A stretch of 59,304 bases of DNA, filler included, from Catajapyx aquilonaris (taxonomy: Eukaryota), in the NCBI GenBank assembly GCA_000934665.2. It is 2 parts of 2 records of this genome, joined end to end, with 100 filler letters (N's around TTAATTAATTAA, not from the genome) between each part and the next. Parts side by side here need not be neighbours in the genome. Positions count along the whole stretch, not along the records: positions 1 to 29,635 come from JYFJ02004770.1; 1 more part is not named here. One strand, written 5' to 3'. Under the pieces are notes generated by a model. It had not been told where the DNA came from. It did no database searches and saw nothing but the letters and a program-made list of their open reading frames with translations. Made by a program: the position numbers and the translations under genes. Shown piece after piece: positions 1 through 59,304 of this stretch; within the stretch, counting starts at the first letter, position 1, and each line of letters opens with the position of its first letter.

Positions 1-1540
1 GGGGAGGACTGGTTCCTCATTCACTTTGCTTCGGGTCGTGGGTCACACCACGGGGTCATCACCTCTGTCCCTGCCACTGGCCTCAGGCTGAAGGTGGTCA
101 CCAGTCCCAAGGGGGAAGGAGGGAGGCTCAGGATGGAGGACACTTGCTTCTTCTGCGGGGAGGGGGGGACGCCAAGGGTCAGGCCACTGGGGGACTACCA
201 GCTGGGTCAGGCGGGGCACGGGCTGAAGGGGCTCTTCAGGGGCAGATTAGAGCGCATGAACGGGAAGAAGGTCCGGGTAGGCTCGTACTTGGAATTTCCT
301 TTTGAAGAGTCCAGAAAGGTTATGGAAGAGTCTGGGGAAATTGTAGCCAATGCTTACGCACGTGGACTGTTTCTGATGGAAGCAAAGCTGAACATGAGAG
401 TGGAGGTTTACGTGAAAGAACTGAGAGGAGATGATTTTGATTTTAGGATGTATAAATGGAACATGGGGGGGTCTGCTAGGGGACATTCTCTCTGGCAAAG
501 CCGACCTGCCAACTGGTTTGTACCTTTCTGAAGAAACTCTTCCCTACTTATTGAACCCGCATCCGTACGGTTATGGACACGGGACCTTCCTGACCCGACA
601 CCCCGAGGGAGTGATCAACTGGCGTGTCATATACAGACCCTACCCTCTGGTCTTCTGGGTCAGCTTCTTGGTCAGCCTCGTCCTGGTCACCATGGCCGTC
701 AACAGACTCTCTCTGTGGAGATCCGGACTGGACGAGCAACATCTGCACCGACCTTTGACCTTCCTCCAGTCCATGGGTCTCGTCCTCCGTCACCTCCTGG
801 AACAGCCCATCCACTTCCCTCGCACCAGACGGTTCCTGGTCCTGGCCTCCTTCTACCTCCTCTCCTTCGTGATGGTGGTGGTCACAGGGTACAAGGCCAA
901 GCTGGTGGCCTTCCTGACTTGGCCTCCCAGGGAATTCGTCCCCAGAAATATCCGTGAATTACATGCATCTGATTGGAGTGTAGAAACAAATATGTTACAG
1001 TACCTAATCATGAAAAAGTTCGTGAAGGCAACAAATGATACGGTTCTGATAGAAATGATGGAAAGAATTCAAGTCGCTGAGACTTTCCGAAGCTGCCTGT
1101 ACAAGACCCACATAGAGAATGTTGCCTGCATTGGCATCAACGTCTTCGTAGAGCAAGACGAACTGTATCGCTTTATGGACACCTCCGCCCAACTGACCGT
1201 CAAGTTCTCAGATGATCGTTTGTTGCCAGTTTACGTGTCCGTACCCATGTCTCGAGGAGACACATCCTTGTTCTACCTCGTGCAGAACTTCTATCGGATG
1301 GTCATTGACGACATGGACCTCACCCGCAAGTTCTTGTCCGACGATCGTTACATGCGTTTCCTTCGTCGACTGAAGGTGATTCGAGCAGAGGAAGAGAAGA
1401 GAGAAGCGGAGGTCCTCGCAGAAGAAATTCTGACAGTTCGCAAATTGTCTGCAATATTTCGCATTTGGCTTGTGGGTCTTCTTCTCTCTCTTGGCCTGGT
1501 CATTGCTGAAATGTTTTATTTTTTGGAAAACAGTTGCTGA
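1..1540 (+). pseudogene. Divergent ionotropic receptor (IR, variant iGluR), intronless, 5'-partial, one frameshift near 445
   Basis: Frame 1 is open from base 1 (GEDWFLIHF...TCFFC...KVRVG...EAKLNM..DDFDF). It continues in another frame as GCINGTWGGLLGDILSGKADL (S1 lobe), then PYPLVFW (M1), VVTGYKAKLVAFLTWP (M3-like) and LTVRKLSAIFRIWLVGLLLSLGLVIAE (terminal TM). One extra base near 445 separates the frames; this may be a real pseudogene or an assembly indel. Confidence 0.75.
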
Positions 1541-2520
1541 AACCACGTGTTTTTGCAAAGGCTGTACCGGTACAAAAAAAATATTTACGTAAAACTGAAA
1601 ACATAAATGATGTCGCAGAATCTTCGCGTTCAATTGCCTGTAATTACACCGGAATAGAAAATGTGAAACTAACTCTTCTTGCTGGTATTGTACTGTTTGC
1701 ACTATTTCGCAAATTGCTCAATAAATATCATTTTTGACCTTCTCTGACGTCTTATCAATATATAAATAAGATAAATAAATTAAGCGGAATTTTATATCAT
1801 ATTGGGAGCAAGAATAATATTTTTGTGCCTTTTAAAACCGTCAACTAAATAGGCTACTGTCATATTATAATTATACAAAAATAAAATTCAGCACAAATCA
1901 TTTTGCAAGTGCTGTTTTACCAATTTATGAAGGTAGCATTAATTATTTGTAGTTAAATGTTATTGTTAATTGAATTTAATGTCAAAAAAGTATTGGTCTG
2001 GCAACACTTGATGCTGTCGCCATCTTGGACGTTCGAACACTTTCTGAGCAATCTGATTGGTTAGAGTTCCAAGATGGCCGCCTTCTTTATCGGCTTCAAA
2101 TATGGCGGACTTTAAAATGGCCGACTAAAAACCGTTGATGCAAAGTTTGGGTCATAAAACTGGTTGTATCTCCGGTCCGGTCAGGTCCTCAATCGTGATT
2201 CAGGCCTGGTTTTGTAGAGCGTTGTTCAGCGCACAAAATGAGCCCGGAGGTTTTAGCCTGTGATGGGTAAGACATGCTGGTAATAAGGTAAAGATGTGTG
2301 GGAATTGATCCAACCTTATGCTAAAAATATCAAAAGTAGTGATTGGTAATGTTGTTGAAATAATTATATTTTCCATTATAATTTACTGTATCGATTGTAG
2401 CTTGTAAGGGTGTCCTTCAACTACACACAAGAAATTACTAACGCCAACTCTACAAGAAGGTTTGCAGCGAAGAGTCATGTACCCGGTAGCGATAAAACAA
2501 CGGTTTTCTGCATTTCACAG

Positions 2521-3716
2521 GCCTCGTGGTCGTCTAAAGCCAACTCGCTACCCTCGTCTTCCTAGAGCTGATGCCTCGCCTCGTGTGTCCGAACCCATCC
2601 CACGACCCGCGCCGTACTCGGCGGAGATTCTGGAGTTGATCCAGAAAGCGGGTATTCAGCAGGAGTGCAAGAGGCAGACCCAGTGTGTGGTTCCGTCGTG
2701 CTCAAACAGGCCAAGCATGGGCATGTCCTTCTTCAGGTTCCCTGTACATGATAATATCAGGTACCCACAAAACAGTGTAAATGGTTACATGGGTTACGTA
2801 GCCCAAGCGAAGACTGGTCGTCAAATCGCTCACATGTAAACACACCTTAATTGCATTTTTAGGTGTGAACGATGGCTGTCGGAGGTGGATTCCGATAAGC
2901 TGTGGCACCTCCAGAGAAACATGCTGAGCAACAAGAGGGTCTGTGCCGCCCACTTCGTAGAGACCAGCTTCCTCAGTCCCGCCAGGAACAGGCTGGTGCA
3001 CAACGCCATACCGAGTCTCTTTGGAGACGAAGCCAGGAAGAATGCCAGGAGGGACAAAGAGCAGGCGAAATGGCGACAGAGAAATATTGTGCTGGCGGAT
3101 GATGTGAGAGGTGTGCCGATCGAAGACGACATAATGGATGCCAGTACTCAAACAGGTGAGGTTCTAATCGGTTTGCATCGCAATGGAAATATATTCTTCC
3201 ATTTTTATTACAGTGTCAAAGGCTCCACGCACTGTCAGCCACATGAGTCAGACTGGCTGTCGAACCCTGAAACAGCAGGAGGCTTTGAAGGAGCATAGAC
3301 GACTGGTCACCCACCGCCTCCGCAACCAGATAAACTACCTTCAGCGGAGGATCCAGAGGATGCAAGCCCAACTGGAGCAACCTCCAGGCAGAAAGGGATT
3401 GACTAGAGGACTGGAAGAGGTGCTATCGGGGGACGTGCTGACCCTCTGCAGGCTGCAAGTGAGGTCGGGCGGAAAAGGCCAGCAGTTCACGGAGGATGAG
3501 CGGGCAATGGCGCTGAGTCTGTACGATCAAGGACCATTGGCGTACAGGTACCTCCGAGCCAAGGGCTTCATCCTTCCGTCCCTCTCCGTCATCAAGAGGT
3601 GGGAGAAGGAGAGAAGCAACAGCGACATGGCTTTAGTAGGACTCATCATCACAGGGGACATGATGCCTGAGGACATCCCAGCGCCCCTTATGTCTATCCC
3701 AGACATCGAGGTTTGA
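2521..3716 (+). CDS. THAP zinc-finger protein with coiled coil and P-element-transposase-like HTH fragment (spliced; 5' exons uncertain, possible ATG at 2238)
   Basis: Exons 2521-2760, 2863-3155 and 3214-3716 join in frame through GT-AG introns. They give C-x4-C...FFRFP...R/CERWL...RVCAAHF...NAIPSLF (THAP C2CH plus AVPTIF box), then FTEDERAMALSLYDQGPLAYRYLRAKGFILPSLSVIKRW, typical of the P-element/THAP9 transposase N-terminal region. AATAAA follows at about 3738. Confidence 0.8.
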
Positions 3717-3794
3717 CCACTGTGGAATTAACAGAGAAATAAAATAGTTTTTCTATCCCTGTAACGACACATGTTGCTTCCTTCGTTACGTGTG

Positions 3795-3948
3795 ACAGCT
3801 GAATCTGGATGTAACAGCCTTGGCTATAACAGACTCGTAAGGCCGGTCCCGGCACATTTTTAAATACGGTATGGCTTGTGTGTTCGGCTATAACAGACCT
3901 TGGTTATAACAGACACAATTTCTCTCTGTTACATCCAAATTCAACCGT
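3795..3948. mobile_element. Small Tc1/pogo(Tigger)-like MITE remnant
   Basis: Imperfect inverted ends CAGCTGAATCTGGATGTAACAG ... CTGTTACATCCAAATTCAACCG, with internal GGCTATAACAGAC repeats. Confidence 0.5.
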
Positions 3949-4669
3949 ACTAGCATCAGAGCACATACTTCGCCAATGTTTCCAACGATCTATCACTTCT
4001 CAATAACTACGCAACAAGTTGCCATGGGTAACCAAAACCTGGACAAACAATCAGACAGACAAACTTTGCCTTTCATAATAATGCCATCAGCAGAACCCGC
4101 TCTTTGCGCGTACCCTGTTTTCGCGGAATTGCAATCGGGAACAATCAACCATCGTTGATGCCGTGCTAACATGTTTCCATGGTTAACCAGAACCTGGACA
4201 AACAAACAGACAGCCGAACCTCTGCCCCCCTTTTTGTAAAATTTAAATAATAATGATACTAGCAGCGGAACCAGTTCGTCGCACACCCTGTTTCCATGGT
4301 AGGCCTACTATTAAAAGATATTAATATAAATAAATAGGCTAACTGTAAATATGGCTGAAATATAATATGAAATTCACAGTCATGTTAAAATGTAATCAAA
4401 ATAATATCTCCCTATATTATATAAAGCAGAATTATAAATAAAAAATATCAATGCTTTTAACCAAAAATGTGCACATACCGGCCTATACTGTAAATTCAAC
4501 CGAAATATTTAACTGGAAATAAAACTGAAATAAACGATAAAATACATCTTCAAAAGAAATGTAAAAAAAAATGAGTCGAAAACGTACCAAAAATTTTAAC
4601 CAAAATGTGCCTAAAATTTAACTGAAATGTACATAAAATAACTATTATGCAACATAAGCTAATATGAAC

Positions 4670-5470
4670 TGATGTAACATACTGGATAACTAGTATATCA
4701 TTTACCGGATAACTAGTATATCATTTACTGGATAACTAATATAACATACACTGGATAACTAATATAACATACCTGGATAACTTACATAACATACTGGATA
4801 ACTATAATGTATCATTTACTGGATAACTAATATAACATACCTAGATAACTTACATAACATAATTATACTGGATCACTATAATCTTGCTATAATGTATCAT
4901 TTACTGGACAACTAATATAACAAACTGGATAACTAACATAACATACAACACTAGATAACTTACAAAACATAAACTGGATAACTAATAAAATATACACTGG
5001 ATAACTAATATAGCACACACTGGATAACTAACGTAAAATGCACTGGATAACTAATATAACATATACTGGATAACTAATATAACATACACTGGATAACTAA
5101 TATAACATACACTGGATAACTAACGTAAAATGCACTGGATAACTAATAAAACATACACTGGATAACTAACGTAAAATGCACTGGATAACTAATAAAACAT
5201 ACACTGGATAACTAACATAAAATGCACTGGATAGGCCTAACTAATATAACATGCACTGGATAACTAATATAACATGCACTGGATAACACTGGATAACTAA
5301 CAAAATGGACTGGATAACTAACAAAATGGACTGGATAACTAATATAACATGCACTGGATAACACTGGATAACTAATACGACAAATTCACTGGATAACTAA
5401 TACAACAAATTCACTGGATAACTAATACAACAAATTCACTGGATAACTAATATAGCATAATTATTCCAGT
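4670..5470. repeat. ~22-bp tandem minisatellite (consensus ACTGGATAACTAATATAACATAC)
   Basis: More than 30 imperfect tandem copies of the CTGGATAACTAA core are visible directly. Confidence 0.95.
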
Positions 5471-5957
5471 TAATGCATATCCCACATAGCTGCTAGTGAT
5501 TGACTAGAACAAACATGGCGGCACGTACAATTTCTTTTTGCCAATGTTTTTATGTCCGTTTTAATTTTTGTAAACTATTGAACGTGCTGTGATTTCTGCA
5601 CACTTAAGCTCGGCCGCATGCAAATTTTTAAATGGATTGAATGAGATTGGACGTGATATTTCGTGCAACCTGCGCGGACCCGAATGCGCAGGGAGGTTTG
5701 AAATCCAAGATGGCGCAGATCGAACTTTCCTAGGGATCGGGAAGGGGGGGAGGAAAAAAAGTGTTCCTTTTTTTTTTAACATTTCTTTTTCCCTCTCTCT
5801 CCCTCCGCCTGTCTCCTCTCATCCCTTTGCCCTATTCCCCCTTTTTTTTCCATTCCTTTCCTTGTTGGTGGGGTGACCTTCCTTCTTCGAGATCCCATTG
5901 GGGTCAGGCGGCCATCGGGAGAGTTGGGACAGGCACACCCCCCAGCCAGAGAGAGAC

Positions 5958-7436
5958 ATGGAGAGCCTGAGCACCCCGCCCCCAGCATCATCATCATCAT
6001 CATCATGCGGTGGTGGTGGGTCATCCTCCGCAGAGTCCCTCTCCGTCATGCAGTCCATGATAGACTTCTCAGCAGAGAGGCTGGAGGGGCTCAGGACGCA
6101 GTGCGTCACATCAGCGGAGCTCACGCAGCAGGAGATCAGGACGCTCGAGGTAAGCACACTGTAGCGCACAGGACATTCACGTTAATTATCAATCAAGTCA
6201 TGTATGACGCTACAAAAGAAAGTGTATGCTTGTTTGTCCGGGACCATGGCAACATGTTGCGATTGACGCGCACGTGTCGATTCGTGTCGGGTATTATAAA
6301 AGAAAAATGTTTGTACCGGGTCCAAGTTCGATTACACATGTCACCAGAAATGAAACGGTCCGTTTACGTCACAACTTAGATAGTTTTCATGTTGATTATC
6401 AGTTAATATTAGCAATATTCATGTCTGACAGTGTAAAAGAAAGTGTTTCCCTGTTTGTTTGTCCAGGTTCTGTTTTCCATGGCAACATGTTACGATTGAT
6501 CGGTGTAACCAGCCATTATTGCAAGTACACTCGTATTATTTGTAATTAACCGGATTGATTAACTTTCGCAGGTTAAGCTAGTCCAGCTGTTCAGCCGCCA
6601 GCTTGTTCTGCGTGCCCGTGCGGCTCAGACCAACCTCCAGCTTCCTGCGGACCTGCACGACGTCCCGTCTCTCCGCCTGTGGCTCCGGGTCGTGGGGCTG
6701 GGCCCCACGGCTGTGGAGTGTGCATGCCGCCGCCTTCCCAACCAGTCCCTAGACTCGCTTCTGGCTCACCATTCATCTAACCCGGACGACGATGGACTCC
6801 GGGCCCTTCTGAGCGACTCGCCCAACCCGGAGGATCTCAGGCGGCTGAGCAGTGCGCTTCGGTGCCTCAAAGTGTGCACGGATATAGTGAAAGGCGGCGG
6901 GGACGGGCTGGCTAGTGAGCGGCTGTACTGGGACAGTTGGGATTGTAGCGAGGGCGGCGGGTCAGTCGGATCTAGTCCACGACCTGCCAGGACACGACAA
7001 GCAAGGGCAAGCGTCGGGAGTGAGGACGGGCGAGTGGCTGGAAACGGGAAGAGTGCAGCGCCTGCTGGAAACGGGCGGGCCAAGCCTGTTAGTGTAGTGG
7101 CCAACCATGCGGTTGGCGCAGTGACTAGTCCTGCTCCTGTGGCTTCCTCTTCACTCGTAGCGGCTCCAGGGGGTGGTTCCGGCGGGTCTGGCTCTTCCCC
7201 CTATTCATCCCCGTGTCCCTCTCCAGCCATCCACCACCCCGGATCACACCCGCTACATCCGCCCCCACGTTTCTTCAGCCCATTGCTGCCCCCGCCGTCT
7301 CCAACCCTGCCGCAATCCAGATTCACCCCGCCGCCTACGCCGCCATTGAGCAAGTCCGGAAAAGGTAATCGACTCGGATCATTCCAATCCAAATCACCTG
7401 GTCCCACATGCTCTCACTTCTCAGAAATTGTGCGTC

Positions 7437-7495
<59 letters not shown>

Positions 7496-10400
7496 TTTCT
7501 CCATGGGCGATAAGCCCTTTAGGCTGCAAAATTGTGCAATATATTTATATATCTATTTATGTAAAAGGTGACGTTTGTTTGTTCTGAAAGTTTGATTTAC
7601 CACCGCAACGGTTTTCATTGCGACAGTTTACAGGGTTTCATCGCAACAGTTTACCATGACCAGGATTTTGCTGCTATGGCGAGCTGTTGCCATGGACTTG
7701 GACAAACCAACCAACAAATTTCGCCTCTTAAAAATAAAAGGCGAAGTTTGTTGGTCCAAGTTTTGTTTACCGTGGCATCGGTTTTTCATTGCAACTGTTG
7801 CTTGCAAATTGTGGTTCGTTTGCCCCCAAGTCCATGGCGACAGCTCACCATGGCAGCAAAACCCTGTTGCCATGGATTTGGACAAACAAACGAAATGGAA
7901 ACCAATAGTAATAGAAAAGGCGAAGTTCCCTGGTTTGTGTGTCCAAGTTTGGTTTGCCTGGGCTATGGTTTACCATGACACTGGTTTACCATGGCAACAG
8001 TTTTTTACCATGACAGTGATTTTGCTGCCATGGTGAGCTGTTGCCATGGACTTGGGAGAAACAAACCAAATAGAAAAGGCGAAGTTTGTTGGTTCGTTTG
8101 TCCGAGGTTGGTTTACCATGGCAACAGGGTATTAATTTCAACAGTTTACCGTGACAATGATTTACCGCGGCAGCAAATTGCAGAGCATGGGCCATGCAAA
8201 GAACTGTCTCCACTTGCAAATTGTAACTCATGATAATTTTTTTAAAGTAGAAAGGGCAAACAATGTGTTCATTACTATTTAAAATAAATAAATAACCAGG
8301 GTGTTTCTTGAAGCATTTTTGTAGTAGCGGCCTGCATGATGTAACGTGCGACTCTTTTTCCAGCTGTTCCCGACCGGAGCCGCTTTCCGACAACCCCGCC
8401 TCCACGTCGGCGTCAGACAGTAGCAACCCCTTCGCCGCTTCAGTCGACAGCGCCTCCAACCACCACCACCACCCCATCCTCCTCCGCATCCTCCCCATCC
8501 CCGCACCTTCCCGCCACCCCAACCGCAACCCAAACCCCAAACAGTCTAGTCCAAGGTGTACACAAGTCAAAGTCAAATGAGTCCCAGCTGGGTTGGGACG
8601 AAGCCACTAAAGCACCTGAGCCGTTTCCACTATCCCCGTCGCCCTGTTCGCCCTCACCGTGCTCTTCGCCGTTGCTGTTCCCACCGTTAGCGCCGCTTCC
8701 TAGCACACCCCGATCTCCATCGCCCTTGTCGCCACTACCTGCGCCTCTCCCGCACACGCCGCCTCCGCACCAGCCAGGCAACCAGCTACTAGCGCCGCCC
8801 CGTTCGCCCCACACCCCGACACTTTCCAGGTCAATGGGCCATGTGATAGCGCACCGGTTCGCCAAGACATTCCACGTTATGACCACATGCGACTACTGCA
8901 ACAAACAGATGTTCATAGGTAAGCCCGTCAGTAGTACAAACCATCCGGATCTAACCAGTTGCGTTTGCAGGACTGAAGTGTAAGGAGTGCAAGTTCAAGT
9001 GCCACCGTGATTGCGAGTCGAAGGTGCCGCCGTCTTGCGGGTTACCGGCGGAGTACATAGATGTGTTCATTAAGTCTCTGCAAGGGGAGGAGTCGCCAGT
9101 GCTGCTTGGCGGTGCTTCGGGCGGGCGGAGCGTCGGGTGCTCCCCGTCCCGCCGGAGCAAGAAGCCGACCCCGCCGCCTCCCACCAAATCGAACCACCAC
9201 CACCATCACCACCACCACCACCATCCGCATCATCCGCATCATCACTCGATGCACATACCGCCCTTCGGAGCCTTCACCGGCCACGGGGACAGCTCATCCA
9301 ACACATCATCCTGCAATTCGTCAACACCTTCATCGCCCGCAATCCTACCCGCAGCCCCGACGCCTTCATCCGCATCCAGGAGCCACCAATTCCACTTTCC
9401 AGGTATGTCCTGTGTACACATAATCGAGCCTATAATTTGACATGTTTATTGCAGATGTAGAGTGCAGCAAGGATGTGACACTAGTGACCCATCCGCTGAA
9501 CGACCCACCGAACCCACAGTCCACGTCATCCTGGAGCTCATCTCCGTGCCCATCACCGTCTCCATCGCCCTGTCCGTCACCAGCCTTGCTCCCAATCCCG
9601 CCTCCACCACACTCCCCGCAACCCCCGTCCCCGCCACCATGCACTATGACCTCGACCTCGTTGGCCCATCTGCACCAACGCACTCCGACCCCGACCCCGA
9701 CCCCGACTCCGACGCCACCAGCGCACCACCCTGCGGCACCGCATGTGGACACCGTGATGTCCGCCGGATCCGGCTCGACCTCAACGGACTCGGAGCGTAC
9801 CTTAGCGCCCTACAGGTATGACTAATTAATTTACGAGCCTTAACTAATGATTGTCTCTAACCTTACATGACCTTTGGTGACCTAATGGACATTATCCCTA
9901 CATGGCCTAATACAACATGACCTGAGCTTACGTGACCTAACCTTGTGTGACCTAATCTTATATAAACTAACCTTACATGGCCTAACGCAATGTGAGCTTG
10001 ACCTAACCTTGCATGACCTTATATGACCTGATCTTACATGAACTTACATGCCCTAACCTTGCATGACCTTATGTCACCTGATCTTACATGAACTGACCTT
10101 ACATAACCTAACCTTAGATGATCTAATACAGCATGACCTGATCTTACATGACCTAATCTAACCTAATCATCCTGCAGGTTGGACAGCCAGGACAGTACCG
10201 TGTCGGACGGTGAGGGTGCGAGTGTGGGGAAGGCAAGTACGTGGACGGGCGGTGGACCAGAAGGCGGCGAAGTGCAGTGGCCCAGACAGAACAGCCTGAG
10301 TCTGCGGGAGTGGGACATTCCATTTGACGACCTGCATCTGGGTGACCCCATCGGGACAGGCCGGTTTGGCACTGTGTACCGTGGGAACTGGCATGGCGAT

Positions 10401-11359
10401 GTCGCTATAAAAGTCCTGCATGCACCGTGGCGGGACGACCAGCGTACATTGGAGGCGTTCAAGCTGGAGGTTGCCACATTCCGAAAGACTCGTCATGAGA
10501 ACCTGGTCCTGTTCATGGGTGCCTGTATGAAGCCGCCTCGTTTGGCCATAGTCACCTCGATGTGCAAGGGCCGCACCTTGTTTGCCCATCTGCATGAGAA
10601 CCGTGACCGGTTTTCCATCAACAAGACCATCATGGTCGCACAACAAGTAGCGCAAGGGATGGGGTAAGTACCGCAATGATTACCGCATGAGGCTCCCATC
10701 ACGTCCCGCTTCTCCTACAGGTACCTCCACGCCCGAGGGATCCTGCACAAGGACCTGAAGAGCAAGAATATCTTCCTGGAGAACGGGAAGGTTGTGATCA
10801 CCGACTTTGGGCTGTTCAGCGTACGGGCCTTGAGCGTACTGGGTGACGGAAAGGGCGGCACGGCCAAGGGCAGGGAGGAAGGTCCGTGGCTTAGCATACC
10901 GCCTGGGTGGCTCTGCTACCTTGCGCCGGAGCTGGCTCGGACACTCCGGCCTGCATCTGGCGGTGATGGGGATGCACATGACCTTCCATTCTCACCCGCA
11001 TCGGACGTGTACGCATTCGGGTAAGCACCCTCAGATACAAGTGTAACTGCATGTACTTAATAATCATATTATGCAGCACCGTCTGGTACGAGCTGGTGTG
11101 CGGTGAATGGCCATTCGCTGGTCAACCTCCCGAGGCAATAATCTGGCAGGTGGGTCGTGGGGTCAAGCCGGCCCTGGCCCATCTCCAGGCTTCCCGTGAT
11201 GTAAAAGACATTCTCCTCACGTGCTGGGCGTACTCGCCCAACCAACGACCGGACTTCGCTGCGCTCCTGAGGACGCTGGATCGACTCCCGAAGAAGCGGC
11301 TGGCCAGATCCCCATCACATCCGCTGCACCTGTCGAGGTCGGCCGAGTCCGTCTTTTAA
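5958..11359 (+). CDS. ksr: Kinase suppressor of Ras (KSR), 8 coding exons: 5958-6149, 6572-7364, 8364-8918, 8971-9402, 9455-9815, 10178-10663, 10721-11020, 11077-11359
   Basis: CC-SAM region [18 protein letters not shown]...[25 protein letters not shown] and KSNESQL motifs. C1 domain [32 protein letters not shown]...C. Kinase SLREWDIP...GTGRFGTV...VAIK...[13 protein letters not shown]...HKDLKSKN...DFG...WLCYLAPE, ending RSPSHP..RSAESVF. All introns are GT-AG with compatible phases. Confidence 0.95.
7437..7492. repeat. (AAT)n microsatellite in KSR intron 2
   Basis: Uninterrupted AAT run. Confidence 0.95.
7590..8190. repeat. Dispersed repeat family rich in CCATGG(C)AAC / GGACAAACAAAC units in both orientations (related pieces at about 4010-4300, 6220-6500 and 16480-16610)
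   Basis: Repeated GTTGCCATGGACTTGGACAAAC, GGCGAAGTTTGTTGGT and TTTACCATGGCAAC segments. Confidence 0.7.
9860..10165. repeat. Degenerate ~15-bp tandem repeat (ACATGACCTAACCTT) in a KSR intron
   Basis: Recurring CATGACCT / CCTAACCTT units. Confidence 0.8.
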
Positions 11360-11764
11360 AAAAAAAGAGTGTAAGGCACGTGTTTTAAGTCCCAGTGTAC
11401 AGCATTCCCAGTTTCTCGTCCCATACCCCCCCCAAACCTTACCCCCCCATACAGCAATAAATTGCAGTCATGCAATGAGATGCTGATTATTGCAAGACTC
11501 GCCCCCAACCTCGCCATGATTTGACTTGTCCAATTGCTGCCGTCCTATTGCGTGCAGTCATGAGTAAGGTACCAGACCTGAAGCCCCAATTAGCCTTGTG
11601 ACGACTTGGGAGGACTCGAACAATCCCTTCGCGATGGTAGCCCTTTGCTATGAGTGGTAGAGCAGCGGTAGAAGGAGAGGGAAGTGGGCCATACCCACAA
11701 ACTTTCCCTTTTATATACACTATGTAAGATTTAGGATAATTAGTATGACAACGTTGTGTCATTT

Positions 11765-12300
11765 TCGTCCAGTTAGGATCGTATCATGTTGTAATGTATC
11801 GTATATTCAACAAAAGTAGTCGAGTCTCGTTCCCGGCTGCCCGATGAGAAAAAAGTATACTCAAATCACGCTCGCTTGAATTTTGCCATGTTGTCCAGTT
11901 AGAATCGTAGCATGTAACGTATCGTATATTCAACAAAAGTGGACTACTTTTGCTGAATATACGATACGTTCCCCGCTGCCCGATGAGAAAAAAAGTATAC
12001 TCAAATCAGGCTCGCTTGATTTTTGTCATTTTGACCAGTTAGAATCGTGTCATGTTGTAACGTGTCGTATATTCAACAAAAGGAGTCGAGTCTCGTTCCG
12101 GGCTGCCCGATGAGAAAAGGTCTACTCAAATCATGCTCGCTTGATTTTTGCCATGTTGTCCAGTTAGAATCGTATCATGTTGTAACGTATCGTATATTCA
12201 ACAAAAGTAGACTACTTTTGTTGAATATACGATACGTTACCGGCTGCCCGATGAGAAAAAAGTCTACTCAAATCATGCTCGCTTTAATTTTTTGCCAATG
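11765..12300. repeat. Four ~120-140-bp tandem units in A/B alternation; B units contain a near-perfect palindrome
   Basis: Unit GTCCAGTTAGAATCGTATCATGTTGTAACGTATCGTATATTCAACAAAAGT...GCTGCCCGATGAGAAAAAA..TACTCAAATCA.GCTCGCTT. Bases 12182-12240 form a 29-bp-arm inverted repeat with a 1-nt loop. Confidence 0.85.
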
Positions 12301-14858
12301 TTATTTTTCTGGTATTTTCAAAAGTGAGTGGCATCAGGTCAAGTACAAAAGGAAATCCCTCCAGCTCCAGGCAAGTTCAATCTTTCCAGCCAATCAAGCT
12401 GCAGCATCCAATCAACACCCCCCTCTGGATTGGACCGGTCCATTTCTGGCCGCTATCCGCTAACTAGCTATTGCTTATTTGTCTCCCAAATTTTAGCTTG
12501 AGATCCGCTAGATTTAATTACAATCGGGATTATATGCACTAGTTGTACAGATTATGTACACTTTACGTTTTATGTAGGCTAATTACAGGTCATTAGAGGG
12601 TCAATAGCGTTTAGTTGAAATCGCTGCTACTTTTTAGAACTGTTTTGTAGGCAGCGGTAGGAATGCGCTCGCTGTTTTTCCGAAGCGGCGGTTCGAACGC
12701 TCCCAAGATGGCCGCCTAGTAACTGCTGTACTTGCATTACCTTCCGTTTAATCCTGTTTGCTCATTACTGAGGGAACACCGGATGCTGTGAACGTCGTTT
12801 CGGATTCGTCTGGACACTGGTCATTGCTGACCACTCAAGAGCGGACAGTGCGGGTAAGAAACTGCGGTCAAAGGTCATGTCTTTGTGTGGAGCGTGGGCG
12901 TCGACCAAACGACGCAGGCGTCGTTGCCAATGGCCACCTATTAAAGACGCATGACGTCTTAGATTGATGGGGGGGGGTTTGCCTGGACGGATCGAAACTT
13001 ACGCAACCTGTGGAGCCCTGGAAGCTGCGCTGGACCACTACTGCTGGAGACCGTGCTGGAGACGACTGAGAAGTGACTGGTACGCTTGCTCTCAATTTGT
13101 GTGAAATAAGGTGCTTGTAAGTACACACACACAAACATACGGGCTTAATGCCACTTAAAATTAAGCTGGTTGCAACTGCCCAGCAGACCATACTTAACTA
13201 GCGTGCTCTAATTAGCCACCAAAATTTAATTACTGGTTCAATTATCCATTATTGGTTCAATTACTGGTTCAATTATCCATTATTGCTGGTTCAATTACTG
13301 GTTCAATTATCCATTATTGCTGGTTCAATTACTGGTTCAATGTTATTGAAAACTGGTGCTAGTAAGTACACGTACAAATCTATGCGCTGTTTTAAATGCA
13401 TCTTAAAACCAAAGCAGGTTGCCACTGGCCAGGCCATACTTAATTAGCATGCCCTAATTAGCTGCTATTAATTACTGGTTCAATTGTAAAACCTGGTGCA
13501 AGTATACATGTACAAATCTACACTGTTTTAAATGCAACTTTAAAATTAAGCTGGCTCCAAATTGGCCAAACTGTAATTAGCATGCCCTAATTAAGTAATT
13601 AGCTGCTAATATTATTACTGGTTCACTTATTGTAACTAACATGCTGGCAATACTGTAGGGGGGCTACAATACTTAACACCAATATAAATTTAATCAAACA
13701 ATTATTTTAAATTGAATCCTCAAATTATTTTGAATTATTAACAATAAAATAATAAGACAATGAAGATAACAGTAAACAATAATAAATTAAATTAAATTAT
13801 TTATTAGACCCAAACAAACCATACCAATATATTAATGCTCTAATAATTATCCACTATTAATAATTACTGGCTCAATAATGAAAAACTGGTTCTAGTAAGT
13901 ACAGGGACATGCCTACAGTATAGCACGTAACATCATTTTCAACAAGGCACACTTAATACATCCTAATTAGCAGCCAATTGTTAATTACTGGTTCAAATGT
14001 GAAAAACTGGTTCTAGTGAGTACCTGGATAATGCTTTTATGCCACCTAACATCATTATGTTCATTGCAATTAATTGAACAAACTGTACTAATTAATGCCC
14101 TAATTAGCATCCACTGGTTAACAACCACTATTAGTGTGCATAATTATGTATTGTTTGTTGTCACTTGTATGTTTGTTACCTGAGACGCATTTTTCAACTG
14201 TAGCGTCTGAAGGAGTAGACTATGTGCTTGATTTATTGATTGATGCAAGCCTGCTCATGCGTGACGGGTAAGTGACAGAAATAAACTTGCTGCGTAGAAT
14301 AAAGCCGGTTCCCACGCACAAGTTTGTCTGCTGAAAAGGAAGCTAGTCGCATTACAGGCATTGCGATTGATACGTGCAATCGTTGTTCATTGCTTGTACT
14401 GGTAAATGTCACGGTGTGTATTACACAATTATTGGAAAGATGATCCGCAATTAACATGTAAGCTTAGATGGGTAGTTCATTTCCAATTGTCATCGCACTT
14501 TCAGTACGCAGGCTGTTACAATGAATAACGTACCATATGATATAACACTGTGTCATATATTGGAGGTAACGAGTTTGAATTGCCGACCGAACAAATTAAT
14601 ATGATGCACTCTGTACATGTAAAGAGTTTCAGGCTTTATCGCAACATATGCGGAACTGATTCCATATGTTAATGCCACTTGTTCACCTCTCCAGTTAATT
14701 ATTGTTAATACTTTTAATTACAGATTGCCAACCTCGAAAAACCTCGGACTGAGCTGAAGACTGCCAACAACATTGTTCCTTAAAATATTGGTAAGTAACC
14801 GCCATTTGCCAGTGTCGACATGTTCAATTGTTAATTTTTGTTTCCATTTTTGTAGACC

Positions 14859-16367
14859 ATGCCTCGCAGGAAGCAACCCGAAAGTCTGAAAGATCTGAGC
14901 CTCCAGTACGTCGCATACAATGCGTTCCTGATGTGTAAGAAAAAGTGTGACCGCAAAGAGATTCGTAAGTACGTCGAGGTCATCCCTTCGACCATCTCTA
15001 ACGAGTACACAGTTAACCTCTTGCTAATCACAACGGATTCATTCACTCGTGGAGAAGTGGACATCACGGCTGCTTTCCACCCGAAATGCACCAAGATTAA
15101 CTTTGAGAACACCAGCTTCTGCATGCCTCCGCAGCTGTACTTCCAGCTATTTGCGAGCATGGACACGATGGGGGAGCTGGAGTACTTGAAGACCAACTTC
15201 TTCGACGTGGACAGCAAAGAGTCGGCCAAGCACATAGTCATGGAGTCACGCGATTTTTTGAAGATGCGTAAGCTGCGTGTGCTCCGCATGTTCTTGCGCC
15301 ACGAGCCAAACCTGATATCCGACCTGGCCGACAACAGTCCCAATTTGGAAGAGATTGAGATATACGACTCCCAGATAGTCGACCTGCTGTTGTTGGACAA
15401 CTGCGCTAAGCTCAAGAAGATTTACATTGACGACATACTTCCATCCAACATTGCACTGCACTTGCTCGATACTCATCGCCACCTGGAGTACCTTCACATC
15501 AGCGACGTGGACGAGCTGCTGGGGATGGTCACCAGGACCTATCCGCTGAAGGGGTTTGGAAATGCGCTGAAAAAGTCAAGCCCTGCTGCTTTAGCTAAGC
15601 TGCTTGTCCATTTCCCGGAGCTTGAGGAGTTGAAGCTGTTTCTTAACGAGAACACCGATTTGAGCCCGTTGAACAAGCTGGTTCACCTGAAGGTACTGGA
15701 GATTAACGAGGGTTCCGCTTCCAAGTTGGTTTGCTTGCGAGACGAGTGTCTTCCTCGCTTGAACGAGCTCTGCCTGTTTAAAGTGACAGGTCTGACGGCC
15801 ATATTCGGCCAGGAGATTAAGGCCCGGTATAAGCTGGGTGCTCTCTTCATGGATTATTGCGCTGGGATTGACGTGGTGGCTATCGGGAGGATGTTTCCGA
15901 AGATAAGCTACCTCCGCATCTGGCGTAGCGCCTGCTTGCCTCTGGTTCTGGCTCGTTGCAGCGATTACCCTACACCGTTTCAAGACCTGCAGCGCTTGAA
16001 CGTCGGGCAAGTACCAAAAGCCCACACTCAGTACATGCTGGCTTTCAGCAACTCCATGCAGAATCTCTACTTGGAGACCACGATCGACATGGATCTCTGC
16101 CATCTGCTCAAGATGGATTCATTGAGAGGGTTAAGAGCCCTGTCGATCAATAACGATCGGATGGAGAAAGATGTGCTTCCGGTCATATTCCAGGGTATGG
16201 GAGACGAATTGAAATGCATTCATATTCGCAGCAGGAGGCTGGAGGAGATGACCTCAGAAGAGGTCGACCTGTTGGGTCAGCAGCTGCAGATGTTCGACAT
16301 CTCCGTCTCTGTCGAGGGAAGTCAAGGCGCACTCCTGCTGTACGAGTGCCACGGATTCTCCGAGTAA
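14859..16367 (+). CDS. Leucine-rich-repeat protein (502 aa) with N-terminal BC-box-like motif; putative cullin-RING substrate receptor
   Basis: Long single coding exon preceded by an acceptor (TTTTTGTAG, exon from 14856) and an upstream UTR exon (~14724-14790). It starts MPRRKQPESLKDLSLQYV and has LRR turns such as SPNLEEIEI, CAKLKKIYI, HLEYLHI, FPELEELKL, LVHLKVLEI and FQDLQRLNV. Confidence 0.8.
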   Translation: MPRRKQPESLKDLSLQYVAYNAFLMCKKKCDRKEIRKYVEVIPSTISNEYTVNLLLITTDSFTRGEVDITAAFHPKCTKINFENTSFCMPPQLYFQLFASMDTMGELEYLKTNFFDVDSKESAKHIVMESRDFLKMRKLRVLRMFLRHEPNLISDLADNSPNLEEIEIYDSQIVDLLLLDNCAKLKKIYIDDILPSNIALHLLDTHRHLEYLHISDVDELLGMVTRTYPLKGFGNALKKSSPAALAKLLVHFPELEELKLFLNENTDLSPLNKLVHLKVLEINEGSASKLVCLRDECLPRLNELCLFKVTGLTAIFGQEIKARYKLGALFMDYCAGIDVVAIGRMFPKISYLRIWRSACLPLVLARCSDYPTPFQDLQRLNVGQVPKAHTQYMLAFSNSMQNLYLETTIDMDLCHLLKMDSLRGLRALSINNDRMEKDVLPVIFQGMGDELKCIHIRSRRLEEMTSEEVDLLGQQLQMFDISVSVEGSQGALLLYECHGFSE

Positions 16368-17397
16368 AATGTCAAGCATTTGACGCATTTAACCAACAAG
16401 TCTGTGATTGTAATCCTGTCGAGTAAACCTGACAGTGTACACCGATAGCTTTAACGTCAAACCTGCATCCGTTATAAAAGACAAAGTTTGTTTGTTTGTC
16501 TAGGTTCATACTGGATGCGGAAAGCCAGAGTTTATTTCTTTGTCCATGCCCATTGCGGAAAGGCAATGTTTGTTTGTTTGTCCAGCAGGTTCGGTTTCCA
16601 TTGCTTTGTATTATCAATCCTGATTTCCTGATACGCGCAGCCGAGGTTTGACGTTAAGAGCGATCAGAGTGTGTTGATGGCCAATGTTTCTCGTGCATAT
16701 GATCAAGGTTGTAAGTCGTTTGAACCTTTAATTTTTTAAAAAAAAACATAATGTAGCTTGTAGTACGAACATCTTACAAGTGCAGAATGCTGAAGACTTG
16801 ACCCTTCATCATATGCACACCATGTGTCGTGCCCCATTATTGTGTTCCGAGTATTTTAACAAAGCGAGTATAAAAAAAGACATGTTGTAAACATGTTGTA
16901 ACTCTGTGATGGTCCAGATTTAAAGGAAAAAAAAAAGGTGGAGTATTTTCTATGTTTTAAAAAGTGGGAGCAAAGTTTTAAGTTGTAAAACTTGTAAACG
17001 GGAAGACTGGTTGGCCGTTGGGGAGCTTAAACACAGAAGGAGTCATGCTCTAAATCATGGCATTTAAATGTAATGGATTCAGCTCAAAATAATATTGGGA
17101 TACACTTTCCCTAAAGCAGGGTACGTCAAACAGGTAGAAACTAGAATACAATTAGTGTTTTGTATTGTACCTCGACAAAATAATAATCCCTCCGTTTTAC
17201 ATGTTTTAAAAATATTCTGACTCATCTCCTCTTCAACCAACGGAGAGAGAGAATATTACCAGTATTTTGAAGAACGTAACGTTGTTACTCTGTTGTGATA
17301 AAGGAAATAACTATAAAAGTGTTGAGTATTACAGAAATGTAATAGCTGTGATGTAGTCTTAAGTCGAATAAAGCCAAAGAAATTACGGCGTATGTTC

Positions 17398-17953
17398 TCA
17401 GTTCAGTTTAAGCCGGATGGAGCAGGTGCGCAAAAGGCAATGGTATGCTCTCGTCTAATTGAACGGTAAGTAATGAGAGAACGGAAACAAAACCTATCCA
17501 ACTGGATTGCACTTTTTAATTAAATTGAGAATAAGACATTTACTCATTGAAGTGCAATGCATTTGCATTCATGTAGTGCATGCAGTGCAAAAAGTAAGCA
17601 CCAGTCTGTTTCTGTATGACTGAAGAGGAATCATACAAAAATATTTGGGATCATTGAGCTCATGTAACTGGCCAAGTGTTTAAATAATAGTTATTAAAAT
17701 ATTCATCTTATTTGAGCAGTGCGAAGGGCGTCTATTTTTTGCACATTTATACCAGTAGATATCGGTATAATTATCTCACCTGATTTTCAGATAACGGCTG
17801 GCGCCAGCGGAAATCTGTCTTCTTATCACATACAATCATCCTTTTCCATCGCAGAGTTTCACCAGACACAGGCTTGTTCACTGTACGTTTTTGAAGGGCG
17901 TGTCCTCTGTACGGTGGACAACTTATTTGAGTGAAACACCTTAACATTGCCAG
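17398..17953 (+). other. Putative non-coding 5' exons (Inr-like TCAGTT at ~17398 to donor ~17466; exon 17854-17953)
   Basis: TCAGTT followed by G/GTAAGT. The second exon is bounded by TCGCAG/ and CAG/GTAAG and is duplicated at 22591-22690. Confidence 0.4.
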
Positions 17954-18227
17954 GTAAGCGGTGTCAGCTGGGTAACTACTCTATGTAAAGTAATCTAGGA
18001 TCTATAAAATCTGAATTCAAATTTTGCATTTTACTTCTTAGGCCAATGATGAACAATATACGGTATTTTTTAAAAGGAAATGTTACCCTACTGATCAAAA
18101 TAATGTAATGTTGATGTAATTTCACATTATATGTGGCCATAAATTTGACGTACAGTATAGTTATCTCCTGCACTTGATCACGAGTTGATCACATTCTGTA
18201 CACATGCTTGCGTAAGTAATGGCATTA

Positions 18228-18718
18228 TAGTCCAGGTGCTAAGGGACAAATTTGACCCAAACTTTGCATTTTTGTGACAAAAGTATGTAACTCGGTACAC
18301 TTGTCCTTTGGACACTTCCGAACATATCTGGACGTGGAGCCACGATGACCCACCCCGAGGGAGGGCACTATAGCGGCGTTGCCATATCTGACAGACTGTG
18401 CAACATGCGTTTATATTTTGATAGGGAGCTTGCATTCGGTGACAAAGCCATAAAACTTGGTACGCTAGTTCTTTGGACACTTCCGAACATATCTGGACGT
18501 GGAGCCACGATGACCCACCGAATGCAAGCTCATTATTTAAATATAAACACATGTTGCACATTCTGTTAGATATGGCAACCCTGCGATAGTGCCCTCCCTC
18601 GGGGTGGGTCATCGTGGCTCTACGTCCAGATATGATCAGAAGTGTCCAAAGGACAAGTGTACCGAGTTTCATACTTTTGTCACAAAATGCAAAGTTCAAC
18701 CCCTTAGCACCCGGACTA
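18228..18718. mobile_element. Foldback/MITE element with ~190-bp imperfect terminal inverted repeats
   Basis: TAGTCCAGGTGCTAAGGG...TTTGGACACTTC..GATGACCCACCCCGAGGGAGGGCACTAT is mirrored at 18540-18718 (..CCCTTAGCACCCGGACTA). A partial internal direct copy lies at about 18440-18520. Confidence 0.8.
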
Positions 18719-19809
18719 AATGAAATGTTTATAATAATAAATAATAATAATGTAATATATTTATTTAAGCAGTTAGCGTACGTAATTCCGCATAAAGTGT
18801 AGAGATAATATTTACACAAAATAATATTCTAAATAATGTGTGACTGTTCTCACACATGGATTCCAGTTACACGCATTGCTGCTCATACTGAATTATTAAT
18901 TTATAATTTTATTTCGGGGTTCTATTACGTCCTTGGGTTTTTTGTGTAGGGGATCGGGCACTGCAGCACGTCGGGCCGGATACGTGTTCAAAATATGAAG
19001 GCTGTACTTGCAACGGTTTTTGAGATATGCTTGACAAAAAAACGTCCTCCCAACAAGAACAAGGAAAATTCTCATTGTTGTTTTTACACGAGGATCTTAC
19101 TTATAGGGACTATCGTCCTTGCTATCGTCCCTACAATAAAGCTCAATATTTGTACGTATCTTAATCTATATATTAGTTAGTTAGTTTGTGAGTTTGTTTA
19201 AGAGTTTGTTTGGATGTTTGTCCCTTATAGAAATCCAGGGGAAGGCCCCTACACCGCCTTAAATTAGCATATCAGGGGTTACTTTTTCCAAGGATTTTTG
19301 CCGTTTATGTTTCTGACAGTTGGTGTTTGCATATCTGTTGCAGGATATTTTGTCGGGCCCACGTGGTCCGACATTTATCCCCCCTGCCTGGTTGGAGTGC
19401 CGCCTGGTGGCGGGTACGTTGTAAACTATTTAAGGCATTCAACTTGACGTTTGTGCTCTGCATAATTGTTGTAATGAGAGAAGGATTGTCCTGGAAATTG
19501 TTCCTGATTTGCAGACTGGTGCAAGAACATTAGTAAATCAATTTGTGTTATGTAGTAAAATGCTTAGAGCTTTTTTTCTTATCAATATTATTATACTGTA
19601 TACAGAACTAACAATGATGAATTATTAACACATTGACTTGTTTGCTCATTTGATTTAATGCAAATCATCGATTGGTTCCGCTCTAATTGAATGGGAGTAA
19701 TCATTTTATTCAAAGAAGTGGCTCGTAAAAGATTCATGACGTAAGTGGGGTGGAGGTCTACAAGACGATGCAGTAAGAAATAGTTTGTTTCACTGAAGGA
19801 ACGCTTGAA

Positions 19810-21524
19810 ATGATCCTTCTTGCTGCGTTTATAATCCTCGGGGTCACTAAAGCGGCCGTGACCCAGGTCGACTCTGAAGGTCACCTCCTGGCCGAAGCAG
19901 TGTCCAGGATGTTGATGGAGAATGCTAAGTTGTCCAACTGCTCCCTGGCCATCCTCCACGACGACCCAGTGCTGACCGCAGGCTTGGACCTCCTCCCAAC
20001 AATGGCCGAGGTGCCAAAGGTCATCGTGTCCAGCCACGGGAACATGACAGGAGTGGACGAAACCTCACTAGTGCTTCAGAGGTCGGGCCAGTGCTTCCTG
20101 GTCCTCGTGTGGTCCAAGTGGAAGGAAAGCATCAAACTGATTGAAAAATTCGCGAGGACACTTAGGTATTTAAAAGTCATACGTGATTACATATTGTTCC
20201 ATGTGAAGGAGACACGTCGTCACGATGATGCGGTACGGGAAGAGCTCTATCTACTAAAATACAGACTTGTAATCAATCATCTGAGAAGAGAAGACGGCCA
20301 ACTCAGGTTCAGTCTGTTACAACCTTGCTACTTTTGAACCGTGGAAACTACTCAGTGACCAAGGTGGTCAACGCGACCCGGCTTGACCTCGACCTGTTTC
20401 CAGACTCGACCAGAGACTGGGGCGGAAGGACCATCCAGGTGTGCCAGAGATTGACATGTTTGATCGAGGGTCTTCAGAAGCTCTTGCACTTCAAAGCAGA
20501 GGATACCAAGGATATCTGGAGTAGCGAACGGTACTCGTTTTGCGCAATGGCAGGTGTACAACCTGAATCAAAGTTGCACTTCACACAACCGTACTACACA
20601 GAGAAGGTAGTTTTGGTGACGAAAAATCAACCTTGGAAGTTCTGGGACTACCTGCAAGCACCTTTCTCGTGGCAAGTCTGGTTGGGACTGGCATCATCCG
20701 TTTGTCTGTCAGGGGTCGTGGTTATGGTCCTGTCGGGTCAGAGGTCATCGTGGAAGGTGATACCTCCCATATTCGGACAAGGAATTGACCTGACCTGGCT
20801 GACCGCTCCAACAAAGTGGTTCGTCTGTGCATACCTTCTCTTCACACTGGTGATGACCACTGCATACACATCGAAACTGGTCCAACTAATGACCCATCCG
20901 CCTGTCAAGACAATCAAGCACTGGACAGACCTTCTGGACAACGGGTACGGATGGGGCTTTGGGAAGAGACATGACTTCAGTACCTACGCCAAAATCACTG
21001 GCAACCCACTGATGTCCACTATTGCTGAAAAGGGAGATGAATGCGATGGAGGTACCTCAGGAGAGTGTCTGGCCAAGTGTGTCGCTCGCGTCATGCGCGG
21101 AAAGTACGCCTGCTTCGTGTTCAAGTCTTTGTGGGACATCCACTGGGACGTGGACAAGATGTACCACCAAGACCAGCTGTACCTGATGGACACAGACTAT
21201 CCTGTCGTGTACGTGGCCGTGTCGACCCAAATGTATGGAGTCACGTACGAGACGCTGAACCAAGCTGTGCTGATATTCATTCACTCTGGACTGGTCTCCC
21301 ATGTTCGAAGTCTATTGTTTATAAGACGGGACCAAATTTACTTGCAGTTTTTGATGTCCAAACACGGACAGGCTGTCGACCCTGCAGGTCCTAAGGCTGT
21401 GAACCTGAAGGACCTAACACCACCTTTCTTGATGTTGATCACCGGCGTGTGCTTATCTGTCGTGTGTCTCGCATCAGAAATTGCTGTGGAGAGAGTTGGA
21501 TTGTTGATGCTCTACTGGTTTTAG
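19810..21524 (+). pseudogene. Divergent ionotropic receptor with signal peptide, 1-nt deletion at ~20336
   Basis: ORF 19810-20337 (signal peptide, N-terminal domain) plus ORF 20325-21524 (FTQPYY, APFSWQVWLGL, MTTAYTSKLVQLMTHP, VNLKDLTPPFLMLITGVCLSVVCLASEI). The paralog reads TAC TTT TGC GAC CAC GGA where this copy has TAC TTT TG- AAC CGT GGA. Confidence 0.8.
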
Positions 21525-21903
21525 TGCGTGACGAACACTTATTCACCTCTCTCTCTCTCCTGAGATAATTATTAATGTGAAATGTTAACCCAGCATCCTA
21601 TTAATCCTCTGACAAATTTTGCTTTCATACTGTAATGCTTGGAAGCATCTGGCTTATACGGCATTAATGCTTATAAAATATACATGTCTGACTATCTGAC
21701 CAGTGTTCTGTAGAGAGGAATTGACTTGTTTGCTTATTTCATTTAATGAAAATCATCGATTTGTTCCGCTCCAATTGAGTGAGAGGAATCACTTTAATCA
21801 AGGAAATGGTTGGTAAAATATTCATGACATAAGTGGGTGGAGCGTGGAGGTCTACAAGACGCTCCAGTAAGAAAGAGTCGAATTCACTGAAGGAAGGTTA
21901 GCG

Positions 21904-22558
21904 ATGAGCCTCTTTATTGTGTGCATGACCCTTACGGTCACTTCAGGGATGACCGTGACCCATCAGACCGAGACTGAAGGTCACCTGCTGGCCGAAGCGG
22001 TGTCCAGGATGTTGATGGAGAATGATAAGTTGGTCACCTGCTCCCTGGCCATCCTCCACGACGACCCAGTGCTGACCACAGGCTTGGACCTCCTCCCAAC
22101 AATGGCCGAGGTGCCAAAGGTCATCGTGTCCAGCCACGGAAACATGACAGGAGTGGACCAAACCTCCCTAGTGCTTCAGAGGTCTGGCCAGTGCTTCCTG
22201 GTACTCGTGAGGTTCAAGCTGAAAGAAAGCGTCAAACTGATTGGAAAATTCGCGATGACACTTAGGTACTTGAAGTTCACTCGTGATTACATCTTGTTCT
22301 ATGTGAAGGAGACACACCTTCGAGAAGATGCAGTACGACAAGAGGAGGATCGACTAAAGTACAGGTTGGTCATCATCAATCATCTAAGAAGAGAAGAGCG
22401 TCAACTGAAGTTCAATCTGTTGCAACCCTTCTACTTTTGCGACCACGGAAACTACTCTGTGACCCAGGTGGTCAACGCGACCCGGTTTGACCTCGATTTG
22501 TTTCCAGACACGACCAAACACTGGGGCGGAAGGACCATCCCGGTGTGCCAGAGATTGT
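21904..22558 (+). pseudogene. 3'-truncated tandem duplicate of the preceding IR (N-terminal domain only)
   Basis: Near-identical to 19810-20455 (EGHLLAEAVSRMLMEN...WGGRTI.VCQRL), with a similar upstream region (21720-21900 vs 19633-19810). Homology stops abruptly at about 22558 and no TM part follows. Confidence 0.8.
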
Positions 22559-23335
22559 GGCATTTTATCTTCACATCCTTTTCTTCGCAGAGTTTCACCA
22601 GACACAGGCCTGTTCACTGTCCATTTTCGAAGAAGGGTGTGTCCTCTGCACTGTGGACAACTGACTATTGAAACATCGTAACATTCCCAGGTAAGAGATG
22701 TAAAAAAGAGGTGCGAAGTTATGCAGGATCTCTTTCGACTCATTTCACGATAGTTTCTTTGAAGTTACTCCAGACATGAGAAAGTGAATGCCAATTACAG
22801 TATTTTTGGAGGGAAAAAAGAGAAATGACACCCCCCCCCCTCCCTGGCATTGATTTAGTGAATAGGATGACTGTTCAGTGGGTTCCACAAATCAATGAAT
22901 TTTTGAGCCATCTGTAGACCACACAAAGTGACATCGATAGAGCTGCAAAACCCGGTAAAGATCATTTCTGTTCACTGTTATCGTCTTCAAATGAAAAGGG
23001 CGGAACGCTAAGGTCAAAAATGAGACTGGGGGAAGGGGGGGGGGGGGTAAAGTTCGCCATTTGTTTCTCTTACCCTTCCTTGGGTTTTTGCGTCACATGC
23101 ACCCCCACAAATAATGTACATCGGCAGAGCTTCAAACCCAGATAAAATTCATATTTGTAACTTTTCCAGTTTTCCAAATAAAAAGACACAAAATTTCAAC
23201 CGCTTTTTGCAGGTGTTCCTATATTATGATATTTTGTACAACAACTGTATATCTCTACACTTACGTGAAACTTGGTACATACCGTCCATGACTTTTTGTA
23301 TATTCTAACTTTGTTACTACGCATCGTAGGGATTC

Positions 23336-26300
23336 ATGATGGCAGCAGCACCTGTGGCAGCGGAGGACAAGAGCCTGGCAGAGTTGCATTGGGCAGCAAA
23401 GAATGGGTCTCTGACCACTGTCCAGCTCTTGTTGGACAGAGGGGACAATGTGGACGCCCTGAGCAGGAATGGGGTCACCCCTCTGATGGTGGCCTCCAGA
23501 CGGGGTTGGCTGCAGGTGTGCCAGGAGCTGGTCAAGAGGGGGGCCAGGGTCAATCGGGCCTCCACTGACCAAGAGAAGACTGCCCTGCACGAAGCGACGG
23601 AGAACAACTGGCCGCAGGTGTGTCGCTTCCTGCTGGAGGAAGGGGCCGACCCAATGGTGAAGACCAGGTCAGGGGACACCTGTCTCCACATAGCTGCGGA
23701 ATGTGGACACCTCGTTGCGGGGAGGCTCCTCTTGGAGTGGGGGGCAGATCCGGAGGAAAGGAACGGGGAGAAGATGACGCCTGTTGGGCTAGCTGTGAAG
23801 AGAGATCGAAGTGTAATGACCCCGTTCCTCTTAGGGATTAAAAAGGACATTCACATTATGGCGGCCATGGGAAAGGAGGAAGATGTCGAGAGGTTGTTGG
23901 AAGAAGGAGTGGAGATGAATACGAGGAATGATAATGGGGAGACCCCCCTGATGATCGCGTGTAGGGCCAGGAAGGTGGGCCTCTGCAAGTCTCTTCTGGA
24001 CGCGACTCGAAGGGACGAAGTGGACGCGAAGGACGAGGACGGAAGGACCGCCCTTCACTGGTCTTCCGGAAGCGGCTTGGCTGAGACATGCAGAATCCTA
24101 CTGGTCAAAGGGGCCTCGGTGGACGCCCGTACCATCCGCAGTGGACACACCCCTCTGCACTTAGCCTGCATGTTTGGCCATCTGGAGGTGGCCAGGGTCC
24201 TCTTGTTGGAGGGAAAGAGTGACCCCCAGGCCACAAACAATGATAACCGCACACCCGCCTCACTCGCTCTTCTCAAGACGCATGTGCAAGTGCATCGATT
24301 CATCATGGGTCACTTGAACTCAACTCATGCCAGTCAGGACAGGTGAGTGAATGAATCGTCACAACACTCTTCATGCATTAAGCTGGTTCTACACTGACTT
24401 CTTTTCTCTCAAGGAACAGTCCAGTTAATCGTTACGAGAAGTTGCGAGAAACTGAGCCAGAGGTTCTTCCTAATACTGTAGTAATTTCATATGAACCTGA
24501 AAACTGTCCACATTTTCGTTTATTGATTAATATTCTAAAAATGCAAGTTTATTGTCGATTTCAGATCGGACGCACACAAGACAGAAGTCCAACCTACCTT
24601 TCAGTCGAGGTACATGCAAGACTTCAACCACTTGGGTCTGCTGGGAAGAGGGTCGTTCGGGGATGTGTTTAAAGCAGAGTACAAAATTGTGAAGGCTATC
24701 TACGCCGTGAAGAAGGTTGTGCTGCCGGAAGAACAAAAGTACAAGGACAAAATACTAAGGGAGGTCCGAGCACTGGTTGTGCTGGAGCACGACAACATCG
24801 TCAGGTACTACCACTCTTGGGAGGAACACCCACCTCGCCACGTCCAAAAGGAATGGGACGCATCGCTTCTCAACTGCGACATGTCCACTACCGAGGGTCA
24901 AGAAGCCTCTGAATACTTTACCGCACCGCTGCAAATCTCAGGACCAACCATGGACTTGCTCTACATCCAGATGGAGTTGTGCCACAAGAAGACTCTGGGA
25001 CACAGGCTGGAAGAGGGATTCAAGCTCTACAAGTTTGCGAAACTGACTCTCTTCCAGCAGATCGTGTCAGGGGTCTGTTTCCTCCACAGCAAAAATATGA
25101 TCCACCGAGACCTCAAGCCGCATAATGTCCTGTTCGCTCTAGATGGAAAGAAGATCAAAATAGCGGACTTTGGTCTCAGCACCACCTTGAATGAGGCCCG
25201 TGAACAGCAGTCGGGTCAAGATTCCTCCTCAGATAGAAAACCCAAGTCACAGGAACACACAGTGGGTGTTGGGACCAAAATGTATATGTCCCCCGAGCAA
25301 CTGGAAGGAATGAGATGTGGCCACAAATCCGACGTGTACTCCCTTGGCCTGATCCTTTATGAAATTCTGAATCCCTTTGGAGATTACAAGGCAGAGAGGA
25401 GACGGGTCTTTGGCCTCCTCAGAAATCAGGACCCATACCCATCTGAGTTTCTTCGACTGCACTCGAGTGAAGCAGAGATCGTTAGGAAGATGCTTCTTCC
25501 TGATCCATCACAACGTCTGGCATCCCTAGCTGTGGCGAGAGACGTGAAGTCATTACTGGATGTCATGCAAAAGGTGAGATTATACGGGGTCTGTTTACAC
25601 AGAATAAGGGAATAATCATTATTTTGGTCATCACTGATTAGTTACCTAGAAAATAGCGATTCACTATTGTCACTCCCCGTCTCGTCCTGTTTCAGTTGGA
25701 CACCCAGGAATACGTGGATGCTTGCGTGGTAGGTAGACTGTCTGATGTTGTGGACTATGTTGACAGGAGGGGAGTGGACGTGGAGTCGACGGTGGATCTG
25801 GTGTACAGGTGGAGCGGGATCCATTGGGCTTCATTTATGGGTCGCTCCTCGGTGGTCAGATTTCTTCTCGACAGGGGTGTGGACGTGGACCAAGGGGTTG
25901 AGAGGAATTGGAGCCCCATGCGCCACGCTGCATGGAGTGGTCATGAGTCCACGGTCCACCTCCTCGTGGAGAGAGGAGCAGACCCAACCAGGATAGACGT
26001 GGATGGCATGACCCCTGGAGATTGGGCAGAAGAAAGAGGCCACTCTTCACTCTCCCTCCTGCTGAAGCAAAAGGAGAAGGAATGGCGTGATTCACACGCT
26101 GGTCAGGAGCAATCTTCGGGACAAACCGAACAGGCAAGGCTGTATTCCTAACTAGAGAGCAAGTAGCTATTAACATGTACGTACCAAAAGCAGTGTCGGG
26201 ATACTGTGAACCCTATCTTCTGGGCTTATCACCTGCCGAAGGGTTTTGCAGCGGGTGCTCACCTGAAACCGCCACGAGACATTTCCCAGAGCATTTATGT

Positions 26301-28021
26301 GGCGACCCTACCGGACTAAGGCTGAACTATATAGGTCCGGTAGGCGGTAGCCTTAGTCCGGTAGGGTCGCCACATAAATGCTCTGGGAAATGTCTCGTGG
26401 CGGTTTCAGGTGAGCACCCGCTGCAAAACCCTTCGGCAGGGGTTGGGTGGGGAGTGACCTAACCTGAGTCTTCTACAACCATGCTGTGAACCAACATAAC
26501 GCGCTCCGGCCACGGGCCACCGGGCGCCCGTGGCGTGGATTTGAATTGGGGATCTGATGCGGGAGAAACCATGAGGTACGGTACCATGGGAGCAAACAGA
26601 TCCCGTGGGCTCGGTATCCAACTTGCTCAGTCAGCCTCCATGTGGCCGGGGGAGGTGTGGGCTGGACTGGTGGGGCAGGGATATAGCAGCCGGCCTACTT
26701 TGACCTATATTTCTTGGATTACCGTTCGCCGTAGAAAAAAAAAACCCCCGATGGTACATATCACCGGAATCAGGATTTTCTGTAAATTTTAGAGACCAAC
26801 TTGTATTTTGAGTGGACTGGCCCTTTAACTTGTCGATCACTGGGACGCTTACCTTACGTGACTGATGTTCTCGTTGGAGATATCAGTGTTTTAAGTACGG
26901 TACTGTATTTTGTAGTAGTAGCTACAAAGTCAATAACCAGCAGATGGCGCGCGTGTCCTGATCCAGCCATCCCACCCTTCAGCCCGCGCAATACGCAATT
27001 TCCCCTTATTCCTTTGTTCTTGGTCCTCACCCACTCTTGATATCCAGTCCTGTAGTGAGCCCTATAGCCTACACTATCCATCCAGACATGTAGAAGGGAG
27101 CTTCCCTTCCCTACGCAGCCCAAAGTTCTAACAGTTCTGCATTTTCAGGTGAGGATTTTTCTGTCCGCCTGTGAAGAAGGAAGTTTGGAGGAAGTGAAGG
27201 GGGTGGTTGAGGGAATGGGGGGAGTGGGAGGACTGTTGGGGGAGGTTGGGAAGGATGGGTTGGGTGGATTACACCTGGCAGCGAAAAGTGGTCATGAAGA
27301 GGTGGTGTCCCTCTTGTTGGAGGAAGGGTGGCCTGTGGACCAGGAAGTGGCTGGAGGATGGACACCCCTCCATCTGGCAGCCGATGATGGACAGCCTTTG
27401 ACGTGTCAACTACTGATCAGAAGAGGCGCCAATCTGCAGGCTATGGGCAGGGACGGATACCAGCCCATCCATGTGGCTTCAGCAGAAGGCCACATCCCAG
27501 TGGTTGACCTCCTGCTGGAGGAAGGGGTCGAGGTGGAGGTCAAGGGGCGGGGTGATCAGACCCCTCTTCACAGGGCAGCAGACAATGGCCGCCTGGAGAT
27601 GGTCCAGTTCCTGGTGTCTGAAGGGGCCAATCTGCAGGCTTTGGACAGTAGAGGAGACCAGCCCATCCACTTGGCTTCAAGAGAAGGCCACCTCCCAGTG
27701 GTTGACCTCCTGCTGAAGGAAGGGGTCGAGGTGGTGGTCAAGGGGAGATGGAATCAGACCCCTCTGGATATGGTCCAGTTCCTGGTGTGCAAAGGGGCCA
27801 ATCTGCAGGCTTTGGACAGTGACGGAGACCAGCCCATCCACTTGGCTTCAGGAGAAGGCCACCTCCCGGTGGTTGACCTCCTACTGAAGGAAGGGGTCGA
27901 GGTGGAGGTCAAGGGGTGGGGTGATCGGACCCCGCTTCACACGGCAGCATTGAATGGCCGCCTGGAGATGGTCCAGTTCCTTGTGTCCAAAGGGGCTGAT
28001 CCAGCAGGGGACAAGGACTAG
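23336..28021 (+). CDS. Ankyrin-repeat / eIF2-alpha (PERK-like) kinase / ankyrin-repeat fusion protein; exons 23336-24342, 24565-25573, 25696-26133 (or stop at 26151), 27149-28021
   Basis: Exon 1 has about 8-9 ANK repeats (LHWAAKNG, TPLMVAS, TALHEA, TCLHIAA, TPLMIAC, TALHWSS, TPLHLAC). A phase-2 GT-AG intron joins it in frame to SRYMQDF..LGRGSFGDVFKA..YAVKK..ILREV..EHDNIVRYYHSWEEHPP..LYIQMELC..HRDLKPHN..DFGL..HTVGVGTKMYMSPEQ..KSDVYSLGLIL. A phase-0 intron joins this to further ANK repeats. The link to the last exon needs a GC donor (CAG/GCAAG at 26134). Confidence 0.8.
26232..26440. repeat. Perfect inverted repeat: 92-bp arms (26232-26323, 26349-26440) with a 25-nt loop
   Basis: The arms are exact reverse complements by inspection (CCTGCCGAAGGG...CCGGACTAAGGCT / AGCCTTAGTCCGG...CCCTTCGGCAGG). 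Confidence 0.95.
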
Positions 28022-28102
28022 GATGGATTCACACCCGCTGGCCTTGCCGAGAAGGAGGATCACACAGAAGTGGCTCAATATCTAAATGTGAGACCTTTTA
28101 TT

Positions 28103-28449
28103 TTTTATAATTTTTTACGTTGCCCCATGATAGGGCCAGAGGCCCTTATAGGGGGGTGGAATACCACCATTTTTCCTACAATTGTCTGATTTTCTTCTAA
28201 CACTGGTGCGAGGATGAAATGACATGGGGTAAGGATAGGGATTTTTGAGGAGGGAACATGTGGTGCAAGTGCAGTGTCTGAAAAGGGGTCACGTGCTGTT
28301 CCCCAGGAGGTTAGGTTGCCAGACACCTCCTTGGTGCAGGGCAGAGACCGTCCCGACGCAGGTGGAAGGGAACTCCCAGGCGGGGATCGAACCTGGGACC
28401 TTTCACTCAGCAAGCCGAGACGTTACCATCTCGGCCACCACTCCTCCCC
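28103..28449 (-). mobile_element. tRNA-derived SINE, family A
   Basis: Minus strand carries A-box TGGCCGAGATGG and B-box GGTTCGATCCC. The body matches the copies at 46180 and 48552. It has an A-rich tail and a near-identical TSD TGAG(A/T)CCTTTTATT. Confidence 0.85.
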
Positions 28450-29635
28450 TGAGTCCTTTTATTACGCATGAATTTGATGTTTTCATGATTCCGTGGCACA
28501 GTTAAAAACAACAATATCGCAATCATTTTCGAAATATGAGTCACAACACAATCATCTGGCTCACCTCACACCATCATGAGAAGATGGCTTTTGACTAGTT
28601 ATTTGTGGTTGCAGATGCTTATCATGTGATGCGTCGCCAGGAATGGTGGACATTCTGCCAGTGTTTCATATTACCACCGATAGGAGGCGGACGATCATTT
28701 GTACGGGATGAACCAGAGTTCTCTGACGGAAAGAGACACCAGGATCTCACTACTTTGTGGACCAATCTTAAATATGGAATAGCCATTTTGTCACACACAT
28801 CGTATATTTCATACACACTTTGAGATCAATGAAATATCTCAATTGAAAGTAGCTTTTTCGGGCCCAAGAGCAAAATGCAACGCAAAACCTCATAAGCGGA
28901 ATGAGACACCATTATCTCCCAAACATAATTGCAATATTAATTTTTTAGAGTCACCAGGGTATGCAGGAGTCTATTACCTTCATACACATTGAAAAATCAA
29001 ATTAATTCGATCAAAATTAACCGAGTTACAGCTGTTTTACACTTCAAACCCTATGTAGCTTATGGGCGCAGGAGTCGCAAGGCCGATGTCCACCATTCCT
29101 GGCGACGGAAAGATTATGAATAATTAGGCACTGGAGATGCTACCGGTAGACCATTACAAAAAAAAATGCGTCCAGTATTTCCCATCTCTTGCTTTGAAAT
29201 ATTTAAATGTAATCAGACTCTAGCATGTACCGAAGGATATTAAATTTTCGTAGCTTATCTGCATCCCAAATATCCAATGGCTACTCTATTTGGCACTTTT
29301 GTTCCCCTCCCAATCTGCTCGCCGGATTCGTCGTCACTAATATGCCCAATAAATAAACCAGGAAATGAAATTGACAATTTTCAATTTACATTTGAAAGAG
29401 CTGTTAATTCACATTCTAAGATATTGGTACAGTAGTTATAATACATTCATATACACAACTCCACATGCCATGCACTGTACTTGGCTTACCAATAATATAT
29501 TACACTATGGAACAAAATCGAACCTTTTTTGGTATACGTACTTGCTCTGATCTGAAAATATTGGGACACCCCCAAAAAATGGAGTGGTGGGGTTATACAC
29601 AGGATGTGATAAAAAGTTTCCATTAAGATTATCTG

Positions 29636-29735
29636 NNNNNNNNNNNNNNNNNNNNNNNNNNNNNNNNNNNNNNNNNNNNTTAATTAATTAANNNNNNNNN
29701 NNNNNNNNNNNNNNNNNNNNNNNNNNNNNNNNNNN
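29636..29735. other. Artificial contig spacer: 44 N + TTAATTAATTAA + 44 N
   Basis: A 100-nt gap containing a six-frame stop linker at 29680-29691. Confidence 0.95.
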
Positions 29736-32083
29736 CTAATAAATTATTAGGTTCTTGGAGGACAAGGTTATATTCTTATTAGAAGGGCCCTTAAAAGTTG
29801 ATACAGTAATATTGCTAATTAGAACGTACTAATTGGAATATACGTACCTTGTCCTTCAAGAACTCAACCTTTATTGACCATTCCATTCAGCTCTTAAGTC
29901 ATTACTTTTTAATAATTTATTATAATTATTCAACCTTTGTGCACTATTATATTGGTCAGTTTATTGAGTAGGCTACATTACATTAATGGTGTATGTTTTT
30001 GCAATGTGTAGATCGAACTGGCCATGGCCAAATACTGTATAGTATATGCAGGTTACGGTGAATTTGTAACCTACCGAAACTTTGGGGATGGTAGAGGGAT
30101 TCTAGGCCATCATTTTAAGTACAGTATATTTATCGTGGGTCTCCGCAACATATTGTTAAAGAGGTAATTAACATTAAATAAAAGTGAATTACACCACCTT
30201 CTCTGTGTGTGTGTGTGTGAGTGTGTACCGGTCTTCAATAAACTCTGGGGACGGAAATGGGAGTTTTTACTGTAACTGTGGGGATGTCCTCCCATTTGTG
30301 GGGACATTTTGGTCCCCACGTGTCCAACGCCTGGCTTTCTACTGCTTTAGTGGGGACACTAGTGGGGACATGTCCCCACAATTTCGTTTCTTTAAAATCC
30401 ATTTATCTCAACCTAGGTTACTTATGGTAGGGTAGGTTAGGATAGGTTAGGTTAGCATAATTTATGTTAGGATAAGAGCAAAAACATTCCCTTGAGTGAA
30501 AAAAGGGTAGTAAGACCTCCGTGGCGGAATGAAAGTATACTGAAACAAGGCAGGCGCACGTAAGAACTTCACCAATTGATTTAAGTTGTACCATAGGTCT
30601 TACTCAAGCAATTACCAATTTACTGCTCATGAAATCACCTTTCTGAAAACAGTTTGTGGAATTTTCGTCGTACTACTAGTTACTTCTAACTTAGCAGTAC
30701 CAGTGCAGTGCAATATAGCTAATAGCAATAGTAGCACGACGAAAATTCCACTAATAAATTTTCCGTGAGCCACTCCATATTAGTGTTTTATGAAATTAGG
30801 AACTTCAATATTAAGCACATTGAATTTCTATACTATTGGTGCGAATTATTGCCATGAATCATTCATGCAGAATCGTCACCTCTTTTAGATGCTGATTTTA
30901 ACTCCAATGTTTAATTTCTCACATGTAAAAGTGAATTGGTGAATTTTAGAGGGTATTTTTTGATTGGGTTCTGCATTTTCTGGAGAGAAAATTTCCAAGT
31001 CTGTGAGGATGGGTTTAGCTTTTTTTTCTTCGTTTTTTTTCTTCTTTTCATTATAAAACCCTCCCTACTGCTCTGAGTAGTTTGCAGCAGTAATTTTTAC
31101 AAGCCGTTCCATACAGTACTTGAGAATTGCTTGAGTAAGACTAACTTATGGTACAGCTTAAATCAATTGGTGAAGGTCTTATGTGCGCCTGCCTTGTTTC
31201 AGTACTTTCATTCCGCCACCACACAAGGGAATGTTTTTGCTCTTATTTCAGTTCTTTCTTTAAACCCCTTCGCAATACCAGATATACCGCCATCGCCTAG
31301 GTTGTCGCTTACACGTAGGCTAAACTCTCGCAGAGCAGCGGGGTAACATTTCGCTAACAAATGGAGAGGTTCTAAATGAAGTATTTCATGGAAAAAATTA
31401 GTGAAAAAAATCATAACTTCAATCCTGCAGCAGGTGGAACTGCGAGGCTTTGGACATAGGTCCGCACCATCCTACTGAGCATTCGACCCTTTGATGAAGG
31501 AACCAAATTCCGAATAGTTATTGAGCATAAAAATAGAAACGTATTTTTTAGTGGTTTTTAATTTTTTGCGGTGTTTTGAAGAGGAATTGGGTTTAGCTGT
31601 AAATGGTAGGAATGCACTTCATGACGGTGGGGATCGGTGTTCATAATTTTGAAGCTCTTATCTTTTGTGTAATTTGAGTTAGGGCGAAATAAAAACACGT
31701 AACAACAACAAGTAGGAAAAATTCATTGTTGAAAATTGTTGTACGGTCTTACTTAGGGGCTACCGCCCCTAAAATACACTAGCTTTCAAAAGTTGTGGCC
31801 CATAGCTTATTGAGGACAAGTCTGTCGTGTGCCAGTGGTAGTCATGCAAGCAACCGAGAATTTGCTCATGTCATTCGTTGTTGCAAACAGTCCATTTTAA
31901 GGTCGTCTAAAGCACTGTTTTTACTCTCGAAAAGAATTAGCGTAAATCTTGGCCCGAATATATGGGCGAACTGAACTTCCTGAAATATAGCTGCTGATCA
32001 TTTTTGTATTTGAAAAAAGCGAAAAAAAACATTGCAAATCAATAATGCAAAAGTTCTCTACTACTTGATTCCCTCTTCCGCAG

Positions 32084-35000
32084 GAAGTGGCCGTGGCTCC
32101 AAACACGTGGGATTTCACGCATGTTGCCAACTTCCCAACAGGCCGGATATTTGTACTACGGAATCGGTTCATCGACGACCCTTCTTACTTCTGGACACAG
32201 GAGTCAAAGTACTACAATTACAAGTACATGCTCAACGTTGTAAACCAGGTTTTGCATTGTGGCCCGGATCCTGATCCTGAGACTACGAGAAGCTTCAAGA
32301 GAGCGGATACATTTAAGTTCATGAAGGAGTTCATAACAAAGATGGCCGTCACACGGGGGAGTACGGTTTCATCACTACCACCTGAACAGACCGTGAAGGG
32401 AATGATCCGCAACGGTGCTCGACCCTGTGAAATATGGCCCGATCCGAAGGTGTGTCTTTTCTGTCTAATTTAACGAATTTCCAGCATCCCACGCTACCCA
32501 CACCATGCGTATGGTAATAGTCTGCCGTGGTTTGTCGTCCGGGTGTCACTCTCCGATTAGCAGACACGCCTTATTTCCATCTAATGTTCATGTCGAATTT
32601 TTCAACTAGCCCACATGAAAGTGACTGAGCTTATTTCAATATAAGTCCTTTAGGACCCATGATCAAGACCTGTTGTGGCATGAATGAGGGTCTGCAGCAG
32701 CCAGAATTTCATGAAATTAAGTCATGTATTCAATCCGACATACTATAATGTTGTTGTGGAGCCTGACACTCCAAAGTTCTGAAGGTTATAAAGTTAGCAT
32801 CGTTTCCATTTTTGAACTGTGATAAAAATGTAGCAAACTAATTATTGCTGGCAAGGAATGAGAAGTTGCTGGCAAGGAATGAGAAGTTTTCCCCGCCACC
32901 TTTCGAGAGAGCAAGTTAGTAGTCTTACGCTTCCCCTGAGCCCTTACACCTGCAAATCGAAGGTAAACTCATCATGACAAGGATTGGAGATCGCCACCAT
33001 ATGTGAGTCATAGAAAACTATTACCCTCAAACCGCCTCTCGTTCTTTGTGCCCCGTGGCCAAGTCACTTAATTTAGTGTATGGTCTAGAAGAAAGCCTTT
33101 CCGTCCATGCCTGAGCCGACAACTTTTAAGGCCAGACAAAGTAAGGAAAGTAACCAAACCAGTCTCTTAAGTGTCGAAGAAAGCCTTGGCTTCCTCCCCT
33201 GATCTCGCGCCTTTTTTCGCCAGAGGAATATACAGACTTGGCGCGTTTTTTACGAGTGCGTTTTTGGTGAGATGTCACTTTAATGAAAATGTTCCCAATA
33301 ATCATTTCAACTGTGAAAATGAACCGAAGCAGGTTGGCATAGTGGATAAGGCGTCCGACTGCTAATCGGAAGGTCCTGGGTTCGAATCCCGGTGCCGGCA
33401 ACTCTAACCGTGGTTTTCTGTGGTTTCCCACGGTTTCTCCAGGAGAATTCCGGAGTTGTTTCCTAATAAACAGGCCACAGCCGCCCCCTTCCTTTCCTAT
33501 CCTCTCCCAAAGAGCAATAAGTAAAAATGCAAGCAAAGAGTTCCAGACAAAACAAAAATTCCCCCCTAAAGAGCCGCCGGCTGATAACGGGGTATGAATT
33601 ATTAACTGTGAAAATGAAGTACCACTGCCAGTCCCCTTCCATTAATATGCCATGTAGCGGAAAGTCCTTTAATAATTATTAACTGTCATGCATTAATGTA
33701 AGGTGCCATTTGCAGGTATGTGGCAACACACCAGAGGACAAGGATGACGAAGACAGCGATCGAGAGGTGATATTGATAGAAGCCACCGAGGAAGCCCTGA
33801 CAGAGGCGCTGGGCCAGAATCGGCAGAGGAATTTTCTCGCTAGCTTGGCTGAGGAACGAGAACGGGAAGCAGAAAAGAGGGCGAGAAGGATGCTCTTTGG
33901 TCCGAGCGATGGGGACAGAAGGGGTAGCGAGACAGAGGGTTCCATAGGAGATGATGGTTTCTATGCCTCCTACAAGTCCAACGAGACCGTCATCCTGGTG
34001 TACAACTGCTCTCTAGCCATGATTCGTGGAGCTGACCCAGAAGACATAGAAAAACTCGTAGACTCCCATCAGAGGGTCCAAGGATATGATGTTCCGCCAG
34101 CTACGGGCGGACATGACCGTCCCGAAGTCCGGAAATCGGAGCAAGTACTTGCCATGCTCAAGGAACTTCTCTTAGACTACAAGATAAAGTGTGGCGCTCG
34201 TCCTGCCCACGAACGACCCAGGGCAGCACAGGAGAGGCATAGGCTCAAAGGAGCTCTTGTTCCGCTAGCTGCCGCCGCTGCCATAGCTAAGGGCGGACAT
34301 GACGGACTGCAGGGCCAATCCCGGAGTATTGGCGAGATATACGCCAAAAAAGCTACAAGTAAGAGGCAGCTTATTGATGAGCAGATGAAGCTTTTAAAGC
34401 GTTTGGAATGCGAGGTAGAAGCGGAGGGGAATGAGTGGATGAGGAAGAGGGGTATGGGTACAGGTGGTGATGAGAAAAAGGGTTCCAGAGGAGAGGCTAA
34501 GGCTAAGGCTAAGGCCCATGGACGAGCTCAGACGAGCGTTCTTTCCCTAACCTCTGCTTCTGACCGAGAAAGGAGAGATCAAGGGACTCGCAGGTCTAAA
34601 GGATCTGTTGTTCCGCCAGATGCCTCCGCCAAAGCTAAGGGCAGACATGGGGGAAGGCAGGACCAAGCCGGGCTCGATGTGAAGATATTTGAAGAAGAAA
34701 GGGTGCAGCTTACCTTAGAGCTGCGCAAGAGGAATCAAATACGAGTAGCTTACGAACGAGCCATGCTAACAGAGGAGAGTAGGAATAGTCTTCGGGCCGC
34801 TGGGAATGAAGCAAGTGGAGGTCAAGAGGGTACCAGGGGAGATGCTGATGATTGCCACGAATCCACCGGCGACATGTTGACTGCTTCCTCTAATACGTCG
34901 GTCCCAAGAGGCACCCGTCTGGGCACCCGCTGGACCCAAGGATCTGTTCCGCCACGTTCCTCCACAACTAAGGGCGGACTTGACGGAAGGCGGAACCAAA

Positions 35001-35221
35001 CTCCGACTTCTATCCTGATACGTGAGGAAGACAGAAAGGAACTTGGCGATGTCAATGCCTATTGGGCGTGTGTTTTTAAGCGTCTTGAGTGTGAACTAAA
35101 CAGGGCAGCACTAGAGTGGTGGGACCAGCAGGCCCTCGCCGCTAGGGATGCAATAGCTAAAGTGCCCTATGTTGATCACCCTAATGACTCAGATCACGAG
35201 GATGACGCTACACAGGGCTGA
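32084..35221 (+). CDS. Divergent Rpn13/ADRM1 Pru-domain paralog 1 (exons 32084-32449 and 33716-35221; first exon not found)
   Basis: EVAVAPNTWDFTHVANFPTGRIFVLR...YFWTQE...VVNQVL matches the second half of the Pru domain. Exon structure and tail (EVILIE..E.AL...RG.DPEDIE...SEQ..SVVPP...EDDAT) are shared with the 37196 gene. Confidence 0.65.
33324..33603 (+). mobile_element. tRNA-derived SINE, family B, with 15-bp TSD, inside an intron of paralog 1
   Basis: Head TGGCATAGTGG...TCCGA-CTGCTAA-TCGGA...GGTTCGAATCCC. Body GTGGTTTTC..CTCCAGG..AGGCCACAGCCGC. TSD AACTGTGAAAATGAA at 33309-33323 and 33604-33618. Confidence 0.85.
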
Positions 35222-35891
35222 AGATCATTAGAAGTTATCTGGGCACTTTATTTTTCTTTTTGACATCTCACTGACTCACTTGCACAGTGAAAATAAAAGA
35301 GATACATTCTTATTGTATTTGGTGTCTTTTTGATTGGGTGAATCGCTTCCACCGGGTCCCACACTCCGTGAACATCCCCTTCACCCCACTTCACGCCCAC
35401 GTTCCACCCCCTCCCCACTCAAATTGCTGCCAGAGAAAATGAAAAAGAAGATTTGGAAAAGAACTTCTCCGAGGCACTGTGACATCTTATCTGACCATTT
35501 CATTCCGTGACATTTTACTGTTTCATATATTCTGTACCACCTTTGTCTTTGCTGGTAATGCACAATAAGTTTCTTTCCACTCTGATTGACAACTTTGAAT
35601 AGCCTAAGCCCTAAATGAATCATCAGTTTGTGCAACTTTACTGATTCCACTTGATCATCTTCACCATGAATACATATTGTTCCTGTAATCTGTACACAAT
35701 AATATGACAAAATGGATTGTGGATTGCGCTGATCCGTACCTATACAGTATACATGCTGTGGAATTTACTCCTTTATCAACAATATCTCAATGTAAGTAAC
35801 GATTAAGTTATATATTTGTGATGTCATGATTATTCTAAGGATGAATACCGGTACATTAGTAGCAGTGACATAATTTTATTATATCATTTAA

Positions 35892-36066
35892 GGTGCGTTT
35901 ACATGTGAGCGATTTGGTCGCGCGACGTCATCGCCGAGCGATGAATCCAATAATTGTTTGGGGCGAAAGTAACAATCATGGTAACAATCGATTTTCGCTC
36001 CAAACAATTGGATTCATCGCTCGGCGATGACATCGCTCGATCAAATCGCCCACATGTAAACGCACC
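35892..36066. mobile_element. PIF/Harbinger (Tourist)-like palindromic MITE
   Basis: GGTGCGTTTACATGTG...CACATGTAAACGCACC with ~60-bp arms, flanked by TAA/TTA. Confidence 0.75.
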
Positions 36067-36500
36067 TTAACACGTGGAAGGATCCACGTGAAAATTAAAT
36101 TCCACATTATGATATACCGTACGATATGCATTTAATTTAGTTGTGCAGTTTTCGGTGAGCAACTATTTTCTTCAGTGGAGTGAAACTACTCTATACGTAT
36201 AGCGGAGTCTTTCATTTATGCCAAAAAAAATCCGAATTGAACATTTTTTATTATATGTAACAGCCATAATAATATATTTTTAACTAGTATTTTTGGTCAT
36301 CAAGCATTTCTTTAAAACCCCTATTACGTCCCTATCAACCACAGTTATTAGCATCTTCAAAGGGATTCAAAAACAGCAGGTGCCTTCAATATTGGCAGGA
36401 ATTTATTATTATTATTATCGTCATTATCATCATGATCCCTGTAAGCCATTAGTGCATACCAATTTTCATCCACATCAAAAGATGAGGAGTGACAGTCTGA

Positions 36501-36501
<1 letters not shown>

Positions 36502-36557
<56 letters not shown>

Positions 36558-36558
36558 G
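36502..36558. repeat. (TTG)n microsatellite
   Basis: Uninterrupted TTG run. Confidence 0.95.
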
Positions 36559-37195
36559 AGCTGTCCTGATATTACCCATATGGCAAAAGGTACAGTACAG
36601 AAAGATCAAAACCTACAGCTTTGCTTAGGATCAGGTGGGAAAAGATCCAAGATATTTTTTTTTCTTCACGTGGTCGTAATATGCCAATGTCCTCGGTCTG
36701 CAGAACTACAGAGGTACCGGTACTGTATACATACGTATACTGGCGCTCTTCCCTATAATATTCTGGAAGATGACTTGTTATGACATTGACTGCTCCTCAT
36801 TAGTGGATGCCAATAACAAAGCAAGGAATCACTTGAAAAACACCAGATATGCAACACCTACAGAGTGTCTGTCATAGCACAAGGTGTAACATAACTTCTC
36901 AAGTGCTGTTTGCAGCTATTGAATTATTTAGGGACAGATAATGAGAAGGAAAACACGTTACTGAAATCGAATACAGTACCGACATGAATAGTTGAATACC
37001 ATTCATGTTGCCAAGTTACTCGGTAGTAATCAAGTCATTGTTGAAAGAGAAGAGCTCTGATCGAGACGCGTTTTACACGTTATCCAGAAGATATAATCGT
37101 CATCACCGAATTCTGGCCTTAGAGAGTTTGTTGGGTGCGTCCCACTGTTTCCTTGAGTGTCTGAGGCCATCGTTCTGTTTGTTTCCCGCCCCAAG

Positions 37196-40100
37196 ATGCC
37201 CGGATTTCCCTTATGGGGCAGCCCCGAAGTGTGTCGCTTGGTCGCCTCTCGCTCTAAGGCGTTGATCGAGTTCAAAGCCGGATTGATGATGAGAGAGGGA
37301 AGTAAGGTTTACCCTGATACGAGACGAGGCTGCGTCTTCATTTACAAGGGAGAAGACAGCCGCATACACTTCTGCTGGTGTCAGAGGAACTTTAAGGGTG
37401 ATCACCAGGTAGGCCTTATTCATATTGTATGTATATGAGGCGAGGGGTTCATTTTTCTTGCCATGACGCAGTAGCGTCATGGTTGCAGAACAATCAATCA
37501 GTGTAAGACCTGGGAGATTTAATGATTATGTATCGTGGGTCTCCACAACATAGTTACAGAGATAATTTTGCCCATTTTATTATGTACAGTACAAGTCCTA
37601 CCATGCAGTGCTCGCCTAAAGGTCTTTGTCATTAGTTATACGTAGAAGAGGGCAATATAGATAAGCTCTCTACTTGATTCCTTCTCTTGCAGGATATGAT
37701 CGTGGATCCAAATGATTGGGATTTCTTTCCATATCCTGTCAGCACAACAACCCGGGTATATGTACTAAAGCATAATGACTCCTCGCGCGACAAATTCTAC
37801 TGGCTGCAGGAGCCAAACGACTACGATGATGACGAAATGCTCGATCTTGTCAACGAGCTTATCCAAAGCGGCCCTGATCCTCAACATGGTGACGACGGGA
37901 ACTCGGAAAAACTTGAGTTCATCAATGATTTCATGAAAAAGATATCAGTGATTCCGGGCTCTGCGGTTTATTCGCTAGATCCCTCGACGACAGCAGCGGG
38001 AATGATCCGCAACGGTGCTCATCCTTTCTACTTATGGCCCAATAATGAGGTACGACTCTGCTTCATTGTCCTGTCTGATTGTAGTGCCCGAAATGTTCCA
38101 CATCATGGCCATGGGCAGTGAGTACTGTACATTTCCAAAATAAGTAGCCTATACATGATGGTGTCTCATAATCATTCAAACAAACTTGGTGTGTGTGGAG
38201 GGGTTTAAAATGTGGCAGTCTACATCCACAACATAGGAAAATGATGTAAGGTACCTGCGTACTCTTTGAGTAATGATAGTTGTCATAGTCTGACACTGTG
38301 GCACCAAACGACTACTAGTACTGCACATGATGTGGTCCGATGCTAACCCTAGTTGTTCACCTTACACTTGACCTTACAAGTTTGTCAGAACGCACCCTGC
38401 ATACAGCAGCTTCTTTAAATCTCCGTATTGGTTAGCGATTAATGTGGCCTTCAAATGCTTATTGTAATATCTTTGTGCCAAGAGTTGTACCCACAAGAGA
38501 GTAATTCTCCACATCAGCCTATCATGTGGGTGACTGTATACCAACTTACGAATCCCAGTGTCCGTGAAAGATTTCTTCATGGTAAAAGAATGCAAAAAAC
38601 CTGGTTTCTGCCTAGTAATTTTGTTACGACATCGCTAGGATTTTCTAGGCACAAAAAGTGGCAAGAAAACAAGCCGACATTTTTCCTGTTTGAAGTGGGT
38701 TTGAAATATGTACAGTACACTGCATGCCTGGCAGGAACCTGTATAAAAGGAACACAATGTAAAGAAAAAATAGGCACCGCATGCACATAATATGATCGGA
38801 CACTGGGACAATTCGCATTCTTGTATAACTTCCGTATACGTCTAGTATGTACCGTATGTGTTAATGTAAGGTCCCATGTACAGGTACCGACAGATACTTC
38901 TACTGGTACGGCCACAGCAGAGGAAGGGCATCCCTCAGGGGTGGATCGTCAAGTGATGTTAATAGAGACTGACGAAAAAGCCCTGGCAACTGTGCTTGGC
39001 AAGAAGCGTTCAAGCAGACTTCTTGCAGCCATGGCCGAAGCACGAGACATTGAAACAGAAGAAAGGAGGAACAGGTGGTGCTGGTGGCTGGGGGAAGTAG
39101 ATGATGAGGATAACTATGTAATTCCCCCGCCTCCCGTTTTCACGTGGAGCAAGACTAACATCGACATATTCATGAGCGGTATGGCCATCCTTCGTGGTAT
39201 TGACCCAGAAGACATAGAAGTACTCACAGGCACTCAGAGGAAATATAAATTCCGTCCCGATACTTGGAGTTCGGAGCAATCACATGCATTGCTCAAGAAA
39301 TTTGTCTTAAACTATCAGAAGACGAAGGCTCGTCTGAGCCACGACCGACCCCGGGCAGGAGAGAAGAGACGGACGCCCCGAGCATCTGTTGTTCCGCCAG
39401 CTGCCGCCACCACAGCTATGGACGGAAGGAGGGACCAAGCCCGGAGACGAGTCTCAAAAGATTTGGAAAGGTCTAAGCTTGAGGAACAGCAGCGGAAGAT
39501 TTCTGAGCTAATGATGCGCGAGCTAGAAGAGGCGTCAGCGGAGTGCGAGAGGAGGCATGCTCGTCTGCGGAGCGGTAGGAATGGAGGGGATGAAGAGAAA
39601 GAGGGTTCCAGCGGAGATGCTGATAATTCCCACGGACCTACTATCGACACGTTGATGAGCTCTCTTTCCCTGACCGCTGATTCTGGCCAAGGAGGCAGGG
39701 GTCAAGGCACCCGCAGGTCGCAAGGATCTGTTGTTCCGCCAGATGCCGCCGGCACAGCTAAGGGAAGACTTGACGGAAGAAGGGACCAAGCCCGGACCGA
39801 TGTGCAGAAACCCAAGCAAAAACTGTCGAGGATCAGACAGCGTGTCTTAGACCAGCGCAAAAAGAATCAAATACTGGCCGACCAACGAGCCATGGCAGAA
39901 GAGGATAAGAGGAGGAGGGTTCGTCGGGTCGTTGGTAATGGAGGGAGTGGAGGTCAAGAGGGTACCAGCGGAGTCCACGGGCCCTCTTCCTCTACTGCTT
40001 CTGTCCCAGGAGTCAGTGGTCTGGGCACCCGCAGGCCCCAAGTATCTGTTGTTCCGCCAGCTAGAATCGTCGCAGCAGCTAAGGGCGGACATCACGGGAG

Positions 40101-40326
40101 GGACCAAACCCTGAATAATATCCGGAGACCCCAGGAAGAACGGGAGAGGATGAGGGACTATGGCAATCAGCACAGTGTTCGTACGCGTATCGCCTACGAA
40201 CGATTCAAGGTAGCAGAGAAGTGGTTGAATCAGAAAGGCGCCGCTAAGGAGGCAGGAGATCAAGAGTACTATGGAACCGGCGACCACTCAGATTCCTCAG
40301 ATTACGAGGATGACGCTACGCATTGA
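37196..40326 (+). CDS. Divergent Rpn13/ADRM1 Pru-domain paralog 2, ~670 aa (exons 37196-37408, 37693-38049, 38884-40326)
   Basis: KALIEFKAGLMMREGSKVYPDTRRGCVFIYKGEDSRIHFCW.QR.../DMIVDPNDWDF...RVYVLK...FYWLQEP.DYDDDE..VNELI aligns by eye to ADRM1 Pru (LVEFRAGKM..VTPDKRKGLVYI...IHFCW...RVYVLKF...FFWMQEP). Introns are phase-0 GT-AG. The long charged tail has no recognisable DEUBAD domain. Confidence 0.8.
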
Positions 40327-42167
40327 AGATCTTCAGAAGTTATTTTGACATTTATGTTTCTTTTTGACATCTCAGCTCACTTGCGGAAAAAAAGTTATAC
40401 CACAATTTTGATCGTATTTGGTGTCTTTTTGGGTGAATGGTTTTCACCGTGAATATTTTCCCTCAAAAAATTTCTGCAGTTTCCTTGGAACTCAGCAATT
40501 ATTTTCAAAAACACGCCAATTGTTTTGGTCAATTAAATACTTTAGACTTCTGGGGAAATTCATAATCAAAATAAACTACATATTAAGGAGAACTTGGCAT
40601 TTTTTTACAGAAAGGTTTTTGGTGGGATTAAAACTTTCCCCTCCCCAGCCGACTACTTCGCCTACTACATAGTATTACCATCTCAACGTCACGTGTCTAA
40701 TTACTACGGCATTGTTCCCACTATCTTTTGAACCGCTGCTTTATTGCAATTTGATCCGGATTCATACCTAGGATGTAATTTACACGAGACTTTCATCCTG
40801 CACCACATGATGTACTCCAGTCCCATTTTTATCGTTCCCTTGCCATACAACGAGGTAGGCTACATCAAATAACTGAATTAATGAATATGAAACTGGCAAG
40901 CAATTATCTCTGTATATAGTTAGAACCAAAATAGCCAACATCAACTGAAGTTATTTCATCTTATAAAGTCGTCTGAGAATTAGTGTGCACCATTTGCACC
41001 ACCCTGTAAGATAACTTCTCATTTCATTATGAAAATAATGTAGCCACTTGAGAAACACCTTTATCCAGCGCACAAGTTATAGCAAAACTTGTTCAGTTAG
41101 CAAAAGTCAAAGTCTGAACAAGTAGGCCTTGATCTGTTCCATCTTGCTGCCATGTTGATTTTGAAGGGATGAATTTTATATACATTTATGGCCAAACGGT
41201 ATTTACTTTTAAAATGTGGTAATATCTATAATATTTCCATACATAGTATTGATATCGAACTATCTTCTGAAGGCATTCTACTGTTCTGATCCATGAACAA
41301 TGAAAAATGCTTTTCTTAAAGCTGGGAATTCCACCTTGAAATGGGATGATTAGTTGGCAATAGACACCCAAACTTTGCTTCAGAAAAAACCCACTACATT
41401 TCCAAACGAAACAAACCTAACATAATGTTGTCCTGCACCTCAAATAATCTTTTCAAATCATGTCAAGCAATGGCAACATTGTTATCACCATCTATGCTTG
41501 TTTCAATATTGACTATAATTTTTTGGCAGTTTACCAGGTGTTATGAAATGACAAGCAACTACACTAAATGCAGGAAATACGGCAGCCACTAAGCTACGAA
41601 AGTGAATAGCATGCATTTTCCAGGGAAAAGAGAAAATTAAGCTTGATAAACTCTGTTTTAAAAGTTAATGCCAGTAAAACCTGCTTCAAGAAACAGGATT
41701 GATCAATCTGATTGGTAAGTCAATATGGACACCCTCTCTCCACAACAATGACCAGGGCCCATTGCAATGCTTATTGGAATGCAGCTTGCTGGTGCTTGGA
41801 AGAGGCCGGAAGATACTTTTTCTATGTTATCACTGGAATTGCGTCATTGCTCCGAGAGTTAAGTGGGGAATAAAGGTGCGTTGACTTCTAGTGGCATTCT
41901 CTTGTTTCAGAGCATTTATTGTCGAGTTGTAGCGGTATGCCGGGGGTAATGCCTCTTCTTGCATTGCGTACCAAGTAGGTCATGGAATGCCATGCACAAT
42001 AGCTGATCTGCCCACACAATAATAATAATAAAAAAGAACACCATTATTTTTGTGGGTCCATTAAGCACAAATCCGGGTCCTCAAGAGAATGCAGGTCGAC
42101 ATCCCCAATGCATGAGCGTCTCAGATAGCGATGATGACCAAGTTCTGACCCAAAACTTCGGCGTGGG

Positions 42168-42867
42168 TCAAGGTCTATGCATCCGAAGCTGTAAGGAAAA
42201 GTCTCTTCTCCAATAAAAAAAAGGTCATTAAAGATACAGTATGTCGATAAGGACACTCAATCGTCATTCAAAGAGTATTTATTGAACTTCTACTAGTAGC
42301 ACATTGGCATTAGTCACATTGAATGTTTTCATAACTACAGTGCATGAATATTTAGGATGGACTTCTTTCGCCTGGGTTATTTAGCTCCCGGCGCCAATAT
42401 GCCATGTTCCTAATCCTAAACAACGTCCCCAGCGTCCTTCGAGGGAGGGTCCACCTTGTTTCCGGAAAATTCTCGGTAGTTCCTCAGGTCAATTCCGTTG
42501 GGTGAAGATCCGGATGGGACATCACCAAGCTCCTATCACAAAGATAAAAACCATCAATCACTTTCCGGTCATGTTATAGCCGCTATCATCCGTACACCCA
42601 CTCAGATGGACCACCCACACGTCACATTCACTCTCGCAGACCCCCCCGGTACGTCACAATCACTGATTGCTAAAAACCTACCTTTCTATAGGCGAATCTG
42701 AAGCCAATCGATGAAAGGACCATAATAACTCCCCCGTTGAAGACGAAGCACATTCCCACTTGCTTGATGAAATGGCCAGGAATGAGAGTCACGGTCAGAA
42801 GCCCTGATCCAACGAGCAACATGCCGAATCCAAATAGAGCACAGCACAATTTGGCGGCGAATAACAT
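42168..42867 (-). CDS. Putative small two-transmembrane protein (~68 aa; exons 42867-42682 and 42188-42168)
   Basis: MLFAAKLCCALFGFGMLLVGSGLLTVTL..KQVGMCFVFNGGVIMVLSSIGFRFAYRK/LRMHRP*. Donor AAG/GTAGGT, acceptor CCTTACAG/. A TATA-like element lies upstream (~43080) and a minus-strand AATAAA at ~41915-41920. Confidence 0.45.
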
Positions 42868-43533
42868 GTCTTCTGCTTCGACGGTACGGCTGGTGTTGAA
42901 CCGATCGACTCACTCAGTCACAGGTACTGGATGATATGAAGTGTCGGGCTCTGTGGTGTTCCAAGTGAGAAAGAAAGGTGTGTCTAGCCCCACCTCTCGT
43001 ATCGTACTCAACTTCTGGTCGCGTCTCATTGTCTAGGACTACTGTAATGCATTACCTCATTGTTCGCAAGGAGGGCTATATTTAAAAATGAGTATTGTTT
43101 CAGTACTTTCCGTCCTCATTATTGACTGCTTGTGCTGGATTGCTTGGAATGTTTCTTGGCCTACCTGGTGGTGGAGTACTCCACGATTGTTGTTGTGAAG
43201 ACCACTTATCGCGTTTGTATGGATCATAATTTACTGAGTCTAAAAAAAAATAATTATCAGTGCATTTCTTTCGTGGTTTTTGACCATGAAAGACGGAAAA
43301 TGAGAGCATGACGTATCGAGCAGCTGTAACTGAAAGACAATATTCTTGAATATCAATGACTGATAAGGTGGATTTCTTGCACGTGATTGGCACAATCCTA
43401 CACAACCCAGCCCTACATTTCCCATATGAAACGGTAGTCAGCGATGAACCAAGTGATACAAATATTTTAAATATAGGGTGACGAGAGGGAGGGTTCCAGA
43501 TTTCGTTGCATCAAAGAGGTATGTGTCATAAAT

Positions 43534-44545
43534 GGGTGATTCTCCAAAAACTTGCCATTTTCAAAGCAAAAATTAATGAATTTCAAAACTTGTTTTAAAA
43601 ATCTGGAAAAATTCTCACTTACTCTATATGAGGTCACAAATCAGGGAAAAATATGGGGAACTAACTCTCATATTCTAAAATGGTTGAAACCTTCCGGGAT
43701 TGATTTTGCAGTTAACCGAAATTATTTTTATTGGAAGTTGTTCCTCATAATATTATATCAAAAAAGGGGAGGTGTGGTGGCCGAGATGGTAACGTTTCGG
43801 CTTGCTGAGTGAAAGGCCCCAGGTGATAGAATTAATATCACGGTCCAGAACGAACTTTGACTATGGAAATTTCTGTGGGTTCGTGACATCCCTTCGTGCC
43901 ATGGAATCACAGTTATTTCAAAACATTTAAGCTATTTTGTGACATAGAAAAATGAGGCAGGAGTGTGAATGCAAAATGTGCAACATAACTGAATTTAAAA
44001 CGCCTTAATTTTTTTAACCCACTACAAGACGTACAGTACCCCTTGCACATCAATCTGTAGTTAAATCAAGGTGTCATGGAAAAGCAGTGTTGCCAAATAA
44101 CTGAGTAAAAAATCCATTTGTTTCATTGCAAATTCCGCTAAAATAATATCCTGATCCAGGAGAGTAACATGAAAACTCGGGAACACTTTGGAGTGATGCA
44201 GCAAGGTCAAGTCAAATGAATAAATAGTTTTAAAAATGTTGTTTTATACGTTCAACTATGTACAATTTAATTATAGTATTGAAAGCTGTCTAATATTAAT
44301 GATAAAATTGTAAGAAAATATAGCATGCTTTAATATGAGATCGGGACATGCCCAGAATAGTGATTTTAGGCCCTTAGACATTTTTTGCAGGAAAACTTAA
44401 TTTAATATTTTTCGTTGTTTTCATGGAGATGGCTAGGTGTCAACTGCTTCTACAAATGTTTAAAAATCAACTCTCTCAGTCTTGAAAGCCATTTTTGAGT
44501 TATTATGACGGGACATGGTATTGGTAAGTTTTTGGAGAATCACCC
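43534..44545. mobile_element. Non-autonomous Sola-type DNA transposon (~1 kb)
   Basis: TIR GGGTGATTCTCCAAAAACTT.CCA / TGG.AAGTTTTTGGAGAATCACCC with a 4-bp TSD AAAT on both sides. Contains a 5' fragment of SINE family A at about 43766-43825. Confidence 0.75.
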
Positions 44546-44564
44546 AAATACAGGCTTCTGTATA

Positions 44565-44995
44565 CATGGTTAGGATATTTTAATCTACCTTCGCTTTAGG
44601 GGATGGTAGAGGCGTTCTAGGCGATCATTTTAAGTATAGGGAGCGTCTCCGAAGCATAGTTACCGAGATAATGTGCTTCAAACACAAAGTATAAAATATC
44701 CTGGCGTCCGTCCATGCGACCTTACCTTTTTTCCATTTAAATTTAAGGTGTTATCATGCAATTTAAATTTAAAACGCAATCCCTTTAGGCGTAGCAGACA
44801 GTGGCCTAGGCGATGGAAGTGTCGTAGGCTGTATCCGAAACATAGAAGCCGGTATAATGCACTTTTTATTTAATCTCAATTAAACTTATCTCGGTAACTA
44901 TGCTTCGGAGACCCACGATACCTATACTTAAAATGATCGCCTAGAACGCTTATGCCATTTCCCAAAGCGAAGGTATTTTAAATTTCCGAACCCTG
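44565..44995. mobile_element. Tc1/mariner-like MITE with ~110-bp TIRs (fragments also at ~30045-30170 and ~37525-37565)
   Basis: CCTTCGCTTT...TTCTAGGCGATCATTTTAAGTATAGG..TCTCCGAAGCATAGTTACCGAGATAA is mirrored at 44886-44995, with TA flanks. Confidence 0.75.
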
Positions 44996-45081
44996 TATAC
45001 ATATACATTGCATATGTATTTTATCAATGGCGCATGTCCTTTCAGCCCACGTGTGATGGAATGTTGGTTCATGTTTTCTCA

Positions 45082-45416
45082 CAGTGGTTCCCAACTTTTT
45101 CGGGCCTTCACACCCCTTTGAGAGCAGTTGGTCCTTCTCGTACCCCCTATACCAGGATGACAGATTTACAGAATCCTTGACATTTAACTAATCCATGATA
45201 ATCGTGATAACTACCTTATAATCAATATTTTGGGACCAGGAATATGATGAAGTGAAAAGAAATTAAGTCATTTTTTTCGATTATAATACAGCTATATTTT
45301 CCTTTGTGCAAGTCACTTATGGGGTGCACTATGTCCAAAATTGCTCGATTTGGACTCATGGGTACTGTACTTAGCTCCGTACCCCCAGGAGGCGTACCCC
45401 TGGTTGGGAACCCCTG
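45082..45416. mobile_element. hAT(Charlie)-like MITE
   Basis: CAGTGGTTCCCAAC ... GTTGGGAACCCCTG termini. No clear 8-bp TSD. Confidence 0.5.
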
Positions 45417-45659
45417 TGGCCCTGTCCTATACATTTGGGACCAGAGCTGCGCTTACAGAGGCTCTGAACTAAACACCACAGAGATAAATAATAAGTATGC
45501 TGATCTGTTTCTCAAGCTCCGTCACGAGTCAGAAGGGATAACAGTGAAGGAAGCCCTTGAAGTCTTGCATGCAAATCTAAAATTTAGGCTATTGCTGAAG
45601 ATGCCCCCTACCTCCTCACTTGAATGAGGACATGCCAAGGGGGTACTCACTCGACTGTA

Positions 45660-45885
45660 AAGTGTACACCGGAGTACAGTACCAAATTCAAGGAGTACCA
45701 AGGAGTACCAAAGAGTACCAAGGAGTACCTAAGGAGTACCGAAGAGTACCACTGCAGGTGTACACCGGAGTACCGAAGAGTACCACTGCAGGTGTACACC
45801 GGAGTACCGAAGTGATTACCCCCATAGATATCGGAATACTATTACATGTACATGTTACATGTAATAGTATTCCGATATCTATGAT
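45660..45885. repeat. GAGTACC(A/G) short tandem repeat followed by a small palindrome (~45823-45881)
   Basis: Repeated GGAGTACCAA / GGAGTACCGAAGAGTACCACTGCAGGTGTACACC units, then ATAGATATCGGAATACTATTACATGT...ACATGTAATAGTATTCCGATATCTAT. Confidence 0.8.
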
Positions 45886-46179
45886 TACCCCCTTGGGACA
45901 TGCTCCTCTATTAGCTGCAATGAACCACTAATCAGCTGCTGGCAGTGAGGGAGGGTGTCTGGATCTGCACCATGGAACAGCATAACTTCAATCTGTGAGA
46001 GTCTAGCTGACTTTTTTTTTTTTTTAATCAGTTCCTTCCTTAAGTTAATCTAATACGTGTGATTTCATAATGATATTAGATTTGTAATACACATGGCAAA
46101 ATCTTTTGAAAGATAACTTACATATTCCATTTTGCAATTTAGATTATTTCCCCTCTTACCTTATTGATATAGTTAGGCT

Positions 46180-46539
46180 GGGGAGGTGTGGTGGCCGTGA
46201 TGGTAACGTCACGGCTTGCTGTGTGAAAGGCCCCAGGTTCGATCCCCGCCTGGGGAACTATCCTTTCACCTGCGTCGGGAGGGTCTCTGACCTGCACCAA
46301 GGAGGTGTCTGGCAACCTAACCTCCTGGGGAACAGCACATGACCCGTTATTCAGACGTGCACCTTGCACCCATGTTCCCTCCCCAAAAATCCCTATCCTT
46401 TCCCCATGTCCTTTCTTCCTTGCACCGGAGTTAGAAGAAAAAGTTGAAAATTGAAGGAGATGGTGGTAATCCACCCCCCTCAAGACCCTTAAACGGTCAT
46501 TACGGGGTAATTACAAAAAAAAAATATATATATATATAT
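46180..46539 (+). mobile_element. tRNA-derived SINE, family A, full length
   Basis: A and B boxes, an A/(TA)n tail, and TSD ATATAGTTAGGCT at 46167-46179 and 46540-46552. Confidence 0.9.
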
Positions 46540-48492
46540 ATATAGTTAGGCTATGCTTGCATATCACACCCACATTGATATTAGTTTATGACTGGTTGTC
46601 ACTCTCGGTGACTTTAGGATATTATTATATATTGCTATAAAATCTATAAATCTATAAATAATCTTAATCTATAAAAACTAGATACCGTATGTAACTTACC
46701 ATTCTTGGTGAAGGTGACACTTTTGAAGGAAATGCAGGCAGTTGAGGACAGCATGAATGCACCGCAGACAAACATTGAACATACGTAAAGGTAACAACTA
46801 TCATGAATTTCAAAGTTTCTGAACCCCTTCCTGCATGATAGAAAAAGAGACAAACCCAACAGGTGAACCAGATGGGTTTGTCACCCTCACTCATCTAACA
46901 GGTGAGTTGGGCGAATGTTTCGCAATTTGATCACTCCCTCCTTCATACCCCTTAATGTCACTCTTTAATGGTGCAGTGAAGTGCAGTGAAGTCTTTCAGA
47001 AAAGCACACTGGTTGAGATAGAGGAGGGATTCCTCTTCAACCAACTGGCCTATATAATGATGTTCCTATGTGTTGGAGCACCTTTGCACACCCCCCTCCA
47101 ACTATGCAAGTCAAGTAGTTGCTTCATATGCTCAATGAGTTGCTTGGCTCTCTCTGCTGTCACAAACTGACCATCCAGTTTCACCATGCATCACCATCCT
47201 ACTCCAATGGTTGCAAAGTCCGGCTGCACTTAAGAGCAGATATTGTTGTAGAGATTAGAAAAAAAACTATACGTAGAACTTCATGTGGTAGGCTAGAAAA
47301 TTCATCACTGGCATCAGCATGAAACATTAACTGGATAAAACAAGTTTTAAGCCAACTGGAAATAGATGTGAAAAGGCCTTATAATCTGGTAATAGCAATT
47401 TGGAGCACAGGTAGATGATGGTCACAATATGTGTGGTAAAAATGCGTCTCAACAATATCAGTAATAAAAAACCAACAATTGCAGGATAGTGGCAGATGTA
47501 AAAGTATAATAGTAGTCCGATATCATATGCTCTCCCCACTTCCAGTATGTTCAATGAACATACTGGAAGTGGGGAGGGCCACCTGGGATTCTGACGGACG
47601 ATCAGGAAGTCATCCTAGTGAATTGGAACAGCAGGCAGAAAGAAAAAGGATGGCCGACGAGACGAAGGGATCTCGCAAGAAGCAAAAACTGGCGTAAGAA
47701 CAGAGAAAATTGCAAAGATGGACGAGGTCCACATAAAGGTTTAGTGTAACGCCAAATAAAAAAATTACCACTACTACAGTGTTTTATTGGCCAAAAACTT
47801 CCTTTACCATAATTAAGTTAATTGTTAGTGTCTTTCAACTTTCCCCTTTTGCAAGTCAGATGCTGCTGGTTTTCAAAATTAAAATTAAAATTAAAAAATT
47901 CAGAAAGAAGTAATGGATGTCATAAAATGGACAAAAACAGGTGTCACAAACTGGGTTGAAGGCGTCATATAATGGTCAAGGACAGGTGTCAGAAATTGGG
48001 TTGAGGGTGTCATAAAAGGGTCGAGATGCAGCATGTTAGCAAAATTCAATTTGTACTGTAATCAGTAAATATTAAGAAAAGTAAAACACAGATTCAGGTA
48101 GAGCACGAAATGGACTATCCTGACATGCCTGTAACATTATTTTTTTCTTTTGGGTGTTATGTGCATAACCCAAAATCCGTATTTTTTTCCTTAAGATCAT
48201 GGTATATTAATTGGTACCTTTACCTTAAACTCTCATACAAATTTTTGTTTTCTAAAGAACATGGGTTACTAAATTTTCAAAATTCAGGAACCATAGGTCT
48301 GTGGAAATTGAAATTATTGAGTAGGGGGAGACCGGGGCTAGATGGCACACTTTTTACATTTAATTTTTTTCTAAGGCCAGTAAAGACTTATTCACTGTAG
48401 TTTTTATACCCTGATAAATACTTTAGACATTTGAGAATATATGTGATATTTTCACATGGTTGTATTTTAGATATGCTATCCACTAGAAATTA

Positions 48493-49428
48493 CAGTAAAA
48501 CTTCCATAAGTCGAACTTCCCTAAGTCGAAGTTCTCCATAAGACAAAGATTTTTTTAAATACCCCGTGATGTCTCTTACGGGATCTACAGGGGGGTGGCA
48601 CACCACCATCAGTTTTCTATATGTTTTTCAACTTCATTCTCCGGTGCAAGGAAACAGGTACATTGGGAAAGGATAAGGATTTTTTGGGGAGGGAACATGG
48701 GTGCAAGTGCAATGTCGGTAAAGGGGTCATGTGCTGTTCCCCAGGAGGTTAGGTTGCCAGACACCTCCTTGGTGCAGGTCAGAGACCCTCCCGACGCAGG
48801 TGAAAGGAAGTTCCCCAGGCGGGGATCGAACCTGGGGCCTTTCACTCAGCAAACCGAGACGTTACCATCTCGGCCATCTACACCTCCCCAAGTTGAAGAA
48901 AATTATGAGCTTGGTTGGTCACAATGTAAAATAATAGGATATAAACTTTCTTAACTCGAATTTTCATAACTCGAAGTGCAGGCAGGGCCTTACCATGGGA
49001 TATCAATGCATTTTCAGTCTCCCTAAGTCGAAGTTCATGTTGGGGAGAAAGGAAAATTTTCTCATTTCCCAGTCGAAGGGTCGACACTAGGTCACGTGTA
49101 CATAAAGGCTCAATTTCCTGATCTCCGCCTACCAGATGTACCGAAAGAAGTCACTTGATTGTGACAATTGAATCATTGAATCTAAGAGTAGGCAAATGTC
49201 CATAACAGAGATTTTTTTACAGTATTTACACCAAAACAACGAGGAACATTGTAAGCGTGATAGTGACAGTTATTTTTAAGTTATGAACCCCTTTCGTCGC
49301 TGGACATAAAGGTAGGCTTCCTTATAGAGTTCTGTGCTTTAAAAAATACAAACTTCTCTAACTCGAATCTTCTATAACGAGAAGTTTTTTCTGGTCCCAT
49401 GGAGATTCGACTTATAGAAGTTTTACTG
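48493..49428. mobile_element. pogo/Tigger-like non-autonomous element interrupted by a SINE
   Basis: TA-CAGTAAAACTTCCATAAGTCGAA ... TTCGACTTATAGAAGTTTTACTG-TA, with internal TAAGTCGAA/TAACTCGAA repeats. Confidence 0.8.
48552..48889 (-). mobile_element. tRNA-derived SINE, family A, nested in the Tigger-like element
   Basis: Reverse complement of the 46180 element (GCTGTTCCCCAGGAGGTTAGGTTGCCAGACACCTCCTTGGTGCAGG...GGGGATCGAACCTGG). Confidence 0.85.
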
Positions 49429-50375
49429 TATTTAATAAGTCTCCGCACATCGTGCTGTGGCCACGGAGCACGATGGCACAAGGCATGTTGGCACAGTCAT
49501 ATAAGGCTAAGGAAGGGCTTATGAAATAATATGACAATCACTTCCACATACATTATTGATTCATATCCATATAGTTGCAAGAGATTACAAAGATATTCAA
49601 AACTTTTTGCTTGCAGGATAACGTAGCGTGTCCTCCCGCTAATAAGGAGCAAGTAACTGGCAACTGGGGAAGGTGCATGGGCCCGACCTAATAAGTCACA
49701 GGGGAGAGGCACTACGCACTCGAGCTTGCCATGGTCTGCCATAGATGCCATGGTCGCCATGGTCCACAAAAGTTGGTAGGGACATGTGCCAACGCGCCCC
49801 ATGCAAACTGTGCCATCATGCCTTGTATGGATTTCTTTACATTTCGAGTTCTCCTGCTCTTGAGTGACAAATATTAAATGGGAATTTATGCTGTCATTTT
49901 GTAGGCAGATATTCTGCCTTGCAAACGCATTATTGGGCTGGGTGATCTAGTTGGAAGAAGAACAAAACCTAATGAAAATTGGAAATTTACTTATGTGGTC
50001 AAAAACCGACAAAATCGGTACTGCCCCCGGCAGTCTTTTGCGATTTAATTGAAAATAGGATGTAATGTGGAGCATGTCTAACTGCACCTACCACATAAGC
50101 ATCAGGTCCGTGAACCTAATGGCCTATTCACAAATTTGACTGTGCCATGGTGCCCCGGATTCCCCTGTGCCCCTATATCAATAATAATCTGGTGCTCAGA
50201 GAAGATGCTGGCACTTGAAAGAAGAAAAAAAATACACATTTTTTTTTACTTTTGAACAATTGTATTTTTTGATTGAAGGTGGATTGAAGGGACTCTTTCA
50301 TCACAACTAATTATAATGCAACAATATTTCCACATCTTGTAAAAAGCAAGAACTGATATCTGGGAGGAATTAGTT

Positions 50376-50622
50376 GAGTGGCTGAGAAGCAAAGTGGTTC
50401 ATGTCGAAATTCGACAATTTTGAGTTGTCGCTTGCATCGCATTTCCCATGCCCAACTCCATTTTGTAACTTGGCCTGAAGACGTTTGTAATATTTGCTAA
50501 TGAAATAATTAAGTTAATGTGACTTACTTTTACATTGGCTGCAATGCAAAGCCTAGAACTTCGCATGCGTTTATCTCAAAACTATCTTTTTCGACATGTA
50601 CCACTTTGCTTCTCAGCCACTC
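50376..50622. mobile_element. Sola-type MITE
   Basis: TIR GAGTGGCTGAGAAGCAAAGTGGT.CATGTCGAAA / TTTCGACATGTACCACTTTGCTTCTCAGCCACTC with a 4-bp TSD AGTT on both sides. Confidence 0.8.
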
Positions 50623-51055
50623 AGTTTATGGGATAAATCCTGCAACAGACGAATCACAAGAATTTTATCTGCTGACTCAAGGAGTCTTGTCCACTGTTAG
50701 GCTGGGCCATATGCACTGTCTGGCATTGCTTACTTTGACAAATGTGTAACCAACTGCATATATCGACATAAAATCTTTGGAGAACCATGCACATTTCTTA
50801 GTGACGAAACTGGCATTTCAAATATTTTGTGCTAATCAATCGACTGAACATGGTGAGACAATTTTATTGCACACATTACACGTTCTTGACAAAATATATG
50901 GAAACTTATAAGCATAAAATGGATATGAGAAGGTATCTCAGACCTTTCCACTTGTAACAGTGACATTCACCATTCCCAATTACCCATAAAATAGGTAACA
51001 TTAATTTTTTACAGATTTGAACTACTTGACTCCCAGTCAACTCTTTTATCTTACT

Positions 51056-51135
51056 ACATACAGTTTATACAGTTATATACAGTTTATACAGTTATATACA
51101 GTTTATACAGTTATATACAGTTTATACAGTTTATG
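51056..51135. repeat. 9-10-bp tandem repeat (TATACAGTT)
   Basis: About 8 copies visible. Confidence 0.9.
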
Positions 51136-51492
51136 CCAACTTTCAAACAACATACCATCAGACCCTGGTGAGATCTAAATAACAAATGATCATGTTTTGA
51201 CAAACATGATTTCTTCAATATCTCACATCACTAGCATCAAAATAATGAAGTGCAACAATTTATTAGTACATTATGCCTCTCTAAAATCAACACGTTCAAA
51301 AAAAATGAGATATTAGTGCCAAGTTGTTCTATCTGCAGTAAGCTACCCGCTCGGAAAGCTCAGATCTTGTGACGTCATTGTTCAGACGGCTCCAGAAACG
51401 TCTCTCACATACTGTTCTATAAGCCGTGTCTGTGTCCCCTTTAGTCACAGACTGTTCTAATGGCAGTAGCCAATGGGTGTTGGCAGCAGAAA

Positions 51493-53770
51493 ATGGCGGA
51501 CGGAGGAGAGGAGCTGTGTCCTGCTGATGACATGAGCGACACTGTAAGGTACGTCATTGCTTCTTAACGAGCTATTCATTACGACTTTCCTTATTCTTAA
51601 ACGCCAGCGCACCTGCAGGTCATACTATCATGCTGTAAAATGAATGCACTGATGGGTGGTGTGTTATGTACATGCGCAAATAGAACACTCTGTGACAGCT
51701 TGAGCTACAATATTATGCGAATGGCCTAACCGGAAAAAAGTAGCTCATTTTGCTAATATGAGGCACTTTTTTTTTACAGTCTAGACTCACTCCCAGATTT
51801 AGAAGACAGTGGTTCTGGAGATGAGTACCGACCATCTCGAGAGGAGTTAGAGCAGACAGATAGCAGCGTTGCTATGCTAGTGACAGCAGGTGAAGATAGC
51901 CTAACACCTAACAGCCGATATTAAATTATTCCAGTGCTCAAATGAACACTCCCAGTATTATCATTGTTATTTTACCTCAAGAGCCTTCCGAAAATACTTC
52001 AAAGCATGCAAAGACCAGGAAACGATTGCGTATAACACTCGTGAATGGAAACAAAACAAGAGGCGAATTCTCCGTCAGGCTGGCAAAGAATACATTGATA
52101 GCACTGGGAAGATCCAACCAGCCAGACATATTGTGCGGTCCATTCAATGCAACACTGGGCTATGCAAATTCCAGTGCAGTGAGAAGGTGTCCGAGGAACA
52201 CCGACAGGATCTCAATAATGCATTTTGGGGAGGGACAGATGATGAAAAGGCACAGTTTTATAGCCGAACGACGGAATACAACCCCAAGAAAAGAGCCAAA
52301 AGTGGTGTATCGCGAAGGCAGTTCTCGTATCGATACTTTTTCGTCATCCTTGGGGAAAGAGTGAGAGTTTGTAAGCAATTCTATCTGGCTACCCTCAACA
52401 TCAGCCAACGCCGTATTTCATATCATCATCAACACAAGAAAGATCCTGCTACAGGTACACCTACGAGAGATGGTCGAGGCCGCCACCCCAATCCTAGGGA
52501 AGTTGCAAACACAGATGTTGACTATGTGAAAACTCACATAGAATCTTTCCAAAAAGTTCCGTCTCATTATTGTCGCTCAAGTTCATCTCGTGAGTACTTA
52601 GACAGTGGACTTAATGTCAACAAAATGCACCAGCTGTACACTGAAAAATGTGCGGAAGAAAACAGGCAGCCAGTTAAGTTACATAAGTACAGACAGATTT
52701 TCCAGGAATGCTATAACTTATCATTCCATGTCCCAAAGAAGGACAGGTGTGACATGTGCAGTGAATGGGAAATGAACAAATCCAGCACAGACCTGCAGGA
52801 GAGGTACAAAGTACACCAAGAGGAGAAGAACTTTGCAAGAGAGGAGAAAATGCGAGACAAAGAAAATGTCGATCCTGAAACCCGACTGGTGTGTTTCGAT
52901 CTGCAAAAAGTTTTCAACCTACCACAGGCAGATGCAGATGTGTCTTCCTTCTATTACAAGCGAAAATTTAGCGTTTACAATCTCACTGTCTGTGATGTTC
53001 ATGACAAGCAAGGTTACTGTTCGCTTTGGAGTGAAACTACCTCCGGAAGAAGTGCTAATGACATTTCCAGTGCCTTAATACGCCTCCTAGATGAAGTCTT
53101 TGAAAAGCACCCAGGAACAAAATCTATTGTATTTCGGTCAGATGCCTGTGTGCCGCAGATTAAGAATTCTATCATGAGCACAGCCATTTTGAGTTGGATG
53201 AAGAGACACCCGGAGGTGACTGACATAACACAGAAGTTTCAAGAGCCTGGACATTCTGCGGTGCAGGAGGTAGACAGTATGCACAGTGTCATGGATAGAA
53301 AACTTAAGCACCAGGAAATCTACAGCCCAGTGTCTCTCCTACGAGCTTTGAAGCGAATGCAGAATAAAAAACCTTACGTTGTCGTGCAGATGAAGAATGA
53401 CATGTTCCACAATCACCAGGCCATTGCAAAACAGATGTTTGCTCTTAAAAATCTCCCCTACAACATGGCCAAGCAGATTAGATATTCAAGTAAAGCAGAT
53501 CAGAATGTGCTAACCTACAAAATCAGCCATGCACCTGACGCCATCGAAAATAATGTATTCTTCGGCAAGGTCAGTGGCAATCGAGGTGAACGCAAACAAC
53601 GTCCCATGAAGAAGGAACTTAAGTGGAATGACATCCACCTGCCCTCGCCAAAGATGTTGCCTCCAGTGACAGTGACCAAGGAGAAGGAGGTGGACATACG
53701 ATCAATGTTCAAATTTATGCCTGAGGTGGACAGAGATTACTATTGTGCAGTGTTCCGTACAAAGAAGTGA
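51493..53770 (+). mobile_element. Sola(1)-type DNA transposase, intron-containing, 5' part frameshifted
   Basis: Motifs WKQNKRRILRQAGKEY, RVCKQFYLATL, DGRGRH, SHYCR..REYL, FHVPKKDRCDMC, CFDLQK, FYYKRKFSVYNLT, WSE..GRSANDISSAL, SDAC..QIKN and GHS...DSMHS. There is an acidic spliced N-terminus (51493-51548, 51780 onward) and a frameshift near 52030. A probable right terminus lies at about 54130-54184; the left TIR was not found. Confidence 0.8.
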
Positions 53771-54169
53771 GTTTTTTTTCAAAATGCGAGTTGTTAGTAT
53801 TCACCTTAACTATCCAGATGTCTCAGAAATATGAAAAAAACATTTGTAAGTTCAGATGGCCTGTTACATTTAAGAATAAAGATGTAACCTGCAACATCGC
53901 ATATTTCATTTTTGCAGATATAACAGTGTCCTTATACTTGAGTACGAACGGGTGAGTGGCATTGTTCTATCTGCTTCTGCAAATATTCCAGTTTGACCTT
54001 GTTGTGACCTTCAGGATGATGTTTCATATCTCTGCCAGGTGAGTTCGTTCTGCATTACCACAGGACCAGAAGAAATTTGGTATTGGCATTCATATTACCT
54101 GCACAGAATGTTGTGAAACTTCAACTCCAATTATCTCAAAACAGCTCTTCAGACACTTAGGACAGTCTG

Positions 54170-57100
54170 TTACTGATGCGACGTGATAACCTCACGATAT
54201 ATATCCCACCCCTGCTTCTCAATCACAATGAACACTTTATCCTGAGGCCTATGTCTAGGCCTTATTCTACTGGTTACAGTGGCAGGCTTGCCACAAGACA
54301 TGATATCTGAGAGCTCTAAACAAATCTCTTCACCAAATTGCAACTCATTTACCTCAAAGTAACTAATGTGGGAACTGAGCATGTTCTGCTTCAAAAGATC
54401 TTTTAGAATACCTGTAAGAATTGAAACACCTTTTACTTTCACATACTCCAGCTTGGGAGAGGTGAGAAGCATGTTTAGGTTATTGCACGTAACTTGACAG
54501 GTGCCTTGTCTACACTTGTCCTCAAATTCTGTAATGTTCAACTTCCTCAAATTCTGAAATTGTTCACTGATTGAACGTGCATTATGGAATGAACATAAGT
54601 AGGAGTTCTTAGTCAATGTCAGCTCCTGCAAATTTGGACATGCCAACCTAAAGTAATTCAATGACACTTTATATAGTCCATCAAGTTCGAGAACTGTCAA
54701 TCCCTGCCCACAATCCCTTGCAAAATGAAGCAAATTCATTATGGGATAATCAGGTTGTCTGTCACAAACAATTTTCAACTCTTTCAAGTTGTCCAATGCT
54801 GCCTTGGTATGATTGCACGATTTATATGATCTTATATGAGGAAAGGCGGTCAAGGTCACCTTGTATATACTAGGGTACCACTCAAGGCACTTAGTCAACA
54901 CATCACAGCTTTGCTCTAGCAGATACATTTCTGTGGGTTTTATGCAGAGTCTTCCGCCCATTGAGTACAACACCTCTGCAGTGGTTTTATGCTGAAGACT
55001 CTGGATCTTAGGCAAGTTACTGAAAAGCGTGCAGATTCCATTTTTTGTAACACCAGTTCCCATGAGATCTATAACTTGCAAGTTCTTGCAAAATCCTGAG
55101 TCCACCTCACTTGCTCTGTGTGGGACACACAATGACTTCACACCATCATCAGTAACATTGGCACATCCGGACACATCGAGGATGGTCAGCAATGGTGTAT
55201 AAACTCCCAACTTTGCTAAAACTTCATCGTTGATTCCACAGCAACTGAGATAAAGTCCTTCAAGGTTCTTCAACAGGGGAACAGTTTTTAGTAGGATTTG
55301 GCTTAGGTTTCCAGTTTTAGACAAGTTCAGGATTCGCAGATTCTACGGGAGAAGAAAAAAGGTGGCTGTTAAGTCACGTTTCACAGACTACCTTCCTTAT
55401 AGTCTGGCTGAACACAGTGCCCACCCTCCACCTCGACCGCCCTTAAGCAGTTGAAATCCGCCTCCTAGAGTCCACTTTGACTCCTTATCCCCTGAGCGAA
55501 TTAGACTTCACCAGTAAAACTAATTTTAAAATATCCAACATGCTGATCACACAATGGACACTAAAACAGTGGGTGGTACTTTGAGAACCACTGCTCTACG
55601 TTACGGTTCCACTGGAGTTCCTCTAGCGTCCAGTTGCACAAATAAGAGGCTTAACACCTGTCATTTCACTCCATATGTGTGTGGCACCTTTGCTCGCGTA
55701 CAACACAGGACAATAATGTGGGCTAATGTGGCACCAGATATTTTAATTGACCCTTTGACGGGGGGGTTTTGTGGGCGTTTTTTTTCTTCTTCCCTCAACC
55801 AAAATTTGTAGTAGTAGTGGTGATGTTAATGATGAAAAACAGTATGCTCCAACATTTCTAATTTTAACTCGTGGTGGTCCTTTTCAATGTAAAATGCCAG
55901 AAAAATTCATCTGCAGGGTGTTCAAGAAAAAATAATTTAAAGTGCAATTGAGGCGCTTAGAACAAAAGTGGGCCAAGTCCAATAATGCAATTTTCGATAT
56001 AGGACTGCCATCACATTCAGAGAACTACTCCAAGCTGGATTTTAAAAAATGGTATAAGTCCTAAGTTGGATATTTGGGCAGTAAATGACATTATGTCATT
56101 TATGCTCCAAGGAGAGTTGCCTACCCCTTGGAGCAATTCTGGTGTAAGTCCCATACCAGCGGGTTAAAGATGGCCGACGAAGATCTAAGAGATATTTCTG
56201 GGGGCATCTCTACAGACACATATTGTTGTGTATGGCAAATAATAAGTGTATGGCTGTCAGTTTTGCCATGTTTTTAAAAAAATAATTAAATTTTTTTTAA
56301 AGGATAAGGCACCATCCTTATGGGAAATGGCTTTCGGTTAAATTCTCCCAATTTTTTATATGTTGTAGAAAATAATATGGTGATCAATTCTTAACATTGC
56401 GCCAAGACCTGAAAATCATCAGGTCACCATCGGGTCAACGGTCAGCCTATGGTTATTCCCTCATAAGGCCCACCAAATGCAGTACCAATGGAACGGGCGT
56501 GATTAGCTGGTTCTGAAAAACCCCACATGTTGACCCCTCCCCTGCGACCTACATGTCAGGCGCTACTTCGGGTGAAAGATACAAAATATCGGTCCCTCAA
56601 TTGGCCCATCTACTGTATCTATGACATGCAAAAAGATTGTCGTCACTGTTTATGTGCTTCTGTGTTTATGTGTTGGCCATCCTGGGCGCTGCCAGGTTAC
56701 CGTGGTTGTTTATTTGGCCATATTTCGGAATCCGCAACACCATGATCACCGGTCGCGGTCGCGGTCCCTTGGCCCCACGGTCCGGGTCTGGGGAGGTGCA
56801 TTGCGTTGCGTTATCTGGTGAAGGTGAAACGGTGTGTATTTGGGGGTGATGACGGGGAAGGGGGGACGGGAGGGGCGGATGAGGCAGTGGCCACGACACG
56901 GGCAACATTCCCCCGGGGCGTCAAGGCAATAACTATATAAATAATGCACTTTTTCCAACTTTTCGGGGGGGAAATAACATTTTCGCTTGATCTGCTGCCA
57001 TCCGGGTTCAAGTGACCCTACCAACCACCAAAATATACGTTCCTATAATGAATTTTTCGCCTCTTTCTAGTACATGCCAATTGTCTCTAATTGCAACAGG

Positions 57101-57993
57101 AAAAGGGGTTCAAACGTGTTGGGCCGTTGGCTTTTTTTGGTGATTGTCCGGTCGGGAACATTTACTATTACGAATCGTACGATCATCGCGACTTGAAAAA
57201 TTCTACCGAATGTAGGCTTAGAAAATATAGCGTGACATGGCGAGGGGGAAATACAAGTACTGTCGGGTGCGCAAGGAAGGGGCATTTTCTGGCGGATTCC
57301 GGGTCCCTCGTTCATCTGTAGCATCTGGTAGCATTTATTTGCATGTCGTCTTTCACACTTTTGCAATTATTGCCTTCTACTACTCTAGCCTTCTTGGTTT
57401 TTACCTGACACCTTTCGGACGCAAATTCCAGCACAAAGTGTGGGTTCTCAGCAGCACCTCTTGGCATGTCAACCACAGTGAGGCGGGGGATAAGCAGGCC
57501 CTGGACATGAGCCCGCTTCATCGGCAGCCGCCGAAACTGCAGGCGCTCTATGATGTCGTGCACATAGAGCGGTGCTGAAACAACATCACTAATACAGTCA
57601 TATGTTCCCGATTCAACCACATGCTTTTACACATTAAGGGCCGTTTTCTCGAACACTGGTTCAAATGTAAACCCGGTTCAAAGCCGATTTAAACCCTTGA
57701 CAACAACCTAACAACAATCAAATCAGGGATTAAACTGGCTTTGAACCTGGTTTACATTTGAACCACTGTTCGAGAAAGCGGCCCTAAGGCACACATTTAA
57801 GGACCACTCCTGGAACGTGTAATCTTCCCCCACGAACCCAGCAGTTATACTTACGAATACTGCGGAATGGGCTCTCCGGAAACACCCCATGTTCTAAGAA
57901 GAAGTCCACCCAGTCCGGACAGAACAGGTTAATGTTATCCACGATGCAATTCAGGCTCAGGGCCGTCAGGGGCTTGATGAAGGTCTGGGACAT
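54170..57993 (-). CDS. LRR (AMN1/FBXL-like repeats) protein, ~493 aa, with N-terminal BC-box-like motif; exons 57993-57855, 57574-57405, 55342-54170
   Basis: MSQTFIKPLTALSLNCI...SPFRSI/PPLYVHDIIERL...ERCQ/NLRILNLS...NLEGLYLSCCGINDEVL...LTILDVSGCANVTDDGV...CKNLQVIDLMGTGVT...CPNLQELTL. Introns are GT-AG with matching phases. Confidence 0.85.
57638..57784. mobile_element. PIF/Harbinger-like MITE in an intron of the LRR gene
   Basis: TAA-GGGCCG.TTTCTCGAACA...TGTTCGAGAAAGCGGCCC-TAA. Confidence 0.8.
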
Positions 57994-59304
57994 CCTGATG
58001 GCCTGGACTCCCCAGGGACACCTGCAGTACTGCTAGTGTTCTTCGGAATTAAGTACGTGCTGACTGGTGCTGATCTGGTATGCAACGTGCGAGTACGGAC
58101 CAACTGAGCCTTCCCTGTCCACGACCTGCACGTGTTCGTCGCCGGGTAATAACAATGGCTGTTCTAATGCGCTGTTGCCATGTGTCAAAAGCCACACTTG
58201 AACCACACGCACCTTGGGACATACAGGCACGGAACTGACTCCGGAAAGGCTAATTAACTACACATCCAATAAATACATACATTTATAGAGACTGCTTGGT
58301 ACGGAGAAAAACGGAGTGTTCAGAAGTAGCTGTGACAGGGTAACAACTGGCAACACCGCAAGTATAAATATTTACTGGCAGGGTGATCGAAAGTATTACA
58401 CAAATTATGACCATAAATTTAGGGCAATTGCGCCATGCTCGTTATTAAAATCACACCATTAAAAAGTTTACTCCCCTTTGGCCATCTACCGGTCACCATC
58501 ATGATTACTCACAAGTGGCGACACATGCGGTTGTTTTCTTTCATAGAAATTCACTCAGAATTCACTGCACAACATTTGCCATAAAGCCAGCCCCTGATTA
58601 AATAACAAAAAATTATCTGTGCACACAACAAATTGGGGCCATTCGAAAGAAAGGATCTTACCAACGGGCAATGAGGGTAGTATCCTCAGGAGTATCCTCA
58701 CAGGATACGGATACGGATACGGTCTGCGGATACGGTATGAGTTGCCAGATGAATGCATGCGTATCTAAGTGGTAGGATAAAAAATGGCTGCCTCCATGGC
58801 CATACTCGTGGCCATACCACACAGCAATTGAGTATGACGAAAATGCGCCTCACTTGAATGGTGTGCTGCTATTTACTTACAAATACATACCTCATTTATG
58901 CACCACAACCAAGCCTACCACTCGATGTTATGAACTGATGCAGCTAAAGTACTGAGTAAGGTTGGCACATAATTTGTCGAGCATTAGTAGGCCTAAATGT
59001 ATTGTATAAACTATAAAGCATAGTAGCACAGTATTACATTAATTCCAAATTAATCCATAATATTATGGTCTACTGAGACACATCCTGTTGGCGTCAACGA
59101 TTATGGGGATAGTTGTACAGTATGTAGAACCCCGATTATCTGACTCTTCGGTTCATCCGACCTTCCTGCTCCGGCAATAAATCTGCTTTTTTCATGAAGT
59201 ACTGTAATGTTCTACGCATTCGTTTGTTCTACCGTAGTTAAATTGTAAATACAGTACAATAGAGTGTGTATAAGAGACTCGCTTTGCGAGGCGGGGGGGC
59301 TCCG

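Follow-up and report, generated by a model that had tools for sequence, protein, structure and literature searches.

A probable ankyrin-kinase-ankyrin gene with an eIF2-alpha kinase-type domain in Catajapyx aquilonaris

Ankyrin (ANK) repeats and a kinase fold occur together in RNase L, which comprises an ankyrin array, a pseudokinase and a KEN nuclease and is activated by binding of 2-5A to the array. Other ankyrin-plus-kinase proteins are RIPK4/ANKK1, TNNI3K, ILK and DAPK1. Among eIF2-alpha kinases, PKR is reported from vertebrates only, and in textbook accounts invertebrates lack PKR and have two such kinases, namely GCN2 and PERK (PMC5025754). Here we describe a locus of Catajapyx aquilonaris in which three exons, A, B and C, probably form one real, intact gene for a cytosolic ANK-kinase-ANK protein, a new variant within a known kinase family. 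The locus lies in a stretch of 59,304 nucleotides, filler included (the window; two joined records of assembly GCA_000934665.2, positions 1 to 29,635 being JYFJ02004770.1).

Exon structure of the locus

Four blocks of open frame were found on the + strand of the window (23330-24346, 24539-25615, 25657-26151 and 27068-28021), and Pfam assigned ankyrin families to blocks 1, 3 and 4 and a protein kinase to block 2 (Table 1). In exon A, Pfam also returned Ank in seven stretches, and by eye the repeats can be read as two runs of about five. The N-terminal array described beforehand is thus present, its count raised by eye from 8-9 repeats to that of Table 1, caps included. An in-frame TAG lies 9 nt upstream of the exon A start codon.

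Table 1. Features of the locus, in window coordinates (a slash within a sequence marks the exon border).
Feature	Position	Strand	Description
Exon A	23336..24342	+	ATG 23336 and N-terminal ankyrin array of ~10 repeats (by eye, caps included); Ank_2 5.1e-56
Intron 1	24343..24564	+	222 nt, GT-AG, GC 0.36
Exon B	24565..25573	+	Complete kinase domain of 336 aa (P0001); Pkinase 5.8e-47
Intron 2	25574..25695	+	122 nt, GT-AG, phase 0, GC 0.39
Exon C	25696..26151	+	Four ankyrin repeats, polar tail, stop TAA 26149-26151; Ank_2 6.1e-11
3' UTR/spacer or candidate GC-AG intron	26134..27148	+	CAG/gcaagg ... tttcag/G, phase 0
Exon D	27149..28087	+	Ankyrin array of ~10 repeats (by eye); Ank_2 2.2e-64

The splice sites proposed in the preliminary description as phase-compatible links between the ANK, kinase and ANK blocks (24342/24565, 25573/25696 and 26133/27149) all hold. 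Exon A ends in phase 2 at the donor CAG/gtgagt (24342/24343), and its last two bases, AG, rebuild an Arg codon with the first base of exon B, whose acceptor is tttcag/A at 24565; exon B in turn ends at AAG/gtgaga (25573/25574) and is followed by the exon C acceptor tttcag/T at 25696. Scripted translation of spliced A-B-C gave 823 aa (2472 nt open), and A-B-C-D gave 1108 aa up to a TAG, the two lengths that had been announced. The proposed exon borders coincide exactly with drops in GC and GC3, which within exons are 0.50-0.58 and 0.61-0.70, respectively (0.58 and 0.70 in exon A). Beyond the exon B acceptor the kinase frame extends no more than 26 nt upstream before it closes, and the first Met of exon B is residue 17, directly ahead of the Gly-rich loop, with none before the conserved N-terminal lead-in. 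Exon B therefore requires an upstream exon.

The region after exon C is less regular. The junction 26133/27149 joins phase 0 to phase 0, but it does so from a GC donor. Exon D lacks an initiation codon ahead of its first repeat, and it opens in the same way as exon C. Between 27413 and 28001 it holds a two-repeat unit in three copies, one of which is shorter by 27 nt (9 codons), a deletion that breaks an ankyrin repeat. Within a further repeat stands the in-frame TAG (28019-28021), 22 codons ahead of a good donor, AAT/gtgaga at 28087/28088, to which the frame continues past the stop. We regard exon D as a doubtful or decaying part of the gene, since its use calls for either the GC donor or alternative splicing directly from exon B and since, in the assembly, it is damaged by the stop and the broken repeat. 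It may be a duplicated C-type ankyrin exon that would be joined after exon C through the GC donor or would replace exon C directly from exon B. Of the longer, 1108-aa form put forward earlier, the phase compatibility of the junction stands, while the form itself requires the GC donor and terminates within a repeat. The spacer (26152-27148; GC 0.52) contains a perfect 92-nt inverted repeat (26232-26323 and 26349-26440) that begins 81 nt past the exon C stop, and neither AATAAA nor ATTAAA occurs on the + strand in 26134..27148. A promoter and terminator scan of 26100-27200 with bacterial models, which do not apply to a eukaryote, was at chance level. Downstream of 28087 a search for an exon ending in a CaaX motif gave no convincing candidate. 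A SINE-like element was seen downstream of exon D.

The kinase domain: family, placement and predicted dimer

The catalytic residues are all present in exon B (K49, E66, HRD at 180-182, N187, DFG at 201-203 and SPE at 242-244), and every motif listed in the preliminary description, catalytic or eIF2-alpha-kinase-specific, was recovered in the translation: GRGSFG (GxGxFG), AVKK, ILREV, HRD, DFG and SPE, together with SRYMQDF, IVRYYHSWEEHPP, an insert of about 40 residues between beta4 and beta5, LYIQMELC and HTVGVGT (HTxxVGT). The full set of PEK family motifs was thus found (SRYxxDF, IVRYYxxW, the beta4-beta5 insert, LYIQMELC and (H/R)Txx(V)GT..Y(M/A)SPEQ). In an alignment with 37 family rows, the activation loop HTVGVGTKMYMSPEQ, with threonines T232 and T237, was of the PERK/HRI type, and the equivalents of PKR E480 and E490 were kept.

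Searches with the domain ranked the family first. By phmmer against the PDB, exon B matched PERK (1.8e-57) ahead of GCN2 (4.5e-44), HRI (3.2e-41) and PKR (1.7e-38). The top 19 distinct PDB sequences (119.8-198.2 bits) were 18 named eIF2-alpha kinases and a chain of 1673 aa that carries just the label 'non-specific serine/threonine protein kinase', and the best kinase outside the family, CDPK1 (1e-25, 93.8 bits), followed after a drop of 26 bits. The AlphaFold model of the domain (pLDDT 89, pTM 0.87) placed helix alphaG (residues 275-286, with D273 ahead of it) at high confidence and insert residues 101-130 at low confidence (mean pLDDT 54-79). Foldseek returned mouse PERK 3qd2 as its best match (E 9e-26, TM 0.90 on the target), the first 11 rows being PERK, followed by PKR and GCN2. 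The nearest database protein was ~44-45% identical, and a protein atlas search yielded generic kinase clusters and nothing more specific. Sequence and predicted fold together support an eIF2-alpha kinase (PEK) type, with PERK first, as the earlier class assignment had it.

Descent from PERK, also proposed there, is one of several candidate placements. In the kinase-domain tree, whose outgroup consisted of two prokaryote-type kinases only, the 37 other family rows formed the sister group of the exon B kinase (80/82; split from the outgroup 100/100), which sat on a long branch (1.09). With this support of 80/82 the kinase was left out of the PERK, PKR/PKZ and HRI+GCN2 clades, and the PERK clade itself (89/94) did not include it. 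Approximately unbiased (AU) tests rejected none of the three placements tried, with PERK (p 0.262), with PKR/PKZ (p 0.162) or with HRI+GCN2 (p 0.077). The comparison with PERK, GCN2, HRI and PKR that had been proposed, set against these two outgroup kinases, puts the kinase beside the other family rows and provisionally outside the four clades.

By Pfam, the canonical sensor domains of PERK, GCN2, HRI and PKR were absent from the protein, which carried only ANK and kinase families; PERK matches in the homolog searches, in contrast, carry PQQ_2/beta-propeller families. No hydrophobic or membrane segment was detected (highest 19-residue hydropathy 1.35), and no signal peptide, luminal sensor domain or transmembrane segment of the PERK type was present, in agreement with the proposed lack of an ER anchor and of a luminal or other canonical sensor. 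A homodimer of the kinase was predicted with a score of 0.48, against 0.02 for the best of three controls. Of proteins solved as pairs of a single chain, 20 of 30 attain this mark, and of those whose solved structure is one chain alone, 1 of 23 does; for eukaryotes the figure is 17/29, but only 1/7 where there is no older solved relative. The runs shared at least 75% of contacts, with a partner pLDDT of at least 78. The two chains are predicted to meet symmetrically through their N-lobes (residues 19, 41-44, 64-76, 80-86, 132 and 135), so the prediction reproduces for exon B the back-to-back N-lobe dimer of the PEK family. The score may stem from model memory of the solved PKR, PERK and GCN2 dimers and speaks for likeness, not binding. 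Single-sequence folding of exon A (pLDDT 44.6) yielded neither a repeat count nor a shape.

The arrangement appears to be new. Among 327 kinase homologs, phmmer at E 1e-3 gave no match to exon A, C or D, Pfam found ANK in 0 of 26 top kinase-homolog representatives, and no publication describing an ANK plus eIF2-alpha-kinase layout was found at the level of titles and abstract openings, in line with the earlier label of a candidate novel kinase. The exon A search was dominated by ordinary ankyrins, with a kinase in 2 of 120 among the matches listed; these two, P0345 and P0367, were considered as relatives and rejected as unrelated TKL-like kinases (25-26% identical).

Substrate and alternative readings

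The element that bears most directly on the substrate is the start of helix alphaG. The PFxT position at its cap, which we take to be PKR T487 by counting human PKR back from its C-terminus (the aligned column is the one shown in the comparison), is Thr in 37/37 compared eIF2-alpha kinases and Asp273 in exon B, where the stretch PFGDYKAER also has one inserted residue relative to the family rows. Exon B further reads KIADFG where 36/37 compared rows have Gly. Helix N-caps favour Asp as they do Thr and Ser, so the change from Thr to Asp may be conservative. In a mutational scan of PKR, the sites named fit the PFxT numbering for T487, a residue required for eIF2-alpha phosphorylation and among the few highly constrained sites (PMC11556786). 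In supplementary file 4 of that scan, the functional scores are positive for T487S and negative for T487A and T487P; the table also includes T487I, and T487D was not sampled (PMC11556786). Given an Asp at this otherwise invariant Thr, eIF2-alpha is a plausible candidate substrate, and 'translation-shutoff kinase' a tentative label.

We tentatively favour, at somewhat less than an even chance, a reading in which the A-B-C gene encodes a soluble ankyrin-gated PEK-family kinase of 823 aa that acts on Ser51 of eIF2-alpha or on a docking substrate closely related to it. The three exons would be spliced into a single transcript, and the protein would consist of the N-terminal ankyrin array, a PEK kinase predicted to be catalytically competent and a short C-terminal ankyrin module. 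Activation would proceed as in its relatives, by back-to-back N-lobe dimerisation and autophosphorylation of T232 and T237. The ankyrin arrays, whose role as sensors we purely infer, would gate these steps by binding a partner protein or ligand, and the active kinase would then phosphorylate its substrate and lower translation. A rather unlikely rival accepts a real gene and an active kinase but has eIF2-alpha abandoned, the arrays bringing another substrate to a neo-functionalised signalling kinase. The Asp and the inserted residue where the helix that docks eIF2-alpha begins, the KIADFG difference and the long branch outside the four clades agree with such a change, as does the established use of ankyrin arrays as generic protein-binding scaffolds; however, SRYxxDF, IVRYYHSW, the insert, LYIQMELC, the activation loop and the E480/E490 equivalents are all retained, the alphaG helix is modelled at high confidence, and Asp as a favoured N-cap would make the substitution a mild one.

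Decay offers another explanation, in which the locus is a degenerating or non-expressed copy from a fast-turnover gene family and the intact A-B-C frame reflects recent history rather than present function. The stop inside one exon D repeat, the 27-nt deletion breaking another, the perfect foldback shortly past the exon C stop and the SINE-like element after exon D speak for it, but the damage is limited to exon D, whereas A-B-C is open over its whole length, keeps every catalytic residue and has strong splice sites and a high GC3, and we consider decay quite improbable. That the ANK and kinase blocks are separate neighbouring genes, the fusion being a reading-frame artefact, is very unlikely. 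Genes with ANK repeats only are very common, yet exon B has no start codon before its conserved lead-in and is flanked by an acceptor and a donor, the codon left open at the consensus donor of exon A is completed by its first base, and the introns are short (222 and 122 nt). An extension of the favoured ankyrin-gated kinase, which we hold to be unlikely, would place it in a multi-copy family, specific to its lineage, of eIF2-alpha kinases gated by ankyrin repeats, a PKR-like arm of arthropod innate immunity in which fast-changing ANK arrays, with duplicated and alternative exons, recognise pathogen molecules or serve as guarded decoys, binding leading to dimerisation and translational shut-off in infected cells.

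The gene would add to the PEK family a soluble member whose regulatory modules are ankyrin arrays. If eIF2-alpha is still targeted, the integrated stress response would gain a new input, and the gene would be a candidate for the cytosolic and possibly antiviral switch for shutting off translation that arthropods are missing. PKR is reported absent from invertebrates, which are said to have two eIF2-alpha kinases (PMC5025754). If the substrate has changed, it would be an example of re-use of the PEK kinase scaffold. Either way, it would be a natural test of which changes the alphaG docking helix tolerates.

Comparison with known systems

The oomycete-type proteins P0345 and P0367 also combine ANK repeats and a kinase in one chain, with HNDLK in place of HRDLK and the low identity given above. 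Similarly, RIPK4/ANKK1, TNNI3K, ILK and DAPK1 have both parts in one chain and belong to different kinase classes; none was among the best 60 PDB matches of exon B. RNase L and IRE1 were likewise not among these 60. RNase L sets the precedent of an ankyrin array that senses a ligand and thereby makes the kinase fold next to it dimerise, a resemblance of design only: its KEN domain is absent here by Pfam, and the kinase described here has all catalytic residues.

PERK (EIF2AK3) is the best match in sequence and fold and has in common with the ANK-flanked kinase the HTxxVGTxxYMSPEQ loop, a beta4-beta5 insert and the predicted N-lobe dimer. The beta4-beta5 gap, however, is ~175-270 residues in 13 PERK rows (phmmer domain coordinates), as compared with ~40 here, and the luminal beta-propeller-type domain, membrane segment and signal peptide of PERK are all missing from the ANK-flanked kinase, which is not nested in the PERK clade, has Asp at the alphaG Thr and is flanked by ANK arrays. 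For PKR (EIF2AK2) and fish PKZ, recognition of nucleic acid depends on dsRBD or Z-alpha domains, neither of which occurs in the ANK-flanked kinase, and, unlike it, PKR and PKZ have no C-terminal module. They belong to the same kinase family, are cytosolic and likewise place a variable N-terminal sensing module on a conserved kinase.

Gene model of the ankyrin-kinase locus

The window is eukaryotic DNA, and its + strand carries four long open frames from 23.3 to 28.1 kb. Pfam assigned the first, third and fourth to ankyrin (ANK) repeats and the second to a protein kinase domain (exons A to D; see table). The first base of exon B completes an Arg codon at the A/B junction, and exons A-B-C, separated by introns of 222 nt (intron 1) and 122 nt (intron 2), make up 2472 nt encoding 823 aa. 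GC content is 0.50–0.58 in the exons (GC3 0.61–0.70), 0.36 in intron 1 and 0.39 in intron 2. Exon B could hardly stand alone, because its frame closes 26 nt upstream of its own acceptor and its first Met is residue 17, directly ahead of the Gly-rich loop. The frames with their Pfam assignments, the reading of the splice junctions, the 823-aa translation and the dependence of exon B on upstream sequence thus confirmed the preliminary description, in which ANK-kinase-ANK coding blocks were joined by phase-compatible splice sites. No hydrophobic segment was detected in the predicted protein (peak 19-residue hydropathy 1.35), and no Pfam domain other than the ANK and kinase families was found at the locus. 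As judged from the DNA, the locus most likely holds a genuine and intact gene for a cytosolic ANK-kinase-ANK protein, a member of the eIF2-alpha kinase family with a new type of flanking module.

Just 5' of this gene lies a second receptor-like copy (ORF 21871-22671) without the channel part, probably a truncated duplicate; an ionotropic-receptor-like gene has its 5' part (19632-20453) duplicated 2.1 kb downstream at 21720-22557 (75–92% identity).

Features of the ankyrin-kinase locus and of the surrounding window
Feature	Position	Strand	Details
Exon A (ANK)	23336-24342	+	ATG 23336; in-frame TAG 9 nt upstream; phase 2 end at CAG|gtgagt
Exon B (kinase)	24565-25573	+	opens tttcag|A; phase 0 end at AAG|gtgaga
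Exon C (ANK)	25696-26151	+	phase 0 opening at tttcag|T; stop TAA 26149-26151
Exon D (ANK)	27149-28087	+	
THAP domain and P-element transposase HTH fragments	2840-3716		probably a transposase remnant
AT-rich minisatellite	4633-5269		23-nt period; 13 overlapping 138-nt copies; in lowest-GC part of window
KSR-like gene	6563-11359	+	C1 domain 8955-9440; split kinase domain 10167-11359; His-rich run and long Pro/Ser-rich stretches
Lig_chan domain, ionotropic-receptor-like gene	20229-21524		Pfam
Tandem gene pair	32069-35221 and 37678-40326		Rpn13/ADRM1 Pru-like domain exon in each (E 5.4e-05 and 9e-10), then ~510-aa charged low-complexity ORF, no Pfam match
Single 621-aa ORF	51905-53770		weak DUF7869 match; possibly a mobile-element protein

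Exon D and the downstream sequence

A longer, 1108-aa product had also been proposed, through a junction at 26133/27149. This junction is in phase, but its donor is of the GC type (CAG|gcaagg), in surroundings resembling those usual for such donors; the frame then runs for 1108 aa and ends at a TAG (28019-28021) within an ankyrin repeat. Past this TAG, 22 further open codons, readable as a terminal ankyrin repeat, lead to a good donor (AAT|gtgaga, 28087/28088). Since no start codon precedes its first repeat, exon D must be spliced to upstream sequence. The opening of exon D resembles exon C (residues 38-128 of D and 39-129 of C align ungapped with 36% identity), and the acceptors of both are phase 0 and compatible with the phase-0 donor of exon B, so that exon D could be an alternative to exon C rather than its continuation. 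Neither AATAAA nor ATTAAA occurs on the + strand in 23837-29239, which weakly favours a transcript extending beyond exon C. Within exon D a two-repeat unit is present three times at spacings of 198 and 171 nt, copies 2 and 3 sharing 66% and 87% identity with copy 1; the shorter spacing reflects a 27-nt loss that removed part of one repeat. We interpret exon D as a duplicate ankyrin exon that belongs to the ANK-kinase gene and is damaged in the present assembly.

A perfect inverted repeat with 92-nt arms and a 25-nt loop (26232-26440) lies 81 nt past the exon C stop and could be a foldback/MITE-like insertion or a 3' UTR hairpin; a second copy was not found within the window at the settings used. 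Directly 3' of exon D lies one copy (28190-28449) of a three-copy repeat (others at 46180-46441 and 48632-48815; 81–99% alike, both orientations), whose sequence, with a tRNA-like 'GIEPG' stretch in translation, suggests a tRNA-derived SINE. Two 44-base N runs (29636-29679 and 29692-29735), in the non-genomic filler joining two records, are found 1.5 kb past exon D, where a further exon could be hidden.

Family membership and subfamily placement of the kinase

All the catalytic motifs reported previously are present in exon B (GRGSFG, AVKK with lysine K49, alphaC Glu E66, HRD, DFG and SPE), as is N187. The top 19 PDB sequence matches were PERK (1.8e-57), GCN2, HRI and PKR, with a 1673-aa chain of generic name only among them; the best match outside the family was CDPK1 (1e-25). 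An AlphaFold model of exon B (44-row input alignment; pLDDT 89, pTM 0.87) was closest in Foldseek to mouse PERK (3qd2; E 9e-26, TM 0.90 on target), followed by ten more PERK entries, then PKR and GCN2.

A PERK origin of the kinase had been suggested. Trees were built from kinase domains cut from named matches at phmmer coordinates. A first, quick tree (50 rows) joined the exon B kinase and the PERK, PKR and HRI+GCN2 groups in one polytomy. Ten rows, each a long branch, a fragment or a near-duplicate, were then dropped (x_Pristionchus, x_Glossina, GCN2_Oikopleura, HRI_jgi139, OUT_CDPK_Mucuna, GCN2_ena101, PKR_Aquarana, x_Ridgeia, x_Dimargaris and OUT_jgi47). In the resulting careful tree (40 rows, 338 columns) the exon B kinase, on a long branch (1.09), was sister to all 37 other family rows (support 80/82, not starred), outside the PERK (89/94), PKR/PKZ (100/100) and HRI+GCN2 (92/95) clades; this tree alone is no proof of family membership, because its outgroup consisted of two prokaryote-type kinases only. 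AU tests rejected none of the unions with PERK (p = 0.262), PKR/PKZ (p = 0.162) or HRI+GCN2 (p = 0.077). Derivation from PERK is thus compatible with the AU test and possible, although the careful tree places the kinase outside the PERK clade.

Comparison with known eIF2-alpha kinases

The best database identities to the kinase were ~44–45%, and the protein itself was absent from the collections searched. None of the 327 kinase homologs gathered matched the ankyrin exons. Pfam found no ANK in the 26 top representatives, among which dsRBDs occurred in 9, a PERK-type propeller in 1 and GCN2-type domains in 2. With exon A as query, the matches listed were ordinary ankyrins, and the two among them that carried a kinase were TKL-like proteins, 25–26% identical. 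None of the papers listed in full-text literature searches dealt with an ANK plus eIF2-alpha-kinase layout. Excerpts of PMC5025754 report two eIF2-alpha kinases, and PKR as not found, in invertebrates.

The homodimer prediction for exon B scored 0.48 versus 0.02 for the best of three controls, with at least 75% contact agreement between runs and partner pLDDT of at least 78. The predicted interface is symmetric, and all its residues (19, 41-44, 64-76, 80-86, 132 and 135) lie in the N-lobe. Of 30 proteins with structures solved as pairs of one chain, 20 attained this mark, against 1 of 23 with single-chain structures; for eukaryotes the figure was 17 of 29, but only 1 of 7 where there was no older solved relative. 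Structures of PKR, PERK and GCN2 dimers exist, so the pass shows likeness to them and may stem from the model's memory of these relatives. The kinase is probably regulated through dimerisation.

According to excerpts of PMC11556786, a non-canonical helix alphaG of eIF2-alpha kinases docks eIF2-alpha, and PKR T487, among the few highly constrained sites, stabilises this helix. In the part of its supplementary table concerned, the PKR variant T487S scores positive and T487A and T487P negative; T487I is included and T487D missing. All 37 family rows aligned have Thr in this column. In the exon B kinase the position is taken by Asp273, with one extra residue inserted after it (PFGDYKAER), and helix alphaG begins at residue 275 in the AlphaFold model. 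Asp is a common helix cap residue, and the substitution may therefore be tolerated. For this kinase, eIF2-alpha is a candidate substrate. The equivalents of PKR E480 and E490 are retained in the alignment with the family rows, from which Asp273 with its adjoining insertion is the clearest departure of this kinase.
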